Part shown: in pieces, positions 1 to 64,000 of the stretch | How positions within the stretch are numbered: the stretch's first letter is position 1 | Layout of the letters: every line of letters starts with the position of its first letter | From: Candidatus Methanomethylicia archaeon | GTDB lineage: Archaea > Thermoproteota > Methanomethylicia > Culexarchaeales > Culexarchaeaceae | Direction of reading: 5' to 3' | DNA: 64,000 nt | Assembly (NCBI GenBank): GCA_038727515.1 | Contig: JAVYVS010000001.1 | Coordinates: forward strand, 602,946 to 666,945 | Program-made: the position numbers and the translations under genes | The notes under the pieces: generated by a model | The model's database searches: none | Seen by the model: the letters and a program-made list of their open reading frames with translations, nothing else | Told to the model about the DNA's origin: nothing

Positions 1-11
1 AAAGATTTATT

Positions 12-1208
12 TTAGCATGGTATTGTTAAGCTATCTATATCCCTTGGATAAAATGTTACAATTTCAACTCCATCATCAGTTATTATTACGGTATCTGAAT
101 GTCTAAAACCGGCAAATCCAGGTATATATATTCCAGGTTCACATGAGAAAACCATACCTGGCTTTAAAATTGTTTGATCACCATCTTCAATCCATGGAGG
201 TTCATGTCCTTGGAGCCCAATACCATGACCAACCCTATGCAAAATGTATTCTGATGGTACACCTTCTTCTTTGAATACTTTAAAAGCAGCCTTATTTACA
301 TCACTACATTTAACTCCTGGTTTAAAAGCATCTAGAGAAGCTTGCTGAGCTTTCAACATTATATTAAAGTATTTGATTTGTTTATCATTTGGTTTTCCAA
401 CGATCATAGTTCTTTCAAGTTCAGAATTATACCCCCCAATTCTAGCACCAGCTCCAGTAACAAGGACATCACCTTCACGTATAACAATATTTGAAGCTAA
501 CATATGTGGATATGCAGAATAAACCCCTATTTGACCTCTAAAACCAGCTGAAGCTGGAAGCATAGTTCCAGGTTCAAATTCAGGTCCAAGAGCTTTAATC
601 ATAGCAAGTGAAGCTTCAAAACTAGCTCTAGCAGCAACTTCAATCTCTAAAGCTCCGGGATAAACATATTCCTGGAGAAGTTTATGAGCTAAATTACCCC
701 ACTTAGCACTTTCCCTTATAAGTGAAAGTTCTTCTTCATCCTTAATAATACGCATATCACTTATAATTTTCCCAAGATTTTCAATTTTAACAGTAGGTAA
801 TACTTCACCTAATGATGGCCCGACATAACCCATAATACCAGGATATCCAGGGGCATCTACAGCAATCTTTTTATCACCAAGTTTTAATTCTTCTAATCCC
901 CTCGCTAAAACTTTCATTGGATGTTCAACACCAGGATATTCAAAATAGACAATCCTCTTTTTAATATGTGGGACTCTAAATTTTGAATGATCTTCTTCAA
1001 GTCTTGGTATAAATAGTATAGGTTCATCATCCACTGGAAGTATTAGTGCAGTAGGCCTCTCAGTTGAAATTATCGTATATCCAACAAGATAGAAAACATT
1101 TAAAGGTGTGAATAAGATCATCGCTTTACACTCACGTTTTTCAAGTTCTTTACGAATATAATTCATCCTTTTCTCATGCGTCTTCCAACTAATAGCATAT
1201 CTACCCAT
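12..1208 (-). CDS. Xaa-Pro aminopeptidase / prolidase (peptidase M24B family)
   Basis: 398 aa; creatinase/prolidase-like N-terminal region followed by M24 pita-bread domain; C-terminal motif HRVGHGIGLQGHEPP typical of M24B metal-binding region. Confidence 0.8.
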   Translation of the reverse strand: MGRYAISWKTHEKRMNYIRKELEKRECKAMILFTPLNVFYLVGYTIISTERPTALILPVDDEPILFIPRLEEDHSKFRVPHIKKRIVYFEYPGVEHPMKVLARGLEELKLGDKKIAVDAPGYPGIMGYVGPSLGEVLPTVKIENLGKIISDMRIIKDEEELSLIRESAKWGNLAHKLLQEYVYPGALEIEVAARASFEASLAMIKALGPEFEPGTMLPASAGFRGQIGVYSAYPHMLASNIVIREGDVLVTGAGARIGGYNSELERTMIVGKPNDKQIKYFNIMLKAQQASLDAFKPGVKCSDVNKAAFKVFKEEGVPSEYILHRVGHGIGLQGHEPPWIEDGDQTILKPGMVFSCEPGIYIPGFAGFRHSDTVIITDDGVEIVTFYPRDIDSLTIPC

Positions 1209-1277
1209 AAAAACACCAAATAAAACTAGATAAATAGAGTATAAAGCTTTAACTAAATAATAAATAAAACTATAAGA

Positions 1278-1856
1278 TTAATCAAGTTCTTCAGGTGAAT
1301 AAGACATTTTACGAAGCTTATCTATACTATCTTTAAAACCGCTTACAAGTAAAAGAATTCCTCCAGTAAGAGTAAAATCTTCCGGAGGATCTTTAATCCA
1401 TCTCTCCCCTGGAGATCTAACAGCCAATACATTAATCCCCATTTCATCAAGTTCAAGCTCAGATAGAGATTTACCATCAATTTCACTTCCTTTACCAACT
1501 CTAATTAGAGAAACACCTTCTTCAGTTTCACTGAAAACCATACTTAATATTGGATGAGATTTAAATCCCCTCATAACAACGTCAGCTATTGAGGCAGCAG
1601 CATCAGAAATAGATTCCATACATAAACTAAGCCTAATAACACCTAAAATGTTATGAATATCTCCGTCAATATCCTTAGCCTTTAAACATTCCAATTCTAA
1701 ATCTGTATGTAATCTATCCACTTCTTCCTCCATAGCTAAAACTTCATGGGCAATACTCTGATCATTGTATAAAAGGGAGTAATAAGCTAAATCAATCATA
1801 GACCTAGACATATCCATTATCTTAATAAGCTTCTCCTCAATAACATTAAAATTCAT
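1278..1856 (-). CDS. PhoU-like domain + TrkA-C (RCK_C) regulatory protein
   Basis: 192 aa; N-terminal helical PhoU-like segment, C-terminal TrkA-C-like block (GKSLSELELDEMGINVLAVRSPGERWI...LLLVSG); paralog of upstream gene with 4-nt ATGA-type overlap. Confidence 0.5.
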   Translation of the reverse strand: MNFNVIEEKLIKIMDMSRSMIDLAYYSLLYNDQSIAHEVLAMEEEVDRLHTDLELECLKAKDIDGDIHNILGVIRLSLCMESISDAAASIADVVMRGFKSHPILSMVFSETEEGVSLIRVGKGSEIDGKSLSELELDEMGINVLAVRSPGERWIKDPPEDFTLTGGILLLVSGFKDSIDKLRKMSYSPEELD

Positions 1857-2482
1857 TTTTCAAACACCTCCCTCAAATCTTTAATTTCACCAGAAACAAC
1901 CTTACTAAAATTATTTAATCCATCCATAGAACCCTTAACTATGAGAACATCATTTTCAAGAATAACCTCGGAATCTTCAGGATCAATGATTATTTTAGAT
2001 CCTCTTCTAATAGCTAAAATATATATTCCAAAATAAACATCTAGATTTAAATCAGCTAATCTTTTCCCAATAAGTATAGAATCTTTATTTGGAATAAATC
2101 GTCTATATTGAGGTTCAACTTTACTTAAAGCATTCTTTAAACATGAAGGTATACCAAGCTTAAGTCTAATAACTTGAACTATATCAGCAGCAGCATTAGA
2201 AATATTATCAATAGCTATTGCAAGTTTCATAACTCCTGCAAGAGTTTCAGCATCTTCTAAATCTCTAACGGCAATAGATGCACTAGCCCAAAGTTCATAC
2301 AATAAAGAATCTATATCCCTTTCAAATTCTAAAACTTCTTCAGCTAGATCAGCATCATCAAAAAACACTGAAGCATAAGCTAAATCCACTATTAAACCAC
2401 ATAGATTCTTCATATCAACTAAAACTTCCTTAACAGGACGAGGCCTATGTCTCCAAATATTAGAATGAGTATGCTCACCCAT
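1853..2482 (-). CDS. PhoU-like domain + TrkA-C (RCK_C) regulatory protein (paralog)
   Basis: 209 aa; TrkA-C-like C-terminus (LIGKRLADLNLDVYFGIYILAIRRGSKIIIDPEDSEVILENDVLIVKGS); tandem paralog of 1278..1856; immediately upstream of MgtE-like transporter gene. Confidence 0.55.
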   Translation of the reverse strand: MGEHTHSNIWRHRPRPVKEVLVDMKNLCGLIVDLAYASVFFDDADLAEEVLEFERDIDSLLYELWASASIAVRDLEDAETLAGVMKLAIAIDNISNAAADIVQVIRLKLGIPSCLKNALSKVEPQYRRFIPNKDSILIGKRLADLNLDVYFGIYILAIRRGSKIIIDPEDSEVILENDVLIVKGSMDGLNNFSKVVSGEIKDLREVFEK

Positions 2483-2566
2483 TTAATCAATAAAACCTCC
2501 AAGACAACTATATAAATTATAATAGTCATATAAATTAAAATTTTATGGAGATTATGAATGAAGTAT

Positions 2567-3862
2567 TCACGGGTAAATAATTAAGCTTAAAATTATAACT
2601 AAAATAGCACCATAAAGATCTGAAATAGATGTTTCAAGAGGTATTACAAAGTTATCAGGATCCCAACCTCTACCATAAGAATAACAACCAACAATATATG
2701 AAACAAACATTATCACGGTAGAACCAAAAAACATAACTAAAAAGCATAATAAGAGCATATTAGATAATGTAGGAATTAAACCAGTTAATGAAGCTAAACC
2801 ATAACCAAGTAAACCATAAACAAACCCCATAAAAGAAGCTGAAAGAAGCATACCAATAAATTCATTAAACATAGTTGAAATAGAAGAAATCTTTGAATCT
2901 AAATATCCTAAGGCAAGCCTAGTAGTGGTAACACTACCAAAAGATGAACCTACACCACCAATAGCATTTAATAATACTGGATAAACCATTAGAATCTCAG
3001 GATAATGAACAATATCTTCGATAAAGCTAGCTAGTAAGAGACCATTAATAACACCATCAAAACTACAAACAAACCCTACTGGAACCGCCTCTCTAATAAT
3101 AGTCCTATACATATCAATCCTCCTATCAAACTTATAAAAATACCAAATCAATATAAGTATTGGAAGAAATAAAATTGGATATATAAGTGTCACCATTAAA
3201 TTTCCACTTAAAATTAATATTACAGAAATGCTATAACAGAGGGAAACAATAAAATCATTAAGAATCCCAACAATGGGATATGCAACAACATCAGGATCCA
3301 ATCCCTTCCTAAAACTAATAAAGGCAGCAAAAATATTTAAGGGAAGAGCAACGAAAGTTGCGACAACACATGTAAATAGACTTGCAATAATAAAATTGGT
3401 GAATTCACCAATGGAAACTTGTTTAAAAATTAAGTTTATGAAAAATGCTAGTAACCCAACTAATATGGAATCTATATATGCCAATAGTATGGAAACCCTA
3501 ATTAAAGAATAAAAATCTATAGTATTATTTCTCCAAGAAGCTTTAATTCGACCTATATTAAGCATGGTGGTTAAATTCCCAGTAAAAACACCAGCAACAT
3601 CACCTCTAATAGTTAAAACCACTGGAAATAATGCTACAACCCAGTGATATAAAATCATGAGAGGACTTAAATTAGAAACAACTCTACCAGATAAAAGTCC
3701 ACCACTACTAAAAGATAAAGCAAATGCACACTGTAGAAAGTTCTTCCAAATAATTCTGCGAGATAATCTAATCAATGTTGCCCCATGATCAGCATAGCCT
3801 CCTAAGACATAGTTTAAATCAAAAATAGTGTTATAATTCATTTTAAATATTTTACTATACAA
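2567..3862 (-). CDS. MgtE-like divalent cation transporter with tandem-duplicated MgtE transmembrane domain
   Basis: 431 aa polytopic membrane protein; two copies of MgtE TM-domain signature (GLDPDVVAYPIVGILNDFIVSL and GRGWDPDNFVIPLETSISDLYGAIL), i.e. SLC41-like pseudo-dimer architecture. Confidence 0.6.
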   Translation of the reverse strand: MYSKIFKMNYNTIFDLNYVLGGYADHGATLIRLSRRIIWKNFLQCAFALSFSSGGLLSGRVVSNLSPLMILYHWVVALFPVVLTIRGDVAGVFTGNLTTMLNIGRIKASWRNNTIDFYSLIRVSILLAYIDSILVGLLAFFINLIFKQVSIGEFTNFIIASLFTCVVATFVALPLNIFAAFISFRKGLDPDVVAYPIVGILNDFIVSLCYSISVILILSGNLMVTLIYPILFLPILILIWYFYKFDRRIDMYRTIIREAVPVGFVCSFDGVINGLLLASFIEDIVHYPEILMVYPVLLNAIGGVGSSFGSVTTTRLALGYLDSKISSISTMFNEFIGMLLSASFMGFVYGLLGYGLASLTGLIPTLSNMLLLCFLVMFFGSTVIMFVSYIVGCYSYGRGWDPDNFVIPLETSISDLYGAILVIILSLIIYP

Positions 3863-3910
3863 TGAAAAGCTTCAATAACAATAAATACAAAATATAAGTA
3901 TGGTGGAAAA

Positions 3911-4930
3911 TTGATCGAAATAAAAAGGGAATTACTAGAAGAAGCAAAAAGCATACACGCAGAATCCATAATAATAGATGGACATTGCGATACAATATTA
4001 CATATGTTTCCAAGACCAAACATACCGGGGAGTAAACCTAGAAGTATATTGGCTAAAAATGATACTGGACATGTAGATTTACCAAGATTAATGGAGGCAA
4101 ACGTAACATGTCAATTCTTCGCTATATACACTGAGCCAATATATAAACCTTTGAAGGCAACAGCAAGAGCTTTAGAGTTGATGGCAAAATTTTATGAGGA
4201 AGTAGATAAATCTGAGGGGAAAATAATAGTGGTAAATAATTCAAGAGATATATTAAATGCAAAAGTTGAAGGAAAATTAGCAGCATTGATATCCATGGAA
4301 GGTGCGGAACCAATACAACATAATCCAATAATACTTAGAATGTTCCATAAACTTGGGTTAAGAGCAATCTCATTAACATGGAATGAAAGAAACATGCTTG
4401 CAGATGGTGTTGGAGAATCAAGAACTCAAAGTAAATTAACAGAATTAGGATTAAACGCTGTGGAAGAGATAAGGAAATTGAAAATGTTATTGGATGTATC
4501 ACATCTAAGTGATTCATGCTTCTGGGATTTAATTGAAAATTTCAAATTCCCCATAATAGCTTCACATTCAAATGCAAGAGCAATATGTAATCATAGGAGA
4601 AATCTAACTGATGAACAATTAAAAGTCTTAGCAGAGAGGGGAGGAGTTACTGGAATAAACTTTTCACCTTCATTCATAGTTAGCGAGGGAAAAGCAACCA
4701 TAGATGATGTAATAAAACATATAGATCACATAGTGAATGTAGCTGGAATAAATTATGTGGGATTAGGATCTGATTATGATGGAATATCATCAACACCAAT
4801 AGGATTAGAGGATGTTAGTAAATTACCAAATTTAACAGCAAAATTACTAGAACATGGGTATAGTAAGAACGATGTGAAAAAGATTCTAGGAGAAAACTTT
4901 CTAAGAGTGATAAAAGAGGTTATTGGATAA
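3911..4930 (+). CDS. membrane dipeptidase (peptidase M19 family)
   Basis: 339 aa; N-terminal IIDGHCDT motif and HSNARAICNHRRNLTDEQL motif characteristic of renal-dipeptidase M19 family; stop overlaps start of next gene (TAATG). Confidence 0.8.
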   Translation: MIEIKRELLEEAKSIHAESIIIDGHCDTILHMFPRPNIPGSKPRSILAKNDTGHVDLPRLMEANVTCQFFAIYTEPIYKPLKATARALELMAKFYEEVDKSEGKIIVVNNSRDILNAKVEGKLAALISMEGAEPIQHNPIILRMFHKLGLRAISLTWNERNMLADGVGESRTQSKLTELGLNAVEEIRKLKMLLDVSHLSDSCFWDLIENFKFPIIASHSNARAICNHRRNLTDEQLKVLAERGGVTGINFSPSFIVSEGKATIDDVIKHIDHIVNVAGINYVGLGSDYDGISSTPIGLEDVSKLPNLTAKLLEHGYSKNDVKKILGENFLRVIKEVIG

Positions 4931-6537
4931 TGGAAGTAGACATATTGATATTAAATGGGAGAATTATTGATGGTACAGGAGGACCATGGTATAAAGCAGA
5001 TATAGCAATTAAAGATGGTAAAATAATAGCCATAGGGAAAATAAGTGGTGTAGATGCAAAGAAAACAATAGATGCAAAAAATCTATTTGTAGCTCCAGGA
5101 TTCATAGATATGCATAGTCATTCAGATTACACGCTACTTGTAGATGGTAGAGCTATGAGTAAAATAATGCAGGGGGTAACAACAGAGGTTATAGGGAACT
5201 GTGGGAGTTCAGCGGCACCGGTAATAGGTGAAATGAGAGAAAATATTGAGAGAAGTAAGGAAATGTATGGTTTAAAAGTGGATTGGACAACTATGGGGGA
5301 ATATATGAATAAATTGGAGGAAGGAGGAGTATCTTTAAATGTCGTTCCATTAGTGGGATATTCAAACATTAGAATTGCAGTGTTAGGATATGATGCAAAA
5401 GAACCTACAGAAAGTGAAATGGATGAAATGAAGGAAATACTCATTAAAAGTTTAGATGATGGTGCATTCGGAATGTCAACTGGATTGAGATATGATCCAC
5501 AATCATTTGCGAAAACAGAGGAGATCATAGAATTAGCAAAGATAGTTTCAAAATACAATGGAGTATATGCAACACATATTAGAGATGAGGGAGATAGAGG
5601 ATCAATAATAGAAGCTGTGGAAGAAGCTATTAGAATAGGTAGAGAAGCCGAAGTCCTAGTTGAAATCTCACATTTAAAAATACTTGCAAAACCATTATGG
5701 AATAAATGCGATGAAATCCTAAATATGATTGAAACTGCCAGAGAAAAGGGGATTGAAGTAACTGCTGATCAATATCCATATGAAGCTAGTGGTACAAGTT
5801 TAATGGCTTGGATACCAAAATGGGCTAATGAGGGTGGAAGAGAAAAGTTATTGGAGAGATTGAGAAATCTCGAATTAAGAGAAAAAATAAAGTTGGAATT
5901 GTATAAGGCTATGGAATATCGTGGAGGATCTGAAAATGCAATAATAAGTAGATATGAATTAGATCGATCACTGGAAGGATTATCAATTAAACAAGTTGCA
6001 GAAAAATGGAATTTAAAAGACGATGAAACGGCAATAAAACTTGTAGAAAAAGCTTTAGAGGGAAAAACGGGTATTGGAATAATAAACTTTAATCAAAAGA
6101 GAGAGAACTTAATAAAGATATTTGTAAAACCGTGGGTTATGGTTGGATCAGATGGATATGCACTTTCACCAGCAGGAGTATTATCTAATGGTATACCGCA
6201 CCCAAGAAGTTATGGTACTTTTCCAAGAGCTATAGTAAAGTATGTTAAAGAAGAGAAGGTTTTAACATTAGAAGAGTGTATAAGGAAGATGACTTCATTA
6301 CCAGCTAACGTATTGGGGTTATGGAATAAAGGACTTATAAAAATAGGTTTAGATGCAGACATAGTAATATTCGATTTCGAAAAATTAAAGGATCAAGCAA
6401 CATACAATGAACCAGCAAAATACCCAATTGGAATAGAATATGTAATAGTGAATGGCGTAGTAACCGTAGAAAAAGGGATTCACACAGGAGAAAAAGCTGG
6501 AAGAGTTTTAAGGAGAAAAAGGGAATATAAATTATAA
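4930..6537 (+). CDS. N-acyl-D-amino-acid deacylase (D-aminoacylase)-like amidohydrolase
   Basis: 535 aa; amidohydrolase-3 N-terminus (ILNGRIIDGTGGPWYKADIAIKDGKIIAIG), metal-binding PGFIDMHSHSD motif as in D-aminoacylases. Confidence 0.65.
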   Translation: MEVDILILNGRIIDGTGGPWYKADIAIKDGKIIAIGKISGVDAKKTIDAKNLFVAPGFIDMHSHSDYTLLVDGRAMSKIMQGVTTEVIGNCGSSAAPVIGEMRENIERSKEMYGLKVDWTTMGEYMNKLEEGGVSLNVVPLVGYSNIRIAVLGYDAKEPTESEMDEMKEILIKSLDDGAFGMSTGLRYDPQSFAKTEEIIELAKIVSKYNGVYATHIRDEGDRGSIIEAVEEAIRIGREAEVLVEISHLKILAKPLWNKCDEILNMIETAREKGIEVTADQYPYEASGTSLMAWIPKWANEGGREKLLERLRNLELREKIKLELYKAMEYRGGSENAIISRYELDRSLEGLSIKQVAEKWNLKDDETAIKLVEKALEGKTGIGIINFNQKRENLIKIFVKPWVMVGSDGYALSPAGVLSNGIPHPRSYGTFPRAIVKYVKEEKVLTLEECIRKMTSLPANVLGLWNKGLIKIGLDADIVIFDFEKLKDQATYNEPAKYPIGIEYVIVNGVVTVEKGIHTGEKAGRVLRRKREYKL

Positions 6538-6541
6538 TTTT

Positions 6542-8500
6542 TTATTGCTTGAGATACCTGTCAAACCATTCTACAATTATCTTTAATCTTTCAACCCTAT
6601 GTTTAGGTTTTCCAGTCCTTGATAGATCATGATTTTCACCAGGTACTAAAACCATTTCTACATTTTTCTCAAAATGTTTTAAAGCAATAAAGAATTGTAA
6701 AGCTTCAACATAATGACATCGATAGTCTTCAAGGCTGTGTAATATTAGTATAGGAGTATTAACGTTTTCAGCGTATATTAATGGAGATTTTTCCAAGAAC
6801 ATTTTTACACTTTCAGGGGCCATAGGTTTAGCCGTTAAATCCCCAAGTATATGATCCAATGCAAATCTATAACCTATATCACTAGTTCCATAGAAGCTAA
6901 TCCAATTTGATATACCACGCATACTTACAGCAGCTTTAAATCTATTTGTATGTGTAACTATCCAATTAGTCATAAACCCACCATAAGATCCACCTGCAAC
7001 TCCAATTCTAGATGAATCAATAAATGAATAATTGGCTAAAACATAATCTAAAGCTTCCATAATATCCATATAATCTCTTTCACCATAATGTCCACGTATA
7101 TCAGAGAATTCTTCACTATAACCATCACTACCACGTGGATTTGTATATATCACAACATAACCCTTTGCAGCATAGACTTGAAACTCATGTATAAAGGATG
7201 CACCATAAGCAGTTTTCGGTCCACCATGAATATACAATATAGCTGGATATTTCTTATTTGGATCGAAATCTACTGGTTTCATTATCCAACCATCTATCTT
7301 TACACCATCACTAGCATTAAACTGGAAATATTCAGGTTTAGATATAGTGTAATTCCTTAAAAACTCAGAATTAAAGTTTGTAATTTTAATTTCTGAATTA
7401 TTATGGAATAAATATAGTTCTTTAGGTTCAGTATCAGTCATGGATATGAAAACAATTAGATTTTCAGATCCTCTCCTAGCAACATCAAAACTTTCAATAC
7501 TCCTATAACCATTAATTACAGGCTTAATAGACTTATCTTCAACATTCACTGAATATATACCTGTGGAACCACCATTATGAGCAATAAAGTAGATAGCGTC
7601 ATCAACCCATTTTGGACCTACATTGACTTCTCCACCTCTAACATCTGAATTCAATGAATTACTAATATTCAAAGTGAATTTCTCAGTTAATTTTTCAATG
7701 TTGAGTGTATTTAAATCAATAATATACAATTTATTATGTGATACTGACCCCCTAGGTAGATTGTGGCCTCTAAAAACTATTTTTGAATCATCTGGACTCC
7801 AACTTAAATAGTTTATGCTCATATTAGATAAAGTTAAACGTTTACTTTCACCAGTTTTAAGGTCATATATGAAGATATCATTAATGTAGGGTTTTAAATC
7901 ATTTAAGGTTGCTATATAAGCTATTTTATCTCTTGAATGATTTAAAGCCATAAAGTTTATATCAAAGTCTCCAGAAGTCAACTGTTTAACATCTTCACTA
8001 AGTATATCAACAATGAATATATGGTTTCTAAGTGTATGTATAAAGCCTCTACCATTAAACCAAAAGTTTATTCTATCAATAATCTTTATATCCTCCTGAA
8101 TAGTTCCAAATGATCCTAGGAAGATTAATTTATTATCATTAATCCAATCAACCTTAAATATTGGCAATTTACGTTTTAAAACCATTCTAAATTCTCCACC
8201 ATCCAATCTACCAATCCAAATTTCGCTTCCAGGCTCTTCCTTCTTCAAGGTTCTTCTAGAGGTAAAAGCAATATATTTACCAGATGGGCTCCATGCAGGT
8301 CTACCATCCTTAGGTCCATTGGTAAATGAGTAAACTTCATTGCTCTTTAAATCCGCTATCCACAATCTGGATATATAATCATTTTCATCTAAACTTGGTT
8401 TAGACAATGTGAAAACCACTTTAGAAGCATCTGGTGATAGTATTGGTTCTGATGGCATTAAAATCTTTGAAAAATCTTCGAAATCCACCTTTTTCTGCAT
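6542..8500 (-). CDS. S9 family serine peptidase (acylaminoacyl-peptidase type) with N-terminal beta-propeller
   Basis: 652 aa; TolB/WD-like propeller repeats N-terminally; C-terminal alpha/beta hydrolase with catalytic-serine motif GGSYGGFMT and His near C-terminus. Confidence 0.8.
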   Translation of the reverse strand: MQKKVDFEDFSKILMPSEPILSPDASKVVFTLSKPSLDENDYISRLWIADLKSNEVYSFTNGPKDGRPAWSPSGKYIAFTSRRTLKKEEPGSEIWIGRLDGGEFRMVLKRKLPIFKVDWINDNKLIFLGSFGTIQEDIKIIDRINFWFNGRGFIHTLRNHIFIVDILSEDVKQLTSGDFDINFMALNHSRDKIAYIATLNDLKPYINDIFIYDLKTGESKRLTLSNMSINYLSWSPDDSKIVFRGHNLPRGSVSHNKLYIIDLNTLNIEKLTEKFTLNISNSLNSDVRGGEVNVGPKWVDDAIYFIAHNGGSTGIYSVNVEDKSIKPVINGYRSIESFDVARRGSENLIVFISMTDTEPKELYLFHNNSEIKITNFNSEFLRNYTISKPEYFQFNASDGVKIDGWIMKPVDFDPNKKYPAILYIHGGPKTAYGASFIHEFQVYAAKGYVVIYTNPRGSDGYSEEFSDIRGHYGERDYMDIMEALDYVLANYSFIDSSRIGVAGGSYGGFMTNWIVTHTNRFKAAVSMRGISNWISFYGTSDIGYRFALDHILGDLTAKPMAPESVKMFLEKSPLIYAENVNTPILILHSLEDYRCHYVEALQFFIALKHFEKNVEMVLVPGENHDLSRTGKPKHRVERLKIIVEWFDRYLKQ

Positions 8501-8553
8501 AATTTATCAAAATAATTATATATTATCCCGATTTATACCTTACACTCCCAAAT

Positions 8554-11535
8554 TTATTTATAGGAGGAGGACCATTCCATAGCGATATGTCTAATGAATT
8601 TTGCAACCATCATAGAAAGTTTTTCAGAAGAACTTCCAATACTCTTAACATACAATAGTATTTTACATTCACCATTATCATCAACATAAATTTCAAGAAT
8701 ATTCCTACTAGTATTCTTTGAAGCTGTACCTGAACCAATATCATATGTAAAAGTTAATTTATGTATATCTCTACCGGAAACCTTATCAACCCTTTTATCA
8801 ACAATTCTAATACTTTCTTCTATTGAAGTTGGATAACTTTTAATCTTATTAAAAACATAACTTAAAAACTCACCGATATATTTAGGATCCAATTTTAATG
8901 GAACTTCATATATATCAATTCTACCTTCAGGTGTATATTGAATATTACGCTTTATATTCCAAAGTTTAGAGGGTACAACTATCAATGCAGATCTAAAGAC
9001 AATTGAAGATCCAATCACTAAAGCGATTAATGAGAGAATTATGGAAAAGAATACCCATAGAAATGAAATCTTTGGGAAAACTGCAATTCTACTGAAAATA
9101 GACATAACTTTATATAAGAAGATTCCAAAGGCATATCCAATGGATCCAGCTGAGAAACCCATAATTATAGATTCATTAATGAAAATTCTAAATAATTGTG
9201 AGGGGGAAGCTCCAAGAGAAGTGATAACAATAGATTCATACTCTCTTTCACGAAGTGATGCGATGGCAGATATTGTAGCGTTTAGTATTATTAAGATCAT
9301 TGGTATAAATGCTTCAAACCCACTTGAAGAAAGATACTCAGCTAAAATCATATTTATACATTCATCACCAATTAAAACAGTTGAAAGTATATTTCCACCT
9401 CTGAGAGCAATAGTTTTACCAATTGAATAAATATCAGTATTAAGTTTATAATATACGTAAACTCTACTCACACTCAACTCAAAACTACTAATGTCAGACC
9501 AATGTATGAAAACAGTTTCACTTGGCTCACAAATTCTAGATTCATAAACATTTGGAACACCATCTTCACCCTTCATACTTAAAATCATCTTATATGGTAA
9601 AACATGTCTACCACTCAATTCACGCAAATTGTAAATAGCATTATCATCAAATAAACCACAAATCTTGAAAAATCTAAATGGATTTCCAACGGGAATGGGA
9701 ATTAAATCTCCAACTTTAAAACCAAGTTTTGAAGCTAGGGATATACTTATTGCAATTTCACCACTTTTACTTGGTAAACCTCCAGTAATAAATGTCGATG
9801 AGACAAGTTTCGCTACTGGATCTGAAGAATCGGAGAAACTTACAATGCCCATTATAGGTGTATTTTCACTAAATCTTGTATATGGAGTAACTCTAGCTTT
9901 AGATTCAGCTCTAAAAGTTTTATATTCAACTTGACCCAATAATTCAATCATATCAAGAACTGAAGAAGGGAGATTTTGTGCATATGGATTATTCTCAGCT
10001 TCACGAGGACTAAAACCAGATACAACATAATGATCTGGAACTCTAATTTCAATACTTAAACCATCAACACCATAATCATTTCTCCTATAATAGGTTAATA
10101 GATCTACTTCAAGAGAAAATGATGTTAAGGCTAGAGAACCAGCTGTAAAAACAATTAGAGAAATTAAAATTAAAATTGTACGAAGCTTTCTCCTCTTCAA
10201 ATTCCTCTTAGAAACAGAAAACAATTCGGCTGAATCAACAATAAATCTAAAACCAATAAATCCACGACTTAAAATCTCTAGTCCAGCTATAAGAATTAAA
10301 GGTGAAAATATTTTGGGGAGAAGGTTAATATCAAATTTTGGGAAGAGAGGATAACTAATAGACAAAATATATAATAAAGATGCATATGAAACTATAGAAA
10401 TAATAATTTTAAATATCAATCGCTCACTAATGAAATACCCGATAGAAACAGAACCAAAAATGAAAAATATCAATAGCAAGTTGATGGATAAAGAAGCTTC
10501 CATATACATCCCATCGATGGTAGAAGATAAACTTTTAAGCAAAACGCAGCAAGACCTTAATGTTGCAAATGAAGCTGAAGGATTATCCCTCTCCAAGTAA
10601 TCTTCAGCTTCATTTATCATTCTATTAATTCTATCAAGTTGAGAGAAAAGACTAGTAGTATAAAAACCATTCATCCTAGCGATATCCAATTTATTTAAAA
10701 CACTATTATACATAGATTTTACAATTCTAAGGGAATCGCTAAGAGAAACATCATAAATAGTAAAATACATAATATCATTTGAAGATAATACTTCAAAATC
10801 ATCAAATAATTTAACACTCAAATAAGATTCTCGAATACTTGGAGTTGTGGTATAAGTAGTTCTACCAAAAATTATAGTTGAAGGAATAGACATAGTCTCT
10901 TGAAAAACACCAGTAATGATTACATTTATTTTATAACCAGCTGGAACAGGAATAACATTACCTTTTAAACCCAACATAGAATATACATTTGATAAATCTT
11001 TAAAATCATATTTCAAAAGACAATTCAAATCTTGAGGCAAATCTTTAACTTCCACTTGATACATAACTCTACTTGCTGGATCACTATAATTAACATGCAT
11101 AAATCCACCAGAAAAAACTAATACTGCAGCTGGAAGCATTGAAAAATTCAAATTTAAACTTTCAATTGTTGAAAGTGGATTTATAGGTATAGATGTACAT
11201 ACTGGAACTCTATCTGGAAATCCACTATTGTAATCAATATGAAAAACGAATATCTTAATGAAGCCACCAGAAAGGTACTTATTGATGTTTAATTGGTAGA
11301 AGCCATTCTCATTTGTTTTCACAGACCCCAAAAAATCACTCCAAGAATAATATTCATGATAAACTATTACAATAGCATCGGAAAGCGCATGCGAATCCTC
11401 AAATTTAAAAACATAACCACTAATGGTGAAATTGGGATTTGACGAAAGTGAACAATCTATTTGCGAAAATAGAAATGAAAAAGTTAAAATCACAAATAAA
11501 GCTCCTTTAATTATGCATTGAATTTTAAAATTCAT
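8554..11535 (-). CDS. large FtsX/MacB-like permease family membrane protein with extracytoplasmic CarboxypepD_reg-like domain
   Basis: 993 aa; signal peptide; CarboxypepD_reg-like beta-sandwich (ISGYVFKFEDSHALSDAIVIV...TNENGFYQLN); two 4-TM blocks, the C-terminal one carrying an FtsX signature (ASLREREYESIVITSLGASPSQLFRIFINESIIMGFSAGSIGYAFG); no ABC ATPase gene adjacent. Confidence 0.5.
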   Translation of the reverse strand: MNFKIQCIIKGALFVILTFSFLFSQIDCSLSSNPNFTISGYVFKFEDSHALSDAIVIVYHEYYSWSDFLGSVKTNENGFYQLNINKYLSGGFIKIFVFHIDYNSGFPDRVPVCTSIPINPLSTIESLNLNFSMLPAAVLVFSGGFMHVNYSDPASRVMYQVEVKDLPQDLNCLLKYDFKDLSNVYSMLGLKGNVIPVPAGYKINVIITGVFQETMSIPSTIIFGRTTYTTTPSIRESYLSVKLFDDFEVLSSNDIMYFTIYDVSLSDSLRIVKSMYNSVLNKLDIARMNGFYTTSLFSQLDRINRMINEAEDYLERDNPSASFATLRSCCVLLKSLSSTIDGMYMEASLSINLLLIFFIFGSVSIGYFISERLIFKIIISIVSYASLLYILSISYPLFPKFDINLLPKIFSPLILIAGLEILSRGFIGFRFIVDSAELFSVSKRNLKRRKLRTILILISLIVFTAGSLALTSFSLEVDLLTYYRRNDYGVDGLSIEIRVPDHYVVSGFSPREAENNPYAQNLPSSVLDMIELLGQVEYKTFRAESKARVTPYTRFSENTPIMGIVSFSDSSDPVAKLVSSTFITGGLPSKSGEIAISISLASKLGFKVGDLIPIPVGNPFRFFKICGLFDDNAIYNLRELSGRHVLPYKMILSMKGEDGVPNVYESRICEPSETVFIHWSDISSFELSVSRVYVYYKLNTDIYSIGKTIALRGGNILSTVLIGDECINMILAEYLSSSGFEAFIPMILIILNATISAIASLREREYESIVITSLGASPSQLFRIFINESIIMGFSAGSIGYAFGIFLYKVMSIFSRIAVFPKISFLWVFFSIILSLIALVIGSSIVFRSALIVVPSKLWNIKRNIQYTPEGRIDIYEVPLKLDPKYIGEFLSYVFNKIKSYPTSIEESIRIVDKRVDKVSGRDIHKLTFTYDIGSGTASKNTSRNILEIYVDDNGECKILLYVKSIGSSSEKLSMMVAKFIRHIAMEWSSSYK

Positions 11536-11626
11536 ATTAAATTCAATAAACTTATATTTAAATACAGTATTGATAAAGATTACCTTTTCAACTTATTGAA
11601 AAAAGCATTTCAATTTAATGCTGCAT

Positions 11627-12253
11627 TTAAGAGACATGATTTTTGAATTTTTCAAATATTGTTGGAGCAACTTTTAAAACTTCCCTCAACATTAATTTAG
11701 CCATCTCTCTAATTTCCCATTGTGAATCTACATTCAATCTCAAATTGAAGAAGTGAAGGAGTTCTCTAGCATTCATAGTAACAACAATAGATGTACCAAC
11801 AGCTTGAGGAACTATATACCTCGCATCCTCCCTAGGTATACCAAGTTTCAATAGTTCTTCATAACAATTCATACAACTTTTCAAGGTTTCAGTAAAGATC
11901 TTCTTAGCTTCCTCATTACCTTCAATCGACGGTGGAATAATAAAGTTATTTGGATCTATTTTAACAACTCTATGACTTTGTTGACTATATGATGCAATTC
12001 TATGTCTAACAAGTTGATGCGATGTCACTCTAGATATACCTTCTATCAAGAATGTAAATGATGCATGTTCAATTGGGCTTAAATGACCCATTTCGATACA
12101 CTGTCTTATAAGCCTCTTAACATCATCATCACTTAACTCCATAATTAACTTATCAGCACCCACAATGCTTCTACACTGTCTAATAGCAGCTGCAACAACC
12201 CTTTCAGGATTTGGAGTATAAGAGAGCAATACAACCCTCATAACAAGCACCAA
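11627..12253 (-). CDS. thyX: flavin-dependent thymidylate synthase ThyX
   Basis: 208 aa; ThyX signature RHRIASYSQQSHR (RHRxxxxxxxSxR). Confidence 0.85.
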   Translation of the reverse strand: MVLVMRVVLLSYTPNPERVVAAAIRQCRSIVGADKLIMELSDDDVKRLIRQCIEMGHLSPIEHASFTFLIEGISRVTSHQLVRHRIASYSQQSHRVVKIDPNNFIIPPSIEGNEEAKKIFTETLKSCMNCYEELLKLGIPREDARYIVPQAVGTSIVVTMNARELLHFFNLRLNVDSQWEIREMAKLMLREVLKVAPTIFEKFKNHVS

Positions 12254-12322
12254 AACACAAACTTATTATATAGTATTTGGAATCAAAATATAAAAGCAAT
12301 ATCTATTGGAAGAGTGGTTTAA

Positions 12323-13603
12323 ATGAGTTTAATGAAAAGGGCAAAAATAGGGTTAAAAGATGAAATAATTAAAGAAGTAGCTAGAAGAGAATTTATAAGT
12401 GAAGAAAAGTTGATTAAATATATTTCTGAGGGAAAGGTAATAATACCAAAAAATGAAGTTAGAAGAGATATTAGAATTGTTGGAATAGGGGAAAACTTAA
12501 CAACTAAAGTTAATGTAAACATCGGTACATCAAATCTACATGTAGATCCAGAAATGGAGATTAGAAAAGCAAGGATAGCTGTAAAATTTGGTACAGATAC
12601 AATAATGGATCTAAGTACTGGAGGAGATTTAGATGATATTAGAAGGAGACTTATAAAGGAAGCACCTATACCATTTGGAACAGTACCAATATATCAAGCT
12701 TTCATAGAAGCAACTATTAAGAAGGGTGCAGGAATACATATGACCGAAGATGACATATTCAATGTAATAGAAAGACAATTGAAGGATGGAGTAGACTTCA
12801 TGACTATACATGCCGGTATAACTATGGAGATAGTAGATAAAGCTATGAGAACAAATAGGATAGCTGGAATTGTAAGTAGAGGTGGAGCGATGCTTGCAGC
12901 ATGGATTATAGAAAATAAAGCTGAAAATCCATTATATAAAAACTTTGAATACCTACTTGAACTATTCTCAAAATATGATGCAGTAATAAGCTTGGGAGAT
13001 GCATTAAGACCTGGATCAATAATAGATGCACATGACTATCTACAAATGGCAGAAATGCTAACAGTATCGAAACTTGTTGAAGAATCATGGAGGAAAAACG
13101 TACAAGTAATGGTTGAGGGACCTGGACACCTACCATTAAATCAAATTGAAGCAAATATACGATTAGAAAAACAATTGTGTAAAGGCGCACCATACTATGT
13201 ACTTGGACCTTTAACAACGGATATTGGAGCTGGATATGACCATATAGTTTCAGCTATAGGTGCAGCTATAGCAGCTGCGAGTGGAGCAGATATAATATGT
13301 TATTTAACACCATCAGAACATCTTGGATTACCAAATGAAGAAGATGTAAAAGAGGGGTTGATAGCTGCAAAACTTGCAGCACATTCTGGAGACATAGTTA
13401 AACTTGGAGAAAGAGCTTTAAAAATAGATTTAGAAATGTCTATAGCAAGAGCAAATTTAGATTGGGAGAAAATGTATAAATTATCTCTAGATCCAGAAAG
13501 AGCAAGGGGGATTCATGAAAGATATGGATTAAAGAGCAAGGTATGCACTATGTGTGGAGAATATTGTGTATATAAAATATTGAAAACAAAAAAGTTAGGT
13601 TAA
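12323..13603 (+). CDS. thiC: phosphomethylpyrimidine synthase ThiC
   Basis: 426 aa; ThiC-like throughout; C-terminal CTMCGEYC Fe-S motif. Confidence 0.9.
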
Positions 13604-13605
13604 AT

Positions 13606-14283
13606 CTAATCCAAATAAACTTCAACTTCTACTTCGCTTCCATCCATAAGATTTAAAGCATTTCTAATCTTTATTGGAGCTAGAATTTCAATTACATCAT
13701 CACCATAATGAGTTCTTTCAACCAAAATTAATGCACAATCAATACTATTAATTTTAGCCTTAAAACATTTAGCACCACCATAACTCCTATAACCATTGGA
13801 AAAACCAGTAATAACTATACCACATAAAGTTTTTAAAATCCTTTTAACTTCAATATCGGAGGGGCCCTTCAATCTTAAATTTAAAGTTCCAGGATATGGA
13901 TCAAAACCAAGTTTCTCAATGAATTGCTTCCTATAATAGGGTATGCTTGTGTAAAATGCACCTTCACCTAAACCACTAAAAACAACACCCTTAATTTTAA
14001 ATTTCCTCGGAAATTCTCCAAATATCTTACCTAAATTAACATATAATTCCCTTAAAACTGAAAGCCCTTTGTCTGTAACTTTAACTTTTTGACCTTTACC
14101 ATGAACGATCCGATGAATAAATCCAAGTTTTTCAAGTTCAATAAGCCATCTTGAAACACTTTGCTGAGATACCCCTAAATAATCTTTAATAACTACAGTT
14201 TTAACATCTATAAAATCATTTACAGAACCCATAATTGCTAGTTGATAAAGTAGTATTAGTAATCTACCCTTCATAAACACCAA
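13606..14283 (-). CDS. ribK: CTP-dependent riboflavin kinase (archaeal RibK) with N-terminal winged-helix domain
   Basis: 225 aa; N-terminal HTH (YLGVSQQSVSRWLIELEKLGFIHR) fused to archaeal riboflavin kinase domain (GEGAFYTSIPYYRKQFIEKLGFDPYPGTLNLRL), as in MJ0056-type enzymes. Confidence 0.75.
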   Translation of the reverse strand: MVFMKGRLLILLYQLAIMGSVNDFIDVKTVVIKDYLGVSQQSVSRWLIELEKLGFIHRIVHGKGQKVKVTDKGLSVLRELYVNLGKIFGEFPRKFKIKGVVFSGLGEGAFYTSIPYYRKQFIEKLGFDPYPGTLNLRLKGPSDIEVKRILKTLCGIVITGFSNGYRSYGGAKCFKAKINSIDCALILVERTHYGDDVIEILAPIKIRNALNLMDGSEVEVEVYLD

Positions 14284-14328
14284 ATAAAATATGAAAAAGA
14301 GAAAATAAAAGTATAGGTTTCTTATCGA

Positions 14329-16800
14329 TCAATGTAGAATGGCATTGAATAGAAATTTAAATGTTGCTGGAGTTTGACATCTACTATAAACTGGAAATCC
14401 AAATAAAACGATCTTTCCATAACCCTTAGGAATACAAGCTACGGCAGCAGCATCATAAAGATATTTTTCACCTAAAATCCAACCACTTAAAAGTGGATTC
14501 GTACTCGGATATTTAGCTACCACATACTCTTCTGGACATTTAAAAGCTGGACTATTTATAAACATGATTGCCGAATCAATATCCATACCAAAACCTATTG
14601 GATGCTTATTATTCACTATGACCCTCAAAATGGACCCTGGAATATAAAATTCCGTTGGTTTTAGATTCTCAAGTACATTTACAACTGGAATCCACATACG
14701 TTTAATGGGAAGCTCACAGCTCTCATCAATTGTTATAAGTTTACCACCATTCAAAACAAATTCATTTAAATTTTCAACACCCACATCACCAATACCACCA
14801 GCATATTCTGGAGGAACCTCTTCAACACTCCTACCATTAACAATATTATTGAGATTTTGACCAGCAATTATTATAACATCAAATCTAGAATTTAAATTGC
14901 CATTTCTAATTTCATTATTCCCAATACTCATATATGGTATATTAAACATTTCGAATAGAAACCTAGCCCAACCTTCATCAGCATTTGGAATCCAATTCCT
15001 ATATAAACCGATTCTAGGAATTTTGAGACTTATCATATTTACATTTGTTAAATTATCACAAGCATATAGTACCACTGGAAGACCTTTTAGGAAGCTGGGA
15101 AGTTTCTCCTTCAATTTATCATCATTTTCAAATACAAAAGCTCCTGGTGGAAGTTTAACATTAGAAATACTAATTTCATTGGGAATTCTATAAACTTTAA
15201 AATTGTTTAATAGAAGATTAATGGCAAGTTTATATGAAGCATTAGACTCTGGTGAAGCCAGTAGATATTTTGCATTTCTATCGCCAATTATAATTCCATC
15301 TGGATATTTAATCTCCTTTAACTCAACGCTTTTAACATTAAATTTACCATTAACTGTATAAACTTTAACATTCATCATTAATGGAAGTGTCCAAGCAGTT
15401 AAATCATATGGTCTTTTAGGCGGTTGTTCTGGGGATTCTCTTAAATCTGGGTATACTTGTACTTCCAGTAATGTTTTTGCATATCTACCATAAGGTTGAG
15501 CAAAATATATTATGAAGGATCCCTTTGGAAATTCTATTCCATCAGCAATGAAAGATTCTTCAGCCACGTTGATTTTAACCAATCCACGATGTAAAATATC
15601 TAAAAGCCAGTACAAATTATATAAATCCTTTTGATTTGGAGGGATTATAAAGGCGAATGGCCCCCCTTCAGGTTTTAAAGCACGTTTAAATATTTCTATG
15701 GTATTTGCAATCCAAAATCTCCTATACTTAGCAGCATTTCTAAGACATGCAATAACAGCGGCAAGTTCATAATCAATAATGTCTCTTAACCTCCAAATAC
15801 CACCACGCCATGGATATGGATTATTCCATCTTTGTTTAGATGGATCTAAACCAATAACAGGTCTTAAATCTTGAGGCTTTATTTCAATGGGAGTAGCAAT
15901 TTTAACGCTTGCAGCTTCAGAAAGTATTCTTATACCACCATGATAATGCTGATAAGCTCTAGCAGGCGTCCAAGCATCGTATATAGCATAGCAAGCTACA
16001 CCCTTAAATCCTCTACCAATAAGTTCATTAGCCATTGAAGAACCCATAAATACTATTTCTTGTTGAAGTATGGGATCTACATTAGGATCTATTGGGTCAA
16101 GATATGGTGGAAGCCAAAGTCTAGGTCCATATGGACCCATCTGATGTAAATCATATACTATTTGTGGATGCCAACGATTATGAACTTTTTCAACGACAAG
16201 TCTAGTTTCAATTAGATTCAACATAAACCAATCTCTATTATTATCATGACCAGCATATTTATGGTAAAGCCATGGTGGAGCTGAACCTTCATATTTAGTA
16301 CCTAAAGTCTTATTATACCAATTTACAACCATTACATGACCATCTGGATTAAGTGATGGAATTAAGAGTAATATTACATTATCGAGGATTTCTTTAAATT
16401 CATCAGAATCTTCTGTTGCAAGTTTATAGAGAAGTTCTATACTCATCTGTGATGCAGCAATCTCGGTGGAATGAATACTACAAGTAACAAGTACAATTGT
16501 TTTACCTTCATCTATAAGTTTTGAAATTTCATTTTCACTAAGACCTTCAGGATTATGAAGCTTTTCCTGTATACTCCTATAATAATCCAATTTCTTCAAA
16601 TTTTCAGATGAAGAAATTATAGCTAGAATCATATCATTGCCTTCAGTGGTTTTACCCAAGAATTCCACTATAACTCTATCTGAGCGTTCTCCAACAATTT
16701 TAAAATACTCTAAAATTTGATTCCAGTTGGCAAGTTTCCTATCTTCTCCAACTTTAAAACCAAGAAATTCTTCAGGGGATGGAATACCCTTTAAACCCAT
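14329..16800 (-). CDS. M14 family zinc carboxypeptidase-like protein (cytosolic, large)
   Basis: M14 motifs HSTEIAAS (HxxE), SLNPDGH, NNRDW; the annotated ORF start at 16878 overlaps tRNA-Gln; trimmed to the internal ATG (MGLKGIPSPEEF) at 16800. Confidence 0.6.
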   Translation of the reverse strand: MGLKGIPSPEEFLGFKVGEDRKLANWNQILEYFKIVGERSDRVIVEFLGKTTEGNDMILAIISSSENLKKLDYYRSIQEKLHNPEGLSENEISKLIDEGKTIVLVTCSIHSTEIAASQMSIELLYKLATEDSDEFKEILDNVILLLIPSLNPDGHVMVVNWYNKTLGTKYEGSAPPWLYHKYAGHDNNRDWFMLNLIETRLVVEKVHNRWHPQIVYDLHQMGPYGPRLWLPPYLDPIDPNVDPILQQEIVFMGSSMANELIGRGFKGVACYAIYDAWTPARAYQHYHGGIRILSEAASVKIATPIEIKPQDLRPVIGLDPSKQRWNNPYPWRGGIWRLRDIIDYELAAVIACLRNAAKYRRFWIANTIEIFKRALKPEGGPFAFIIPPNQKDLYNLYWLLDILHRGLVKINVAEESFIADGIEFPKGSFIIYFAQPYGRYAKTLLEVQVYPDLRESPEQPPKRPYDLTAWTLPLMMNVKVYTVNGKFNVKSVELKEIKYPDGIIIGDRNAKYLLASPESNASYKLAINLLLNNFKVYRIPNEISISNVKLPPGAFVFENDDKLKEKLPSFLKGLPVVLYACDNLTNVNMISLKIPRIGLYRNWIPNADEGWARFLFEMFNIPYMSIGNNEIRNGNLNSRFDVIIIAGQNLNNIVNGRSVEEVPPEYAGGIGDVGVENLNEFVLNGGKLITIDESCELPIKRMWIPVVNVLENLKPTEFYIPGSILRVIVNNKHPIGFGMDIDSAIMFINSPAFKCPEEYVVAKYPSTNPLLSGWILGEKYLYDAAAVACIPKGYGKIVLFGFPVYSRCQTPATFKFLFNAILH

Positions 16801-16836
16801 GAAATTAACTATGTATAGAACATTGTTTAAATTTAT

Positions 16837-16912
16837 TGGTAGCCGGGGGGAGATTCGAACTCCCGTCGACGGGGCCAAAGCCCGCCATGCTTGGCCGCTA
16901 CACCACCCGGCT
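16837..16912 (-). tRNA. tRNA-Gln (anticodon UUG), CCA encoded
   Basis: Reverse complement reads AGCCGGGTGGTGTAGCGGCCAAGCATGGCGGGCTTTGGCCCCGTCGACGGGAGTTCGAATCTCCCCCCGGCTACCA: 7-bp acceptor stem AGCCGGG/CCCGGCT, T-arm GGGAG-TTCGAAT-CTCCC, anticodon stem GCGGG/CCCGT with loop CTTTGGC (U33, anticodon TTG, G37); resembles crenarchaeal tRNA-Gln. Confidence 0.85.
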
Positions 16913-17045
16913 TTTCATAGACTAAATATTTTTAATATAAACCCAATAATAAATTTTCACTTTCATCCATTAATATTTAATGGGGGTAATCAACATATAT
17001 AAATAATTAAGGATTCAATTGAATGTTTTAATATAAAGCGAAATG

Positions 17046-17054
17046 TTTATATAT
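17046..17054 (+). promoter_or_regulatory. candidate archaeal TATA box upstream of tfb
   Basis: TTTATATAT about 30 nt upstream of first ATG (17083) of TFB ORF; A-rich flank upstream compatible with BRE; not verified. Confidence 0.3.
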
Positions 17055-17130
17055 GAGATTTAAAAACTCATATTTCTGACTCATGGATTGTGATTACATG
17101 TGTAATTTAATTTTAAATGGTGATGATAAG

Positions 17131-18084
<954 letters not shown>

Positions 18085-19276
18085 CTTTCTTCATCTTACT
18101 AACAGCAATTCTAGTTGTAACCTTCAAATCTTTAACATCCATCTTCCTAACTTCTAAGAGACCTTTATTTATACATTCTTCAAAAAGCTTCTCACCAAAA
18201 TCGCTTCTAATTATAACAGTAGTCCAACCCTTAGGGGAATCTAAACCACCTAAAGATATATCTGCTAATCTAGCTGTGAAATCGCTACAATAATCACAAG
18301 ATTTACGTCCATAATCTTCTATCTCTTTTAAACTAATGGATAATAGGATTTCATCTCCAGATTTAACTGTAAGATTCCCCTCAGAAATATCAGTTTTAGT
18401 TATCTTATCTAAATTAATCCCCTTACTAACAAGGAAGTTTTTAAATAATGATGAGTAATAGAATGTTTTTGAACAGAATAATCCTAACGCAAATTTAACT
18501 GGTAAACCATATTTTAAAGCTCCATATTCATGGTATTGCATCTTCCTTAAACCAGTAATTTGACATCCTACACCGACAAATCCTACACTTTTAGTTTCAA
18601 ATTCATCTATAGCGGCAGTTAAAGCTTTCAGATTTGGGCTTGCAGTATACTTAGATCCAGCGCATTCCAATACATCCCTCCTATTAAATGCGACTTTCGG
18701 TTTAGGTTTAAATGGTTCTAAAGAATCTAAACCAGATAAAATAGCGCAATCAATAATTCCAGACTCCAATGCATATATAATTATGGTGGATGCTACACCA
18801 CCATCTTGAGCATACTTCAAAATCTCATTGTCAGTAGATCTAGCTGCATAAACACTCTTCAAATAACCTAGAGATTCATGTTTAAAACTAGATGTAAAAA
18901 TCTTTGAAGAAACACTTTGAACATCAAATGTTGTGTGTGGACATTGAGCATAACAAAAACCACAACCAATACATCTACCAACAATACTAGGTTTTTCATC
19001 TTTTTCATCAATAGCTTTAACGGGACATACACCAATACATGCACCACAAAAAGAACATCTATCAGCTCTAATAACTTCACTAAATAAATGACCCCATATC
19101 TTAACTTTAAGTCCCAGAGACCCATCAGGCTTTATCCTAACGCCCAAAATCATCCACCACAAAAATAAGATATCATAAAAACAATTAATAAGGGTTATCA
19201 TAGATTCAATGGAAAAATAAATATATTAGATTTGAGAGACTTTCACGTTATCTAGATAGTTAAAAGTGGATGTAAA

Positions 19277-21055
19277 ATGATAGAAGACTTCCAAGTGAAA
19301 GTTGCAAAATACGTAATGGAATGGGGAGAATGGATAGAGAAATGTGAATTGCTATTACTACTTGATACTGAAAAAGATAAAATTAAGATTTATATGGATA
19401 AATTGTTAAGCCTTCAAAATGATGATGGAGGATTTCCACGTAATTGGATTAAAGGATACTCCTCAGGAATAATCGAAACTGCAAAAGTTATAGAATTGGC
19501 TTCTAAAATAGGTTTAAAAAATGATGAAAGAATAGAAAGAGCAATAAAATTCTTAATTAAAAATCAGCTTGAGAATGGAGCGTGGATGGAAGAATCATTA
19601 GAATATGAAGATAATTCAAATGATGTAATAGTTTCAGCATATGCATTAAAAGCTATAGCGACAGCTGGTATTAAGGGGGAAGTTGTAGATAAATGTGTAA
19701 GATACTTATTGGAAAGTCAAAGAGATGATGGATTATGGCCAAAAACAAAGGCAGGAATAAATCCAGATTTGGAAGCTTCTGGAAGAGTTTTAATAGCATT
19801 GCATGAAACAAAAAATAAGATTGCTACAAAAGCCATTAAAAATGGATTTGAAAGTTTAATGGAAGTATTTATTGAAAAATCAACGAAAGAATGGGATACA
19901 CTCTCAGAAGATATACTACCAATAATTGAAGCAATATCAATTATACAACCAAAGAAAAATACAGCTGCCAGGAAAATAATAGATAGCTATATAAAAGGTG
20001 AAAAATGGGAATTTCAAGATAGAAGAAGTGAAAATACAAACAACCTATTAAACTTAATTAGGGTAATGGCTTTAACAAACATCATAAATAAAGATAAAGT
20101 TAAAGAGGAAATAAACAAATTATTGGAATTAAAATTAAATCTCAAGAGGATTATAGAGAAATTTGAAAATGAAGCCAAAGAGATATTACTATCAAAATTT
20201 GAAAATATAGGGATTAAGAGGAATGATCCTCAGAAGAAGATATTGCTTGGATTATTCATATACTCACTATTAGAACAATTTTTCTGGGCTGCAGAATATG
20301 AACCGCAAACAGAATTTATTGGTGTAATAGATAGAGTTGGAACACTAGATAAAATTGAGAACTACACAGACTATGAAAAGATTAGAAAAGCATTATTTAG
20401 GAGTAAAGCTCTTACTGGAGTTGCAAAAAAGAAGAAGGAGGATGCTGCAAAAAGTATAACGTTATTTGCTAGATTCCTAATACAAAATAATGAAATAAAT
20501 GTATTTGAAGAATTCGTCAAAAAACTAATTGAATTTACATTATTTGAAATAGCGCCAACACTTTCAGGGGCAACAACAGCAAGAAAGCTTGGTCTACTAC
20601 TAAGAAACTACACTAAAAATGAAATTGAAATGTACAAATTATTTGAATCATTAAAATTATCACTGGAATGCTTCCCATCAATAGGATCTAAGATATCAAC
20701 ATTATATCCATACTACACTATATGGATATATAACATATGGAATGAAGTGAGAAAATACATAGAAACTCCAATAGACTGGAATACAGTAAAAACATATATA
20801 AGTATAGGCTTAAGCAATTTAACATTAAAAGATCTTAGGAAGGATCCGAGAAGAGCATCTAAAGCAATAAATAAGCTATCTGAAGAACTATTTCCAGAGG
20901 ATAAAGCAAAAATATCATTACTGTGGATAGCTGGAAGAGAATGGTGTACAAAACCATATAAATGCTATGGGCATATGGGCAGAAAATGCTGGTTCTATGA
21001 TATTTGTATGAGGAGGATGAAAGATGAAGAAAGAAGAAAAAAGAATATGGGATAA
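19277..21055 (+). CDS. hypothetical protein: N-terminal prenyltransferase/terpene-cyclase-like alpha-toroid repeats, helical middle, C-terminal Cys4 module
   Basis: 592 aa; repeats LLSLQNDDGGFPRNW, LIKNQLENGAWMEE, LLESQRDDGLWPKT (QxxDGGF/W type); C-terminus EELFPEDKAKISLLWIAGREWCTKPYKCYGHMGRKCWFYDIC; paralogous over the C-terminal ~300 aa to the next ORF. Confidence 0.35.
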   Translation: MIEDFQVKVAKYVMEWGEWIEKCELLLLLDTEKDKIKIYMDKLLSLQNDDGGFPRNWIKGYSSGIIETAKVIELASKIGLKNDERIERAIKFLIKNQLENGAWMEESLEYEDNSNDVIVSAYALKAIATAGIKGEVVDKCVRYLLESQRDDGLWPKTKAGINPDLEASGRVLIALHETKNKIATKAIKNGFESLMEVFIEKSTKEWDTLSEDILPIIEAISIIQPKKNTAARKIIDSYIKGEKWEFQDRRSENTNNLLNLIRVMALTNIINKDKVKEEINKLLELKLNLKRIIEKFENEAKEILLSKFENIGIKRNDPQKKILLGLFIYSLLEQFFWAAEYEPQTEFIGVIDRVGTLDKIENYTDYEKIRKALFRSKALTGVAKKKKEDAAKSITLFARFLIQNNEINVFEEFVKKLIEFTLFEIAPTLSGATTARKLGLLLRNYTKNEIEMYKLFESLKLSLECFPSIGSKISTLYPYYTIWIYNIWNEVRKYIETPIDWNTVKTYISIGLSNLTLKDLRKDPRRASKAINKLSEELFPEDKAKISLLWIAGREWCTKPYKCYGHMGRKCWFYDICMRRMKDEERRKKNMG

Positions 21056-21974
21056 GTATCTAACAAAATTTTCTGCAAAAATCGAGGGGGGACTCTTAAA
21101 AGATCTAAGAAATGAAATGGATAAGAGAAGTGAAATTGTAAAAACACATTACAAAAGATTGCTAGATAATTTGAACATTACAACAGAAGATACTAGGAAT
21201 ATGCTTATGGATATATTCGTTTACTCAGTATTTGATAAATATAATTGGAAACTAAGAAGTAAAGGTGAAACTCCATCAAAAGAATATAAGAGATTCAAAA
21301 GTGTAGTAACGAAATTTGATTATTATCTTGATGAAGATCTATTATACTATGCCATAAAAGATGAATGCAATGAACTTAGCAATATAAATAAAACTGATGT
21401 AGAAAGAATAATAAAATCAATGTCATACCTAGCTCAAGGATTAGCTAACATAGAAAACTTCGAATTTATAAATTTTGCAGAATCTCTAAGGAGACATATA
21501 ATGTTCAATGTTTCAAAGGATCTACCAGAAAAAATATACAAAATAAAATCTTACTATTATGGTTTGCTTACCATGACTAAGATCAAAGACAATTTAACAG
21601 CTATAGATTCATTGAAAACATCAATATTATGTCTCCCCATAGGAGAGCAACAAATAACAAACATGTACCTATACCTACTATTAATAGTTTTGAATGTATG
21701 GAATGTAAGTGGAAAAACATATGTATACTCACCATTAGACAATGGAGTCTCAGAAGTCCTATTAAGCCTTGGATTAACAGATAAAAGAATAGAAGACATG
21801 GAATATGAAAATACGGGATACAAAGCATACAAAATAATAAGTGAAATGTTATTTCCAGAGGAACCATCAAAAATGATGGTTACTAGGGCCGTAGCAGAAA
21901 GATGGTGTTACCAAAAGAAGATTAAAATATGTGATGAATGTTGGTTTAACAATGTATGCCCAAAGGAATATTAA
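21024..21974 (+). CDS. hypothetical protein, paralog of C-terminal region of 19277..21055, C-terminal Cys4 module
   Basis: 316 aa; shares blocks with upstream gene (LSLGLTDKRIEDM vs ISIGLSNLTLKDLRK; EMLFPEEPSKMMVTRAVAERWC vs EELFPEDKAKISLLWIAGREWC); C-terminus WCYQKKIKICDECWFNNVC (C-x7-C-x2-C-x5-C). Confidence 0.35.
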   Translation: MKKEEKRIWDKYLTKFSAKIEGGLLKDLRNEMDKRSEIVKTHYKRLLDNLNITTEDTRNMLMDIFVYSVFDKYNWKLRSKGETPSKEYKRFKSVVTKFDYYLDEDLLYYAIKDECNELSNINKTDVERIIKSMSYLAQGLANIENFEFINFAESLRRHIMFNVSKDLPEKIYKIKSYYYGLLTMTKIKDNLTAIDSLKTSILCLPIGEQQITNMYLYLLLIVLNVWNVSGKTYVYSPLDNGVSEVLLSLGLTDKRIEDMEYENTGYKAYKIISEMLFPEEPSKMMVTRAVAERWCYQKKIKICDECWFNNVCPKEY

Positions 21975-23231
21975 TTACTCACCAAACTTCTTAGCTTTAG
22001 ATGAGTAACTTAAAAGTATTGGAAGTAAATCTAAACCTCTAATACGTCCAAGTCCACCCTTTAAACAATCTCTTTCACTAAACTTATTAACATCATCATT
22101 AACAATATATGGGCCATAAATAAGTACTGGAACTGGATCTCCGGAATGATCCCTAATAATTATTGGAGAACAGTGATCAGCTGTAATTGATAAATAGACT
22201 TCATACTTGTTTAACCCTTCAATAATCCTTCCAACCATTTCATCCACAGCTTCAATAAATCTAATTTTCTCTTTAATCAATCCATCATGACTAGCAGTAT
22301 CAGCACCTTTAACATGCAAAAATATGAAATCATATTTCTCGGCAGCTTTAACAGCTGCTTCAGCCTTCGCCATCAAATTACTATTTAAACCGCCAGTAGC
22401 ACCTTCAACATTTAGAACATCTAAACCAACAGCTTTTGCAACACCTTTAATCAATGGAACTCCTGCAATACATACACCCTTAATACCATAACGTTCTTCA
22501 AATTTCTTAATATTTGGAAGAGTACCAGCACCTCTACAAAGAATTATATTTGCAGGTTTATGACCTCTGGAAATCCTAGATAAATTAGCTGGGTGAGAAG
22601 ATAGTACTTTAAAACTTTTAATGGTAAATTCATTTAGTATATTGGCTGTCCTTATAGCTTCAGGTGTATTAGATAAAGGTTTTGAAGTAAGGATTTTAAC
22701 ATTCTCCTTTTCAGGATCAGTATCACTAACATCTTTTGAAAGCCCAGATCCCCTTAAAACTAAAACACCCCTATGCTCTATACCGTGTTTAAATATTATT
22801 GAAACATTTGGAGAAGATTCAATTTTAATATCATTAATAGCTTCAGCAAGTAAATCTCCTTCAACAAGATATCTACCAGCCCTTCTATCTAAAACTATTA
22901 AATCATCATTTACTGTAGCAAAATTAGCTCTAAAAGCTATATCTCCAGGAAATAAATCTAAACCTAAACCAAGAGCTTCAAAAGCCCCTCTACCAGTATA
23001 ACATTCATATGGGTCATAACCAAGCAAAGCAAGATTTGCAGGCGCACTACCGGGAGGGATACCTACTCCAATAACATCTATAATACCAGTCAGTCCATTT
23101 CTAGTCAATTCATCAATTGTGGGTTTATTTGCAACTTCAAGAGGAGTCTTATAGTTAAGTTCTGGTATTGCTCTATCACCCATACCATCAACAACAATTA
23201 ATATTATGCGTTTTTCAACCATAGAGATCAT
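21975..23231 (-). CDS. apgM: 2,3-bisphosphoglycerate-independent phosphoglycerate mutase, archaeal type (apgM)
   Basis: 418 aa; archaeal iPGM hallmarks: N-terminal ILIVVDGMGDR metal site, C-terminal ITADHCSP. Confidence 0.85.
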   Translation of the reverse strand: MISMVEKRIILIVVDGMGDRAIPELNYKTPLEVANKPTIDELTRNGLTGIIDVIGVGIPPGSAPANLALLGYDPYECYTGRGAFEALGLGLDLFPGDIAFRANFATVNDDLIVLDRRAGRYLVEGDLLAEAINDIKIESSPNVSIIFKHGIEHRGVLVLRGSGLSKDVSDTDPEKENVKILTSKPLSNTPEAIRTANILNEFTIKSFKVLSSHPANLSRISRGHKPANIILCRGAGTLPNIKKFEERYGIKGVCIAGVPLIKGVAKAVGLDVLNVEGATGGLNSNLMAKAEAAVKAAEKYDFIFLHVKGADTASHDGLIKEKIRFIEAVDEMVGRIIEGLNKYEVYLSITADHCSPIIIRDHSGDPVPVLIYGPYIVNDDVNKFSERDCLKGGLGRIRGLDLLPILLSYSSKAKKFGE

Positions 23232-23257
23232 TTAAATATCTATTGAATAAATTGAAT

Positions 23258-24577
23258 TTAATATTTATGTTTGTAAATAAAGTTTGAAATACACTCCTTG
23301 AGATCAGGCTTTCCAATTTCAGCGAGTTCAAAACTTACCATTGTTGATGGTTTAGCTATTTTGATAAATCTTCTTAAATCAGTGGGTGTAGCTATAACAA
23401 TGCTATCACAATCAGCATTATTTATTGTAGCTTCAAGTTCTAAAAGTTGATCTCTATTATAACCTAGTGCTGGAATTGAGAGGAGATCGTTTTCCTCAAC
23501 AACTTTCTTAATTGAACCAATAGCACATGTTTTTGGTGAAATAATTTCAGAAGCCCCAAACTTTTTAGCAGCAATATATCCAGCACCAAATCTTAAATCT
23601 CCATGGAGTAATGTAGGTCCATCCTCAATAGTTAATACACGTTTACCCTTAATTACATTGGGATCATCAACATAAACTTCTGAAGCAGCTTTAACTATGA
23701 TTGAATTTGGATTTATAGACTTAATATTCTTTTCAACGATTTTAACACTTTCATCATCAACAACATTAACTTTATTGATAACAACAATGTCAGCCATTCT
23801 AACATTAACTTCACCTGGGAAATATTTAACTTCATGTCCAATTCTCAAAGGATCTACAACTACGATTAATAGATGTGGTTTAAAGAAGGGGAAATCATTG
23901 TTTCCACCATCCCAAACTATTATTTCAGCTTCAGCTTCAGCATGTTTCAATATTAATTCATAATCAACACCAGCATAAACAATATAACCTCTACGTATAT
24001 GAGGTTCATATTCTTCCTTCTCTTCGATTGTACAATTATATCGTTCTAAATCTTCTATTTTCTCAAATCTCTGTATTCTTTGAGCTTTTAAATCACCATA
24101 GGGCATTGGATGTCTTACAACAACAAATTTAACATTAAATTCCTTTAGAATATTACAAACACGTCTTGTAACAGTACTTTTACCAGCACCAGTTCTAGCA
24201 GCACATATAGCAATAACAGGTTTACTGGATTCAAGCATAGTATCCCTTGGACCTAGAAGTCTAAAAGATGCACCACAACTCATAGCTATAGATGCCATAT
24301 GCATTACATGTTCATGAGAAACATCGCTATAAGAGAAAACAACTTCATCTACATTAAACTTCTTAATTAAATTTGGAAGTTCAGATTCATGATATATTGG
24401 TATACCATTTGGATAGAGTGGCCCAGACAATTCTGGTGGATATAATCTACCTGCGATACCCGGTATTTGAGTAGCTGTAAAAGCTACAACTCTATAATTT
24501 GGATTATTCCTAAAGAATACATTGAAATTGTGGAAATCCCTTCCAGCAGCACCCATAATAATAACATTTCTAACCAT
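23258..24577 (-). CDS. cyclic 2,3-diphosphoglycerate synthetase-like P-loop protein
   Basis: 439 aa; Rossmann-like N-terminus (IIMGAAGRDFHNFN), Walker A AARTGAGKST; overall resembles cPGS-family proteins; directly adjacent to apgM on same strand; family assignment from memory, unverified. Confidence 0.45.
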   Translation of the reverse strand: MVRNVIIMGAAGRDFHNFNVFFRNNPNYRVVAFTATQIPGIAGRLYPPELSGPLYPNGIPIYHESELPNLIKKFNVDEVVFSYSDVSHEHVMHMASIAMSCGASFRLLGPRDTMLESSKPVIAICAARTGAGKSTVTRRVCNILKEFNVKFVVVRHPMPYGDLKAQRIQRFEKIEDLERYNCTIEEKEEYEPHIRRGYIVYAGVDYELILKHAEAEAEIIVWDGGNNDFPFFKPHLLIVVVDPLRIGHEVKYFPGEVNVRMADIVVINKVNVVDDESVKIVEKNIKSINPNSIIVKAASEVYVDDPNVIKGKRVLTIEDGPTLLHGDLRFGAGYIAAKKFGASEIISPKTCAIGSIKKVVEENDLLSIPALGYNRDQLLELEATINNADCDSIVIATPTDLRRFIKIAKPSTMVSFELAEIGKPDLKECISNFIYKHKY

Positions 24578-24681
24578 AGAAACACCAAGAAAACGAGGGA
24601 AAACAAAAATATAAATTTAAATATTAGGTTAAATTGGAAAACGTTATAACATTATAGAAACTTAATAGAAATATAGGTATT

Positions 24682-25041
24682 ATGAGTGGGAAAAAGGAGA
24701 AAATACCCTTTAGGGTTAAAATGGCTGATGGAAGTATAGAAACAGTATATGCATATTCAGAGAAGCAAGCATTATTCCTAGCATCAAAAAGTGGGAAGAA
24801 GGCGTTGGAAGTTGTAGGAATACTTATGAAGACTGAAGAAAAACCTATTGAAAAAGAAAGAGTTAATGAAAAAAAGATTGAATTATTTGAAAAACTTGAA
24901 GAAGCTTTAAAGAATAAAAGATACATAGAGGCTATAGAATATAAAATACAAATTCAAAAAATGATATCTAATGGAGAAATAAATTGGAATAATGAATTAG
25001 AGAAGAAGTATGGATTATTTGGATTATGGTGTAATAAATGA
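24682..25041 (+). CDS. hypothetical protein (small, Lys/Glu-rich)
   Basis: 119 aa ORF with no recognisable motif; 4-nt overlap with downstream M14 gene. Confidence 0.3.
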   Translation: MSGKKEKIPFRVKMADGSIETVYAYSEKQALFLASKSGKKALEVVGILMKTEEKPIEKERVNEKKIELFEKLEEALKNKRYIEAIEYKIQIQKMISNGEINWNNELEKKYGLFGLWCNK

Positions 25042-26600
25042 TTAAAAGGATTTACCCATACTTCATCACAATAGTGATCTTAACTCAATTTATCCAATTA
25101 ACCCCAATCCTTTCACATACTACCATTGAAAAATTAGAATCTATGGATGTTAGAAGTGGAATATACACGTTGTATGAGCTAAGTGATGGAAGAATCTTAA
25201 ATGTAACATATAATTCATTGAATAAGTACACTAAAACACCATTAATAAATGTAACAATAGATATTTGTGGAAGAACATTATGGGCTATATATAATCTAAC
25301 CAATAGAATGCGAATTTATGGAGAATTATGGAATTGGGAGGTATACCCTCTATGGATACCAAAAATCATTAAAGAAAACGATAAAATACAGTTGTATGAT
25401 CACAGGGTATTCAATGTTATAGGAACAAATGAAACTAGTATAATATTATCAAATAATGAAACGAAACTTATCTATGATGGTTTTAGTGGAGTTTTATTGG
25501 AGGGAGAGATAGAGATATTCAATGAAACATTAAATGCTAAAATGATAAAAACAAATATGAAGTTTAGAAGAGAATACTTTAACAACGTATATTTCGATTG
25601 GAAAACTTTAACAATAAAACTTATGAAATTAGAAAGCAAGTATAAAGATATTCTAAAGATTTATAGTATTGGTAAAAGCCTACTTGGTAGAGAAATATGG
25701 GCTTGTGAAATTACTGGAATTGGAAAAGAGGAAGGAGTTATATTAATTGATGGAGGAATGCATGGAAGTGAAGTTATAGGAGTTAGAGTAGCATATAAAC
25801 TTTTAGAAACAATTTTAGAAGAATACAATGAATTAGTTGGTAAAGGTTTACTTAGAAATCTCAGCATAATAATAATACCAATGTTAAATCCAGATGGTGT
25901 AGAAATGTCAAAATATTCACCACCAATACCAATTATACACATAAAGGATGGTAGATGTAATGCTAATGGTGTAGATTTAAATAGGAATTTTGGGTACTCA
26001 TGGACTCTTGGAGGTTCACCATACTATAATTCAACAACATATAGAGGTGAAGAACCTGAAAGTGAACCAGAGGTAAAAGCTTTAAAAAACATATTATTAA
26101 AGCGTAACATATTGTTTTATTTGAATTTACACTCAGGGGTAAAGCAAATACTAATACCAGCATATCAAGAAAATCCATATCTAAATGTGTATATGGAAAT
26201 AGCCTCAACACTTTCAAATATATATGGGTATGAAATAGCTAGAGGAGGAATATATGGAGGATCTGCAAACTGGTGTCTGATGGGTAGAGATAAACCAGCA
26301 TTATCAATAATAATAGAACTTTACGGTGGAGGAACAAGAACTCTAGAAGTAGATTGGTTTCTATTTTACAATCCAGTAGACATAAGTGAAATAAGTAAAA
26401 TTGAAATATTAAGTTATCAAGCTTTCATACAGATACTATTAAACGTGAATAAATGGAGTAGAGGAATCATAAGAGGAGAAATAGAATCATCAAGTCAACA
26501 AATACTAATAATAGTAATAATATCAATAGCGATCATACTAACTATAATATCATCATATATAATGTCAAGAAGTAAAATTAAGAAGAAAATTAGAAACTAA
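25038..26600 (+). CDS. membrane-anchored M14 family zinc carboxypeptidase
   Basis: 520 aa; N-terminal hydrophobic signal/anchor, M14 motifs GGMHGSEV (HxxE), MLNPDGV, GVDLNRNF; C-terminal TM helix plus basic tail. Confidence 0.7.
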   Translation: MIKRIYPYFITIVILTQFIQLTPILSHTTIEKLESMDVRSGIYTLYELSDGRILNVTYNSLNKYTKTPLINVTIDICGRTLWAIYNLTNRMRIYGELWNWEVYPLWIPKIIKENDKIQLYDHRVFNVIGTNETSIILSNNETKLIYDGFSGVLLEGEIEIFNETLNAKMIKTNMKFRREYFNNVYFDWKTLTIKLMKLESKYKDILKIYSIGKSLLGREIWACEITGIGKEEGVILIDGGMHGSEVIGVRVAYKLLETILEEYNELVGKGLLRNLSIIIIPMLNPDGVEMSKYSPPIPIIHIKDGRCNANGVDLNRNFGYSWTLGGSPYYNSTTYRGEEPESEPEVKALKNILLKRNILFYLNLHSGVKQILIPAYQENPYLNVYMEIASTLSNIYGYEIARGGIYGGSANWCLMGRDKPALSIIIELYGGGTRTLEVDWFLFYNPVDISEISKIEILSYQAFIQILLNVNKWSRGIIRGEIESSSQQILIIVIISIAIILTIISSYIMSRSKIKKKIRN

Positions 26601-27405
26601 TAAACACTAATGAAATAATTAATCCAGTTAATCCACCAATTAGTGTAGAAGTAAAATTGACAATATGGTTATTTATAAAGCTAAATCCTTTAACAAGTCT
26701 AGCTCTACATCCACAAAGTATATGTATAGGATCCTCTGAGAACATATTACATTTATCACACCAATATCCAGCTTGAAAAATTGCACCGATAAAACTATCA
26801 ATAGTAGACCCAATAAAACCAGATACAACAGAAATACAGAGGATTTGAACTAATGAAAATTCAGGTGCAACATTAAACATAAAAGCAGCAAACCCCATTA
26901 ATAAAGATGAGAAGAATATTGCGAATTCACCATATGGAGATATAGCTCCAGAAACACCAGGTTCAACCTTCCTTAAATTTGTTATTAACCTAGGCTTACC
27001 AGGATATAGTAAACCAATTTCAGTAGCTAGAGTATCTGAGAAAGCAGTAGAAATAGCGCCTAGGAAAGCTGCAAAAAAGATGCCGCCACCAAAAGTTCCT
27101 TCACCCAATGCAAATAATGCTGCTACACCACCATTACCAACAACATTCCTCCAAGATCTAGATCCCCCTCTAGCTTCAGCAAAACCCAAACTCCTTTTAA
27201 AATCATATTTATACTTAGTGAATAAACTGGATGCCACATAAAACAGTAGTAATAATGCAAACCACTTAAACCCACCAAAAAGAATAACAATAAAACCAAT
27301 AATAAAAGCAGAAAAAGTTCCAGATAAATCTAGAAATCGAAATTTTATTGAGATTATCGATAAAAAGAGTAGAATGCATAATCCAAGTAGTAATTCCATA
27401 CTCAA
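26590..27405 (-). CDS. DUF92/TMEM19-family integral membrane protein
   Basis: 271 aa polytopic; conserved block AEARGGSRSWRNVVGNGGVAALFA reminiscent of DUF92 family. Confidence 0.45.
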   Translation of the reverse strand: MSMELLLGLCILLFLSIISIKFRFLDLSGTFSAFIIGFIVILFGGFKWFALLLLFYVASSLFTKYKYDFKRSLGFAEARGGSRSWRNVVGNGGVAALFALGEGTFGGGIFFAAFLGAISTAFSDTLATEIGLLYPGKPRLITNLRKVEPGVSGAISPYGEFAIFFSSLLMGFAAFMFNVAPEFSLVQILCISVVSGFIGSTIDSFIGAIFQAGYWCDKCNMFSEDPIHILCGCRARLVKGFSFINNHIVNFTSTLIGGLTGLIISLVFISF

Positions 27406-27492
27406 TCTAAATATGATTGGTAAAACAAATTAAAAACGATTTCTACATAAACAATTTAAACAAAATATTAAACCTATAATTTGGTGTAGAAT

Positions 27493-28842
27493 TTGAAAAT
27501 TTATAAAGCTTTAACAATAGCTGGATCAGATTCCAGTGGAGGTGCTGGAATACAAGCAGATCTAAAGACTTTCTCAGCATTCCAAGTTTATGGTATGACA
27601 GTAATAACAGCTTTAACAGCTCAAAATACCATGACCGTTAAAGGAATACATCCAATACCACCAGAATTCATAAAATTACAATTTGAAGCAGTAGTTGAAG
27701 ATATAGGTGTAGATGCAGCTAAAACTGGAATGTTATATAGTGAAGAAATAATAGATATCGTAGCTGAAGAAATAAGCATTAGAAAGATCCCTTTAATTGT
27801 AGATCCAGTTATGATTGCAAAATCAAAAGCAAAACTATTGAAGGATGAAGCTATAAAAGCATTAAAGGAGAAATTAATACCCATAGCAAAAATAGTAACC
27901 CCCAATATACCTGAAGCAGAAGAAATGGTAAAACACAAAATAAAGGGTTTAGAAGATATGAAAAGGGCAGCCATAGATATAAAGTCTATGGGAGTTGAAG
28001 CAGTAATAATTAAAGGTGGACATCTAGAAGGAGGGAAGGTAATAGACCTACTATATTATGACGATTTATTCTATGAAAATGAGAAAAGGAGGATTGAAAC
28101 TAAAAATACCCATGGAACTGGATGCGTATTTTCAGCAGCATTAACAGCATTAATAGCTAGAAAAGTAAGTATACCTGAAGCCTTTAGAATTGCAAGTGAA
28201 TTTATGGATAAATCAATAATTGAAGGCTTAAATATTGGTAGAGGTTATGGTCCAGTAAATCCAATGGCTAAATTATATGAAGAAGCAAATAGGTATAACG
28301 CATGGATAAATGTTTTAAAAGCATTAGAGAAAATTGAAGAAACAAAAGAATTAGCAGAATTAATACCTGAAGTTAGAATGAATATCGGTGAAGCAATACC
28401 AAACGCAAAAAGCATTAAAGATGTATGTGCAATAGATGGTAGAATAACAGTGGTCAATGGTTTTCCAAGAGCAAATGGACAAGTGAAATTCGGAGCATCA
28501 AAACATATAGCAAATGTAATACTATCAGCAATGGAGATTGATCCAAACATGAGAGCAGCTATGAACATAAAGTATAGTGAAGAGATATTGGAAGCTTGTA
28601 GAAGAGCAGGATTCAAAATAGCTGAATTCAAAAGAAAGGAAGAACCATTGGAAATAAAGTTAATTGAAGGAGGAACATTGAAATGGGGTGTGAAAAAGGC
28701 AATAGAGGATTTAGGAGAAACACCAGATGTAATATATGATTTAGGAGAAATTGGGAAAGAAGCTATGATAAGGATAATTGGCATAAATGCAGAAGATGTT
28801 GTAAATAAAGCCACAAAAATAATAAAAAAATTGAGAATTTAA
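27493..28842 (+). CDS. thiDN: bifunctional ThiD (HMP/HMP-P kinase) + ThiN (archaeal thiamine-phosphate synthase), ThiDN
   Basis: 449 aa; N-terminal ThiD signature LTIAGSDSSGGAGIQADLKTF; about 180-aa C-terminal extension typical of archaeal ThiN domain. Confidence 0.8.
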   Translation: MKIYKALTIAGSDSSGGAGIQADLKTFSAFQVYGMTVITALTAQNTMTVKGIHPIPPEFIKLQFEAVVEDIGVDAAKTGMLYSEEIIDIVAEEISIRKIPLIVDPVMIAKSKAKLLKDEAIKALKEKLIPIAKIVTPNIPEAEEMVKHKIKGLEDMKRAAIDIKSMGVEAVIIKGGHLEGGKVIDLLYYDDLFYENEKRRIETKNTHGTGCVFSAALTALIARKVSIPEAFRIASEFMDKSIIEGLNIGRGYGPVNPMAKLYEEANRYNAWINVLKALEKIEETKELAELIPEVRMNIGEAIPNAKSIKDVCAIDGRITVVNGFPRANGQVKFGASKHIANVILSAMEIDPNMRAAMNIKYSEEILEACRRAGFKIAEFKRKEEPLEIKLIEGGTLKWGVKKAIEDLGETPDVIYDLGEIGKEAMIRIIGINAEDVVNKATKIIKKLRI

Positions 28843-28844
28843 GT

Positions 28845-29492
28845 TTATGTTGGTATCCTAAGCCATTCAAATAGTAGGAATTGCAATCGCCCAACGAATA
28901 AATCAATTCTACTCAGAACGGTATTGGCAAAGGCATATCCGAATGCTAACATCATTAAAGTTTTACCAAGCCTTGGAATAAAGGCTAAAGACCCTGTATG
29001 CAATCTTGGAAATGTGAATATGAAGTAGTAAAGTGCTGTTATCAATGAGACCCATAAGAGGACTTTTCCAATAATATCAAAAATAGTTCCAGTACGGAAA
29101 TCAAGTGAAGCTGTAGCAACAATTTGTGCAATAAAATCAGCTTCAATAGATCTAACAAATGCCGCTGTAACACTTGTACCCACAACTATGGCAATACCAT
29201 ACCTAAAGATCCAATATAATGTACGATGATATCTAAAGTACATCGTTACACCAATAATCAATGGTACGATATACCATGGATCTTTAAGTGTTGGATATAG
29301 GTAATCTATACCGTAAGTCTTGATATTTCTAAGCGCTGCAACAAAAGTATAACCTATAGCAGCACCAACATAAGTGTGTTCAGCAAATTTGAAAACCGGA
29401 TTATCCCTATATGCAATTGAAATACATGCAATTGTAAGAAATGCAGCAACCCATAAGCCAATTTCAGTTATAATATCCACCATAACATTCAC
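28845..29492 (-). CDS. hypothetical polytopic membrane protein (operon member 5)
   Basis: 215 aa, 5-6 predicted TM helices; 4-nt overlap with upstream gene; no recognised family. Confidence 0.35.
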   Translation of the reverse strand: MNVMVDIITEIGLWVAAFLTIACISIAYRDNPVFKFAEHTYVGAAIGYTFVAALRNIKTYGIDYLYPTLKDPWYIVPLIIGVTMYFRYHRTLYWIFRYGIAIVVGTSVTAAFVRSIEADFIAQIVATASLDFRTGTIFDIIGKVLLWVSLITALYYFIFTFPRLHTGSLAFIPRLGKTLMMLAFGYAFANTVLSRIDLFVGRLQFLLFEWLRIPT

Positions 29493-30325
29493 CCTCCTTT
29501 ACGCATACGTTTAGCTAAATGTGCAATATTACCGAGGATTATAAACACTAATATCACCAAATGAGCTCCACTAAATGCATCGGCCTTCTTAATGCCACTA
29601 CTAGGTTTACCTATTAGAAATTCATATTCACCACCAGGTGCAGAACCCACTAAAGCTGTTATCTGTTTAGCCTCGTAATATGGCCTCATGGTGGGTAACA
29701 TCATATCTAAAACGCAACACAAGTACTTAACTTCAGGGCGCATGGTAACCCATTGCCTAATCCAACCAATGGATGTCTCACCAGCAGATGTAAAACATAT
29801 AACCATATAAAAGTCTCTTATGTTGTTTATATTTGCAGCCATTGGAATTTGAGATAATGGTGTACCTTTATAATCAGATGGAACAGCAGCTTTAAAATCA
29901 TCAGCTAAAGCTTTCATAGCAGTTTCACCACCAGCAATATACCCTATATGGAAGTAATCAACACCATACGTCTTACCGTAAATTTTAGGATCAACTTTAG
30001 ACATAAGCATATCATAAACTATAAGTCCAGTAGCATCAATGGAGAAGAATACTAATTTAACTGGCTTACTAAACAGATGATGTAAAGTGGCTACTTGCAT
30101 AGATTCAAAAGCTGGAAATGAACCAAGACTACAATGTGAAACTAGGATATAACTACCTGGAGGTATTGCTTCAATAGCATTATACCACTCCATAACTGGA
30201 GCTGAAACTGGTACTGGTAAACCCAATGGACGTAACAATGGAATAATCATAGCTATTAAGACAATAGTATATAAAACTTCTCTAGGAACTTCTTCAAGAA
30301 TATCTATAAAAGATTTACCAGCCAT
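29489..30325 (-). CDS. hypothetical membrane-anchored protein (operon member 4)
   Basis: 278 aa; N- and C-terminal hydrophobic helices flanking a soluble domain; no recognised family. Confidence 0.35.
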   Translation of the reverse strand: MAGKSFIDILEEVPREVLYTIVLIAMIIPLLRPLGLPVPVSAPVMEWYNAIEAIPPGSYILVSHCSLGSFPAFESMQVATLHHLFSKPVKLVFFSIDATGLIVYDMLMSKVDPKIYGKTYGVDYFHIGYIAGGETAMKALADDFKAAVPSDYKGTPLSQIPMAANINNIRDFYMVICFTSAGETSIGWIRQWVTMRPEVKYLCCVLDMMLPTMRPYYEAKQITALVGSAPGGEYEFLIGKPSSGIKKADAFSGAHLVILVFIILGNIAHLAKRMRKGG

Positions 30326-30327
30326 AT

Positions 30328-31008
30328 TTAATCCCTCCTACCCATATATCCAGTTTCAGTACCAATCAAAGTTCTTATACCAAGAAGAATAGCTCCTAAT
30401 GCAGCACTCATTTGAATAGCTCTATAAGCACCTATACTTGGATAGTTTGCAAACCATGAAATGAAATCACGAGACCATGGAGCATAAACTTGAAATATTG
30501 GTGCAGCAGCCATCAATGATAGGAAGCCTACAATCAACAATAGGGTTGTCTCAAGGTTTCTAGCTCTAAAAACTCTATAGCATCCAGATGCCATATAGAA
30601 TATTAATGATGCATACATGGTTGCATCCAATGGATTTAAAACATATAATGTAAGCCACTCCCAATTTTTCGCTAAGGGAGTATACCATAAACCTGAGTGG
30701 CCAAAGGATCCTACAATTAAGAAAACAACCATAACAAAGAGTAGCCATGCACTGCAAAATCTATCAAAAGCACTTTTAGCCCTCATAATCCTCCTACTGT
30801 GAATAATTGTTACGTTTACTAAACCAAAGCCTACTATGAAATTCGCAAGTAAATTAGCCCAATTTGTCAATGTAACACCATAATATTGTATAGCATATTC
30901 ATGGGGTTGAGTAATCTTCGCTGGAACTAAGAAATATTGTAAAATCATTACTAAACCACATATGAATGTTATTGCTAGAGGTATATGCCTCCTATAAAAT
31001 ATAGACAT
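30328..31008 (-). CDS. hypothetical polytopic membrane protein (operon member 3)
   Basis: 226 aa, about 6 TM helices; 2-nt gap to next gene. Confidence 0.35.
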   Translation of the reverse strand: MSIFYRRHIPLAITFICGLVMILQYFLVPAKITQPHEYAIQYYGVTLTNWANLLANFIVGFGLVNVTIIHSRRIMRAKSAFDRFCSAWLLFVMVVFLIVGSFGHSGLWYTPLAKNWEWLTLYVLNPLDATMYASLIFYMASGCYRVFRARNLETTLLLIVGFLSLMAAAPIFQVYAPWSRDFISWFANYPSIGAYRAIQMSAALGAILLGIRTLIGTETGYMGRRD

Positions 31009-31017
31009 ACAATCACC

Positions 31018-31323
31018 TCACAATTTAAGAAAATCAATAATACCCTTATAACCAGTAAATGTTAGGGTTAATGCACCAACTATACTCAATGCTAAGGCAA
31101 ATAGTTTTGCTAGATCTTGTATAAAAATACTTGACATAGCAGATGGCTCCTTACTTAGATATGCACCTGCAGCAAACATTTCATCACCAATAATAACATA
31201 ATCACAAACCACAGCAAAGAAGGGTATCTGATATACCCTAGCGGTACCAGCAACTTGTATTGAGCCAACCCTATAGAATGTTTCAGCAAACATCATTGAT
31301 TCAGCCCAGAATGGTCCAACCAT
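31018..31323 (-). CDS. hypothetical membrane protein (operon member 2; possibly C-terminal part of interrupted gene)
   Basis: 101 aa; in the same reading frame as 31384..31833, separated only by one TAA (31381..31383) and 20 sense codons. Confidence 0.3.
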   Translation of the reverse strand: MVGPFWAESMMFAETFYRVGSIQVAGTARVYQIPFFAVVCDYVIIGDEMFAAGAYLSKEPSAMSSIFIQDLAKLFALALSIVGALTLTFTGYKGIIDFLKL

Positions 31324-31383
31324 AACATTAGCTGCAGGTCTTTCTCTTTCAGCAATGCCTTGAACAGCTGCTGCAAATGCAAA

Positions 31384-31833
31384 TTAACTACCAGATAAAT
31401 ATCTTATATCATGCTCAGGTTTTGCACGATCCAATTTACCCTCACTTGTATAAGCCTGTTTATATAGTTCTGTAGCAACACCAAGAACAGTGGGGTCGCC
31501 AACGCTGCATATAATCTCTACATCGTATTTAGCGCATAATCTTGCAAGTTCAGCGAAAACAGCTAAACCTGCAACCACCTGTGGAGAAGTAGCTCCCGTT
31601 AAACCAGCATATCCGGGAGTAAAATGCACTGGTTTACCCATTTCAGCAGCTCTACCCACAGCTTCCTCTAAAGCTTCTAATCCAGCAATCTTCCTCCATT
31701 TTAAAGTCCATCCACGCTTTAAAGCATTCATAACAAGAATTGCTCCAACCCACATGAGTATAAGCAATGCTAAATCTAGATATCTACCAGCAACTATCTG
31801 TTCAACATTTAGAATTGCACCAGCAGAATTCAA
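31384..31833 (-). CDS. hypothetical membrane protein (operon member 1; possibly N-terminal part of interrupted gene)
   Basis: 149 aa; TM helix then motif FTPGYAGLTGATSPQVVAGLAVFAEL; locally higher GC than surroundings. Confidence 0.3.
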   Translation of the reverse strand: MNSAGAILNVEQIVAGRYLDLALLILMWVGAILVMNALKRGWTLKWRKIAGLEALEEAVGRAAEMGKPVHFTPGYAGLTGATSPQVVAGLAVFAELARLCAKYDVEIICSVGDPTVLGVATELYKQAYTSEGKLDRAKPEHDIRYLSGS

Positions 31834-32092
31834 AATTTTCCCTCCAAAATTGAGTATTGTAAAATTTTTGGTAACTCAAATAAAATTTTGAAGTTTGTGG
31901 TATATAAGGTTATTGGAGTTAAATGGTATGCAATGATAAAATTTATTTTGTCATTCGTTAAAAAGTAGTGTTGATGGGATGATTGAGCTCGAAAGGTATG
32001 ACCTTAATGGAATGATTAACCCATGCTAAATGACCGTAAAAATTATTTTAATGCATAGAATATAGGTTAAAGGTTGTTTATGGTGATATCTT

Positions 32093-32362
32093 ATGTCCAA
32101 GAAGGCTGGTAAGAAGGCTGTAAAAACTGAGGTTAAGAAGATAGTTAGAGAAATGGTTATTGAATCAGAGCTTGTGGAGAAGGTTAAGAAGGATTTGAAA
32201 AGCTTTCAATATTTAACCCCACTGGTATTGACTAACAAGTATAATGTTAGTTTAGGAGTTTCTAAAAGGGTTTTAAGAAGTCTTGCAGAAGCAAAATTGA
32301 TAGAGTTAGTATCCAACAATCCTAGGACACCAGTATACATTGTTAGAGGAGGGAAAAAGTAA
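32093..32362 (+). CDS. rps25e: 30S ribosomal protein S25e
   Basis: 89 aa, Lys-rich N-terminus, winged-helix core (VLTNKYNVSLGVSKRVLRSLAEAKLIELV) typical of S25e; GGTGAT SD-like motif 6 nt upstream. Confidence 0.75.
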   Translation: MSKKAGKKAVKTEVKKIVREMVIESELVEKVKKDLKSFQYLTPLVLTNKYNVSLGVSKRVLRSLAEAKLIELVSNNPRTPVYIVRGGKK

Positions 32363-32404
32363 TTAGTGTGTAATGAATAAAGGGTTTGGTGGTGACCTTC
32401 AATT

Positions 32405-33814
32405 GTGTTCAAAATATATAATACCTTAACATCAAGTAAGGAAGTTTTCAGACCAATTAATAGAAGTATTGTTAGAATGTATGTTTGTGGCCCAACAGTT
32501 TATGATAAAACCCATATTGGACATGCAAAAGCATATATATCCTTTGACGTTTTAAGAAGGTATTTAGAGTTTAAAGGATATAATGTTTTAAAAGTTGTTA
32601 ATATAACTGATATAGATGATAAGATAATTAGAAAAGCTATTGAAATGAATGTTGATTATAGAGATGTTGCAAAAGAGAATTATGAGGATTTTATTAGGGT
32701 ATGTGAAAAATTGAATATTAGGAAAGCTCATGTATACCCAAAAGCAACAGAACATATTGAAGAAATGATAAAGATCGTAGAGAAACTGATTGAGAAGGGA
32801 TATGCATATGAAGTTGATGGTAATGTTTACTTTAATGTTAGAAAGTTTAGAGATTATGGTAAATTATCAAAGATAAATATAGAGCAAATGAAAACTCAAG
32901 AAGAAGCTCCTGGAAAGATAAATCCACAAGATTTCGCACTTTGGAAGAAAGCTAAAATCATGGAACCATATTGGAATAGTCCATGGGGACCTGGAAGACC
33001 TGGATGGCATATAGAATGCTCAGCAATGTCTTCAAAATATCTTGGGAAACAATTTGATATACATGGTGGTGGAGAAGACCTGATTTTCCCACATCATGAA
33101 AATGAAATAGCTCAAAGTGAAGCATGTTTTGAAAAGAAGCCATGGGTGAAATATTGGGTTCATGTGGGATTATTAATGATGGGTAAAGATAAAATGTCTA
33201 AATCCCTTGGAAACATAATAACTGTTGAAGAAATAACAAAGAAATATTCACCAATGGAGTTTAGATTCTACATAATAAGTGGACATTATAGGAGTCAAAC
33301 AATATTCCAAGAAGAAAGCCTTGAAGCAATGAGAAATGCATATAAGAGAATTATAAATACCATATCCATATTGAAAAACACAGCTATATTTGGAAAGGAG
33401 AAAACAAATGATGATACATTAAAAAATATAATTATTGTTAGTAGAATTAGAAGAAGGATTATTGAAGCAATGGATGATGATTTAAATACACCAAAAGCAT
33501 TAGCAGAATTACATAAATTAACAAGTTTTGTAAATGATAAAGTAATACCAAGTGAAAATGCTATAACAGCAAGATTAGCTTTGAAAATATATAGTGAAAT
33601 GAATGAAATTTTAGGGGTTTTTAAAGAGGTATTTGAAGAAAGAATTGAAGAAGATAAGAGACTAAATGAATTGATAAACTTACTTATATCAATTAGACAG
33701 ATACATAGAGCAAGGAAAGAATGGGAAATTGCAGATTTAATAGCTAAGAATTTAAGAGATATGGGAATAGAGATTTCGGATCAAAAGGATAAAACTATAT
33801 GGTGGTTTAAGTAG
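32405..33814 (+). CDS. cysS: cysteinyl-tRNA synthetase
   Basis: 469 aa; class I signatures CGPTVYDKTHIGHAKAY (HIGH) and KMSKSLGN, Zn-binding Cys/His positions. Confidence 0.9.
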   Translation: MFKIYNTLTSSKEVFRPINRSIVRMYVCGPTVYDKTHIGHAKAYISFDVLRRYLEFKGYNVLKVVNITDIDDKIIRKAIEMNVDYRDVAKENYEDFIRVCEKLNIRKAHVYPKATEHIEEMIKIVEKLIEKGYAYEVDGNVYFNVRKFRDYGKLSKINIEQMKTQEEAPGKINPQDFALWKKAKIMEPYWNSPWGPGRPGWHIECSAMSSKYLGKQFDIHGGGEDLIFPHHENEIAQSEACFEKKPWVKYWVHVGLLMMGKDKMSKSLGNIITVEEITKKYSPMEFRFYIISGHYRSQTIFQEESLEAMRNAYKRIINTISILKNTAIFGKEKTNDDTLKNIIIVSRIRRRIIEAMDDDLNTPKALAELHKLTSFVNDKVIPSENAITARLALKIYSEMNEILGVFKEVFEERIEEDKRLNELINLLISIRQIHRARKEWEIADLIAKNLRDMGIEISDQKDKTIWWFK

Positions 33815-34742
33815 TTTCAATCATACCTAAAGCTTCATATACTGCAGCTAAAAGTATTGGTAATATTATTGTGGCATCACCATAAACAGTAACCTTTTTA
33901 GCTTTAGGTTTAACCTTACCCCAGCTCACAGCTTCTCTAATATGAGCACCACTTAAACTACCATCATATTCAAATGCAGTAGTAACATATACAACATAAT
34001 CCAAACCACCTTTAAATTGATTCCACCATATCGTATGATGTTTTGAAATCCCACCACCAATAATTAATGCACCAGTAATTTCACTATCAAATATTATATC
34101 TGAAAGCTCTTTTTGATCCTTTAATAAATCAATATTAAATTTGTGGGATTGTGAATACATGAATAAACTTGTTCCAAAGGATGAATCCACAATTCCAGGA
34201 ACATATACTGGTATATTCATTAAATATGCTTGTCTTAAAAATGAATTTTGATCTTCCAATACAGCGCCAACTTCACTTAAAATTTCCCTAACCCCCCAAA
34301 CACATTTAATCTTTGTAAGTTTATCAAGTAAATTCCAAGTAAATTTCTCAATGATCAAACCATAAGAAGACTCTGGAATTAAGATGTTTCCAAGTCTGAA
34401 GATTCCATGTTCCTTCAACATAGAATCATCAAGTTGGAAATCTCCATGATAATATTTACCACCCATAGATCTAGCTATATCGTGGTCAATAGATCCACCC
34501 GTAGTTATAATGACATCAATTAAACCCTTACCAATAAGTTCAGATATAACCCCCCTTAAACCAGTTGCCAATAAATTTGCTGTAAAGGATAAGAAAACTT
34601 TACATGAATTATCATTAAACATATCAATTAAAATTCTGTATGCATCATATACAAATTTAGAGGAAAAACCACCCATTAGACCATATCGTTCAACTAAATC
34701 CTTTAAACTCAATTTTTCACAAACTTTAATATCAACAACCAT
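33807..34742 (-). CDS. dys: deoxyhypusine synthase
   Basis: DHS-like throughout (VIITTGGSIDHDIARS, GDFQLDD, GALIIGGGISKHH); annotated ORF start at 34772 is a GTG; first ATG (MVVDIKV) at 34742 used. Confidence 0.8.
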   Translation of the reverse strand: MVVDIKVCEKLSLKDLVERYGLMGGFSSKFVYDAYRILIDMFNDNSCKVFLSFTANLLATGLRGVISELIGKGLIDVIITTGGSIDHDIARSMGGKYYHGDFQLDDSMLKEHGIFRLGNILIPESSYGLIIEKFTWNLLDKLTKIKCVWGVREILSEVGAVLEDQNSFLRQAYLMNIPVYVPGIVDSSFGTSLFMYSQSHKFNIDLLKDQKELSDIIFDSEITGALIIGGGISKHHTIWWNQFKGGLDYVVYVTTAFEYDGSLSGAHIREAVSWGKVKPKAKKVTVYGDATIILPILLAAVYEALGMIETT

Positions 34743-34773
34743 ATCATGCAAGAACTGTGACAATATAAGCACC

Positions 34774-35025
34774 TCAAGTTAATGGGAGCCCTTTACAGTG
34801 AACCTTACCAGAAACTCTCCTAATAAAATTTTTACATGTAAAACATATTAGAAATGGAACTTCACCACCACATATAGGACATGAAATCACTTCTTTACGC
34901 ATATTTGTAAGCATTTTACCTCCAACAACACCCTTAATCTCATCTAAAATTTCTTTGGGGACCTTTTGAACTTTATCCACCTTCTTAATTTCAACTACAT
35001 ACTTAACTTCACTCAAATAATACAC
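34774..35025 (-). CDS. small zinc-ribbon protein, unknown function
   Basis: 83 aa; CPICGG...CFTCK...C Cys motif; directly upstream of dys. Confidence 0.3.
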   Translation of the reverse strand: MYYLSEVKYVVEIKKVDKVQKVPKEILDEIKGVVGGKMLTNMRKEVISCPICGGEVPFLICFTCKNFIRRVSGKVHCKGLPLT

Positions 35026-35114
35026 CTGAAAGACACTTTAACCATGCATAAGATAAATCTTACGATAAATCAAATTTTAATACCTAAACATAATAAATAT
35101 GGTAGGAGAGAATT

Positions 35115-35471
35115 GTGAGTAGTAGAAGTACACCAATAGATTTAGCATCAAAAGATTATCAAGCAGCAAAGAAATATGCAATACAAGTATATTTAGAAGG
35201 GGTAGATGTAGCTATAAAAGTTGCACAACAATCAAAGGAGAAATATGGACTTAGTGAAAAGGAATACATAACCATATTGGATAGCATACTAGACAAAACC
35301 ATAAGCCCACTAAAATATCTAATACAAGAATATGAACATTTACCAGAAGACATAAAAGACTTATTCAGAACAGAAGAAGAAAGAGATATTGAAAGGAGAA
35401 TTTCAGAATTAGTTTCAAAAAGATTATCAAAGATAATTGAAGAAGCAGAAAAATTTGGAAGACAAAAATGA
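35115..35471 (+). CDS. hypothetical small charged helical protein
   Basis: 118 aa, no TM, Lys/Glu-rich; precedes HerA-like ATPase. Confidence 0.3.
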   Translation: MSSRSTPIDLASKDYQAAKKYAIQVYLEGVDVAIKVAQQSKEKYGLSEKEYITILDSILDKTISPLKYLIQEYEHLPEDIKDLFRTEEERDIERRISELVSKRLSKIIEEAEKFGRQK

Positions 35472-35493
35472 TTATGTAAATTGTTTGAGCTAA

Positions 35494-37077
35494 GTGAAGA
35501 ACATTTCAAGTAGGAAATTAATAGTATGTAAATGGAAGAAGATTAGGGGGAGAATAAAAGGTAAAAATGATTGGACAATGGAAATAGCTCCAATATTAGC
35601 CATAATAACAATACTACTTCTAAAGAAGAGTTACTTCATTGATATAATCATGAAGAACATTGAAATAATCATACTAGTAGCAATGACCATAACAATTTCA
35701 ACGATTATCACTGTTAAATTGAAAAACAAAAATAAAGTATTTATTGGGTTAAATGGATTAAGACCAGTCTACCTAGATCTATCTGGAAATAAACATATAG
35801 TGATATTTGGAATGACTGGAAGTGGAAAAACAGAAACTGCAAAAAGAATCCTAAAAAGTGTAAATAAAAAGAAGTTAATAATAGATTGGTCTGGTGAATA
35901 TACCGATTATAAGTCTATTGAACCATCAGAATTAAAAATAGATTTGAAGAAAGAAGATATAATAGATGCCATTATAAGTACATTCCAACTAACAATACCA
36001 CAACAAACATTACTAATAGAAGCAAGTAAAAGAGGGGGAGGATTAAAGGAAATAATAGAAGAAATAAAAAAGATAAACTATCAAAGCGATTCAGGAAGAG
36101 AGGTAAAAGATGCATTAATCAGAAAACTATCCATACTAGAAAAATTAAACTTATTTAATGGAAATAAAAATTTAGCAGAAGTAGAAGCGATAAATTTATC
36201 GAAAATAACATTTGAAGCAAAAAAGCTTGTTACAAACATAATATTGAAATCATTTTATAATAATCCAGAACCAAGAATCCTAGTAATAGAAGAAGCACAA
36301 AACATCATGCCAAGACAAAATCAAGAAACAATAAATGTAACAGAACTGATAATAAATGAAATTAGGAAATATGGTGTAAACGTAATATTAATAGCTCAAA
36401 CTCCAAGCCAAATATCAAACGTATATAGAAATGCGGAATATGTTATAATCCATAGATTAAGATTAACACATCATGAAATCCAAGAACTAGGACTAAAAAT
36501 GGAGGAAGCAGAAAAAATATCAAAATTAAATTTAGGAGAATGTATAATTATAAGTGGAGGGGAGAAGAGAGAAGTCAGGTTAATAGGGGTAAAGGGGATT
36601 ATTAAAAATATAAGCAAAATTAAATATGAAAATACAGTGAAAGATGAAATAGAGCGCATTAATATAAGAAATTTAGAGGAAGATTATGAGATAATCAAAA
36701 GAAAAGTAATAGAACTTGAAGAAAATTATAAACAATTAATTGAAAAATATAGAAGAATAGAGAAGGTAAAAATAGCTGAAAACCCAATAAGCCTCGGGGA
36801 ATTTATAGATAGAACTGAAGATAAATTGGTAAAGATATCAACATCAATAAGTATTTTAAAAGATAAAATGGAATCAATAGAAGAAAAGACCTCTAAAAAC
36901 AATTTGGACAAACAAAATTTTGAAAGTATAATTGGAAAAATAGAAAAACAAACCATTACAAATTCAAATAGAATAATAGAATTGGAGCGAAGGGTAGATG
37001 ACATCTTGGATAAAATGAAGAGATTTGAATATTGGGTTAAGGAGGTAATATCACAAATTGAAGATAGAATACGATAA
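35494..37077 (+). CDS. membrane-anchored HerA/DUF87-type P-loop ATPase with C-terminal coiled coil
   Basis: 527 aa; two N-terminal TM helices (likely start MEIAPILAIITILLL near 35578); Walker A IVIFGMTGSGKTE; Walker B / DEAH-like ILVIEEAQNIMP; about 170-aa C-terminal heptad-rich tail. Confidence 0.55.
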   Translation: MKNISSRKLIVCKWKKIRGRIKGKNDWTMEIAPILAIITILLLKKSYFIDIIMKNIEIIILVAMTITISTIITVKLKNKNKVFIGLNGLRPVYLDLSGNKHIVIFGMTGSGKTETAKRILKSVNKKKLIIDWSGEYTDYKSIEPSELKIDLKKEDIIDAIISTFQLTIPQQTLLIEASKRGGGLKEIIEEIKKINYQSDSGREVKDALIRKLSILEKLNLFNGNKNLAEVEAINLSKITFEAKKLVTNIILKSFYNNPEPRILVIEEAQNIMPRQNQETINVTELIINEIRKYGVNVILIAQTPSQISNVYRNAEYVIIHRLRLTHHEIQELGLKMEEAEKISKLNLGECIIISGGEKREVRLIGVKGIIKNISKIKYENTVKDEIERINIRNLEEDYEIIKRKVIELEENYKQLIEKYRRIEKVKIAENPISLGEFIDRTEDKLVKISTSISILKDKMESIEEKTSKNNLDKQNFESIIGKIEKQTITNSNRIIELERRVDDILDKMKRFEYWVKEVISQIEDRIR

Positions 37078-38878
37078 ATACTTTCCCTATCGAGAATACA
37101 GAAATGGACAAATAGAATTGATAGAAAAAGTTATGGATACAATATTAAATGGTGAAAACATTATTTTAAGAGCCCCATCAGGATTTGGAAAAACCATAAC
37201 AGTACTTACAGCCATCATACCCATCTTAGAAAGATTAGAGGATAATAGAGTTATATGGCTTTGTAGAACACATAGGGAAAATAATAGGGTTATAGAAGAA
37301 ATAAAGAAGATTAAAAATATACCCAATACAATAAATGCTATAACTTTAGAAGCTAGAACAAAGATGTGTATAAAAAGTTTAGATAAAGATTTAAAGAAAG
37401 ATCATGAAGCATTCTCAATATTGTGTTCAGAATTAAGAAGACAAGGGAAATGTGAATATTATGATAAGAAAAAGATAGAAGGTATAGAGATACCACAGGT
37501 ATGTGGTGTAAAAGAACTTATAGAAATATGTGAGAAAAATAATGTATGCCCTTATGAAGTTGCAAAAAGAGAAGCATCCATACGTAGAATACTAATAGCA
37601 AATTATAATTACATGTTAATACCACAAATAATGAAAACCTTAAATCTAAAATTAAAAAACTCAATACTAATAGTAGATGAAGCACATAATCTACCAGAAA
37701 TAGCAGTAAATATGGAAATGGAAAAGATAACAATTAGAGGATTAGAAGAAACTATCATAGAAATGGAGAGAGAAGATTTAATTCAAGAAATAGAGATAAT
37801 TGAACAATTAATGAAAATCATAGTTAAAGAAAGCAATGTGGAAGTAGTAATAGAAAAAGATCGTCTAAAAAGAGCCATTGAAGAAGTATGTGGAAATTTA
37901 AGTGATATAGCATTGAAATTAATTACTGAGGGAGATAGGATAAGACATAGACTTGCAAAAGAAGGTAAGAAACCAATTTCACATATACATCACCTAGGAA
38001 AATTTTTGAAAAAATTTCAAAGCATAGTGGAAAAAGAAGAATATGCAGTATTTTCTGGAAATAGTGAAATGTGGATAGAATGCTTCGATCCATCAAATAT
38101 CCTAAGGAAAATATATGGCACATTTAATGCTACAATAAGTATGTCAGGAACCATAGATGAAAAATATGGAGAATTAATAGGAATACAAAAATATAGATAT
38201 GTAAAAACAACATACACAAATAGCAAAAATATACTACCAATAATTGTTGAAAATGTATCCACAGATTACGAAGAAAGAAGTTTGGAGATGTATCAAAAAA
38301 TAAATGAGTACATATTCATATTATCGGAGAATACTAAGATGGGTATAGGGGTATTCACAGCATCATATAAAGTTTTAGAGGGGCTAATCGAGGCAGGCAT
38401 AAAAAAATTAATGAAACCAATATACATTGAAGAACAAAATGAAGATCCAAGAACAAGCGAATGGAAAATAGAAGCATATAAGGAAAAAGCACGAAATGAG
38501 GGAGCCATATACCTTGGAGTTTGTGGTGGAAGAGCAAGTGAAGGAGAAGATTTCCCAGGAAGAGAAATGGATATAGTATTACTTGTTGGAATACCATTCC
38601 CAGAACCTTCAATAAGAATAGATAAGAAAAATGAATACTATGAAAAAAGATTTGGAGAAAAAGGGAAATTATACAGTTATATTTTACCAGCAATATGGAA
38701 GGCATCACAAGCAGCTGGAAGAGCTATAAGAGGACATGAAGATAAAGGGATAGTGGTATACTTAGATAGAAGGTATAAAAGATATATTGACTTACTCCCA
38801 GAATGGTTAAAACCGAGAAAAATTATAAAAGAACCTGAACAATTAAAAGAGGAAGTAATATTTTTCTTCACACCATAA
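37058..38878 (+). CDS. XPD/Rad3-like (DinG family) Fe-S helicase
   Basis: 606 aa; FPYREYRNGQ N-terminus, motif I ILRAPSGFGKT, Cys-containing Fe-S insertion, DEAH box ILIVDEAHNLPE, C-terminal GRAIRGHEDKGIVVYLDRRY. Confidence 0.8.
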   Translation: MKIEYDKYFPYREYRNGQIELIEKVMDTILNGENIILRAPSGFGKTITVLTAIIPILERLEDNRVIWLCRTHRENNRVIEEIKKIKNIPNTINAITLEARTKMCIKSLDKDLKKDHEAFSILCSELRRQGKCEYYDKKKIEGIEIPQVCGVKELIEICEKNNVCPYEVAKREASIRRILIANYNYMLIPQIMKTLNLKLKNSILIVDEAHNLPEIAVNMEMEKITIRGLEETIIEMEREDLIQEIEIIEQLMKIIVKESNVEVVIEKDRLKRAIEEVCGNLSDIALKLITEGDRIRHRLAKEGKKPISHIHHLGKFLKKFQSIVEKEEYAVFSGNSEMWIECFDPSNILRKIYGTFNATISMSGTIDEKYGELIGIQKYRYVKTTYTNSKNILPIIVENVSTDYEERSLEMYQKINEYIFILSENTKMGIGVFTASYKVLEGLIEAGIKKLMKPIYIEEQNEDPRTSEWKIEAYKEKARNEGAIYLGVCGGRASEGEDFPGREMDIVLLVGIPFPEPSIRIDKKNEYYEKRFGEKGKLYSYILPAIWKASQAAGRAIRGHEDKGIVVYLDRRYKRYIDLLPEWLKPRKIIKEPEQLKEEVIFFFTP

Positions 38879-38920
38879 AAATTAATAAATTAGACCATGT
38901 AAAATAAGTTCAGAGAAATA

Positions 38921-39289
38921 TTGAGCATGGAAGATTATATTTTAGAAATGATCACAGCATCTCAAGAAAAATTTGAAATAAAACTGTTAAGGGCAATAGC
39001 CCCATTAACAACATTCGAAATTATAAAGAAATTACCATTAAAAGCAACATTACTAGTTTATAAGGGGAAAATATACATACCAATAGAAATCAATATCAAA
39101 GGGGAAAAAACTTTGAATAAAGCTTTAAAAGGGGATGTAACATACTCCAGTATAAATAAAGCAATAATAATACATTTAGAAGAAGAATCCGTAAAATCAG
39201 AAACAAAGATTGGAGTAGCTTTAAACATTGAAAATCTAGGTAAGATTAAAAGTGGAACAAGCATATTATTAAGGAGGAAGGAATATTGA
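38921..39289 (+). CDS. hypothetical protein (small beta-rich)
   Basis: 122 aa; no confident family; 4-nt overlap with nrdG-like gene. Confidence 0.3.
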   Translation: MSMEDYILEMITASQEKFEIKLLRAIAPLTTFEIIKKLPLKATLLVYKGKIYIPIEINIKGEKTLNKALKGDVTYSSINKAIIIHLEEESVKSETKIGVALNIENLGKIKSGTSILLRRKEY

Positions 39290-40095
39290 GGGTATATGTA
39301 GCTGGAATAAGAGATTTAAGTTTAATAGATTATCCAAGACATCCATGTATAGTAATATGGTTTCAAGGATGCAACTTTAGATGCCAATACTGCTATAACT
39401 ATGAGTTATGGGAAATGAGAAATGAAAATTTGTTAATGATAGATGAAATAGTTAGGAGGATAATTGAAGTAAAAGATATTGTAGAAGCATGTAAGATAAC
39501 TGGTGGAGAACCATCAATACAATCTGAAGCTCTAATGAGTATTGGAGAAGAATGTAAAAAGATAAAATTAAAATTTGGAATTGATACAAATGGTACGAAT
39601 CCAAGAATAATAGAAAAGTTAATTGAAGGGGAAATAGTAGATCATATAGCAATAGATTTGAAAGCACCATTAAATGTTAATGATTACACAAAAATAGTTG
39701 GAATTAAAATAGAACAAAAAGACCTAGAAAATATAAAGAGAACAATAAAATTAGCTTTTGAAAGCAATTTAGAAAGTGTTGAAATAAGAATCCCAATAAT
39801 TAGGAGTCTAAATAATAATCCAGATAAAATGTTGAATTTGAAAAATGATCTATTAGAGTTGGGATACGTGAAAGCTATTGAAGATGGAAAAAATGTAAGT
39901 ATAGAGGTATTAGAGGTTATACATGAATTAGCTGCAAATAAAGAACTTAGATTACAAAAGAATTTAACAATCAATGAAATAGTATATTTAAGTGAAGCTA
40001 TAGGTTTACCAAAGATATATATTAGACATAGAGATTTAGGTTTAAGGATGAGCTTAAGTCATGCAAAGGAAAACATTAGGAAAATTAAATCTTAA
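39286..40095 (+). CDS. nrdG: anaerobic ribonucleoside-triphosphate reductase activating protein-like radical SAM enzyme (NrdG)
   Basis: 269 aa; radical-SAM motif FQGCNFRCQYCYN (C-x3-C-x2-C) near N-terminus; convergent and overlapping with nrdD; C-terminal extension beyond typical NrdG length. Confidence 0.7.
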   Translation: MRVYVAGIRDLSLIDYPRHPCIVIWFQGCNFRCQYCYNYELWEMRNENLLMIDEIVRRIIEVKDIVEACKITGGEPSIQSEALMSIGEECKKIKLKFGIDTNGTNPRIIEKLIEGEIVDHIAIDLKAPLNVNDYTKIVGIKIEQKDLENIKRTIKLAFESNLESVEIRIPIIRSLNNNPDKMLNLKNDLLELGYVKAIEDGKNVSIEVLEVIHELAANKELRLQKNLTINEIVYLSEAIGLPKIYIRHRDLGLRMSLSHAKENIRKIKS

Positions 40096-42343
40096 TTCTA
40101 TACCTATCTTTCAACTCCCTCCTCTTAGCCATATTCCATCCACTAACATCTTGATAGTATCCAGTAACTCTACTCCACCATTTCACATTATTAGAACCAC
40201 AATTTGGACATTTATCATTTAACAATGGAGAAACAGTTGCACAATCACTACATATAGTTAAATCCTTAGTATAACTGAAATATCCTATTTGAGTTTCCGT
40301 AGCAATTTTCTTCGTGAGTTTAAATAGAGCTTCAGGATCTGGATATGCTTCACCAAGCCATATATGGAATATGTTTCCACCAGATAATAATGGGAAGAAT
40401 TTATGTTCAATATCTATTTTTCTAGCTAATGGGATGTTTGCACCAACATATACATGTGTACCATTGCTATAGTATACTGGGACATCCCTTTCATCGCTCT
40501 CAAGCATCTTCTTAGCGGTTTCCAAATCCCCTTTAACAACTTTACTAGCTGCATCTCTATATTCATCTGATAATAGATCTGCAACTGCAAGCCTCTGAGC
40601 GCAACTTTCAGCTGGAGTTCTAGCTAAAGCAATTTTATAATTAAATTTAGATTCCAATTCATCTCTATATTTACGCATAGCTAAAATTACTTTTACAAGT
40701 AATTTCACAGCTTCATTAGATTCATGCAATTGATAACCAGTATGCCATTGAGCCATTTCATTACCGCCAACTAAACCTATAACGAAAACCAAATTATTGA
40801 AATCCACTGCAGGAGGACCTCTCTTACCAGTTCTAGGATCTAATGGTCTTTGAGTTGCAAAGGGTAGACGTCCATTCTTAATCATAAGGTTCATCCACTT
40901 TAATTTAACTTTAAATACATCTAATGATAAATCCATGAGTCTATATATTTCTTCTAAGAGTTTATCATCATCACCCTTAGCCTTATATGCAACTCTAGGA
41001 AGATTTAAACTAACAACTTGCCATGCACCCATGCTAAAATGTTTACCATCAATAAAGTAAACTTTATCATTAAATGAGGAATCACTTTCAGGGGTTTCAG
41101 TGAAAGAGTATGCACAACATTGGTAACATGATACACCCTTACCATATCCTCTATATGCTGGAAGAGCATTATCAAAGTATGGAGAACCGAATTTTGAAAC
41201 AACTTTATGGACGAGCATCCATTCATCATAGTAATCATCTTTAAGAGCTTCAGGAGTTATGTAAGTTTCAAGTTTTGGGAAATTGAATGGTTTACCCCAA
41301 AAATCACCTTTAAATGCAACTTCATATATAGCTCTAAAGAATAATCTAGCTTCTTCTTCAAAACTTCCATAGGTATCCTCACTAACAACACCTCTATAAA
41401 CAACAGGTTTATCACGCCAAATCTCGGGGACTGTTGGTGAAAGTTGAATATTGGAAAAGACTAATTGACCTCCTCTAGCAACATAACATTGAGTTAATTC
41501 ATAAAACATCATTTGAGCCAATTGTTTGATTTCTTCATATGATAATCCTTCCATAAATGGTGCAAGAAAAACATTATAGTTATAGAAACCCTGTCCACCT
41601 GAGAAATTAGTTTGTGCAGCTGCAAGTATCTTAACTGAATGTAAAATAGCTACTTCAGGATGTTTAGCAGGACCAGCAACACTAGTTTTAAATCCAGTTC
41701 CATCGGGCATTAAACCATAATATAAGAAGTATCGTAAATCATGATCTTGACAGAATGGTCTAGTTCCAAAATACTCTAAATCATGAATATGAATATCACC
41801 CTTCAAATGAGCATCAGCAATATGTATGGGTAGGAGCAAGAGATATTGTTCTTTAGAAAGCTTATCAGCCTTCTTCTTATGGGAAGTTTCAGGATTAGGC
41901 TGTAAATTAGCGTTTTCCTTAGCTTCAAAACCTAATCCAATATCGATGAGATAAGCATCATATACAGGTGCTCCAACTCTAGTTAAAACATTCCTATATA
42001 CTATGTATACAGGCTTATTATTAGACCATTCAAGCAAAATATTATTTACAACTTCTCTAATTAATGGAGCACTCACGAAAAATGCCTTCATACTCTTAAT
42101 TCTACGTTCAGCTTCTAAAGCTATAGCCTCAGCTTCCTCCCTACTTATAGGAGGAATACCAAAGAATTCTTCTGCCAATTGAGTTTCCTTTAAAAGCTGT
42201 TTTACAATTTTAGATCTATCCCAAGGCTCAAAATATCCACTACTAGTTCGAACAAGTATTAATTCATCATCCTTACCCTTAAGATTAACAGTAGATTTAT
42301 CGATCCAACCATTATATCCATTAAGCCAATCAACCAAGCTCAA
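40085..42343 (-). CDS. nrdD: anaerobic ribonucleoside-triphosphate reductase (class III, NrdD)
   Basis: 752 aa; ATP-cone-like N-terminus, C-terminal Zn ribbon CSDCATV...CPNCGS and glycyl radical motif RVTGYY. Confidence 0.9.
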   Translation of the reverse strand: MSLVDWLNGYNGWIDKSTVNLKGKDDELILVRTSSGYFEPWDRSKIVKQLLKETQLAEEFFGIPPISREEAEAIALEAERRIKSMKAFFVSAPLIREVVNNILLEWSNNKPVYIVYRNVLTRVGAPVYDAYLIDIGLGFEAKENANLQPNPETSHKKKADKLSKEQYLLLLPIHIADAHLKGDIHIHDLEYFGTRPFCQDHDLRYFLYYGLMPDGTGFKTSVAGPAKHPEVAILHSVKILAAAQTNFSGGQGFYNYNVFLAPFMEGLSYEEIKQLAQMMFYELTQCYVARGGQLVFSNIQLSPTVPEIWRDKPVVYRGVVSEDTYGSFEEEARLFFRAIYEVAFKGDFWGKPFNFPKLETYITPEALKDDYYDEWMLVHKVVSKFGSPYFDNALPAYRGYGKGVSCYQCCAYSFTETPESDSSFNDKVYFIDGKHFSMGAWQVVSLNLPRVAYKAKGDDDKLLEEIYRLMDLSLDVFKVKLKWMNLMIKNGRLPFATQRPLDPRTGKRGPPAVDFNNLVFVIGLVGGNEMAQWHTGYQLHESNEAVKLLVKVILAMRKYRDELESKFNYKIALARTPAESCAQRLAVADLLSDEYRDAASKVVKGDLETAKKMLESDERDVPVYYSNGTHVYVGANIPLARKIDIEHKFFPLLSGGNIFHIWLGEAYPDPEALFKLTKKIATETQIGYFSYTKDLTICSDCATVSPLLNDKCPNCGSNNVKWWSRVTGYYQDVSGWNMAKRRELKDRYRIKI

Positions 42344-42600
42344 CTCCTCCCTAAAATCTTCAAAATAAATTCACTTCTCAATTTAGAATCTTCAAAAAGG
42401 TCATTTACAAAGAAGTATCTTCCATCAACCTCAAGTATTGGAACTGAAGTTACAAAAACATTATTCATTATGAGTTCAGTCATAACATTAATATTTGATA
42501 TATCCATCTCTAAATATTTAACTCCAATACTACTTAAAAAGTTCTTTAAAATCATACATAAAGGACAGTTTGGCGATGTAAAAATCTTAACAACAGACAT
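42340..42600 (-). CDS. glutaredoxin-like / NrdH-type redoxin
   Basis: 86 aa; thioredoxin fold with CPLC active site at residues 12-15; 4-nt overlap with nrdD. Confidence 0.65.
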   Translation of the reverse strand: MSVVKIFTSPNCPLCMILKNFLSSIGVKYLEMDISNINVMTELIMNNVFVTSVPILEVDGRYFFVNDLFEDSKLRSEFILKILGRS

Positions 42601-42822
42601 ACAAGTTATAATGTATAATTAGGGTGTGTAAAAACTTATCCATTTGATAACATTAATGCCAAAGATAGGTTATGAGGAGAATGAAATTTTTAATAAACAT
42701 TTAAATGCAATATAAAACCGAATGGGAAATATTGGACCCACAACAAAATATCTACACAAAAACTTCAAAGAAAAACGTAATTTAATTAATAGAAACTTAA
42801 ACTAAAAAGGAAAACCATGGAT

Positions 42823-43179
42823 TTAATCTAGTTTTAGAAATGGGGGCTTACTCTTTAATCTAATAATTGGAATAGCAATCCAGCCAGGTTGAATACCATT
42901 AGAAACTCTAATAATCTCTCCACTCTCCTCACTTCTAACCAAAAAGTATTTACCACATATAGATGTCTTACTCTCATAGTAATAGAATACTGGAATACCA
43001 TACCACTTATAGTAATCCCTGTATATAGCTATAATACCCACATAACATGATCCATTATGATCAAAACATAATGCATATACAGGTTGACCTAAACCTGCAG
43101 CAGAAGCCATAAATCTAGCTAGATCATCTAAACTTTCAACTTGTAATGGTATTGGAGGTAAAACTTCCTCTGAAGCCAT
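42823..43179 (-). CDS. hypothetical protein
   Basis: 118 aa, aromatic-rich (YYKWYGIPVFYYYE); no family recognised. Confidence 0.3.
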   Translation of the reverse strand: MASEEVLPPIPLQVESLDDLARFMASAAGLGQPVYALCFDHNGSCYVGIIAIYRDYYKWYGIPVFYYYESKTSICGKYFLVRSEESGEIIRVSNGIQPGWIAIPIIRLKSKPPFLKLD

Positions 43180-43213
43180 AGAGACACCAAATAAATAAGA
43201 AAAAGAGTGGTAT

Positions 43214-44389
43214 TTAATGTTTCCCCATTTTATCAGAAATAAACTTTCTAATTAAATTGACACCTAACTTTATCTCATCCATTGAAGTGGCATAAGATAT
43301 TCTAATATGATTCTCTCCGCCAGAACCAAAAGCATTTCCGGGAATTGTTACAACACCATAATCTAAGAGTTGATTTGAAATACTTATGGAATCTAGGTTA
43401 AGTATTGAGAAATCAGGGAAAACATAGAAGGCACCTTTTGGATTTGGACAGCGAATACCTTCAATGGAATTCAATTCTTTAACTAAGAATTTTCTACGAG
43501 CATCATACTCTCTAACCATACTTTCAACACAACTTTGATCTCCAAGAAGTGCTGCCACACCTGCATATTGAACAAAAGATGAAGGGCAGGTGGTAGTATT
43601 TTGCTGTATCTTATCAATACCATCAATAATGTCTTTATTGGCTATTACAAATCCAAGTCGCCAACCAGTCATAGCATAAGTTTTTGAAAAACCATCAATA
43701 ACAATTAGTCTATCCCTTAATTTATCAAAACTTAACATAGTATATGGTTTAACATCATCATAAACAAGCATACGATAAATCTCATCTGAAATGACATATA
43801 GATCATGGTCTATAGCAATATCTGAGATAACCTTTAATTCATCAATAGTTAATACGCCTCCAGTTGGATTGCTTGGGGAACAAAAGATTATAGCCTTACT
43901 TCTACTAGTTATAGCATTCTTTAGAAATTCTTCATTAAGTTTAAAGGAGTCACCACAATTAACTTCTACAACTCTACCTCCAGCTGATTCAACACATTGC
44001 CAATATGTAGGCCATGCTGGAGTCAATAATATAGCTTCATCATCGACATCAATAATACATTGTAATGCAGCGTATAATGCAAATTTAGATCCAGGAGTCA
44101 CTATAACCTCATTATTTGGATTAATATCAACACCAAAATACTTCTTATAATAAGTTGAAATAGCTTGTCTCAATTCAATTATACCCTTAGAAGAAGTATA
44201 ATGTGTAAACCCTTTATCCAAAGCTTCTATACAAGCATTCTTAATGTGGGTTGGAGTATCAAAATTAGGTTCACCAATACTTAAATCCACAAGTCTCTTA
44301 CCCTGAGATTTAAGTTTTCTAGCTTTTTCACTAACACTTATAGTGGGGGATGGCTTAATGGATAGAATCCTTGAAGCCAATTTCTTCAA
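43214..44389 (-). CDS. class I PLP-dependent aminotransferase (aspartate aminotransferase-like)
   Basis: 391 aa; PLP-lysine motif SKTYAMTGWRLGF; typical AAT-family NPTG motif. Confidence 0.85.
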   Translation of the reverse strand: MKKLASRILSIKPSPTISVSEKARKLKSQGKRLVDLSIGEPNFDTPTHIKNACIEALDKGFTHYTSSKGIIELRQAISTYYKKYFGVDINPNNEVIVTPGSKFALYAALQCIIDVDDEAILLTPAWPTYWQCVESAGGRVVEVNCGDSFKLNEEFLKNAITSRSKAIIFCSPSNPTGGVLTIDELKVISDIAIDHDLYVISDEIYRMLVYDDVKPYTMLSFDKLRDRLIVIDGFSKTYAMTGWRLGFVIANKDIIDGIDKIQQNTTTCPSSFVQYAGVAALLGDQSCVESMVREYDARRKFLVKELNSIEGIRCPNPKGAFYVFPDFSILNLDSISISNQLLDYGVVTIPGNAFGSGGENHIRISYATSMDEIKLGVNLIRKFISDKMGKH

Positions 44390-44475
44390 ATACCATCACT
44401 AACTATTTTCTAATATCAAATTATTATTAAATATTTCCAAGAATAACTTTAAAAAATATGATTTATTATTATAAT

Positions 44476-44757
44476 TTATTTCCTCGTCAAAGTTATTTCT
44501 ATTGCTGATACAGTTCTCGCTTGATCGCCTTCTCCAACACGCTCAGAACCTATTGAAATATTTTTAACATCCACTTGTCCACTGAGAAATCTAGTTTTAA
44601 CTATTTGCGCCACATCAACAGCTTTACTTATAGCTTTGCCACGAGCCTTTATGACGACTTCATCTGCACCTTGATTAAATTGAACTAGAGCTGCTAAAAC
44701 ATAGTTCATAACGGTTTTCTTACCCACTAAAATAACATTACTCTGTCGAGAAGCCAT
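44476..44757 (-). CDS. albA: DNA/RNA-binding protein Alba
   Basis: Near-identical block to Sso10b-type Alba: SNVILVGKKTVMNYVLAALVQFNQGADEVVIKARGKAISKAVDVAQIV; ORF extends to 44778 but MASRQSN start at 44757 matches Alba length. Confidence 0.9.
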   Translation of the reverse strand: MASRQSNVILVGKKTVMNYVLAALVQFNQGADEVVIKARGKAISKAVDVAQIVKTRFLSGQVDVKNISIGSERVGEGDQARTVSAIEITLTRK

Positions 44758-44819
44758 AGAATCCCTCCAGAAATCCATTAGAAACTCTTTAAATAGAAGA
44801 GAAGAAGCTTATTTAAATT

Positions 44820-45173
44820 TTACTCAAAAATTGATTTCTCCATATCCCTAATAAATTTCCTAGCTTTCTCAAATAGCATAAATCCCTTATCTGTAACCCT
44901 ATAATAAGTGGTTTCACCCTCACTAAATTTTTCAATTAATCCTTCTCTAACCATCTTATATATAACTGCGTAAACGGTTATTGTAGAAGGATTAAAATGA
45001 AATTTTTCAGAAATAGCCTTCTTAACTGCATATCCATATAATGGTTTTGAACGTAAAACACTAATAACATAAAGCCATAAATTTTCTTTAGTTAATTTCC
45101 TAACAAGCCTTTCAAAAGCCAAAAAGACACCTAATGAACTTATAATATTTATAGATAAAAATATTTTATGCAA
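44820..45173 (-). CDS. PadR-family winged-helix transcriptional regulator
   Basis: 117 aa; PadR-like LWLYVISVLRSKPLYGYAVKKAI...TVYAVIYKMVREGLI. Confidence 0.55.
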   Translation of the reverse strand: MHKIFLSINIISSLGVFLAFERLVRKLTKENLWLYVISVLRSKPLYGYAVKKAISEKFHFNPSTITVYAVIYKMVREGLIEKFSEGETTYYRVTDKGFMLFEKARKFIRDMEKSIFE

Positions 45174-45219
45174 AACATTTTAGAATTTAAGAGTGTAAAA
45201 GATATTTGAAGGTGAAAAA

Positions 45220-45732
45220 TTGAGTGAAGAAGATAGGGAAAAATTAAAGGCTTTGATAAAGGAGAAGATAGACCAATTAAATAAGGAAATAGAAGTACTT
45301 AAAATGTGTCTAGAAATCATAAGTGAAAAATCAGTAGCAACACAAAAGAAAGCAATGGAAACAACGATAGAAGCAAAAATTCCACCTCCACAACCACAAA
45401 AAATTGAAACCACCGAAAGAAAACTTTTATCAAGTATAAATGAGGGGAAAGAAAACATTGCAAACATATATGTTGAAAAAGAAAAAATAATAATAGTTCC
45501 CGGAAGAAATGTAGAAGTAGATATAAATTCAAGAGATTTTAAAGATTTCTTCATTAAAAAGGTTTTATTGGGGTTGAAGAAGGAGAAGGCAGCAGTAACA
45601 TATGAAGTTAAAGATTCAAATGGAATACTTAAGGAAGTTATAATTAGAAATGTATCTGAGGAGAAGGATATAAGAAGGATAGAGGGAGCAGTAAAATGGA
45701 CTTTTAGTAGATTTCTAAAAACTAAGCCTTAA
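45220..45732 (+). CDS. hypothetical coiled-coil protein, paralog family member A
   Basis: 170 aa; N-terminal heptad region, conserved C-terminal block AVTYEVKDSNGILKEVIIRNV...AVKWTFSRF; paralog of 60228..60815. Confidence 0.35.
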   Translation: MSEEDREKLKALIKEKIDQLNKEIEVLKMCLEIISEKSVATQKKAMETTIEAKIPPPQPQKIETTERKLLSSINEGKENIANIYVEKEKIIIVPGRNVEVDINSRDFKDFFIKKVLLGLKKEKAAVTYEVKDSNGILKEVIIRNVSEEKDIRRIEGAVKWTFSRFLKTKP

Positions 45733-46288
45733 ACCAATTGAGGGAAATATATGTAATACTATTATCATCTGGGTTTATCATAGCTATAATAAATTTCTTC
45801 TTAACACTATGAGACAATCTACCAGCACGAACTATATGTATTGGATCGAGTTTCTCATTAACTGGCAAAACTTCAACTAGAAAAGGCGCATGATCAATTC
45901 CTGGACCATGTTTATAAACAGCAAAATCAGCTCCAAATTTCATACCAGGCCTAACTACAAAGCCTTTATTCCTTAAATCACAATAAACTAGATATAATTC
46001 ATTGAAAAGCTTATGTCTACTCTTAGCAATAGATAAAACTTCATCTCTACTTAAAACTCTACCACCATCAACAACTAAAATAACACCTTTATCCAATAAA
46101 TATAAAGCTTCTATAGGTGATAAAACCAATGGAGAATTAAAATTTAGATCTTTAGGCTTCCTAGCTTTTATTGGCATACCATAAAATCCATTAGCATACA
46201 ATTTCCTACTACAATCAAAATCCCAAACTACAAAGTTTCCTCCAACCCATTCAACCATTATTGATTTATCCATATCAACCACAACCAA
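45722..46288 (-). CDS. endA: tRNA-splicing endonuclease catalytic subunit EndA
   Basis: 188 aa; catalytic-domain signature YLVYCDLRNKGFVVRPGMKFGADFAVYKHGPGIDHAPFLVEV. Confidence 0.8.
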   Translation of the reverse strand: MVVVDMDKSIMVEWVGGNFVVWDFDCSRKLYANGFYGMPIKARKPKDLNFNSPLVLSPIEALYLLDKGVILVVDGGRVLSRDEVLSIAKSRHKLFNELYLVYCDLRNKGFVVRPGMKFGADFAVYKHGPGIDHAPFLVEVLPVNEKLDPIHIVRAGRLSHSVKKKFIIAMINPDDNSITYISLNWFKA

Positions 46289-46349
46289 TATTTACCCCTC
46301 AACACATTTTAACATTAATTAAGGTAAAAATATTATGTGAGGCATTGAA

Positions 46350-47417
46350 ATGTCATACAAGATAAAGATACGGAAAAGTACAATTATAATTGCAGCATCT
46401 TATGGGGTAGGATTAGCAATAATATTTATGTTAATCAATTATATTGGATTGAATAAAGTTTTTGAAAATATAATGAGTAGAATGGTTTACCAATTATTCA
46501 TAGCAACATTCATACTTGACATTGCTGGATTGTTAATATACGCATTAATATGGTATTTACTTTTAATTGGAGTAGGATCAAAAGTGAAATTCATGACTTC
46601 AATAACATCAACTTGGGCTAGCATATTTATAATGTATCTAAGTCCCACAGGTGTAGTACTGGAATTATTGAAACTCGTCTTAACTAATAAGGAGGGGAAA
46701 GTACCCATTGGGAGGGGGATTGCAGCATTAACAATGCAAAGAATAATATATTCCATTAGTTTCATATCCATAGCAATATCAAGCTACATAGTGGTTCAAT
46801 ATAGATATATGGTTATAGGGGAAGCCATTGGTAGAATAATAGCGGCTTTAATAATAATAGCCTTAATCACAGCAATAGCCTTAATAATTGTAGGGAGAAG
46901 AACGGAGAAATTAGAAATGATAATATTTAGGATATATGAAAAATATCAAAATAGAATTGAGAAAATGATATCAAAATACAATCCAACGGAAGTAATAAAC
47001 TCAATATCATCAACAATAAATGAATTTAAAAATTCATTTAAGTCATTATGCTCTAAGAAGACTATACTTATAACAACCTTTATATTAACAACGATAAATT
47101 GGATGTTAAATGTAATGATATTATACGTTGTTCTACTATCACTTGGATATAAAGTTTCAATATGGATCTTAATGTTAATAATGGTATTATGTGAATTCGT
47201 ACAAATGACCCCAATAATTATACCTGGAATGCTTGGAATAATAGAAACAGTAATGACAGCAACATTACAAATCTTTGGAATACCACTAGAAATATCAGGT
47301 ACAGCTTCAATACTAACTAGATTGGCAACCTTCTGGTTCGATATACCAATAACAGCTATTGCAGCATCATATTATGGAATAAAATACCTATTAAAAGGAG
47401 TAATTAAAGAAGATTAA
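46350..47417 (+). CDS. UPF0104/LPG-synthase-TM-like (flippase-like) membrane protein
   Basis: 355 aa, about 8 TM helices, Lys-rich cytoplasmic loop in the middle; topology reminiscent of UPF0104. Confidence 0.35.
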   Translation: MSYKIKIRKSTIIIAASYGVGLAIIFMLINYIGLNKVFENIMSRMVYQLFIATFILDIAGLLIYALIWYLLLIGVGSKVKFMTSITSTWASIFIMYLSPTGVVLELLKLVLTNKEGKVPIGRGIAALTMQRIIYSISFISIAISSYIVVQYRYMVIGEAIGRIIAALIIIALITAIALIIVGRRTEKLEMIIFRIYEKYQNRIEKMISKYNPTEVINSISSTINEFKNSFKSLCSKKTILITTFILTTINWMLNVMILYVVLLSLGYKVSIWILMLIMVLCEFVQMTPIIIPGMLGIIETVMTATLQIFGIPLEISGTASILTRLATFWFDIPITAIAASYYGIKYLLKGVIKED

Positions 47418-47421
47418 CTTT

Positions 47422-49023
47422 TTAACTAGAATCCAATACAATACCACTTAAAGCTCTATCTGAAACAACCCTTACAATCTTAACTTTAGCAATTTTACCC
47501 ACAAATTTTGAAGCAACCTTTGAATTTTCAATAAATATTACAGGTCCATGAATAAATGGATATCCAATAAAACCTTTACCTCTAAGAGAATTAACTATAT
47601 ATGCATCTAAAACAGCTCCAATCCATTTATCCTTCAATTTAGAATTTATTCTTGAAGCTTTATCAACAATTATCTTACCAACAGCATCAACATGACTTGG
47701 GGGAGCTTTAGGAAAATCTGAGAAAGCAGACATCGGAAGTGGAGAAAACCTATATACAGTTATCTTTTCAGCTCCAGCTTTAACAGCTTCATCCATAACC
47801 TTTGAAGTTTCAATAGCAATATTAACGTCTTGATTTGGTAGTCCATGAATAAAGTATGCATATGGAATTAAACCATACTTCCTTAAGAGTCTAATAGCTT
47901 TAATAGCTTGACTAGGAGTTGAAGGTCTACCAAGGGATATGGCATAAGAATCTACTCCAGTTTCAACACCAATACTAGTTGGAGTACCACGTAAATATCT
48001 ACCTAAAACTTTTGCTACTTCTTCATCTACAAGTGAAGGTTTAACATTTTCTATGGAGAAGAAAATTTTTAAGCTAAATTCACTCTCTAAGCTTTTAATA
48101 CTTCCAAGAAGCTTCTCAATTTCATTAAGATTTGGTGGAGGATTTAATGGGTCTGTTAAAGGTTCAGGTTCCACTAGAATATCTCTCCCATAATCTAAGA
48201 AATCTGAAGCTCCCAAGATAAATCGTCTACAACCCATTTCAATTAAACCTTTAATTTCATTTACAATAGATTCTACAGATCTACTCCTAGATGGGCCGAA
48301 AAGGCTTGGAACAGAACAATATCCACAACCAGGTGGAATATTCATTGGGCAATAGTATCTATCGCTTAAAGAACTACTATAACATTTTCCACAATCATTA
48401 CATTTACGTCCATCTGGAAGCATAATTTTAGTTCTAAGAAAATTACTACAACCTCTAACAACTTCAACATAAATTCTACAAGCATAATAACTCCAATAAT
48501 TCCTAACAACTTTAACAGATGGTTTAAATGAATCAAGTTCAAATCTAGACATAAACGGTCTAAGATCATTAACCTTCACATTGGAATCTATACGATAAGC
48601 TAACCCCTTAACATCTTTGATAGATTCTATATCTTCAAAATCAAATTTATTGAAAAATTCTACAAGAGATTTTTCAGCTTCACCAATAAATGCAATATCA
48701 AAACCAGCTTTAACTAAAGCTTCATAAGGATCAGAAGTCAATGGACCTCCAATAATACTCAATCCACCATTAAACTTATCCCATAACCTCTTAATCCTAC
48801 GAGCCATGGGAAGATCAACACTCATAGCACTAACCATTAATACATCAAAATCTTTAAAGATAGAAGTATTTGAAAGAACACTATAATATGGTTTTAAATC
48901 ATAATCAAAACCAAGTTTCTCCAAGACTCCAGCAATAGTTCTCGGCCCACAACCAATAACATCTAACGTCGCATATCTACCAACACTCCCAGAACCAAGA
49001 ACATCAACAATTAAAATTTTCAT
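47422..49023 (-). CDS. B12-binding-like domain / radical SAM protein with Cys-rich insertion
   Basis: 533 aa; N-terminal Rossmann-like MKILIVDVLGSGSVG; radical SAM core with VRGCSNF ... [about 35-aa insert CNDCGKC...YYC] ... PPGCGYCSVPSLFG. Confidence 0.55.
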   Translation of the reverse strand: MKILIVDVLGSGSVGRYATLDVIGCGPRTIAGVLEKLGFDYDLKPYYSVLSNTSIFKDFDVLMVSAMSVDLPMARRIKRLWDKFNGGLSIIGGPLTSDPYEALVKAGFDIAFIGEAEKSLVEFFNKFDFEDIESIKDVKGLAYRIDSNVKVNDLRPFMSRFELDSFKPSVKVVRNYWSYYACRIYVEVVRGCSNFLRTKIMLPDGRKCNDCGKCYSSSLSDRYYCPMNIPPGCGYCSVPSLFGPSRSRSVESIVNEIKGLIEMGCRRFILGASDFLDYGRDILVEPEPLTDPLNPPPNLNEIEKLLGSIKSLESEFSLKIFFSIENVKPSLVDEEVAKVLGRYLRGTPTSIGVETGVDSYAISLGRPSTPSQAIKAIRLLRKYGLIPYAYFIHGLPNQDVNIAIETSKVMDEAVKAGAEKITVYRFSPLPMSAFSDFPKAPPSHVDAVGKIIVDKASRINSKLKDKWIGAVLDAYIVNSLRGKGFIGYPFIHGPVIFIENSKVASKFVGKIAKVKIVRVVSDRALSGIVLDSS

Positions 49024-49034
49024 GTTTTAAAATT

Positions 49035-49313
49035 TCACCTTATGGGACGCCTAATTGTAGCTATAGAATTATCGGCAATACCTAAAGAAGCCATTTGAGC
49101 AGGATTAGCCCAAACCTCCCTTTCAGGTACATTATCATCAACTAAAACCGTCAATATACATTTACGTTTACCAGCAATTACAACCTCGATTTTATCAGAT
49201 ATCTGGAGTTGTTTAACCATTGCACTATTCATTTTAGCCATACCATTTTCAACACCATCAACACGTCTAATCCTCAACCTCTTTTCAGGAACACCTGACA
49301 ATAATTTCACCAA
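49035..49313 (-). CDS. small double-psi beta-barrel (CDC48/VAT-N-like) protein
   Basis: 92 aa; resembles VAT-N fragment (IEVVIAGKRKCILTVLV...WANPAQMASLGIADNSIATIRR); 11 nt upstream of radical SAM gene. Confidence 0.3.
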   Translation of the reverse strand: MVKLLSGVPEKRLRIRRVDGVENGMAKMNSAMVKQLQISDKIEVVIAGKRKCILTVLVDDNVPEREVWANPAQMASLGIADNSIATIRRPIR

Positions 49314-49353
49314 ATAATAGTGGATAACAGGATTATTATAAATATTAATTCAA

Positions 49354-51084
49354 TTATTTAAAGGGTATTCCAAGTTCATCAAAAGATAACTTGTATTTAA
49401 AGTATCCATGAAGTTTATATGGTAATTCATCAACGCTAACTCTAACTTGCCTCCATGAATCTCTATCCCTCAAAGTTACTGTATTATCATTGAGAGATTG
49501 ATAATCAATAGTTATAGCTATTGGAACACCAATTTCATCAGCTCTAGCATACCTTCTACCAATAGATCCAGATTCATCATAATCTACATCAAATCCTTCA
49601 TCCAAAAGTAATTGATAAACTTTTAAAGCATATTCTGGTAAACCATCTTTAGAAACTAATGGTAAAACAACAACTTGTATTGGTGAAATATCCCTAGGTA
49701 GTGAAAGTATACTTCTACCCTCCTTTTCACCATAAGAATACTCTAAAACTGCATAAACAATTCTATCAGCACCAAAAGATGGTTCAACAACATGTGGTAT
49801 TATATGTTTACCTTTAACTTCAACAATTTCACTACTAATAATGAAATCATCTCTTTCAAGTCTAAAACCTTCAACTTCCACATACCCCTTAGACTTAAAC
49901 TCCTCCTCCAAGGAAGAATAATTGATAGAATTGAGAATACGCTTAACATTAGATCCAAACTTAGAATTTAGAGAATCCATATTTGGTATATATTTAACCC
50001 TTTTCTCAATTATCGGTTTATCAAATTGCTTATAAACTCTTAAATCCACACCACTAAAAGCCATATGTCTACTAAGGTCATAATCAGTCCTATAAGAATA
50101 CCCTGCAATTTCAACATATCCCCATCTCTCCAATTTAACAACTTGATCAAAAGTTTGAACGGAATAATGAGCTCTCTCCATGGGTGGTTTATCTATAAAC
50201 ATTTGAGAATTAAAGGGTATGCCAAGTGATTCAGCAAATTTTCTACCTAAAACCATGAAGTAAGCTTGCCATTCATTCAATATTATCCCTTTATCTAAAG
50301 CTTCACTAACAGATATAGTTATAGGATCAAAAGTTTTTGAAGAAGCTTGAGATTGAGGAACAATTCTCAAAAGTTCATTTTTAACATCATCTATAAATCT
50401 ACATTTAGAATCTTCAGGATCAAAGAATAATTCTACCTCCATTATAGTGAACTCTCTAAGCCTTATTGGACCTTGTCTAGGTGAAATCTCATTCCTCAAA
50501 ACACGTCCAATTTGAGCTATACCAATAGGCAATTTACCTCTACAAGCATCATAAACACGTTTAAACGCTAAAAACATTCCTTGAGCAGCTTCAGGTCTAC
50601 CATAACCAACATCTTCACTATACGGTCCAATAACAGTTTTAAACAATAAACTAAACTTTCTAACATCACTAAGAGCGCCTCCACATTCAGGACATTTCAA
50701 TCCCTTTTCATGAATAATATTATTCAAATCATCTTGAGAGAGAGATTCCAATCCACTCATACCAGTTAACTGTTCAATGAGGTGATCAGCCCTATATTTC
50801 CTACCACAAGATAAACATTCCACAAGGAAATCAGTAAAATGCTCTAAATGGCCAGATGCTTCCAAAACCTTACTTGGAAGTATAATGGGGGTCTCAATTT
50901 CAAAAATGAAATCTCTATGTCTATGAATAAAGAATTGCCTCCATTTATTTTCAATCTTATGTTTTAGCAATGTTCCAAGAGGGCCGAAATCAATAAATCC
51001 TCTAACACCACCATAAATCTCCATAGAAGGCCATAGAAAACCTCTTCTCCTTGCAAATTCCATTAAACGCTCAAATCTATCCAT
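49354..51084 (-). CDS. glyS: glycyl-tRNA synthetase (archaeal/eukaryotic alpha2 type)
   Basis: GlyRS N-terminus MDRFERLMEFARRRGFLWPSMEIYGG, class II motifs, C-terminal anticodon-binding domain; ORF extends to 51186 but conserved start is the ATG at 51084. Confidence 0.9.
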   Translation of the reverse strand: MDRFERLMEFARRRGFLWPSMEIYGGVRGFIDFGPLGTLLKHKIENKWRQFFIHRHRDFIFEIETPIILPSKVLEASGHLEHFTDFLVECLSCGRKYRADHLIEQLTGMSGLESLSQDDLNNIIHEKGLKCPECGGALSDVRKFSLLFKTVIGPYSEDVGYGRPEAAQGMFLAFKRVYDACRGKLPIGIAQIGRVLRNEISPRQGPIRLREFTIMEVELFFDPEDSKCRFIDDVKNELLRIVPQSQASSKTFDPITISVSEALDKGIILNEWQAYFMVLGRKFAESLGIPFNSQMFIDKPPMERAHYSVQTFDQVVKLERWGYVEIAGYSYRTDYDLSRHMAFSGVDLRVYKQFDKPIIEKRVKYIPNMDSLNSKFGSNVKRILNSINYSSLEEEFKSKGYVEVEGFRLERDDFIISSEIVEVKGKHIIPHVVEPSFGADRIVYAVLEYSYGEKEGRSILSLPRDISPIQVVVLPLVSKDGLPEYALKVYQLLLDEGFDVDYDESGSIGRRYARADEIGVPIAITIDYQSLNDNTVTLRDRDSWRQVRVSVDELPYKLHGYFKYKLSFDELGIPFK

Positions 51085-51166
51085 AGTAACACCAACATAA
51101 ACTAAAAGGATAAACAAATACATTAAAATATTTCTAGAGGCAAATGATTTAAAACGTCTAGGGGGA

Positions 51167-52078
51167 TTGATGTTTGAAATGAGCAAGTTAAAATTTCATT
51201 TAACTGATGAAAATAAATACTTTAATGGTAGACAATTCAGCATTGAAGAAGCTGAATTCATACTATTTGGAGCGCCATTTGATGCAACATCAACATATAG
51301 AACAGGCTCAAGATATGCGCCTCAAGCCATAAGGTGTGCATCAATAAACATAGAGACATATAGCTTTAGAACATTAATGGATGCGTTAGACTTAAAGATA
51401 CATGATGCTGGAGATCTACCACAAACCTCAAACACGGAGGAAATTATAGAGAGAATAAGTGAAGTTATAAGTGAAATTGTAGAAGATGGGAAAATACCAA
51501 TAATGATTGGTGGAGAACATACAATAACTTACGGAGCGGTAAAAGCATTGAAAAATATATCAACAATAATATTTGATGCACACATGGATTTAAGAGATGA
51601 ATATCCAATGGGTGTAAAGATTGGTCATGCAACTGTTTCTAGAAGGATAGGTGAAGTTTTAGGGGTAGAGAAATTATTGATAATGGGTGTAAGAGCAACA
51701 TGTAAAGAAGAAATAGAGTATGCAAAAAAGATTGGTTTAATCTTTAAAACATCGATGGAAATGATTGAAAAAGAAGTTTGTGAATACATTGGGAAAATTA
51801 GTAATGAGAGGTTGTGGATATCAATAGATATGGATGTATTAGATCCATCAATAGCTCCAGGCGTAGCAAACCCAGAGCCTGAAGGAATAAATTTATCGAA
51901 ATTACTAGACACACTAGAAAAATTAGTTTCAAACAATAGGGTAATTGGTTTCGATATAGTGGAAGTTACACCAGCTTATGATAATGGAATAACATCAATA
52001 GTTGCATCAAAAATAATATTTGAATTAGCATGTATGATAAAGAATTCATTAAGGAATAGTGAATACACTACAATCTAA
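51167..52078 (+). CDS. speB: agmatinase (ureohydrolase family)
   Basis: 303 aa; FGAPFDATSTYRTGSRYAPQAIR, DAHMDLRD, SIDMDVLDP Mn-binding motifs. Confidence 0.8.
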   Translation: MMFEMSKLKFHLTDENKYFNGRQFSIEEAEFILFGAPFDATSTYRTGSRYAPQAIRCASINIETYSFRTLMDALDLKIHDAGDLPQTSNTEEIIERISEVISEIVEDGKIPIMIGGEHTITYGAVKALKNISTIIFDAHMDLRDEYPMGVKIGHATVSRRIGEVLGVEKLLIMGVRATCKEEIEYAKKIGLIFKTSMEMIEKEVCEYIGKISNERLWISIDMDVLDPSIAPGVANPEPEGINLSKLLDTLEKLVSNNRVIGFDIVEVTPAYDNGITSIVASKIIFELACMIKNSLRNSEYTTI

Positions 52079-52211
52079 TACGTTTAACTATTGGAGATCT
52101 AACTTTATAGAAAACTCTATATCCACACATTGGACAACGCATGCCTGGAACAGATTCAAAATCCTTCATATCATTAATTATGTGACCACATCTACCACAA
52201 CGGTAAGGCAT
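52068..52211 (-). CDS. rpoP: DNA-directed RNA polymerase subunit P (RpoP/Rpo12)
   Basis: 47-aa ORF absent from the supplied track (<60 aa): MPYRCGRCGHIINDMKDFESVPGMRCPMCGYRVFYKVRSPIVKRIRL, CxxC..CxxC zinc ribbon matching RpoP; overlaps 3' end of agmatinase on opposite strand. Confidence 0.7.
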   Translation of the reverse strand: MPYRCGRCGHIINDMKDFESVPGMRCPMCGYRVFYKVRSPIVKRIRL

Positions 52212-52319
52212 AATTGTCAAAAGTGATAATTATAAACAAAGATATATATTTTGCCTAAAGTGAAAAGATAAATACTTATAAGGTAAATCAAACTTAATAT
52301 TATTTGATAAGGAGGAATT

Positions 52320-52634
52320 ATGTCTAAGAGTCAGATATGCCCTGTATGTGGTTTACCGAAAGAATTATGCGTATGTCAATCAATAGCTAAAGAACAACAA
52401 GTAATAAAAGTTAAGCTTGAAACAAGAAAGTGGGGTAGAGAGGTAACAATAATAAATGGTATAAATGATAAAGAATTAGACTTATATCAAGTGGTAAGTG
52501 CATTAAAAAGTAGACTTGCTTGTGGAGGAACAGTAAAAGAGGGTAGAATAGAATTGCAAGGTGATCATAGAAGTAGAGTGAAAGAAATACTTATAGAATT
52601 AGGATTTCCAGAGGAGAATATTGAAGTCGAATAA
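52320..52634 (+). CDS. translation initiation factor aSUI1 (eIF1 homolog)
   Basis: 104 aa; N-terminal Zn finger CPVCG...CVC, SUI1 domain ([10 protein letters not shown]...[11 protein letters not shown]); GGAGG SD 7 nt upstream. Confidence 0.85.
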
Positions 52635-52749
52635 ATAAAATACAATAATTGAAATCATAGAAATGAGATAGCGAACCCATAAACTTATTTTAAACTAGAA
52701 ATAAAACTTAAATTACACATTTTAAAATCAATTTAATGATTATTATAAG

Positions 52750-54099
52750 GTGGTAAATATGAGTACAGTAGCAAAATTTGCTAGAGTTGGAGCACATAGC
52801 CATATAAAGGGTCTTGGATTAAAGGATGGAAAAGCATTAATGAAAGCAGATGGAATGATAGGACAAATAAAAGCTAGAGAAGCCGCTGGAATAATAGTTG
52901 AATTAATAAAGCAAGGTAAAATGGCTGGAAGAGCAGTTTTACTAGCAGGACCTCCAGGAACTGGAAAAACGGCTGTAGCAGTAGCTATTGCAAAAGAGCT
53001 TGGAGAAGACGTTCCATTCATAGCAATATCAGGTTCAGAAATATACTCTAGTGAATTAAAGAAAACAGAAGTTTTAATGCAAACTATGAGGAAAGCTATA
53101 GGTGTTAGAATACATGAAATGAGGAAAGTCTATGAGGGATTGGTAACACAATTGGATATAAAAATGACTAGACATCCATACAATCCATACCAGCAAATCC
53201 CAGAAAATGCAAGAATAACATTGAAGACTAAAAGCGAAGAGAGAAGGTTAAGTGTAGGATCAGCAATAGCCATGGAACTTATACAGAAAGGTGTTAGAGA
53301 AGGAGATGTTATATGGATAGATTCAGAAACTGGAAAAGTTACAAGGGTTGGTAGAGGAGAAGAGTATACTGGAGAAAAATATGATATAGAAGCAGAAACA
53401 TATGTTCCAACACCTTCTGGACCAGTATTTAAAGAAAAGGAATTCATATATACTGTAACGCTACATGATTTAGATGTACAAGTACATTCAAGATCTGGAG
53501 GTATATTCAGTTTACTATTTGGTGGAAGAGAAGAAAAGGAAATACCGCCAGACGTAAGACAAGAGGTAGATAATTTAGTTAAGAAGTGGGTTGACGATAA
53601 TAAAGCGGAAATTATACCTGGAGTTATGTTTATAGATGAAGCATCAGCACTTGATATAGAAGCATTTTCATTCTTAACAAGAGCATTGGAAAGTGAACTT
53701 GCACCAATAATGATACTTGCAACGAATAGGGGAATCACGAAGATTAGAGGTACAGATATAGAATCACCACATGGAATACCATTAGACCTTCTGGATAGAC
53801 TACTAATAATAACCACAGAAAAATACAGTAAGGAAGAGATAAGGGAGATATTGAAGATAAGGGCAGAGGAAGAAGATATAGTTATAGATGATGATGCACT
53901 AGAACTACTTACGGAGATAGGAGAGAAAACATCATTAAGATATGCAGTTCAAATGCTTACACCAGCATATATAAATGCTAGAAAGAAGGGTAGGAAAAGA
54001 GTTACTGTGGAAGATGTGGAAGAAGTGAAGAGATTATTTGCAGATGTTAAAGAATCAATGAGATATCTAAAGGAGCATGAAGAAGAAATGCTAAAGTAG
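52750..54099 (+). CDS. RuvB-like AAA+ ATPase (TIP49/TBP-interacting protein homolog)
   Basis: 449 aa; N-terminal HSHIKGLGL, Walker A GPPGTGKT, domain II insertion, Walker B FIDEA. Confidence 0.85.
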   Translation: MVNMSTVAKFARVGAHSHIKGLGLKDGKALMKADGMIGQIKAREAAGIIVELIKQGKMAGRAVLLAGPPGTGKTAVAVAIAKELGEDVPFIAISGSEIYSSELKKTEVLMQTMRKAIGVRIHEMRKVYEGLVTQLDIKMTRHPYNPYQQIPENARITLKTKSEERRLSVGSAIAMELIQKGVREGDVIWIDSETGKVTRVGRGEEYTGEKYDIEAETYVPTPSGPVFKEKEFIYTVTLHDLDVQVHSRSGGIFSLLFGGREEKEIPPDVRQEVDNLVKKWVDDNKAEIIPGVMFIDEASALDIEAFSFLTRALESELAPIMILATNRGITKIRGTDIESPHGIPLDLLDRLLIITTEKYSKEEIREILKIRAEEEDIVIDDDALELLTEIGEKTSLRYAVQMLTPAYINARKKGRKRVTVEDVEEVKRLFADVKESMRYLKEHEEEMLK

Positions 54100-54104
54100 A
54101 GAAA

Positions 54105-54575
54105 ATGATGAAACCTAAGATAATAAATGCAGAAACTATAATTGAAGCAATATCAAAGATAGAGGATGAAGGAGATATAGTAATACATGTTAGAGAACCG
54201 GAAAAAAGACCATTAGCGTTACAAAAGGAATTGGAAGAGGAAGTTATAAGGAGCTATTATCAAGATATTACAACAAACAATGAACTAAAGGGTAAAATTT
54301 CAAGTATTATTAAAGAATTAAAGAGTGATGGAGCTAAAACAGTGATAGAAGAAATTAGAGGGGTAATTGACATAAACCTATTGTATGTTAAGTTATATTT
54401 AGATCATGGGAAACTTAACGCTTCAATTATTACCCCAAGAATAGATTCAAAGGAAGCAATACATAAACTCCTAATATATGTGGAAATAATGTTAGAAGAT
54501 TTATCTTTATCACTAGGATTGGCAAATGGAACTATAACTTTGATGACTATGAAAGTAAACTCAGATAAAAGCTAA
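54105..54575 (+). CDS. hypothetical protein, likely co-transcribed with TIP49 homolog
   Basis: 156 aa; starts 6 nt after TIP49 stop; no family recognised. Confidence 0.3.
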   Translation: MMKPKIINAETIIEAISKIEDEGDIVIHVREPEKRPLALQKELEEEVIRSYYQDITTNNELKGKISSIIKELKSDGAKTVIEEIRGVIDINLLYVKLYLDHGKLNASIITPRIDSKEAIHKLLIYVEIMLEDLSLSLGLANGTITLMTMKVNSDKS

Positions 54576-55772
54576 AATTATACTACCAAAACTAAACATG
54601 GAAAGAAAGACTACTAGGAACCAGCATAAAAACTTCAATAAGCCATAATTAGTTTTTATTGGAAATTTTATTTCACTAAATAATTTCGCCATGAAGAATA
54701 ATGGTATTGGAAGGGTGAGTGTTGAGAGAGCGGAAGCATATAGAGAAAGCTTAATCACATTAACATTAAACATTATTAGAAAAGCTCCAAGAAGAATTGA
54801 AAGAGAACTTAATATAACCTTCCAACCAGATAAAATAGCATACCTAATCTTAGTAATTTCAGCAATATCCGCAATTAGTTCCTCAAGCAATTTAAAACTT
54901 GAAATAACAATAACACTACAACTTAAATAAAATGATATCATAATTCCAAAGATAAAAAATATAGCTCCAAAACCCCCCAATTTCGGTATTAGTGTACATA
55001 GTATATCGCTAATACTATCTACAATTTCCCCACGAACATACAATTGAGATGCACAAATCAACATTACTGAAACACCCAATACTAGGCTTTCAAAAGCTCC
55101 TATAACAATCCCATTATACTTATTGAAAAGATTAGGTAGATTATTAGATTCATCAGATCCCTCATGAACTTCAAATAGAATTAAGTAACCACTAACAACA
55201 CAACCCAATAAAGCCATAACAGTTAGAAGCCAATCCTTAGAAGGAACCATTGAAATTGTTATAAATCCTCTTATAAACTCATCAAAATTACTATTATACC
55301 TAGCTGCTACTGGAATTATAAGTAAAACTAGAAAGCTAACCAAGGATAGAAACATCCTTAGAATTGTAGATGAAGAGAAAATGGCTATAATACATAATGA
55401 TAATGCCATTAATGGGGCCCAAAACTTACATGAAATATTTGTAAAAAATTCTAAAACTAGAGATGCAGCTGTAACTTCCGCAGTAACTGTTGCCGTATTT
55501 ACCATGAACATAATTGAAGAACATATCATTGACTGCCTAACCCCATATTTAAGCTTTATATTCTCTATTAACCCTCTACCAGTAAAAGAACCTATTTGAG
55601 CTGAAATTTGTAGAATAACTATCATTAAGAGGGAGGCTAAGAGTTTAGTCCATAGTAGACTTAAACCGTATTTTGATGCAGCATAACTATTGGCAACTAA
55701 ATCACTGAAACTAAATGTTACACCAGCCAATATCTGTATGATCAAAGATTTAATAGCCCCTTTAGAGGTCAA
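54561..55772 (-). CDS. divergent Nramp-family metal ion transporter
   Basis: 403 aa, about 11 TM; TM1-2 block ILAGVTFSFSDLVANSYAASKYGLSLLW...ISAQIGSFTGRGLIENI aligns to the Nramp DPGN...GYxLLW...vvTG region with DPGN replaced by SDLVAN. Confidence 0.5.
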   Translation of the reverse strand: MTSKGAIKSLIIQILAGVTFSFSDLVANSYAASKYGLSLLWTKLLASLLMIVILQISAQIGSFTGRGLIENIKLKYGVRQSMICSSIMFMVNTATVTAEVTAASLVLEFFTNISCKFWAPLMALSLCIIAIFSSSTILRMFLSLVSFLVLLIIPVAARYNSNFDEFIRGFITISMVPSKDWLLTVMALLGCVVSGYLILFEVHEGSDESNNLPNLFNKYNGIVIGAFESLVLGVSVMLICASQLYVRGEIVDSISDILCTLIPKLGGFGAIFFIFGIMISFYLSCSVIVISSFKLLEELIADIAEITKIRYAILSGWKVILSSLSILLGAFLIMFNVNVIKLSLYASALSTLTLPIPLFFMAKLFSEIKFPIKTNYGLLKFLCWFLVVFLSMFSFGSIILAFI

Positions 55773-55787
55773 AAGTTTATCCCACCT

Positions 55788-56099
55788 TTAACTCTTCTTT
55801 AATATATCCATTAGACGTTCACGATCAATAATTAGATTTACAGAAATACCATTACTAGTTGTAGAAATAGAATCAATTTTAAATAGGGAATCTCTAACTC
55901 CATTACTAAGATCCATCCTACTTAAAACTTTTAAAGCATCATTGCTAACAGTTTGAATATTACTATCAACACTAGATATCAAGTATGGTTTAATCTCATA
56001 ACATTTTTTAGCAATACGTTTTGCAATAACATAGTTGTATATTATTGGGAGTAATCCAGAGAATGCATATATCGAAAACAAGAGGAATTCCTCAATCAT
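55788..56099 (-). CDS. hypothetical small membrane-anchored protein
   Basis: 103 aa with N-terminal hydrophobic helix; 15 nt upstream of Nramp-like gene. Confidence 0.25.
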   Translation of the reverse strand: MIEEFLLFSIYAFSGLLPIIYNYVIAKRIAKKCYEIKPYLISSVDSNIQTVSNDALKVLSRMDLSNGVRDSLFKIDSISTTSNGISVNLIIDRERLMDILKKS

Positions 56100-56206
56100 A
56101 AAGACACCTGAAAAATAATGTGTATTAAGATGGATAAGTCGCTTATTAATTTACGAATGTAAAATATCCTATAAGAATACTACGAGACTACATTGTGAAA
56201 TAAATC

Positions 56207-56884
56207 TTAACCCAGCAATTCCCTTAAGAAATTCATTGTAGCATTCTTAGGATTACTGGATTTAGTTATAGCAGAACCAACAACTATAACTTCAACTCCA
56301 GAATCAATTAACCCTTTAACCTTATCCAAGGTTATTCCACCAGCAACGGCAACTGGGATATTGAGGATTTTACAAGCTTTACGGATATAATCAATTAATC
56401 CTTCATATGCAGATATCCCCAGATACCTCTGAGTATCAATACCCATGTGGAAGCAAACCATATCTACACCTAAATTTTGCACTTCTAAAGCACGTTCTAA
56501 AGGATTTGGAGTGGAAATTAAATCTACAACAATTTTACCATTATACTTCTTACAAGCTTTAATAGCCTCAAGAATAGTTGCATCACTTGCAACACCTAAA
56601 ACACTCATTAAATCAGCTCCAGAGGAAAATGCAAGTTCAGCTTCTATGAACCCCACATCAATACACTTCATATCTGCAAATATTATGGCTTCTGGAATTA
56701 TCCTTCTTAAACTCTTAACAGCATTTACACCAACACATTTAATTAAGGGTGTTCCAACTTCAATCCAAATGTGATCATCAATCCAACATTCACGAGCTAA
56801 ATATTCAGCTAAATTTAAATCAACAACATCAAGCGCCAATTGAAGTGATGGAAAAGATATTTTCCGCATAAATACCAATAACAT
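56207..56884 (-). CDS. hps: 3-hexulose-6-phosphate synthase (HPS; RuMP pathway)
   Basis: 225 aa; LQLALDVVDL, EVGTPLIK, FADMKCIDVG motifs of HPS/KGPDC (OMPDC-fold) family. Confidence 0.75.
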   Translation of the reverse strand: MLLVFMRKISFPSLQLALDVVDLNLAEYLARECWIDDHIWIEVGTPLIKCVGVNAVKSLRRIIPEAIIFADMKCIDVGFIEAELAFSSGADLMSVLGVASDATILEAIKACKKYNGKIVVDLISTPNPLERALEVQNLGVDMVCFHMGIDTQRYLGISAYEGLIDYIRKACKILNIPVAVAGGITLDKVKGLIDSGVEVIVVGSAITKSSNPKNATMNFLRELLG

Positions 56885-56925
56885 GTAGGAAAGAGAAATA
56901 TAAAGGTATTAATATAATTGGAAAT

Positions 56926-58131
56926 GTGAAGCAAAACACAATATTACAAGTAGTATTAGTAATTGTAATATTAGTTGCATCATTTAATTCCAATATTTAT
57001 GCACAACAAGGAATAGGAACTTATACAATAAAATATAGAATTAAAATATCTAATTTTGGTGAAATAGATTATCCACTTACACAGATGAGGAATATGACTA
57101 TTATAGCTACAGACGATTACCAAAGATTAAAAGATTTAAAAGTATTTTTAAATGGTAAAAGTGTAGTAATTCGAGAGACAAAGGTTGATGAGTATAGGAA
57201 TATAATAATTAACGTTCCAGATATACCAGATAAATTACCACCAAAAAATGAGGTTATCATAGAAATAGAGGTTAGTGTAGATCTATATGCTAGAAGTATA
57301 CCGAAAATAAGTTTAGAAGATTCTGGAAGTATAGATGAAATACCTTCAATATTAAAGGAGAAATATTGTAATCTCACTGGATTATGGAGTAAAAGTTTAA
57401 TGGCACAAGATATTGCTAAGAAGTTAATTGGAAATAAAACTAACGCCCTAGAGATGCTATTGACATTAATAAAGTGGATTGAAAGCAACATACAAATACC
57501 ATTAGGTGGAGGTGCTAGAATGCCTCAGTATCCAGATGAAACAATAAAATCAAAAATTGGAGATTGCGATGATCAATCAAATCTATTAGTTGCGATGTGT
57601 AGAAGTCTAGGTATACCAGCATATATACAGATGGCATTCATATATATTGAAGGAAGATTATATGAAGATACTCTATTTAATGGAAGATATAAATTAACTG
57701 CTAAAAATGCTGGAGGACATGCATGGGCAAGGGTGTATATACCACCATGGGGATGGTTAAACGTTGATATGACCTATTACATACCGTATGAAATTAAGGG
57801 TGGATACATGATTAGTATGAATCCATTAGACCATATTACAAATGGAGCGCTATATATAGCTAAAACAATAATAACAGAAAATTATGTATATGGAGATTAC
57901 ATAATGGAATTAAATAAATGGATAAAAGAATTAAATGAATATAATTTAAAGTGGGAAGAAGAATATTCAATAACTCCATATAAAATGGAAAACCAAAACA
58001 TATTTGCAGACCCAATAGTCTTAGGGTCAATCCTACTATTAATTACACTAATAACTGTAACGATACTAGTATATGTAAGGATAACTAAGAGAAAACGTAT
58101 AGAAACAATTAATATAAGTTCAAAAATATAA
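56926..58131 (+). CDS. transglutaminase-like cysteine protease-domain protein, membrane-anchored
   Basis: 401 aa; signal sequence, catalytic core IGDCDDQSNLLVAMCRSLGIPAY with downstream GGHAWARVY (Cys-His-Asp), C-terminal TM helix. Confidence 0.65.
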   Translation: MKQNTILQVVLVIVILVASFNSNIYAQQGIGTYTIKYRIKISNFGEIDYPLTQMRNMTIIATDDYQRLKDLKVFLNGKSVVIRETKVDEYRNIIINVPDIPDKLPPKNEVIIEIEVSVDLYARSIPKISLEDSGSIDEIPSILKEKYCNLTGLWSKSLMAQDIAKKLIGNKTNALEMLLTLIKWIESNIQIPLGGGARMPQYPDETIKSKIGDCDDQSNLLVAMCRSLGIPAYIQMAFIYIEGRLYEDTLFNGRYKLTAKNAGGHAWARVYIPPWGWLNVDMTYYIPYEIKGGYMISMNPLDHITNGALYIAKTIITENYVYGDYIMELNKWIKELNEYNLKWEEEYSITPYKMENQNIFADPIVLGSILLLITLITVTILVYVRITKRKRIETINISSKI

Positions 58132-58147
58132 GTAGATGTGATAAGTT

Positions 58148-58675
58148 ATGGAGACAATTATAGATGTAATAAAAAGTAGAAGGAGTATAAGGAGATTTAA
58201 AAGAGATGAGAAAATTCCAAGAGAAGATTTAATGAAAATTCTTGAAGCATCGATATATGCACCATCAGCAGGGAATAGACAACCATGGGAGTACATAATA
58301 ATTGAGAAGGAAGATGTAAAAAGGAAAATAGCGGAAGCAGCTTATAATCAAATGTGGATTACAGAAGCTCCAACAGTAATAGTTGTATGTGCCAATGAGA
58401 ATAGGAGTGCATTAAGATATGGTGAGCGGGGAAGAACATTATACTGTATACAAGATACAGCTGCAGCAATACAAAACATTCTATTAACAGCACATTCCAT
58501 GGGATATGGAACTTGTTGGGTTGGAGCTTTTGATGAAGAAGAAGTTAGAAGAATATTAAATATACCCATAGGTGTAAGACCAGTAGCAATAATACCAATA
58601 GGCAAACCCAATGAAAAACCATCAATGCCACCTAGAATACCATTAGAAAAATTATTGCATTACGATAAATACTAG
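58148..58675 (+). CDS. nitroreductase-family flavoprotein
   Basis: 175 aa; RRSIRRF N-terminal signature, nitroreductase fold. Confidence 0.8.
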   Translation: METIIDVIKSRRSIRRFKRDEKIPREDLMKILEASIYAPSAGNRQPWEYIIIEKEDVKRKIAEAAYNQMWITEAPTVIVVCANENRSALRYGERGRTLYCIQDTAAAIQNILLTAHSMGYGTCWVGAFDEEEVRRILNIPIGVRPVAIIPIGKPNEKPSMPPRIPLEKLLHYDKY

Positions 58676-58759
58676 GGGAATACAAAAGTATTCTTTAAAG
58701 ATGTTTTACATATGTAAAATGATACGTAAAATATACTTTAAGAACAAAATATTACATCA

Positions 58760-59968
58760 ATGAATGAAAAAATAGTTAAAGTACATAAGAAAATAGCCGA
58801 GAAAATACTAAATTATGGAAGTAGTTACTGGGATGATTGCACAATATATACATCTAAATATGAAGATTCACATATAATACCTGAATTATTAGCAATAAGT
58901 ATAGCAGAAGAAATTGAGGGAACGGTAATTTTAGATACAAGTAGATTGCAAAAAGAGGTAATATTGGAATTCCTAGAAAATTTTGATAAAAAGCCATCAA
59001 TATTTGAATTCAATACTAATAGCGTACCAATACCAGATGCATACAAAATTAAAATTGGAATTGAGAATATTAGAGAGAATGCAAAATTGTTCTCAAAAAT
59101 TATGACTACATATAATGGTAATAGTGAAGTGGAAGAAGAAATAGAAGAAGAAGTCATGTGTCTAGATAATGTAAATGAGCTAAGTAATATAATCATAATG
59201 AGCTACATGCCCCCAAAAATACGTGAAAAAATGAAATTGGAATTAAAAGAATATGTAAAGAAGAGGGGAAAAATGGAGCTAATTATGAATATAGCTGGAA
59301 TAATAGGTGGATTAATGGTGAACCCCATGATGGTAGCCCCAAAAGGAATAGCCATATTACAAGAAACAATAAAGAATATTGGTAGAAAGGATCTTAGCAT
59401 AAATGAAATAGTCGAATGGGCTAAACCAGAAATATTAAGTGAAATTGTAGAAGAAGGTGAAGGAACATTTAAAGAATTAAAACCAAAAGAGTTTAATATA
59501 ATATTCTGTGATTTAAAACATAAAATACACAAACCATTCCAACTATTACTAGTATGGAGTTTAATAAATTCCATTGAGGGAAAAATAGTATTAAGCAATG
59601 CAAATGAAATAACAAAAATAGAATACCTAAGGGAAATTATCAAAATAAAATCTAAAGAGAAAGGATTGAAAATAGTGTACATATTTCAAGGAGAAGAAGA
59701 ATTTAATGGATGGCTTGGAGATAAAAACGTAATATTTAATATAAAAACATCAGATTTAATGAAGATAATTAAGAATGAAGATTTAATGCATATTGCACAA
59801 ATAATACATAACTTCTCAGAAAATAAATGCGTAAACCAATATGATAAAATAAGATTTATAATAAAGTATATGGATGGACCATGGAAATTGATGGAAGTAA
59901 ATATAAATGATGGATGGAAAGACTTCGTAAAAAATATGTTTATTAAATTAATGGAAATAGCTGCATAA
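58760..59968 (+). CDS. hypothetical protein
   Basis: 402 aa, soluble, acidic stretch EEEIEEEV; no family recognised. Confidence 0.3.
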   Translation: MNEKIVKVHKKIAEKILNYGSSYWDDCTIYTSKYEDSHIIPELLAISIAEEIEGTVILDTSRLQKEVILEFLENFDKKPSIFEFNTNSVPIPDAYKIKIGIENIRENAKLFSKIMTTYNGNSEVEEEIEEEVMCLDNVNELSNIIIMSYMPPKIREKMKLELKEYVKKRGKMELIMNIAGIIGGLMVNPMMVAPKGIAILQETIKNIGRKDLSINEIVEWAKPEILSEIVEEGEGTFKELKPKEFNIIFCDLKHKIHKPFQLLLVWSLINSIEGKIVLSNANEITKIEYLREIIKIKSKEKGLKIVYIFQGEEEFNGWLGDKNVIFNIKTSDLMKIIKNEDLMHIAQIIHNFSENKCVNQYDKIRFIIKYMDGPWKLMEVNINDGWKDFVKNMFIKLMEIAA

Positions 59969-60016
59969 ACACATATATTTAAAGGATAAAAATTCATTTT
60001 GAATATTGTGGTTTAA

Positions 60017-60244
60017 ATGCCCAAGATCATTATCAATGAAAAGTACTGTAAAGGATGTGAAATATGCGTAGAAATATGCCCGAAACATGTATTTGAAATG
60101 TCTAAAGAACTGAGTGAAAGAGGTTATCACATACCAAAACCCATTAGACAAAAAGAATGCATAGTTTGTCATCAATGTGAATTATACTGTCCAGATCAAG
60201 CAATAGTAGTATTAGAGGACGATACTCATGAACATGGAAAGTAA
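60017..60244 (+). CDS. 2x[4Fe-4S] ferredoxin (oxidoreductase delta-subunit-like)
   Basis: 75 aa; CKGCEICVEICP and CIVCHQCELYCP cluster motifs. Confidence 0.8.
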   Translation: MPKIIINEKYCKGCEICVEICPKHVFEMSKELSERGYHIPKPIRQKECIVCHQCELYCPDQAIVVLEDDTHEHGK

Positions 60245-60815
60245 AGAACTAGAGAAATTGGCTGAAGCAAAAAAGATATTGACACAAAGACTTGAAGAAT
60301 TAGAAATAGAAATAAGAATGATAAGAGAATGCATAAAGATATTAGATGAAGAATTGCTGAAAAAGAGTTTCATATCAGCTGAAAAATTAATTGAATCAAG
60401 GGAAAAGGAGGTTATTAAAGAGGTTGCATCATATGAAAAGGAATATGCAAAAATAACGTATAGAGATGTTAGTGGAGAAAAAAGTATTGCAAAGATATAT
60501 ATTGATGAAAAGATGAAGAGAATGAAAATAAAAATAGAAGAAGAAATACCGGCAGAAGCATCATTAATAAAAAACTTCTTAATAAGTGGAGTACTGGAGA
60601 AGATGAAGCTAGAAGATGAAGAAAGAGTAGATAAAGGAGAAATAAAACCTGATGAAGCTCTAACATACACTTTGAAAACAGATGGAAACAAATTGAAAGA
60701 GATAATAATAGATAATATTGATAAAGAAGAGAGAAGGGTTAGAGTGAGAAATGCAGCTAAATGGGCTTTCACAAGATTATATGAAAGTATTAGGAGTGGA
60801 GGTTCTGATGAATAA
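60228..60815 (+). CDS. hypothetical coiled-coil protein, paralog family member B
   Basis: 195 aa; paralog of 45220..45732 (EALTYTLKTDGNKLKEIIIDNI...AAKWAFTRL); start overlaps ferredoxin stop by 17 nt. Confidence 0.35.
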   Translation: MNMESKELEKLAEAKKILTQRLEELEIEIRMIRECIKILDEELLKKSFISAEKLIESREKEVIKEVASYEKEYAKITYRDVSGEKSIAKIYIDEKMKRMKIKIEEEIPAEASLIKNFLISGVLEKMKLEDEERVDKGEIKPDEALTYTLKTDGNKLKEIIIDNIDKEERRVRVRNAAKWAFTRLYESIRSGGSDE

Positions 60816-61830
60816 AGAAATATATGAAACAATATTTAACATGCCAAATCTAATGGAGAAGGCATTAATGGAATTAAATTTGAATGGTGATATTAAATAT
60901 AACATAAATAAAGTTGCGTTTTTTGGAATGGGAGGTTCAGGTATAGCTGGAAGAATAATTTCTGAATGGGTAATTGAAAATGGAAAATTACAGATTTCAG
61001 CATATAACGATATGAAAATCCCCAGAAAAATAGATAAGGAGACATTGATAGTTTCAATAAGTTATTCAGGGAATACTGAAGAAACAATAATGGTAGCAGA
61101 AAATGCTTTAAGAGAAAATTATCCTTCTGCAATAATATCCAGTAATGGTAAACTAATTGAAATAGCAGAGAAAAACAATATACCATATGTTAAAATACCT
61201 CAAATATTTAATCAACCAAGAGAAGCATTACCATACCTTTTCATAGCTGCAATAAAGGTTTTAATGGAAATCAATTTCATAAACTCTAAACATATAAAGC
61301 AAATACATGAAACCATAAAAACATTATACAATTTAAGAGAAGAATTATCATTAGATAATGTACCAAGGAAAATTGCAGAGAAAATACATAATAAATTCAT
61401 CTCAATATATACATATGATCCATTAACAGTATCAGCAATAAGATTTAAACAATCATTAAATGAAAACAGTAAAGCCATAGCAAAAGTTGAAGTAATACCT
61501 GAAGCTGGACATAATGCAATAATGGAACTTGAAGAAGACACTAAAATTCTAGGAAAAATGATTATGATATTGATTAGAGAAGAAGATATTGCAAATAGAT
61601 TAATTGAGAAATCAATAGAAACATTTAAGGAATTAGCTGTAAAACGGGAAATGGAATTAGAAGAAATTGTGGTTAAAGGAGGATCAACATTAAGTAAAAT
61701 ATTTTCAGCAATATATCTTGGAGATTTAACCTCTGTGGAATTGGCAAATATCAAGATGATAGATGCTAGGAAAATTGACTCGATAAAATACTTAAAGAGT
61801 AAAATACGTGAATTATATTTACATACATAA
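60808..61830 (+). CDS. bifunctional phosphoglucose/phosphomannose isomerase (archaeal SIS-domain PGI/PMI)
   Basis: SIS-domain motif FFGMGGSGIAGRII; ORF opens at 60751 but ATG at 60808 (MNKEIYETIF) has a GGAGGT SD 6 nt upstream. Confidence 0.7.
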   Translation: MNKEIYETIFNMPNLMEKALMELNLNGDIKYNINKVAFFGMGGSGIAGRIISEWVIENGKLQISAYNDMKIPRKIDKETLIVSISYSGNTEETIMVAENALRENYPSAIISSNGKLIEIAEKNNIPYVKIPQIFNQPREALPYLFIAAIKVLMEINFINSKHIKQIHETIKTLYNLREELSLDNVPRKIAEKIHNKFISIYTYDPLTVSAIRFKQSLNENSKAIAKVEVIPEAGHNAIMELEEDTKILGKMIMILIREEDIANRLIEKSIETFKELAVKREMELEEIVVKGGSTLSKIFSAIYLGDLTSVELANIKMIDARKIDSIKYLKSKIRELYLHT

Positions 61831-61879
61831 ATATAGTAACCCTTAAGTATTATGGAAAATAATATTTATCGGTGGAAAT

Positions 61880-62908
61880 ATGCCTAAGAAAATAGTAAAA
61901 GTTGGTATAAATGGTTATGGAGTAATAGGTAAGAGAGTGGCAGATGCTATAAAACTACAAGATGACATGGAACTTGTGGGGGTTGCAGATATAGCTTATG
62001 ATTATAGGGTGAAGGTGGCAGCATTAAAGGGGTATAACATTTATGCATCAATACCAGAAAAGAGGAGGGAGATGGAAGCAGCAGGTTTAGATGTTAAAGG
62101 GACTTTAGAAGATTTAATGAAGGAAGTAGATATAATAGTTGATTGCACACCAAAAGGTGTAGGTGCAAAAAATAGGTTGATTTATGAACGCCATGGTAAA
62201 AAGGCAATATTTCAAGGTGGAGAGAAACATGAAGTTGCAGGAGTAAGTTTTGTGGCACAATGCAATTATAATCAAGCCATAGGAAAACAATTTGTAAGAG
62301 TAGTTTCATGTAATACAACTGGTTTATGTAGAACTTTAAATGCAATTAAAAATGAATTTGGAATAAAGAGGGCAAGGGCAGTATTAGTTAGAAGAGGATG
62401 TGACCCATGGGAAAGCTCAAGACAAGGACCACTAAACACAGTAGTTCCAGAAGTAAAAATACCATCACATCAAGGTCCAGATGCACAAACAGTTATTCCA
62501 GACTTAAATATTGTAACCATGGCTTGTAATGTTCCAGTAACATTATCGCATATGCATTTTGTCATGGTTGAACCTAAGGAGGTTCCAAGTAGAGATGAAG
62601 TTATAAAGGTATTTCGCAAGACTCCGAGGGTAAAGCTTTTTAGAGCTAGTGATGGATTTGATGGTTTACAAGCCATAATTGAGTATCATAGGGATATATT
62701 GAGACCTAGAGCAGATGTATGGGAAGTCCCCATATGGGAGGAGAGTATAACTGTAAGTGATGGTGAAATATTTTGGATAATGCAGGTACATAATGAAGCT
62801 ATAGTAATACCTGAAAATATAGATGCTATAAGAGCGATGATGGAAATAGAATTGGATGGTTTAAAGAGTATAGAGAAAACTGATAGATCCCTTGGATTAA
62901 TTGGTTAA
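61880..62908 (+). CDS. gap: glyceraldehyde-3-phosphate dehydrogenase, archaeal type
   Basis: 342 aa; VKVGINGYGVIGKRVADAI NAD-binding, catalytic VSCNTTGLCR motif of archaeal GAPDH. Confidence 0.9.
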   Translation: MPKKIVKVGINGYGVIGKRVADAIKLQDDMELVGVADIAYDYRVKVAALKGYNIYASIPEKRREMEAAGLDVKGTLEDLMKEVDIIVDCTPKGVGAKNRLIYERHGKKAIFQGGEKHEVAGVSFVAQCNYNQAIGKQFVRVVSCNTTGLCRTLNAIKNEFGIKRARAVLVRRGCDPWESSRQGPLNTVVPEVKIPSHQGPDAQTVIPDLNIVTMACNVPVTLSHMHFVMVEPKEVPSRDEVIKVFRKTPRVKLFRASDGFDGLQAIIEYHRDILRPRADVWEVPIWEESITVSDGEIFWIMQVHNEAIVIPENIDAIRAMMEIELDGLKSIEKTDRSLGLIG

Positions 62909-62965
62909 ATCTTAAACTAAACATTTAACTTTTTATTTTCATAACATATAATAGTTGAGGATACT

Positions 62966-64000
62966 ATGCTATATAGTGAAATTGTGGATATTTATGAGAA
63001 AATAGAAGCAACAACTAAAAGACTTGAAATGACTGATTTACTTGTAAATTTACTAAAGAAGACTCCGAAGGAAGTTATTGATAAAGTTGTATATTTAACT
63101 CAAGGTAAATTGTATCCAGATTATTATGGAATTGAATTGGGATTAGCGGAAAAACTTGCTTTAAGAGCATTATCGGAAGCTAGTGGAATGAGTGTAAATG
63201 AATTAGAAGATAAATTGAATGAAACTGGAGATATAGGTTTAGTGGCAGAATACTCATTACAAAAGAGGAAGATTAAAACATTAACAGAATTTGTAGCACC
63301 AGCAAAAAAGACTCAATTAACGGTTTCAGAAGTATATAATGTATTGGATGAAATTGCAAAGATAACTGGTGAAGGATCTCAAGATAGGAAGATAAGACTT
63401 TTAGCTGGAATACTTAAGAAGGCAACTCCAAAGGAAGGCAAATATATTATGAGGACAGTAACAGGTAGACTTAGACTAGGAATAGCTGATATGACAATAC
63501 TAGATGCACTTGCAATAACCTTTACACAATCTAAAGAAGCTAGAGCAAGAATAGAAAAAGCATATAACATATCAAATGACTTAGGTGAAGTTGCAAGAAA
63601 ACTTTCTGAAAAAGGAATTAAGGGTATTGAAGAAATAAAGATTTTAATTGGAAGACCAATAAGACCTATGCTAGCTGAAAGATTATCAAAAGCAAAAGAA
63701 ATAATTGAAAAATTAAATGGAGAATTAGCTGCAGAATATAAGTATGATGGAGAGAGGATACAAGCACATAAAGATGGAGAAAAAGTAATATTGTTTTCAA
63801 GGAGAAGTGAAAATATAACACACCACTACCCCGATGTATGTGAACTTATAAAGAATAATATAAAAGCTAAACAAGCAATTGTAGAAGGAGAAGTTGTAGC
63901 AGTAAACATACAAACAGGAGAATTCCTACCATTCCAAGAACTTATGCATAGAAGGAGGAAATATGGAATTGAAGAAGCTATGGAGAAATATCCAGTGACA
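62966..64000 (+). CDS. lig: ATP-dependent DNA ligase (5' portion; truncated by window end)
   Basis: Open frame from ATG 62966 to window end; N-terminal DNA-binding domain typical of archaeal Lig and adenylation motif AAEYKYDGERIQAH (KxDGxR). Confidence 0.85.
   Translation, partial: MLYSEIVDIYEKIEATTKRLEMTDLLVNLLKKTPKEVIDKVVYLTQGKLYPDYYGIELGLAEKLALRALSEASGMSVNELEDKLNETGDIGLVAEYSLQKRKIKTLTEFVAPAKKTQLTVSEVYNVLDEIAKITGEGSQDRKIRLLAGILKKATPKEGKYIMRTVTGRLRLGIADMTILDALAITFTQSKEARARIEKAYNISNDLGEVARKLSEKGIKGIEEIKILIGRPIRPMLAERLSKAKEIIEKLNGELAAEYKYDGERIQAHKDGEKVILFSRRSENITHHYPDVCELIKNNIKAKQAIVEGEVVAVNIQTGEFLPFQELMHRRRKYGIEEAMEKYPVT

Follow-up and report, generated by a model that had tools for sequence, protein, structure and literature searches.

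Two overlapping open reading frames in the window, the whole 64,000-nucleotide stretch of archaeal DNA that was analyzed, raised the question of what the encoded proteins do. The larger protein (ORF A) is publicly annotated as a "terpene cyclase/mutase family protein", and the smaller one (ORF B) follows directly downstream. The answer towards which we lean, with modest confidence, is that ORF A and ORF B are subunits of a lineage-restricted, divergent endonuclease III (EndoIII)-like base-excision module. Specifically, comparisons with known families suggested that the pair is a translationally coupled, probably heteromeric [4Fe-4S] DNA glycosylase/AP-lyase. An earlier note on this DNA had placed both ORFs at the positions given in Table 1, where we also found them, and the two C-terminal sequences that it quoted were correct.

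Table 1. Positions of the paralog pair, its predicted features, and its neighbors in the window
Feature	Position	Strand	Details
FrhB-like gene	18050-19201	-	Upstream neighbor of the pair
ORF A, long paralog	19277..21055	+	592 aa; N-terminal toroid, then predicted C-terminal HhH-GPD/Fe-S-loop domain; from ORF list
Toroid of ORF A	19277..20140	+	Single complete (alpha/alpha)6 domain; ~residues 1-288; three QxxDG[GA][WF]-type repeats; acidic, pI 5.5
HhH-GPD-like domain of ORF A	20141..21052	+	Residues 289-592; basic, pI 9.4; paralogy to ORF B, E=6e-22
Putative HhH hairpin of ORF A	20669..20701	+	C465-FPSIGSK-IST; K472 (20690-20692) at EndoIII Schiff-base lysine position
Putative catalytic-Asp motif of ORF A	20765..20812	+	TPIDWNTVKTYISIGL; D500 (20774-20776), equivalent of EndoIII D138
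Variant Cys4 loop of ORF A	20945..21007	+	C557-x5-C563-x7-C571-x5-C577
GGAGG, Shine-Dalgarno-like	21012..21016	+	Within ORF A end; 7-nt spacer to ORF B ATG; sequence reading
Overlap of ORF A end and ORF B start	21024..21055	+	32 nt
ORF B, short paralog	21024..21974	+	316 aa; predicted HhH-GPD/Fe-S-loop domain alone
Putative HhH hairpin of ORF B	21630..21662	+	C203-LPIGEQQ-ITN; Q210 at Lys position
Putative catalytic-Asp motif of ORF B	21729..21776	+	SPLDNGVSEVLLSLGL; D239 (21738-21740)
Putative Fe-S cluster loop of ORF B	21906..21959	+	C295-x7-C303-x2-C306-x5-C312; lysine-rich (YQKKIKI)
ApgM phosphoglycerate mutase gene	21975-23231	-	Directly beyond ORF B
P-loop protein gene	23258-24577

The two proteins had been described as a tandem paralog pair with a homologous helical region, and this was borne out. 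ORF A residues 308 to 577 and ORF B residues 47 to 312 showed 25% identity over 274 aa (E=6e-22), and the paralogy is far above chance. The possibility that ORF B is a frameshifted remnant, which the earlier note had raised against its own reading, was rejected because full-length orthologues with at least 45% identity exist, always next to a long-form gene. Thus, ORF B is an independent paralog. No description of the two-gene pair was found in Pfam, NCBIfam, or the literature, in line with the previous view that this architecture is not a described family.

The family was rare, with 34 representatives among 1.84 billion in a database search, and it was confined to the Thermoproteota (Culexarchaeia and "Thermoprotei" MAGs); a locus search with alignment A2 reached Culexarchaeia only. 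A large-database search with the broad alignment A4, whose candidate list was saturated, listed the close clade alone. Long-form orthologues of ORF A formed 14 clusters, and each of the two-gene loci examined contained one long and one short gene. The long and short forms were reciprocally monophyletic, and the family comparison showed them to be the products of one ancient duplication, genetically linked ever since. The 269-aa gene that follows the short form in L006 proved not to be a third paralog. In one short-form subclade, the short gene stood alone on its contig (L018), an observation that counts against the base-excision reading of the pair. Genomes bearing the pair also carried a canonical Nth gene (L008, 14130-14816).

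Homology between the shared helical region and EndoIII was detectable only with family profiles, once distant short forms were added. The short-form profile matched EndoIII in the PDB at E=1.2e-4, and an hhalign comparison with a canonical archaeal Nth gave 95% probability, with the hairpin, the catalytic Asp, and the four Cys residues all aligned. The ORF A domain aligned with canonical Nth in register (hhalign E=2.5e-4, 43% probability). These profile alignments showed that the shared region is a predicted, very divergent HhH-GPD (EndoIII/MutY-type) domain ending in a Cys4 loop that appears homologous to the [4Fe-4S] loop, and the likeness of the helical region to HhH glycosylases, which the earlier note had proposed as a check, was thereby seen.

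The divergence was evident in the searches that gave no result. In single-sequence searches with both proteins, the helical domain had no match in Pfam, NCBIfam, PADLOC, or PDB sequences, and the Culexarchaeia-only profile A2 had none in the PDB. Alignments A3 and A4 contain no run of 7-10 conserved columns. Neither ORF A nor ORF B reached Pfam PF00730 at its gathering threshold or any of the HhH-GPD models of Pfam and NCBIfam; one of the 22 short forms matched PF00730, at E=0.12. Foldseek produced no significant match in the PDB, the best relevant one being Pa-AGOG at E=1.7. The long-form profile alone reached EndoIII at E=2.7 only, with a weak in-register match to D. radiodurans EndoIII-3, and the EndoIII sequence alignment spanned only the C-terminal ~100-150 residues of the domain, leaving the N-terminal ~150 residues without an assigned counterpart. 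The Foldseek non-match, the missing HhH-GPD matches in Pfam and NCBIfam, the long-form E value, and the limited span of the alignment all count against the reading that we prefer. Weak matches to DUF2400 (PF09674) were found over the Asp-motif region in 6 of the 22 short forms, all under the gathering score (best E=3.9e-4, 17.7 bits versus 25) and none for ORF A or ORF B; these suggest a distant superfamily kinship.

The alignments located the residues on which glycosylase chemistry would depend. CFPSIGSK of ORF A and CLPIGEQQ of ORF B aligned with LPGVG(Y/R)K, the HhH hairpin of Nth and 1orn. Specifically, hhalign paired CFPSIGSKISTLY of ORF A with ALPGVGYKTADIM of canonical Nth, and the ORF B hairpin aligned with LPGVGYKTADIM of canonical Nth and LPGVGRKTANVV of 1orn. 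Long and short forms kept the hairpin Pro nearly invariant family-wide. The Schiff-base Lys (E. coli K120, two residues past the second Gly of the hairpin) was present in ORF A as K472 and invariant in Culexarchaeia long forms; ORF B lacks this lysine because Q210 occupies its position. D500 of ORF A and D239 of ORF B both aligned with the "GPD" Asp, that of VDTH in Nth and EndoIII. In the case of ORF A, the Asp motif aligned with LPVDTHIRRLALRLG of canonical Nth and MPVDTHMERAAKRLEL of the EndoIII matched by the long-form profile. The ORF B motif aligned with PVDTHIRRLALRLG of canonical Nth and AVDTHVERVSKRLGF of EndoIII and was invariant in alignments A1 and A2.

Conservation of these residues bears on an alternative that we consider unlikely, namely, that the two proteins form a [4Fe-4S] complex without catalytic function that binds DNA or senses redox state. 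It would be built on HhH-GPD scaffolds that have lost or are losing glycosylase activity and would have a structural or regulatory role. The catalytic Asp was replaced in several long (P0046, P0051, P0055, and P0056) and short (P0037, P0039, P0040, P0041, and P0045) members, and its loss in distant members also weighs against the base-excision module. The Lys was not conserved family-wide, the divergence from active families was so extreme that Pfam gave no match, and canonical Nth was still found in genomes with the pair; all of this agrees with a loss of activity. In the clade of the window, however, K472 and D500 of ORF A were invariant and the acidic residue of ORF B was kept (D, or E in L015). 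Furthermore, no observed pair had lost all of its acidic catalytic residues, and in L017 the dyad had moved to the other subunit; across the aligned pairs, this resembles what selection to keep one active site or more would produce. An altered Asp need not mean inactivity, either: Sis-HhH-GPD (SiRe_0278) of Saccharolobus islandicus, a recently characterized, bifunctional, atypical glycosylase with an Fe-S loop, shows that such enzymes can remain active when the canonical Asp is missing (PMC11754123). This protein belongs to the same phylum as the pair, but it is ~220 aa long, MagIII/MpgII-like, and encoded by a single gene, with the standard HhH-GPD signature and no toroid; identity with it was rejected, as it represents a different family (PMC11754123).

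Other known glycosylases were also distinct from the pair. Endonuclease III (Nth)/NTHL1 showed ~10% identity and has a domain of ~210 aa versus ~300 aa, whereas the pair consists of linked paralogs, one of them with a toroid and a non-canonical Cys spacing, in genomes that have canonical Nth as well. Unlike MutY/MUTYH, the pair has no NUDIX-like C-terminal domain, and 8-oxoG:A specificity was not evident.

It is quite unlikely, in our judgment, that the pair instead salvages or turns over a modified base as an N-glycosidase of nucleosides or nucleotides, similar to QNG1/DUF2419, with a toroid that binds the small-molecule substrate or a carrier. The likeness to QNG1, which acts on a nucleotide rather than on DNA, was in fold only: the profiles gave no DUF2419 Pfam match and no match to the PDB sequences 7ugk and 7u07, and the sequence profiles matched EndoIII, MutY, and ROS1 but never QNG1. 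The Cys4 loop aligned with the EndoIII ligands, and QNG1 is not known to have such a cluster loop. In addition, ORF A carries the EndoIII-type Lys, and both loop and domain have the strongly basic character that a nucleic-acid-binding protein should show.

The Cys4 loops themselves differed between the two forms. The C-x7-C-x2-C-x5-C spacing given in the earlier note held for ORF B but not for ORF A, which has C-x5-C-x7-C-x5-C; its observation that the module is close to the EndoIII/MutY loop (C-x6-C-x2-C-x5-C) was sound, and the module aligned residue for residue with the [4Fe-4S] loop. Each of the four ORF B cysteines was paired with a cluster ligand of EndoIII in the alignments, and all four were invariant across the 22 short forms; in ORF A, the first, third, and fourth Cys aligned with the Nth ligands. 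A fifth conserved Cys (C203 in ORF B and C465 in ORF A) was rejected as a cluster ligand because it was not kept outside the close clade.

That the Cys4 modules, at least in the long form, bind zinc as a structural ribbon or linchpin rather than a [4Fe-4S] cluster seems to us very unlikely. All long forms had C-x(3-5)-C-x(6-11)-C-x5-C, a departure from the canonical 6-2-5 spacing that would suit zinc, and the AF2 geometry of the loop carried no confidence. Both this spacing and the low AF2 confidence at the Cys-rich C-termini also count against our preferred reading. Distant short forms, however, mostly had the canonical spacing and aligned with EndoIII ligand for ligand, and the x5 interval between the last two Cys, together with the W/P-rich segment before them, was kept in both forms.

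The N-terminal part of ORF A, previously described as alpha-toroid repeats, was a genuine alpha/alpha toroid with three QW-type repeats (QNDDGGF at residue 47, QLENGAW at 97, and QRDDGLW at 148), the fold of class II terpene cyclases. It matched squalene-hopene cyclase among PDB sequences at E=2.4e-10 and SQHop_cyclase_C/N barely over the Pfam cut-offs; the AF2 model of ORF A had a pLDDT of 73.5. ORF A fell short of the NCBIfam models TIGR01787 (42 bits versus a cut-off of 322.7) and TIGR01507 (33.6 versus 431.1) and of the Pfam prenyltransferase beta subunit model PF00432 (17.1 versus a gathering threshold of 26.5). A sequence scan of the toroid found no DxDD, DDxxD, or CGEQ motif, and the D.DD general-acid motif was absent from all of ORF A. 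The nearest toroid systems are single-domain class II terpene cyclases (drimenyl diphosphate synthase and MstE), complement TED, and prenyltransferase beta subunits; ORF A differs from them in lacking the DxDD, DDxxD, and thioester motifs and in being fused to a glycosylase-type domain, a fusion for which no precedent was found in the literature or libraries. A reading that follows the public annotation, with ORF A working as a terpene cyclase or prenyltransferase and its C-terminal domain and ORF B serving as accessory Fe-S redox partners in isoprenoid or lipid chemistry, possibly linked to the adjacent FrhB-like F420/Fe-S protein, seems to us hardly credible.

The earlier note had placed the pair between an FrhB-like gene and glycolytic genes. 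The FrhB-like and ApgM genes flank it as described, but the next gene encodes an unassigned P-loop protein for which a glycolytic role was not demonstrable. Because distant family members have other neighbors, the FrhB/ApgM neighborhood is lineage synteny in Culexarchaeia and not a conserved functional linkage; a general linkage was rejected, these neighbors being confined to Culexarchaeia loci. A defense-system reading was rejected as well, given the housekeeping neighborhood and the absence of a PADLOC match. In orthologous loci, the long and short genes overlapped by 26-59 nt, 11 nt, or 32 nt, and one locus had a 4-nt gap. From the 32-nt overlap in the window, we infer that translation of ORF A and ORF B may be coupled.

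If the pair is an EndoIII-like base-excision module, each domain would bind a [4Fe-4S] cluster, and its basic loop would touch the DNA backbone. The HhH hairpin would bind DNA, and a base that is damaged or carries a modification would be flipped into a pocket beside the conserved Asp. K472 and D500 would make ORF A a bifunctional glycosylase/AP-lyase that works through a lysine Schiff base. ORF B has D239 but Gln in place of the Lys, and it would be either monofunctional or chiefly a structural DNA-binding partner. Because the genes overlap and a GGAGG lies within the end of ORF A, the two subunits may be made in a coupled, equimolar fashion and form a heteromeric complex; HhH-GPD glycosylases are normally monomers, which counts against a heteromer. 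Since the cyclase and prenyltransferase catalytic motifs are absent, the toroid may serve as a binding or scaffold module for a ligand or partner. A bolder proposal, which we rate as rather unlikely, is a new type of base-excision enzyme that functions only as a heterodimer, with one catalytic and one recognition/strand-engagement subunit, both EndoIII-derived and with [4Fe-4S] clusters. In this proposal, the toroid cavity would recognize a DNA or RNA modification that is bulky, hydrophobic, or lineage-specific and that none of the known glycosylases processes.

Few DNA repair enzymes have been studied as thoroughly as the HhH-GPD/Fe-S glycosylases, which are seen as single-chain monomers with few accessory domains. 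The pair would add an HhH-GPD branch that has diverged too far for domain libraries to detect, so that its members are annotated as terpene cyclases or hypothetical proteins; in the case of ORF A, the public annotation is corrected here as misleading. The paralogs have remained linked since before these Thermoproteota lineages split, and this long linkage, together with the complementary retention of catalytic residues, implies a two-subunit enzyme. The pair also bears on how far altered Cys spacing is tolerated in Fe-S cluster loops, and it offers a tractable thermophile target for base-excision-repair biochemistry. Should the toroid prove to recognize a lesion or a ligand, this would be a new recognition principle, and the pair would be the first glycosylase with a terpene-cyclase-type barrel as its recognition module.

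The helical domain common to the two proteins is very likely an HhH-GPD superfamily homologue, as judged from profile alignments. Searched alone, the domain had no match in Pfam, NCBIfam, PADLOC, or PDB sequences. When the family profile was run with HMMER over the full set of 1.84 billion representatives, it recovered 34 members, which split into long forms (447-612 aa; ORF A orthologues) and short forms (267-332 aa; ORF B orthologues). A profile of 22 short forms matched B. stearothermophilus EndoIII (1orn; E=1.2e-4); the next matches were ROS1, D. radiodurans EndoIII-3, MutY, and Mig. In the EndoIII alignment, the family hairpin was aligned on LPGVGRKTANVV, the family P-I-D motif fell on AVDTHVERVSKRLGF, and the EndoIII cluster ligands were matched by all four family Cys residues. 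When hhalign was run against a canonical Nth from a genome that also carries the pair (locus L008), short forms matched with 95.3% probability (E=2.2e-8) and long-form domains matched in the identical register (E=2.5e-4; 43%). At the level of sequence, both proteins are homologous to HhH-GPD glycosylases having an Fe-S loop. Both retain the hairpin, the Asp residue, and all four Cys residues, and ORF A retains the Lys as well. The L008 Nth gene was located about 5 kb from the pair, and therefore the pair is no replacement for EndoIII in that genome.

The two ORFs that the earlier note had called tandem paralogs were both present in the AT-rich window (GC about 31%), and BLASTP aligned their products at 25% identity over 274 aa (E=6e-22). 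According to the window ORF list, they overlapped by 32 nt. A protein identical to ORF B is on record from a "Candidatus Methanomethylicia archaeon" MAG. The nearest species-level relatives were Ca. Culexarchaeum and Ca. Culexmicrobium, which belong to the Culexarchaeia. Culexarchaeia are described as non-methanogenic generalists.

Positions of the gene pair and other features in the window and related loci
Feature	Locus	Positions	Strand	Remarks
ORF A	window	19277-21055	+	592 aa
ORF B	window	21024-21974	+	316 aa
GGAGG	window	21012-21016		7 nt ahead of ORF B ATG; read from sequence
FrhB-like gene	window	18050-19201	-	N-terminal 2x[4Fe-4S] ferredoxin domain
P-loop protein gene	window	23258-24577	-	439 aa
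M14 peptidase ORF	window	14329-16878		849 aa as listed
tRNA-Gln(TTG)	window	16837-16912	-	sole tRNA of window
Canonical Nth	L008	14130-14816	-	229 aa; Pfam HhH-GPD; C-x6-C-x2-C-x5-C
RimK-like ATP-grasp	L006	11853-12764
RimK-like ATP-grasp	L008	5357-6253
RimK-like ATP-grasp	L009	7045-7926
KaiC/RadA-like ATPase	L006	14690-16415		PF06745 + DUF7125
KaiC/RadA-like ATPase	L009	10827-12451		PF06745 + DUF7125
KaiC/RadA-like ATPase	L001	16204-17028		PF06745 + DUF7125
Topoisomerase VI subunit A	L006/L007	1-2083	-	intein (Intein_splicing + LAGLIDADG match); 'Thermoprotei' MAG
Solo short form	L018 (GCA_015520395.1)	6001-6870

Based on the profile and hhalign alignments to EndoIII/Nth, the Schiff-base Lys (E. 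coli K120) corresponds to K472 in ORF A and Q210 in ORF B, which has no Lys, and the catalytic Asp (E. coli D138) corresponds to D500 and D239, respectively. At these Lys and Asp positions, Culexarchaeia pairs had K and D in the long form and Q, H, or Y and D (E in L015) in the short form. The residues in the long and short forms, respectively, were K+D and R+D in L008, K+D and S+F in L010, T+D and R+D in L006, F+S and R+E in L009, and D+T and K+D in L017. The dyad thus occurred in either subunit, and at least one acidic catalytic residue was present in every observed pair. The pair might instead be a non-catalytic Fe-S complex that binds DNA, as some members have lost catalytic residues, but the one or more acidic residues kept by each pair argue against this idea. 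The retention pattern, which rests on seven lineages, is what a two-subunit enzyme requiring at least one active site would show; it hints at such an enzyme but does not prove it. A short-form subclade (P0037, P0039, P0041, and P0045) had Thr at the Asp position. One short form of this subclade, in L018, was solo (the surrounding 6 kb contained no long form) and adjoined CdvA/Vps4 cell-division genes.

The C-x7-C-x2-C-x5-C spacing that had been ascribed to both proteins was found in ORF B; ORF A has C-x5-C-x7-C-x5-C. All short forms had C-x(4-7)-C-x2-C-x5-C, most commonly with the canonical 6-2-5 spacing, and all long forms had C-x(3-5)-C-x(6-11)-C-x5-C. Zn instead of Fe-S in the Cys4 modules, an unlikely alternative, would be most plausible for the long form. 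The three QW-like repeats reported in ORF A were confirmed; they matched squalene-hopene cyclase structures (2.4e-10) and, marginally, SQHop_cyclase_C/N. A real terpene cyclase is improbable, as the toroid contained no DxDD, DDxxD, or CGEQ motif. ORF A scored far under the cut-offs of NCBIfam cyclase models. The toroid is acidic (pI 5.5 versus 9.4 for the glycosylase-type domain). Because all distant long forms retained the toroid, its fusion is ancestral.

In a neighbor-joining tree of the shared domain, long (n=22) and short (n=25) sequences were reciprocally monophyletic, the nearest neighbor was of the same class in 47/47 sequences, and the long and short partner topologies mirrored one another. 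The reciprocal monophyly and mirrored topologies mean that the two forms arose by a single ancient duplication and then diverged in concert. Named members came from Culexarchaeia/Methanomethylicia and "Thermoprotei archaeon" MAGs. Every locus showing both forms had a single long gene and a single short gene. The two genes overlapped or abutted in Culexarchaeia, L008, L010, and L017; in L006/7 and L009, they shared a strand and were separated by 2-4 kb. Genetic linkage of the pair was persistent.

The window neighborhood was housekeeping (ThyX, ThiC, riboflavin kinase, M14 peptidases, TFB, FrhB-like, the pair, ApgM, P-loop protein, DUF92, and ThiD-ThiN), and PADLOC gave no match. The tRNA gene overlapped the 5' end of one M14 peptidase ORF, so the true start of that gene must be further downstream. 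The TFB/FrhB-like/A/B/ApgM order was kept across Culexarchaeia; other lineages had other neighbors, including ribosomal protein L6 and L40e genes in L008 and L017. The FrhB/glycolysis setting is therefore lineage synteny and no functional clue. The FrhB-like gene was always divergent from and adjacent to ORF A in Culexarchaeia, and only in that clade; its product scored under the equivalog cut-offs (FrhB, 260 versus 269 bits; FpoF, 231 versus 331.5). The P-loop gene had only a weak cobW-domain match and fell in no NCBIfam family; its counting as glycolytic in the earlier note is unsupported. At the corresponding position beside ApgM, all Culexarchaeia loci examined had an unannotated gene of 438-487 aa, a counterpart by position. 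A divergent RimK-like gene lay immediately upstream of the long form in three distinct 'Thermoprotei' lineages, at the position of the Culexarchaeia FrhB-like gene, and is a possible recurring partner. A KaiC/RadA-like ATPase gene was downstream of the long form directly in L006, past one opposite-strand gene in L009 (followed in both by a methyltransferase), and at about 6 kb in the Culexarchaeia locus L001.

Among known families, EndoIII/Nth and MutY come closest; Sis-HhH-GPD (PMC11754123) is a separate, MagIII/MpgII-like, single-gene family. Literature searches returned no description of a toroid-glycosylase fusion, paired HhH-GPD paralogs, or the ORF A/ORF B family, which public annotation calls "terpene cyclase/mutase family protein" or "hypothetical protein." We rated ORF A/ORF B as a new family and a new architecture inside the HhH-GPD/Fe-S-loop superfamily. 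On balance, the pair may well be a two-subunit divergent EndoIII-like Fe-S glycosylase module. Each glycosylase-type domain would bind a [4Fe-4S] cluster, and DNA would be bound via the basic Fe-S loop and hairpin, with the base flipped. ORF A would act by a K472 Schiff base with D500, as glycosylase and beta-lyase, and ORF B would be monofunctional or structural. The overlap and SD, the co-divergence, and the complementary residues suggest that ORF A and ORF B form a complex, and the toroid may bind a ligand or partner.

Follow-up and report, generated by a model that had tools for sequence, protein, structure and literature searches.

An interrupted DUF6754 gene in a conserved four-gene membrane-protein operon of a Culexarchaeia-type archaeon

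We found that a locus previously read as five genes is a four-gene operon, g1-g2-g3-g4, whose genes are tightly packed or overlap and whose first gene is interrupted by an in-frame stop codon. The locus lies in a 64-kb stretch of archaeal DNA, which was analysed as a whole and is called the window here. The locus shares about 99% DNA identity with MAGs labelled Ca. Methanomethylicia, and its host is a Culexarchaeia-type archaeon. The original prediction described five minus-strand ORFs encoding membrane proteins. These ORFs (28845-29492, 29489-30325, 30328-31008, 31018-31323 and 31384-31833) are indeed present, with the spacing given for them (a 4-nt overlap and gaps of 2, 9 and 60 nt, respectively), and strongly hydrophobic segments occur in all five. 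The operon is also convergent with thiDN (27493-28842), as had been noted, the stop codon of g4 being 2 nt from that of thiDN. However, the 149-aa and 101-aa ORFs are pieces of one gene, g1, and the number of genes is therefore four. Once the g1 pieces are joined, 9 nt separate g1 from g2 and 2 nt separate g2 from g3, and g3 and g4 overlap by 4 nt. For annotation purposes, the window has one interrupted gene rather than two small genes. The features of the locus are as follows.

31834..32092, no strand: intergenic region between g1 and the divergent S25e ribosomal protein gene, read from the sequence
31018..31833, minus strand: g1, DUF6754 (PF20539), 271 codons with a TTG start at 31833, from same-frame translation, Pfam and an intact orthologue
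31384..31386, minus strand: in-frame TAA replacing CAA at codon 150 of g1, from a DNA alignment with two sister contigs
31324..31383, minus strand: residues 151-170 of g1, FAFAAAVQGIAERERPAANV, from the 20 sense codons that separate the TAA from the following ATG
30328..31008, minus strand: g2, 226-aa polytopic membrane protein with about 5 hydrophobic segments
29489..30325, minus strand: g3, 278 aa, a Rossmann-like domain between an N-terminal and a C-terminal TM helix, the latter followed by a basic tail
28845..29492, minus strand: g4, 215-aa polytopic membrane protein

The operon promoter is presumably inside the intergenic region upstream of g1. A GGAGGG motif (31840-31845) precedes the TTG start by 6 nt. 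Our promoter and terminator scan used a bacterial sigma-70 model, which does not apply to an archaeon, and is uninformative.

The assignment of the 149-aa and 101-aa ORFs to one gene follows from three observations: they are in the same frame, a lone TAA lies between them, and they match consecutive parts of the DUF6754 profile. The 149-aa piece scores 94.6 bits against PF20539 (profile positions 10-136 of 257), and the 101-aa piece scores 108.5 bits (positions 161-249 of 257), both above the gathering threshold of 27 bits. It had been suggested that the two ORFs form an internal, perhaps inverted, repeat, but BLASTP produced no alignment between them even at E<=100. The sequence blocks quoted for the repeat are different, consecutive parts of a single DUF6754 domain, N-terminal and then C-terminal, and we therefore reject the repeat.

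Intact forms of g1 are readily found. An orthologue of 271 aa (P0001) is 99% identical and carries PF20539, and proteins with 99% identity to g1 are annotated as “DUF6754 domain-containing protein”. All four sister assemblies (99.2-99.6% nucleotide identity) have an intact 271-aa g1, and codon 150 is CAA in both sister contigs that were aligned at the DNA level. The corresponding Gln150 is invariant in a 25-sequence alignment of the g1 family. Residues 150-170 hold 13 of the 70 invariant positions of the family, including an ERE motif, and the structural model places a helix (150-164) and a strand (168-173) across this stretch. Since neither split ORF encodes residues 150-170, no split product would contain these 13 invariant positions. 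DUF6754 is an uninterrupted single polypeptide in all homologues examined, but is broken here by the TAA at codon 150. This is the single nonsense change among 74-78 differences in 12.8 kb (relative to the sister loci L001 and L002), and there are no indels. The CAA>TAA change at the invariant Gln150 gives rise to the separate 149-aa and 101-aa ORFs. This TAA is either a nonsense mutation that knocks out g1 or a base-call or consensus error.

An error of sequencing or consensus, or a minority allele that became fixed during assembly, is a real possibility, although we lean against it. In this case, the operon would be intact and functional, as in the sister strains. Such an artefact is consistent with the fact that the four intact sister assemblies are independent and that those aligned have CAA, with the nature of the difference, a lone C>T transition, and with the state of the surrounding genes: the rest of g1 downstream and g2-g4 exhibit no further decay, and their differences are mostly synonymous. 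On the other hand, the differences from the sisters are ordinary SNPs without indels, so the window represents a distinct strain with an otherwise clean sequence, and consensus assemblies seldom carry substitution errors. The artefact reading concerns the stop codon only, and it fits with a model in which the operon encodes a functional complex.

We weighed two further explanations of the stop codon. It is very unlikely that g1 is naturally split into functional 149-aa and 101-aa polypeptides, making five real genes. Both frames are open, with an ATG start for the second, but no strong ribosome-binding motif is present upstream of this ATG, the other family members examined all consist of one polypeptide, and the split loses residues 150-170 with their invariant positions and ERE motif. 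A programmed stop, in which readthrough of the TAA or its recoding as Gln gives full-length g1, is extremely improbable. It would account for the TAA occurring exactly at the Gln of homologues, and for a frame that remains open over 20 sense codons of conserved sequence. However, the sister strains have plain CAA, and a fresh C>T mutation of this codon explains the coincidence. Moreover, TAA ends 34 of the 43 long ORFs in the window, the remaining pairs of ORFs that share a frame are simply adjacent genes of the ordinary kind, and the sole tRNA encoded there is an ordinary tRNA-Gln(UUG), no suppressor tRNA being found. The TAA usage and the same-frame ORF pairs in the window also led us to reject genome-wide recoding of TAA.

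The original prediction recognised no transporter or respiratory family in any of the ORFs. As regards families in general, g1 does belong to one, the Pfam family DUF6754, but g2, g3 and g4 have no Pfam or NCBIfam match. When all sequences in the alignments of g2, g3 and g4 were scanned, the matches were weak and inconsistent only (for example, TMD0_ABC and CrgA), with TMD0_ABC weakly matched in 19 of 36 g2 members (best E 5e-5). A profile search with g2 retrieved at least 3829 clusters, all of them “hypothetical protein”. For g4, an alternative start is ATG at 29483, which gives 212 aa and is the start called in sister genomes. Profile searches of PDB sequences with g1-g4 found nothing significant, PADLOC had no match for the four proteins, and PHROGs gave one insignificant match (E 0.037). 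In Pfam and NCBIfam, none of g1-g4 has a TRAP or TTT signature at E<=1. Because the ORFs cannot clearly be assigned to a known transporter or complex family, the description of the locus as an uncharacterised membrane operon outside the recognised transporter and respiratory families survives our searches of Pfam, NCBIfam, PADLOC, PHROGs and PDB sequences.

We define the cassette, for the purposes of this analysis, as the four families in this order, on one strand, with short or overlapping junctions, and the window contains such a cassette. The suggested check of synteny in relatives supports the cluster: g1-g2-g3-g4 keep their order and strand in virtually all of the approximately 60 loci examined. 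The hosts are Culexarchaeia, Bathyarchaeia, Korarchaeia-like archaea, Eisenbacteria, a Firmicute and other bacteria, many of them anaerobic. The order is kept in 43-47 of 48 genome loci, the exceptions lying at contig ends, and also in loci L056-L061. Since order and strand are constant across two domains of life, the clustering is far beyond chance. At 50% identity, the g1 family comprises 2258 representatives. Bacterial and archaeal g1 proteins share about 43% identity.

Our neighbourhood analysis revealed no functionally coherent conserved neighbours other than small membrane proteins and a module that adjoins the cassette in other lineages. This module consists of a GlmL-family ASKHA ATPase, a partner of about 380 aa and two small proteins. 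It is adjacent to the cassette in 4 of 6 loci from “other bacteria”, in 5 of the 10 Bathyarchaeia loci with enough flanking sequence and in all 4 Korarchaeia-like loci. The GlmL-like ATPase is 53-65% identical across bacteria and archaea. The approximately 380-aa partner, which was analysed in other genomes than that of the window, has a weak RnfC_N-like signal (E 3e-3). Homologues of the module occur neither in the window nor in any Culexarchaeia or Eisenbacteria locus examined, so the module is non-obligatory or is encoded elsewhere in these organisms. A histidine kinase, GGDEF or Hpt gene is found near some cassette loci.

AlphaFold predicts the same architecture for g1 (pLDDT 78) and g3, namely a TM helix, a six-stranded Rossmann-like domain and another TM helix. 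Comparisons with hhalign detected no sequence relationship between g1 and g3 or between g2 and g4, so the resemblance of g1 to g3 is structural only. The domain of g1 is predicted to be cytoplasmic and that of g3 extracytoplasmic, based on the distribution of K and R residues and on the N-termini of long bacterial g1 forms. In all 10 of these long forms, the N-terminus resembles a signal peptide and a long hydrophilic region precedes the first DUF6754 TM helix, and in 3 of them Pfam detects FN3 or PQQ-like propeller domains in this N-terminal region. When the alignment is mapped onto the model, the invariant residues of g1 cluster at the C-terminal ends of beta-strands. The C-terminal strand ends of a Rossmann-like domain are the usual site of the ligand-binding or catalytic crevice.

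Our best overall explanation is that the cassette encodes a new heteromeric membrane complex that may translocate or process a substrate and whose g1 is interrupted in this genome; we give it roughly an even chance. The four products would join in one complex, with g2 and g4 as its membrane-embedded core. The very highly conserved Rossmann-like domain of g1 would lie on the cytoplasmic face, and the structurally similar but less conserved domain of g3 on the outer face. That the putative complex moves or processes its substrate across the membrane is a possibility that we regard as rather unlikely when taken by itself. In this role, g3 could serve for binding on the outside, and g1 for binding or catalysis on the inside. 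Where they are adjacent, the soluble GlmL-family ATPase, the partner and the two small proteins may assist or energise the complex. More tentatively than for the overall explanation, and with slightly less than an even chance, the cassette could be the invariant membrane core of an undescribed eight-gene machine with an activity unlike that of known transporter, secretion or respiratory systems. Its full form would comprise the four membrane subunits, with their Rossmann-like domains placed as mirror images, together with the four proteins of the GlmL module.

We weighed this complex against two other functions. A trans-membrane signalling device, in which a variable outside domain senses a cue and the conserved cytoplasmic DUF6754 domain is the output, is unlikely. 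The candidate outside sensor would be either g3 or the N-terminal extension that g1 has in bacteria. The layout of many bacterial g1 proteins is receptor-like, with large, variable extracytoplasmic regions that are led by a signal peptide and in some cases contain FN3 or beta-propeller domains. In addition, the fold matches include KTN/RCK regulatory domains, and the signalling genes mentioned above lie near some loci. Nevertheless, no known output domain (kinase, cyclase or DNA-binding) is inside the cassette or consistently beside it, archaeal g1 proteins, including this one, have almost no outside domain, and two dedicated polytopic subunits plus an ATPase module would be atypical for a sensor. 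We also assign a low probability to a membrane-bound enzyme complex that functions in the biogenesis of the cell envelope or of lipid-linked glycans, in which a catalytic g1 would bind a nucleotide-sugar or phospho-substrate. Membership of the GT-B glycosyltransferases, which are defined by two Rossmann-like domains with a catalytic cleft together with a family profile, was considered separately and rejected.

If all of the cassette products form one complex, this membrane system is widespread and so far unstudied. Its families are large and unusually conserved, with more than 2000 representatives of g1 at 50% identity and thousands of g2 clusters. Bathyarchaeia, Culexarchaeia and Eisenbacteria, which are among its hosts, dominate anoxic sediments and hot springs, and their membrane proteome is largely unannotated. 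Three of the four cassette families have no Pfam or NCBIfam model, and defining them together with the GlmL link would provide a target for structural and biochemical work. Literature searches retrieved no papers for “DUF6754” or “PF13941”, and “GlmL” gave noise only.

We now compare the cassette with known systems. Unlike ABC, TRAP and TTT uptake systems, it has no ABC ATPase, DctQ/DctM, TctA/TctB or ECF/CbiMNQ signatures. The ABC, ECF and CbiMNQ transporters were ruled out on the lack of such signatures in the four proteins, the weak TMD0_ABC matches of g2 homologues notwithstanding, and TRAP (DctPQM) and TTT (TctABC) were ruled out because there were no Pfam or NCBIfam matches and g2 and g4 matched no PDB sequences. 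In binding-protein-dependent uptake by ABC systems with type I periplasmic-binding proteins, the binding protein has two lobes, whereas g3 has one and is tethered at both ends, and g2 and g4 match no permease family. We also ruled out Mrp antiporters and the Rnf complex, for which g1-g4 gave no match, and an anti-phage defence or phage-derived system, given the PADLOC and PHROGs results.

The PDB matches of the g1 and g3 models are to generic Rossmann-like folds only. They include KTN/RCK domains of the TrkA/KtrA type, which are attached to transport systems, at 5-14% identity and with no profile match; hundreds of unrelated Rossmann proteins score as well. Unlike KTN/RCK domains, the g1 and g3 alignments have no evident conserved GxGxxG nucleotide motif, and, unlike these and other Rossmann-like ligand-binding domains, those of g1 and g3 have a TM helix as an anchor on both sides. 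As neither the glycine-rich loop nor a TrkA_N profile match was found, we did not assign them to the NAD-binding KTN/RCK family. The Pfam DUF6754 entry, which is covered by the g1 pieces together over positions 10-249 of its 257-position model, has no assigned function and no record of the obligate g2-g3-g4 partners; g1 of the window also differs from it in carrying an internal stop codon.

GlmL/MutL-family ASKHA proteins (PF13941, TIGR01319) are accessory to B12-dependent glutamate and ornithine mutases, and to our knowledge a GlmL-type ATPase is otherwise known solely as an accessory protein of B12 mutases. The protein adjacent to the cassette differs from GlmL in scoring about 210 bits, compared with NCBIfam equivalog cut-offs of 475-600, in being 150 aa longer and in having the uncharacterised protein of about 380 aa as its partner in place of mutase subunits. 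Like GlmL/MutL, it spans the whole PF13941 model (E 7e-117).

Five ORFs on the minus strand occur at the following positions of the window, according to an ORF listing:

28845-29492, minus strand: 215-aa ORF (g4)
29489-30325, minus strand: 278-aa ORF (g3)
30328-31008, minus strand: 226-aa ORF (g2)
31018-31323, minus strand: 101-aa ORF (C-terminal piece of g1)
31384-31833, minus strand: 149-aa ORF (N-terminal piece of g1)

These ORFs correspond to four genes, not to the five that were originally predicted. The 149-aa ORF shares its frame with the 101-aa ORF, and translating 31018-31833 as a whole gives a continuous reading of 271 codons with one TAA (31384-31386). On the 3′ side of this codon are 20 sense codons (FAFAAAVQGIAERERPAANV), then the ATG of the 101-aa ORF. 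The 149-aa piece matches positions 10-136 of the 257-position DUF6754 model (Pfam PF20539; E = 7e-27), and the 101-aa piece matches positions 161-249 (E = 4e-31). Given that the pieces match opposite parts of the model, they are two ends of one domain, and g1 is an interrupted DUF6754 gene. An internal repeat shared by the two pieces had also been suggested, and is rejected because BLASTP finds no match between them. The original prediction was correct in describing membrane proteins, as all products have strong hydrophobic segments, and a cluster convergent with thiDN, whose stop is 2 nt from the end of g4. The start of g4 is ambiguous (29483-29492): a GTG at 29492 yields 215 aa and a 4-nt overlap with g3, and annotations of sister genomes use an ATG at 29483, yielding 212 aa.

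The top database match to g1, P0001, has 271 aa, is 99% identical and has Gln at the position of the window's stop. Four sister contigs give gapless alignments to the window (99.2-99.6% nucleotide identity), and all four encode the intact 271-aa g1. Their sources are three NCBI assemblies with the label Ca. Methanomethylicia archaeon (GCA_038845235.1, GCA_038865315.1 and GCA_038879675.1), plus a Logan assembly made from a sequencing run. In a DNA alignment with two sister contigs, CAA in the sisters corresponds to TAA in the window. Compared with the sister contigs L001 and L002, the window has 74-78 differences across 12.8 kb, namely 1 nonsense, 34-37 synonymous and 24-25 missense changes, and 15 outside the listed genes. 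Six of these differences fall within about 100 nt between g1 and the S25e gene (31834-31940), at 31835, 31875, 31908, 31909, 31930 and 31934, a density above that of the flanking genes.

A 25-sequence family alignment of g1 shows Gln150 to be invariant, and residues 150-170, which would be absent from a split product, include 13 of the 70 invariant positions, E162-R163-E164 among them. Recoding of the TAA is very unlikely, because TAA is the usual stop in the window (34 of 43 long ORFs), the remaining same-frame ORF pairs are ordinary neighboring genes and the only tRNA found in the window is a standard tRNA-Gln(UUG). Either a nonsense mutation arose recently or the TAA is a base-call or consensus error. 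If the T is genuine, the complex proposed below would be without functional g1 in this strain.

Among genomes sampled at one per GTDB species, 48 loci with DUF6754 were found; their identities to g1 are as follows:

Culexarchaeia, Ca. Culexarchaeum nevadense: 78%
Culexarchaeia, Culexmicrobium: 64%
Bathyarchaeia: about 55%
Korarchaeia-like Thermoproteota: about 50%
Eisenbacteria- and Krumholzibacteria-type bacteria: about 43%

Wherever a DUF6754 locus has sufficient flank, g1 is followed by g2, g3 and g4 homologues, with order and strand kept. The cassette g1-g2-g3-g4 also occurs in six more bacterial contexts, including Ca. Fermentithermobacillus (a Firmicute) and a ‘CPR1’ bacterium. It is invariant and widespread, spanning two domains. 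An exhaustive search by profile, covering 1.84 billion representatives, identified 2258 relatives of g1 (963 of them below 1e-30), and a g2 profile search found at least 3829 clusters, which are always annotated as ‘hypothetical’ and of which none has a Pfam domain. In the ‘CPR1’ bacterium (locus L058), a second g3-like paralogue of 261 aa (12619-13404) is directly 3′ of g4 and matches the g3 of every locus (1e-28 to 1e-46).

AlphaFold2 models of g3 (pLDDT 88.5, pTM 0.85) and of the intact g1 orthologue (pLDDT 78, pTM 0.71) show their elements in the same order: a TM helix at the N-terminus, then a six-strand domain of alternating helices and strands, then a long TM helix at the C-terminus. 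As modeled, the two proteins share a TM-Rossmann-TM architecture. The family-averaged distribution of Lys and Arg predicts that the g1 domain is inside (4.8 such residues in the 15 after TM1 vs. 1.6 before it) and that the g3 domain, which is acidic and has basic N- and C-terminal tails, is outside. Many bacterial homologues of g1 have 400-1272 aa; long forms include P0164, P0179, P0181, P0249, P0273 and P0256. All ten long forms examined begin like a signal peptide and have an extended hydrophilic N-terminal region ahead of the first DUF6754 TM helix. In three of these forms, Pfam identifies FN3 or PQQ-like beta-propeller domains within this region; the others have no Pfam match there. The region is probably extracytoplasmic, which lends independent support to the g1 topology. 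In Rossmann-like folds, the usual ligand or catalytic crevice lies where strands reach their C-terminal ends and the next helices begin. Invariant g1 residues at such positions (H70/T72/G74, G173-S179, G196-R199 and C210-D211-Y212) may mark this crevice.

In many loci, a four-gene module is directly beside the cassette, upstream or downstream, on the same strand. It encodes:

a soluble GlmL/MutL-family ASKHA protein, 603-614 aa (PF13941, E = 7e-117)
an uncharacterized soluble partner, ~370-390 aa, showing no more than a faint barrel-sandwich-hybrid signal
two small proteins, one with two TM segments

Despite its Pfam score, the ASKHA protein is far below the NCBIfam equivalog cut-offs. Of the 10 Bathyarchaeia loci with sufficient flank, 5 have the module next to the cassette (e.g., L015 7400-10912 and L026 11364-15351), as do all 4 Korarchaeia-like loci and 4 of 6 other bacterial loci; further spans of the module are L056 3098-6926, L059 7052-10604, L060 4062-8978 and L061 12776-16675. 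The ATPases of bacteria and archaea are 53-65% identical. No trace of the module was found in the 64-kb window, the eight Culexarchaeia loci or the 13 Eisenbacteria loci.

Other neighbors of the cassette depend on the lineage and give no coherent hint. Some bacterial cassettes have cell-surface genes beside them (L061 7753-8763, L056 1-2872, L060 15946-18801). Their products include a pair of prepilin-type N_methyl proteins, a cadherin-like protein longer than 3500 aa and an OmpA-like protein accompanied by MoxR/DUF58 genes; the proximity of these genes may reflect either function or chance. Beyond thiDN, the window and all Culexarchaeia relatives have a gene for a DUF92 integral membrane protein, and Culexmicrobium also carries BacA immediately upstream of the cassette. 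Conservation of these polyprenyl-related neighbors (window 26590-27405; L004 4890-5687) ends outside the class. Elsewhere in the window are an M14 peptidase gene (25038-26600; Peptidase_M14 in sister-contig annotation) and a mechanically called 849-aa ORF (14329-16878) that looks like a second M14-carboxypeptidase-type protein. The 5′ end of this ORF overlaps the tRNA-Gln(UUG) gene (16837-16912), so the true start is further downstream.

We infer that the g1-g4 proteins form one membrane complex, in which g2 and g4 would be the membrane core, g1 would contribute a conserved cytoplasmic domain that binds a ligand or is catalytic, and g3 would contribute the outside domain. As the preferred function we propose, with low confidence, that the complex translocates or processes a substrate across the membrane, with help from the ASKHA ATPase in some lineages. 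Roles in signaling or in envelope biogenesis are also possible.

Scanned singly or as all 36 alignment members, g2, g3 and g4 match no Pfam or NCBIfam family significantly. PDB sequences searched with profiles of all four families gave no significant hit either, and g1-g4 likewise have none in PADLOC or PHROGs. The literature searched contains no mention of DUF6754, and no description of the operon or of its link to a GlmL-type ATPase. No specific likeness of the cassette to known systems was found, and on the tests run it matches no known kind of system. Of this widespread cassette, g1 is listed only as a DUF, and g2, g3 and g4 are without a family model; g2 and g4 may yet prove to have the fold of a known permease type.

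Follow-up and report, generated by a model that had tools for sequence, protein, structure and literature searches.

A CedD-like membrane-anchored ATPase coupled to an XPD helicase in Methanomethylicia: a candidate module for DNA translocation

Three co-directional genes found in the genome of a Candidatus Methanomethylicia archaeon raise the question of what a membrane-anchored ATPase does next to an XPD-family helicase whose gene overlaps its own. The ORF list of the window, which is the whole 64-kb stretch of DNA analysed here, places a 118-aa helical protein (p118) first, followed by a 527-aa ATPase and a 606-aa XPD helicase, with the features as follows.

35115..35471, + strand: p118, a 118-aa all-helical charged protein, first gene of the co-directional run
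35494..37077, + strand: CedD-like membrane-anchored ATPase, 527 aa, HerA/VirB4 branch, ending in a helical tail
35578..35724, + strand: N-terminal membrane anchor, residues ~29-77 (hydropathy, AF2 helices and alignment of N-termini)
35734..36582, + strand: P-loop ATPase core, residues ~81-363 (Walker A, Walker B and HerA-type motifs)
36619..37074, + strand: helical tail rich in heptads, residues ~376-526, three segments
37041..37045, + strand: GGAGG Shine-Dalgarno of XPD, within the ATPase gene at its 3′ end (sequence reading)
37058..38878, + strand: XPD/Rad3-family Fe-S SF2 helicase, 606 aa (TIGR00604, Pfam and PDB matches, invariant motifs)

The ORF coordinates reproduce exactly the gene positions given in a preliminary description of this DNA, as well as its 20-nt overlap between the ATPase stop and the XPD start (37058-37077). 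The XPD gene starts with TTG, which is preceded by the GGAGG at 37041-37045, and the position of this GGAGG within the 3′ end of the ATPase gene couples the two genes translationally. Along with p118 and XPD, the neighbours of the ATPase in the window include a cyclophilin-like gene and NrdG, a setting of housekeeping genes.

Within the FtsK-HerA superfamily, the ATPase falls in the HerA/VirB4 branch, in agreement with its assignment at first sight. It carries Walker A and B as well as ExRKxG and QxPS, and its RecA-like fold matches that of HerA/VirB4 structures. Walker A (GMTGSGKTE, residues 106-114, 35809-35835) and Walker B (ILVIEEAQN, residues 262-270, 36277-36303) are invariant across 20 homologs, and the core also conserves E289-R291-K292-G294 and Q302-P304-S305, which are common to HerA proteins. 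The catalytic motifs are intact and the enzyme looks active as judged from its sequence, being presumably ring-forming and probably a hexamer. The fold matches included HerA/VirB4, TrwB, Cagbeta, TcpA and FtsK. The best curated family for the core was CedD (NF053655; 104.5 bits, 5.5e-30), a match that covers the ATPase domain only (profile positions 222-520 of 527) and lies below the equivalog cutoff of 600 bits. CedB, named earlier as an example of such an ATPase, is not the nearest relative, as its model NF041017 gave no match to the window ATPase at E ≤ 0.1 and matched some distant relatives weakly. The window ATPase is thus not an orthologue of CedD or CedB, and it sits in a broad clade whose sole characterised member is CedD. 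The FtsK/SpoIIIE model PF01580 reached 20.2 bits against a cutoff of 24 and over residues 90-122 only, the canonical HerA models NF040937 and NF040819 gave no match to the window ATPase, and the protein does not show the full set of VirD4/TrwB coupling-protein features, which comprises N-terminal TM helices, an NBD with an inserted all-alpha domain and a match across the TrwB domain.

Two hydrophobic segments were observed in the hydropathy of the N-terminus (residues ~31-44, which is short, and ~56-75), where AF2 helices cover residues 27-77. The two TM helices described earlier are therefore plausible in the window ATPase but are not a constant of the family, whose members have zero, one or two TM-like segments. 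A basic segment (residues 1-28), which may or may not be translated, precedes the anchor; the start is ambiguous, with GTG at 35494 having no Shine-Dalgarno and most homologs starting at the equivalent of M29 (35578), and nevertheless the basic extension is conserved in P0004 and L008. The core begins ~5-10 residues past the TM region, with no N-domain between them in either the alignment or the AF2 model. The C-terminal tail is heptad-rich, as had been noted (z = 6.4, with none of 300 shuffles reaching the observed value), but its length is ~150 aa (376-527) and not 170 aa. AF2 renders it as three long helices, 379-423, 431-468 and 473-526, and two motifs are conserved in it, NPIxLGEFIxRT (~residues 426-437) and FExWVKE (~residues 511-517).

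The downstream gene is a bona fide XPD/Rad3 Fe-S helicase, in line with its first description. It scored 282.3 bits with TIGR00604 (cutoff 246.95), exceeded the Pfam thresholds of DEAD_2, HBB and Helicase_C_2, and matched the Thermoplasma XPD in PDB at 4e-46. Walker A (39-46), DEAH (207-210), the Fe-S cysteines C104, C123, C132 and C164, and motif VI (Q551-R558) were all located, and Walker A, DExH, the four cysteines and motif VI are invariant across eight ATPase-linked XPDs, so that with its motifs intact the helicase looks active. A CRISPR or defence reading of the helicase was rejected, since there are no repeats and no cas genes and the XPD threshold is passed, whereas the Csf4 score is 23.9 against 400.

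The ATPase family is rare and occurs only in Methanomethylicia, Culexarchaeales and Nezhaarchaeales, plus sister-branch loci with a related pair. Wherever a family locus reaches far enough, XPD was located directly downstream of the ATPase, and this holds for three divergent lineages: Methanomethylicia and Culexarchaeales (L003-L012, L020 and L063), Nezhaarchaeales (L001, L014-L019 and L021) and the sister branch (L057, L059-L062 and L064). Checked in this way by co-occurrence, the link with XPD proposed in the preliminary description is supported as conserved and, to the extent that gene order can tell, as functional. The junction ranges from a 22-nt overlap to a 10-nt gap (−22 to +10) in most loci, and in Nezhaarchaeales XPD is kept beside the ATPase though every other neighbour differs from that in the window. 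The two genes are an obligate, translationally coupled module. The position of the ATPase locus is stable and syntenic amid housekeeping genes across the whole class, and the gene behaves as a core-genome, vertically inherited, single-copy-like gene. Known plasmids and viruses lack the family, and a mobile-element origin was rejected, as archaeal plasmids and viruses yielded no relatives and only ~24%-identity bacterial DUF87 matches were found. The literature yielded no reported XPD-HerA or pilus-HerA linkage in archaea, and a search for work on pili in Methanomethylicia gave nothing useful.

The sister branch places the pair in an informative setting. In L057, L060, L062 and L064, as well as in the partial locus L056, genes for a T2SSE, two T2SSF-like proteins, an ~80-aa protein, the ATPase and XPD follow one another on one strand, an array that corresponds to a TadA-like ATPase, two TadB/C-like proteins and a Flp-like pilin, with the ATPase-XPD pair last. 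The T2SSE matches are above threshold (48.8 and 45.1 bits, against 24.9), the T2SSF matches range from 16.8 to 23.7 and so lie below the Pfam threshold of 25.2, and the ~80-aa proteins carry A(S/G)PL(V/I)EEG and a hydrophobic TM helix with no curated family match, so that "pilin" refers to the motif only. No prepilin peptidase was identified for the pilus operons of L057, L060, L062 and L064. These pilus-embedded loci belong to one branch only, and their ATPases in L057, L060 and L062 have no TM anchor. A more distant CedD-like ATPase (L022 and L023) comes after a pilus ATPase of the same clade as the pilus ATPases of those loci. Several Nezhaarchaeales harbor a FlaI/BasE-like ATPase, an UpsF-like platform protein and a DNA ligase 1-4 kb upstream; this neighbourhood counts as weak evidence, because it could reflect synteny at the level of the order and because L018 and L021 lack it. 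Upstream of the pilus operons in L062, L060 and L064 lies a TFB paralog, which was considered as a TFB3-like regulator and dropped, since it is part of a NusA-KH/RpoG-like/Alba housekeeping cluster, and the TFB candidate of L022 had no Pfam match. In the window itself, neither tblastn, with three divergent queries for T2SSE and several for T2SSF/TadBC, nor Pfam analysis of ~45 ORFs detected any pilus or Ced genes, and no Ted, CedA-like channel or DNA-receptor genes were found within its 64 kb.

As the pair stands at the end of a Tad-like pilus operon in the sister lineage, its likeliest role is in pilus-associated DNA uptake or cell-to-cell exchange. The best reading of the pair remains the DNA-handling membrane machine first suggested, strengthened by its embedding in Tad-like type IV pilus operons of the sister branch, and from genomic context we consider the chances about even that it is a membrane DNA-translocation module for such uptake or exchange. 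The ATPase ring would engage DNA at the cytoplasmic membrane and pump or gate it, while XPD, a 5′-3′ helicase possibly docked via the conserved tail of the ATPase, would unwind the duplex so that single strands are handled. We infer DNA as the substrate of the ATPase, a physical ATPase-XPD interaction, the direction of transport by the pair and pilus involvement in the window's organism, where the pair would have become physically unlinked from the pilus genes. A more specific version, which we put forward tentatively and hold to be possible but somewhat doubtful, is that the pair is the cytoplasmic motor of an unrecognised archaeal DNA-uptake or exchange apparatus, in which a Tad-like pilus would capture DNA or make contact with a partner cell, the CedD-like ring would pump or gate the DNA, and XPD would be the missing helicase that turns duplex into single strands. 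Ced/Ted has no known helicase or relaxase (PMC9905601), and no DNA transporter, including a ComEC homolog, is established for archaeal natural transformation (PMC10133366).

The comparison with known systems places the window ATPase closest to CedD. CedD, a DNA-import ATPase of Sulfolobales that was recognised only in 2025, is SiRe_1715/Saci_0667 (NCBIfam NF053655), the second ATPase of crenarchaeal Ced DNA import, and is considered here together with TedD of Thermoproteales. Both proteins fall in the same HerA/VirB4-branch clade and have an N-terminal membrane anchor, and a weak TrwB/T4CP-type P-loop signature of Pfam occurs in both (for CedD, PMC11823120). CedD works in DNA import with Ups pili, and relatives of the window ATPase family are tied to type IV pilus genes. 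However, CedD consists of a TM domain, a VirB4-NTD-like domain and a C-terminal ATPase (PMC11868833), and this order is not matched by the window ATPase, which lacks the ~200-aa N-domain and adds the heptad-rich tail. In addition, the window family is obligately coupled to XPD whereas no such coupling is reported for cedD/tedD, and Ced/Ted pili are VirB2-like whereas the pilus genes of the relatives encode a Tad/type IV filament, with no CedA, CedA1 or CedB seen near the window ATPase. The VirD4/TrwB coupling proteins likewise have N-terminal TM helices followed directly by an FtsK-HerA-type NTPase, share the proposed role of handing DNA to a membrane machine, and are represented by TrwB, together with Cagbeta and TcpA, among the fold matches.

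Bacterial competence combines a type IV pilus (ComG/Pil) with the ComEC channel and the ComFA helicase/translocase. The sister-branch operons suggest a similar combination, in which a type IV filament is joined by a membrane-associated motor and by an SF2 helicase that acts on DNA as it enters, but the motor parts are not homologous, ComEC/ComEA are lacking, XPD stands in place of the DEAD-box ComFA, and bacterial competence has nothing equivalent to the HerA/VirB4-type ring ATPase. HerA-NurA, Sir2-HerA, DUF4297-HerA and DptH/DndH share the ATPase fold and the ExRKxG and QxPS motifs, and in HerA-NurA and anti-phage HerA a HerA-type ring is likewise partnered with a DNA-processing enzyme; the window ATPase differs in having no HAS barrel and no nuclease or Sir2 partner, and in being membrane-anchored and core-genome rather than part of a defence island.

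That last likeness underlies the reading that survives best beside DNA uptake, in which the ATPase is a membrane-tethered repair accessory that loads, regulates or localises a general repair helicase, as in HerA-NurA, with no transmembrane DNA transport. The XPD has every motif of a canonical Rad3/XPD and may be the only XPD of the organism; if so, the ATPase could work in repair and not in transport. In the Culexmicrobium-type loci L003, L004 and L063 the gene immediately upstream of the ATPase encodes a UDG, a DNA ligase gene lies 1-2 kb upstream in Nezhaarchaeales, and these nearby genes fit a repair role equally well; the window is also without pilus genes, and HerA-type ATPases do pair with DNA-processing enzymes (PMC9905601). 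However, the closest family is CedD and not the repair HerA, whose curated models score far lower on the family or are absent, the HAS-barrel N-domain is lacking, no NurA, Mre11 or Rad50 neighbours were found beside the ATPase, it is not easy to see why excision repair would need a membrane anchor, and the presence of the pair within five pilus operons would be unexplained. A repair role is considered unlikely.

A chromosome-clearing or segregation motor, pumping DNA at the division site like FtsK while XPD resolves DNA structures, appears improbable. In its favour, the N-terminal TM helices with an FtsK-HerA motor resemble FtsK/SpoIIIE, the gene behaves as core-genome, vertical and single-copy-like, and FtsK and TcpA are among the fold matches. 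Defence against viruses or plasmids, with a HerA/DptH-like ATPase and a DinG/XPD-like helicase acting on invading DNA, is very improbable: the pair is inherited vertically, among syntenic housekeeping genes whose arrangement is stable across the whole class, whereas defence islands vary. PADLOC returned domain-level matches only, with no Sir2, DUF4297, other mad genes or cas genes near the window ATPase; no CRISPR-like repeats, cas genes or defence genes were found within the 64-kb window, no nuclease effector accompanies the pair, the family is missing from mobile DNA, and the helicase sides with XPD/Rad3 over Csf4. A VirB4-like pilus-assembly or protein-secretion ATPase with no DNA role, beside which XPD merely hitch-hikes in the operon, is hardly credible, as the pilus operons already carry their own assembly ATPase (T2SSE) and the coupling to XPD, with its overlapping stop and start codons, is kept in every lineage whether or not the pilus genes are gone, which speaks for a function that the ATPase shares with a DNA helicase.

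DNA passage across archaeal membranes is largely unexplained, and the ATPase-XPD pair offers a candidate motor for archaeal DNA uptake. The cellular role of archaeal XPD has long been unclear, with no TFIIH context as in the eukaryotic orthologue, and if DNA uptake is the true role, it would give an archaeal XPD a transport-linked function; if instead the pair serves repair, the module still defines a new HerA-type partner for XPD. The two proteins are soluble or anchorable, have predicted activities and are thus biochemically tractable. Methanomethylicia reportedly has cultured members as of 2024, which makes expression and imaging tests conceivable.

The preliminary description also placed a small charged protein just upstream of the ATPase and grouped it with the pair. 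p118 is lineage-specific and only a candidate member of the module, since it is confined to Methanomethylicia, is found neither in the Nezhaarchaeal nor in the pilus-embedded loci, and in some loci has the UDG gene between itself and the ATPase. It stands as a real, conserved gene, encoding an all-helical protein with a mean column identity of 77%.

Inspection of the open reading frames revealed three genes on the plus strand, with coordinates that agree with those of the preliminary description:

35115-35471, plus strand, ORF of p118, a charged helical protein of 118 aa
35494-37077, plus strand, ORF of the ATPase, 527 aa
37058-38878, plus strand, ORF of the XPD helicase, 606 aa, with a TTG start

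The 20-nt overlap of the ATPase and XPD genes, from the XPD TTG to the stop of the ATPase, was likewise recovered, and the sequence reads GGAGG at 37041-37045, 12 nt upstream of that TTG. The p118 stop lies 22 nt from the annotated start of the ATPase. The start codon of the ATPase is uncertain, as the annotated GTG at 35494 has no Shine-Dalgarno sequence and the alternative is Met29 (35578); most homologs start at the equivalent of Met29, and two relatives conserve the 28-residue basic segment.

The two P-loop ATPase motifs claimed in the preliminary description, GMTGSGKTE (residues 106-114) and ILVIEEAQN (262-270), are present and were found to be invariant in an alignment of 20 homologs, with two hydrophobic segments (~31-44 and ~56-75) located N-terminal to the ATPase core. 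In an AlphaFold2 model built from 20 sequences (pLDDT 72, core ~80), residues 27-77 are helical, 81-363 form the alpha/beta core, and three long helices cover 379-423, 431-468 and 473-526. The periodicity of the heptad-rich tail described earlier was confirmed (z = 6.4, equalled by none of 300 shuffles), while its length is ~150 residues rather than 170, and a structure search showed that the tail resembles antiparallel three-helix bundles.

In Pfam, the ATPase matches DUF87 (HerA central domain), with TrwB, FtsK and others matching the P-loop only. The best curated NCBIfam model, by a wide margin, was the CedD 'DNA-translocating ATPase' (5.5e-30), which aligned over profile positions 222-520 only and scored 104 bits, below its 600-bit cutoff, and the next models (anti-phage HerA, EccC, TraD) reached 1e-7 or worse. 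CedB, which had been put forward for comparison, gave no match with its NCBIfam model, CedD being the closest. The suggested HerA/VirB4 placement held in the structure search, where Foldseek retrieved HerA and the VirB4 CTD at ~1e-8. The curated-model and structure matches therefore place the ATPase in a CedD-like clade of the HerA/VirB4 branch, and its sequence is that of a predicted membrane ATPase of this clade with intact catalytic motifs. For the next-nearest relatives, with or without an N-domain of ~200 aa, the best curated family was CedD in every case. CedD was reported in 2025 from Saccharolobus islandicus and Sulfolobus acidocaldarius as a protein composed of TM, VirB4-NTD-like and ATPase regions; it is indispensable for DNA import, and a role akin to that of a VirD4 coupling protein has been proposed for it (PMC11868833, PMC11823120). 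Whereas CedD has the VirB4-NTD-like domain, the window ATPase has no N-domain and carries an added helical tail. CedD itself was rejected as the identity of the ATPase on account of the low score, the absent N-domain and the extra tail.

The downstream gene was rightly named an XPD, scoring 282 bits against TIGR00604 (cutoff 247), with the Pfam domains DEAD_2, HBB and Helicase_C_2 all above threshold and an E-value of 4e-46 between Thermoplasma XPD and the window XPD; its sequence predicts an intact Fe-S helicase. Linkage was analyzed in the encoding contigs together with 14 GTDB species loci and metagenome loci, and in all family members on contigs that continue past the ATPase, XPD was observed directly after it. 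The preliminary description had raised the case of a housekeeping ATPase unlinked to XPD; no informative locus was found without XPD, so the ATPase is not such a protein. In Nezhaarchaeales the pair is kept and all its other neighbours differ from those in the window, with a DNA ligase and a nitroreductase upstream and a transglutaminase-like gene downstream. XPD likewise follows the ATPase in a sister branch (loci L057, L059-L062 and L064). The junctions range from an overlap of 22 nt to a gap of 10 nt in nearly all loci. Identity between lineages is only 25-33% for the linked XPDs and 35-42% for the ATPase cores, and all linked XPDs retain Walker A, DExH, the four Fe-S cysteines and motif VI. 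The ATPase-XPD pairing is obligate and translationally coupled.

Two loci have unusual arrangements. At L059 (8001-11352, a Logan contig), the ATPase stops after the core (326 aa), the coiled-coil tail is a separate ORF of 139 aa and the XPD gene is split over three ORFs, which reflects either module decay or assembly errors. On a metagenome contig of 64% GC and unknown origin (L073), a 308-aa DUF87 ATPase (2544-3470) has a 504-aa XPD-like Fe-S helicase (3534-5048) directly behind it, and a second DUF87 ATPase of 670 aa (7269-9281) lies a few genes on, among ORFs without a family match; the first two genes may represent an independent case of the ATPase-XPD pairing, far more divergent and perhaps carried by a mobile element.

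Close relatives of the ATPase form only 21 clusters among the 5.8 billion proteins searched, labelled Methanomethylicia, Methanomethylicota, Nezhaarchaeota or 'archaeon YNP-WB-040'. With the ATPase core as query, an exhaustive profile search across 1.84 billion representatives yielded four at ~470 bits and five at 228-304 bits (the sister branch, which also carries the NCBI label Nezhaarchaeales/Nezhaarchaeota), with the remainder at ≤135 bits. No relatives of the ATPase family were found in the plasmids and viruses searched. The organisms that carry the pair are mostly uncultured.

The evidence that most shapes our interpretation is the setting of the sister-branch pair, which is embedded in putative type IV filament operons. 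At L057, L060, L062, L064 and the truncated L056, the pair terminates a co-directional, tightly spaced array in the order T2SSE-family ATPase, two polytopic proteins, ~80-aa protein, ATPase and XPD. The T2SSE ATPases match Pfam above threshold (5e-13 and 7e-12), the two polytopic proteins (~250-280 aa) have weak T2SSF matches below threshold, and the ~80-aa protein, which has no match among curated families, has the N-terminus ...A(S/G)PL(V/I)EEG(I/M)LL followed by a hydrophobic helix. Read as a motif, this N-terminus resembles that of a Flp/Epd-type prepilin carrying Glu at +5. The helical tail is kept in all these pilus-embedded ATPases, with TM helices absent in L057, L060 and L062 and two present in L056 and L064. 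At L059, the small protein, ATPase and XPD occur together and the TadABC genes are absent. Pilus genes were also observed at L022 (400-7736) and L023, where a 552-aa CedD-like ATPase (best family CedD, 6e-60) with an N-domain, without TM helices and without XPD comes after a PilB/TadA-like ATPase and two membrane proteins, with divergently oriented pilin-like ORFs nearby. The pilus ATPase there belongs to the same clade as that of the sister-branch arrays (38-43% identity), and these loci represent another subfamily of the CedD clade that is linked to this pilus-ATPase clade.

In several Nezhaarchaeales, the 1-4 kb upstream of the pair hold a FlaI/BasE-like ATPase, different from the array T2SSE, a platform protein of 601 aa (best curated match UpsF, 7e-66, below cutoff) and an ATP-dependent DNA ligase (L001 1586-6735; also L014, L015, L017 and L019). 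This neighbourhood is absent from L018 and L021 and may be order-level synteny only; it recalls the Sulfolobales partnership of Ups and Ced. A literature search found no description of the ATPase-XPD pair within pilus operons, and HerA-type or XPD genes are unmentioned for archaeal type IV pilus loci in Makarova et al. 2016 (PMC4858521).

A gene for a TFB paralog (TFIIB repeat, 5e-7) is located at L062 (2724-3671), L060 and L064, two genes upstream of the pilus-ATPase-XPD operon and inside a NusA-KH/RpoG-like/Alba cluster, and is probably housekeeping. In Sulfolobales, TFB3 controls the Ups and Ced genes.

The upstream p118, which the preliminary description called helical, proved to be a real, strongly conserved gene with a helical-bundle model, and is probably the first cistron of the run, preceded by an A/T-rich region and a GGAGAG Shine-Dalgarno sequence. 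It was found in Methanomethylicia only (eight clusters), is missing from the Nezhaarchaeal and pilus-embedded loci, and had no informative relative by structure or sequence comparison; p118 is not counted in the ATPase-XPD module. Methanomethylicia of the Culexmicrobium type have a UDG-superfamily gene (Pfam 9e-39) between the p118 orthologue and the ATPase, giving the order p118-UDG-ATPase-XPD:

L003, 7335-7946, UDG-superfamily gene
L004, 7036-7662, UDG-superfamily gene
L063, 7112-7708, UDG-superfamily gene

The insertion is absent from the window, and the context of these three loci is repair-flavoured. The main rival explanation, a membrane-tethered repair role of XPD with the HerA-like protein as accessory ATPase, would agree with the presence of UDG and ligase genes nearby; we consider it rather improbable. 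FtsK-like segregation is less consistent with the data and very improbable, and the same holds, slightly more strongly, for a defence module; a DNA-independent pilus ATPase also fits less well and is the least credible of all.

Our preferred reading, to which the genomic context lends about an even chance, is that the pair serves membrane DNA translocation in pilus-associated uptake or exchange. DNA and ring behaviour is known for the HerA, VirB4, VirD4 and FtsK relatives, and XPD is a 5'-3' ssDNA translocase-helicase. An ATPase ring at the membrane would bind and move or gate DNA, as has been proposed for CedD (PMC11868833, PMC11823120). XPD would unwind the DNA under handling, the conserved motifs NPIxLGEFIxRT and FExWVKE of the ATPase tail would mediate partner binding, and the process would be pilus-associated DNA uptake or exchange. 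The superfamilies of both parts were already known, the nearest system being Ced/CedD; the ATPase architecture, the invariable XPD partnership and the placement of the pair inside putative type IV pilus operons are new. The pair matters because no DNA transporter is known for archaeal natural transformation (PMC10133366) and no helicase for Ced/Ted import (PMC9905601), and because what archaeal XPD does in the cell is, to our knowledge, unsettled.

The window's 64 kb are ordinary chromosome, with synteny conserved across Methanomethylicia, and no pilus, Ced, cas or defence genes and no CRISPR-like repeats were found within it. It encodes peptidases, ThiC, ThyX, TFB, FrhB, phosphoglycerate mutase, S25e, CysRS, deoxyhypusine synthase, NrdG/NrdD/glutaredoxin, an aminotransferase, Alba, PadR, tRNA-intron endonuclease, a class II aminoacyl-tRNA synthetase, arginase, TIP49, Nramp, PyrF, a transglutaminase-like protein and a DNA ligase. 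Other features are:

16840-16912, minus strand, tRNA, the sole Rfam match in the window
31018-31323, minus strand, DUF6754 ORF, 101 aa, profile positions 161-249
31384-31833, minus strand, DUF6754 ORF, 149 aa, profile positions 10-136
34774-35025, minus strand, 83-aa protein with CxxC...CxxxxxxxxxxxC cysteines, divergent from p118
38921-42600, cyclophilin-like protein (PF04126) directly downstream of XPD, then NrdG activase with a 4-nt overlap
38921-42600, anaerobic ribonucleotide reductase NrdD and glutaredoxin, convergent to the cyclophilin-like and NrdG genes

The 83-aa protein, which has no family match, occupies the same position in all Methanomethylicia loci (47-65% identity), and the order of cyclophilin-like gene and NrdG is kept in most of them. 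The DUF6754 membrane protein is split in the window and is a single gene of 259-270 aa in syntenic relatives. The split may come from a frameshift or a sequencing error, or the gene may be a pseudogene. The tRNA overlaps the mechanically extended TTG start of an 849-aa M14-peptidase ORF (14329-16878), and the true start of the peptidase must therefore be further downstream.

Follow-up and report, generated by a model that had tools for sequence, protein, structure and literature searches.

A pair of paralogous genes in a Methanomethylicia archaeon and a predicted Thermoproteota family of small coiled-coil proteins

Two paralogous genes and their surroundings

We analyzed a 64,000-nucleotide stretch of a Candidatus Methanomethylicia archaeon genome (contig JAVYVS010000001.1, forward-strand positions 602,946 to 666,945), referred to here as the window. 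The window is AT-rich, with a GC content of 31.8%. An earlier sequence-only reading proposed that two small open reading frames in it encode diverged paralogs, and both are present in the ORF list and the sequence with the coordinates and lengths it gave. Copy 1 (45220..45732, plus strand) encodes a 170-aa protein from a TTG start codon, and a Shine-Dalgarno-like site (GGTGA, 45211-45215, plus strand) lies four bases ahead of the TTG. Copy 2 (60228..60815, plus strand) encodes a 195-aa protein from an ATG start codon and is an ancestral-type member of the family. ORFs also run opposite both copies, at 45180..45554 (minus strand, 124 aa) and 60212..60832 (minus strand, 206 aa). Their translations, of low complexity, abound in Ser, Phe, Ile and Leu. 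Most likely neither ORF is a gene, both being shadow ORFs of a purine-rich coding strand.

The two proteins are homologous along their whole length, as had been claimed. BLASTP aligned residues 10-168 of copy 1 with residues 15-187 of copy 2 at 24% identity (E=5e-11). The C-terminal domains alone gave E=2e-10 and the N-terminal helices alone gave E=0.003. The similarity is therefore not confined to low-complexity coiled coil; most of the signal comes from the globular C-terminal domain, and an explanation by coiled coil alone fails. When the six-frame translation of the window was searched with an HMM built only from Bathyarchaeia sequences, both ORFs were matched (3.6e-31 and 2.6e-17) and no third family member was found.

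Both genes have positional orthologs in other genomes. Orthologs of copy 1 are 58-99% identical and sit between Alba/PadR and endA, a setting that is also found in remoter genomes at 35-37% identity. Orthologs of copy 2 are 61-100% identical. The closest protein matches to both copies come from YNP-LCB metagenome-assembled genomes (MAGs) and from MAGs labelled 'Methanomethylicia archaeon', and by these matches the window belongs to a relative of Ca. Culexarchaeia (PMC9723716). In comparison with Ca. Culexarchaeum yellowstonense, dN/dS was about 0.13 for copy 1 and about 0.19 for copy 2, values that are only rough because dS is close to saturation. Purifying selection acts on both genes, and both ORFs encode real, conserved paralogous proteins.

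Copy 1 is flanked by the same genes in the window and in Ca. Culexarchaeum yellowstonense: an aminotransferase, Alba and PadR on one side, and endA, an LPG-synthase-like gene and a B12/radical SAM gene on the other. The PadR-family regulator (44820..45173, minus strand; Pfam PadR, E=9e-11) is transcribed divergently from copy 1, and Alba (44476..44778, minus strand) lies just past it. This divergent arrangement, with Alba beyond, is kept at loci L085 and L094, and PadR may regulate copy 1. The listed TTG start of PadR (117 aa) may lie too far upstream, since its ortholog in L085 has 100 aa. On the other side, endA (45722..46288, minus strand; Pfam tRNA_int_endo) overlaps copy 1 convergently by 11 nt, exactly as the sequence-only reading had stated. 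A 533-aa B12-binding radical SAM protein (47422..49023, minus strand) adjoins an LPG_synthase_TM membrane protein (46350..47417, plus strand). Both genes are found next to endA at every copy-1 locus examined, and they may form a lipid-modification pair.

The genes around copy 2 are different ones, which bears out the earlier description of the two contexts as unrelated. Copy 2 has the same setting in the window and in Ca. Culexarchaeum yellowstonense. In the latter it consists of a transglutaminase-like gene, a nitroreductase gene, an unannotated 408-aa gene and a ferredoxin gene upstream, and of PGI, GAPDH, DNA ligase and an XPB-like helicase downstream. In the window, a 2x[4Fe-4S] ferredoxin of 75 aa (60017..60244, plus strand; Pfam Fer4) overlaps the start of copy 2 with its last 17 nt. 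The pairing holds in Culexarchaeia-like lineages: in each of four divergent genomes (the window, L086, L087 and L089), a ferredoxin gene for 65-75 aa runs into the start of the copy-2-type gene or ends right at it. The gene caller had missed the ferredoxin gene in L086 and L087. Further upstream in the window, a 402-aa ORF (58760..59968, plus strand) matched nothing in Pfam and gave just a weak match in PHROGs. Its counterpart in L086 has 408 aa and the same position, and an unannotated 447-aa gene lies roughly there in L087. This ORF looks like a second uncharacterized conserved family in the copy 2 block.

The phosphoglucose/phosphomannose isomerase (PGI) ORF downstream of copy 2 is listed at 60751..61830 (plus strand). 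Its true start is probably 60808, since a GGAGG at 60799-60803, inside the 3' end of copy 2, precedes an ATG there and the overlap in L086 is 4 nt. A start at 60808 would overlap copy 2 by 8 nt, so that ferredoxin, copy 2 and PGI would be tightly coupled in translation. An ATP-dependent DNA ligase gene (62945..64000, plus strand), cut by the end of the window, begins 2.1 kb beyond copy 2, in the same orientation, and was matched by an HMM of the Bathyarchaeia ligase cluster at E=1.7e-148.

Family breadth, conserved features and duplication history

We built a profile (A1) from the groups of both copies and searched it against a 90%-clustered protein database and against representatives at 50% identity. 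It matched 913 proteins at E<=0.1 in the clustered database. Among the representatives, which were searched exhaustively, it matched 429 clusters at E<=1e-3 and 308 at E<=1e-10. In GTDB species genomes, a pattern scan located the family in 369 stretches. Nearly all members have 175-245 aa (typically about 190) and match end to end, and the longer ones differ solely by linkers rich in Ala, Pro and Gln. The labelled members carry the name 'hypothetical protein' and come from Bathyarchaeia, from Methanomethylicia including Methanosuratincola (243 aa), from Nitrososphaeraceae (227 aa) and from MAGs labelled 'Thermoprotei'. Judged by these searches, the family is large and widespread in Thermoproteota and not specific to one lineage. 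The term 'lineage-expanded family' used in the sequence-only reading thus fits only in part. The family is broad and the window holds just two copies of it, but one old duplication is lineage-specific.

Conservation was tabulated for 85 diverse members, which gave 31 columns conserved at 70% or more. No His or Cys occurs among these columns, a lack that speaks against an enzyme or metal site in the family. Conserved polar positions are D130, N163 and R169, which lie, as does W179, in the second half of the C-terminal domain. The N-terminal helix of members spans 5-6 heptads, and 62% of members have a Lys at an 'a' position. We infer that this conserved lysine is more typical of dimers. Between the helix and the C-terminal domain lies a linker of 0-73 residues (median 18), and the pI of the C-terminal domain ranges across the family from 4.6 to 9.9.

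The N-terminal heptad helix and the shared C-terminal domain described in the sequence-only reading were both recovered by BLASTP, the heptad scan and AF2 modeling. In copy 2, the heptad scan placed the coiled-coil segment at residues 8-46 (60249..60365, plus strand), with L8, K15, L22, I29, I36 and L43 at the a positions and L11, L18, L25, I32 and L39 at the d positions. The a and d positions are 83% hydrophobic, compared with 29% at the other positions. The helix ends in an LxxxSFxxA motif (L43, S47, F48, A51; 60354..60380, plus strand), which column conservation revealed to be family-wide and whose F48 is present in 94% of diverse members. The C-terminal alpha/beta domain (residues 70-189; 60435..60794, plus strand) is predicted to have a five-stranded sheet and two helices. 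An AF2 model of residues 38-195 (pTM 0.73) gave this domain pLDDT values of 88-98 and the same topology as copy 1; the SF motif region was undocked from the domain, with pLDDT below 50. The domain also carries an acidic 12-residue loop, LEDEERVDKGEI (residues 128-139; 60609..60644, plus strand), which stands out as a gap in the BLASTP alignment and contains, by the conservation table, D130 (99% conserved) and G137 (91% conserved).

Copy 1 has the same general plan. Its full-length AF2 model, computed with the family alignment, had a pLDDT of 82.5 and a helix at residues 3-47 that is confident to about residue 37. The amphipathic heptad portion (residues 3-37; 45226..45330, plus strand; pLDDT 88-95) has an a/d core of I13, I17, L20, I24, L27, L31 and I34 in the heptad scan. 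Residues 38-64 (45331..45411, plus strand) form a low-confidence linker (pLDDT below 50) that is probably disordered. The C-terminal alpha/beta domain (residues 65-166; 45412..45717, plus strand), delimited by AF2 (pLDDT 92-96) and by BLASTP against copy 2, is modeled as strand-strand-strand-helix-strand-strand-helix, with confident structure at residues 68-165.

Several conserved features are missing from copy 1. It lacks LxxxSFxxA at the end of the helix; the linker stands where the family has this motif, and the motif columns are not conserved there. The 12-residue loop with D130 and G137 is deleted, and R169 (94% conserved) is replaced by D. Core residues including F117, L123, N163 and W179 (copy 2 numbering) are retained. 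Copy 1 keeps 14 of the 31 conserved columns and copy 2 keeps 19. The losses of copy 1 are common to all 16 copy-1-type sequences, and the loop deletion is also found in two remoter proteins, P0236 and P0253. The C-terminal domain of copy 1 is basic (pI about 9.5), as it is in every copy-1-type sequence (16/16, pI 9.3-9.7), whereas copy 2 is acidic.

The distribution of these features points to a single old duplication. Where checked, the family otherwise appears to be single-copy, including in Bathyarchaeia. Second copies in two Bathyarchaeia MAGs were considered as paralogs and rejected. They are 84-96% identical, and the one pair that was compared has identical neighbors; this identity and shared context indicate strain mixtures in the bins. 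Copy 2 is the ancestral ortholog, judged by its neighborhood, which Methanosuratincola and other divergent lineages also have. The shared block consists of a transglutaminase-like gene, a nitroreductase gene, the family gene and DNA ligase, with AMMECR1, Mut7-C and CBS genes nearby. Copy 2 also grouped with Methanomethylicia sequences in a neighbor-joining tree. Copy 1, by the same comparisons, is a diverged paralog restricted to Culexarchaeia and close relatives. P0236 and P0253 match copy 1 at 35-37% identity, have undergone the same losses and occupy the same position between Alba and endA. P0236 shares a 95-kb contig with P0124, a copy-2-type protein (40% identical to copy 2), at a distance of 15.7 kb. 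These positions, losses and linkage show that the duplication is old and that the pair has been kept as a pair. The spacing of about 15 kb given in the sequence-only reading agrees with the 14.5 kb that we find in the window and the 14.6 kb in Ca. Culexarchaeum yellowstonense, where both loci are conserved.

Comparison with known families and folds

The sequence-only reading had assigned the pair no known function or family, and neither protein found a match in the libraries we searched. Against Pfam and NCBIfam, the best E-values for the two window proteins were at least 0.006, with scores far below the cut-offs. A search with 87 diverse members against the same two libraries returned only scattered coiled-coil noise, with at most three members matching any one family. 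PHROGs gave no match for the family. No PDB chain matched copy 1 or copy 2 by sequence at E<=10, and the family profile matched only coiled coils in the PDB (E at least 0.2). A Foldseek search of a viral structure library gave no match at E<=0.001, and a literature search turned up no account of the family.

Among natural structures, the C-terminal domain was matched best by pterin-4a-carbinolamine dehydratase (PCD/DCoH, PDB 2ebb). As modeled, the domain shares with it an antiparallel sheet with two helices packed on one side, and 72-78 residues could be superposed at 2.5-2.8 A. The proposal that the domain is a divergent PCD/DCoH enzyme domain is nearly refuted. PCD/DCoH has conserved catalytic histidines, and no His occurs in the 31 columns conserved at 70% or more. 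On this evidence, the C-terminal domain is best described as a predicted generic two-layer alpha/beta sandwich of the DCoH-like class, without a demonstrable relative.

The arrangement of parts, as distinct from the fold, recalls SepF. SepF likewise has an N-terminal helix, a variable flexible linker and a small C-terminal alpha/beta domain, and the suggested parallel lies in dimerization and partner binding by that C-terminal domain. By analogy, the family could act as a cytoskeletal or cell-division adaptor, anchoring an FtsZ-like filament or one of another kind. Such a role would suit the three-part layout and the variable linker, and the division machinery of Culexarchaeia is partly unaccounted for: these archaea have neither CdvA nor CdvB, and their FtsZ-like protein is unusual (PMC9723716). 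The helix of SepF is a short membrane-targeting one, unlike the 40-residue charged heptad zipper found here, and we found neither a sequence match to SepF (Pfam PF04472) nor a listed structural match. We regard a division role as very unlikely.

Four other candidates were considered and set aside. Arcadin-2 is set apart by its phyletic pattern alone, since our family is present where crenactin and arcadin-2 are absent. Family members occur in Methanosuratincola and in MAGs of YNP Culexarchaeia. Crenactin and arcadin-2 are reported to be missing from terrestrial Culexarchaeia and crenactin from most Methanomethylicia, in which an arCOG survey found no arcadins (PMC9723716). Subunit E of A/V-type ATPases was rejected in the absence of a Pfam vATP-synt_E match and of any ATPase subunit gene at the loci examined. 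YabA scored 17 bits against a cut-off of 130. The KEOPS subunits Pcc1 and Gon7 have no coiled coil, unlike our family, and their match scores were in the noise range; the family has no sequence match to them and no KEOPS gene context.

Recurrent neighbors and a dimeric adaptor model

We propose a model in which the members of this family work as dimeric adaptors. Two chains would be joined in parallel by a zipper of their heptad helices, and the two C-terminal domains, on flexible linkers, would act as non-catalytic protein-binding modules, giving a scaffold or adaptor. Likely contacts would be D130, N163, R169 and W179 of the C-terminal domain, plus the SF motif. Of these proposed functional elements, copy 1 retains the zipper, the fold, N163 and W179. 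Since it lacks D130 and R169, copy 1 could serve as a modulating subunit in a heterodimer with copy 2, or could form a homodimer of its own (neofunctionalized) with another partner. A reading of the charges at the e and g heptad positions showed no preference between homodimer and heterodimer. Taken jointly, a real Thermoproteota family, an origin of copy 1 by old duplication and a dimeric adaptor mechanism make up the explanation toward which we lean, by a modest degree.

Gene neighborhoods were compared for the best 80 of the 369 GTDB stretches, nearly all of them from Bathyarchaeia, and for loci of other lineages. No neighbor was universal across the family loci examined. Just one is met repeatedly in different classes, the gene for the ATP-dependent DNA ligase, which is adjacent or within about 3 kb in five arrangements. 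It is adjacent and co-directional in L090, adjacent and convergent in L091, one gene away in L081 and L089, two genes away in the window, L086 and L087, and upstream in the same orientation at 29 of the roughly 48 Bathyarchaeia loci whose flanking sequence is long enough. It was absent at three loci examined (a Nitrososphaeraceae locus, L088 and L092). The proximity could also be inherited gene order, because nitroreductase, AMMECR1, Mut7-C and NFACT are kept in the same blocks. Other genes lie equally near to family members, namely the ferredoxin gene in Culexarchaeia-like lineages and a gene for a 160-aa protein in Bathyarchaeia. Because the ligase is the sole neighbor recurring across classes, a part in DNA replication or repair exerted through the ligase is our leading functional guess, though a weak and rather improbable one.

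A broader form of this idea makes the family a DNA- or chromatin-associated factor that binds nucleic acid or a replication/repair protein, for instance as a ligase scaffold, with copy 1 as a nucleoid-associated variant. The ligase proximity across classes speaks for it, as does the XPB/Rad25-like helicase gene that follows the ligase and overlaps its end in the orthologous loci L086 and L087. So do the uniformly basic C-terminal domains of copy 1 and all its orthologs, which are encoded beside Alba. Nucleic-acid binding by the whole family cannot be derived from charge, as the pI of the C-terminal domain spans the range given above and copy 2 is acidic. Further points against are that structure comparisons recovered no known nucleic-acid-binding fold, that neither the consensus nor the C-terminal tails contain a canonical PIP box (Qxx[LIVM]xx[FY][FY]), and that three loci lack the ligase. 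We consider such a factor doubtful.

The more specific form is unlikely. It holds that, in non-Thermoprotei Thermoproteota, members of the family would form hitherto unrecognized dimers that partner the replicative ATP-dependent DNA ligase or the replication and repair proteins around it, and that the basic paralog of Culexarchaeia would be a specialized or regulatory subunit. The analogy here is with XRCC4, XLF and PAXX, which, like our model of the family, are small dimers that combine a coiled coil with a globular domain. XRCC4 works with a DNA ligase, and a ligase gene is the recurrent neighbor of our family. In XRCC4-like scaffolds a beta-sandwich head at the N terminus precedes a coiled-coil stalk at the C terminus, a layout that the family does not have. 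XRCC4-type ligase scaffolds would be functional analogs, unrelated by descent.

Other neighbors suggest a redox connection, in which the family would be a partner or assembly factor for the upstream ferredoxin and for neighboring flavin or nitro reductases. The overlapping or abutting ferredoxin in four divergent genomes, the nitroreductase and flavin reductase genes upstream, and the DUF2148, thioredoxin-like and radical SAM genes downstream at Bathyarchaeia loci are consistent with it. However, the ferredoxin is absent beside the Bathyarchaeia, Methanosuratincola and Nitrososphaeraceae members at the loci examined, the family has no conserved Cys or His, and copy 1 has no redox neighbors. 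A redox accessory role is accordingly quite unlikely. We rate the redox, cell-division and enzyme proposals as less likely than a role in replication or repair through the ligase.

Bathyarchaeia have a further neighbor of their own. Directly upstream of the family gene, on the same strand and often at a gap of about 50-70 nt, lies a gene for a 160-aa protein in 61 of 79 loci, and in these the two genes are probably co-transcribed. An Lrp/AsnC regulator gene and a DUF5752 gene are transcribed divergently at Bathyarchaeia loci. Many Trp, Cys, His and Phe positions of the 160-aa protein are invariant. The protein had no Pfam match above the cut-off (best E 0.0093-0.027), no PHROGs match and a best PDB match at E=0.26. 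The window encodes no homolog of it, and its comparison with our family by hhalign gave a probability of 0.2%.

The paralogous pair is a solid but modest lead to a family that is described in none of the libraries searched. A preprint on metagenomic data puts the number of uncharacterized families reported there at 608,258 (bioRxiv 10.64898/2025.12.21.695754). Since such families are very common in metagenomic data, one more is unsurprising. This one, with hundreds of members and a confident predicted fold whose C-terminal domain has no close PDB neighbor, lends itself well to a new Pfam or DUF entry, and the degenerate copy 1 marks which residues of the family probably matter. If the partner were a DNA ligase or another replication or repair factor, the family would point to an archaeal ligase cofactor, and we know of no description of one of this kind. 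Bathyarchaeia, Methanomethylicia/Culexarchaeia and soil Nitrososphaeraceae are abundant and difficult to cultivate. Should the family prove to be a genuine scaffold, it would supply one more conserved part of their cell biology, which is still poorly understood.
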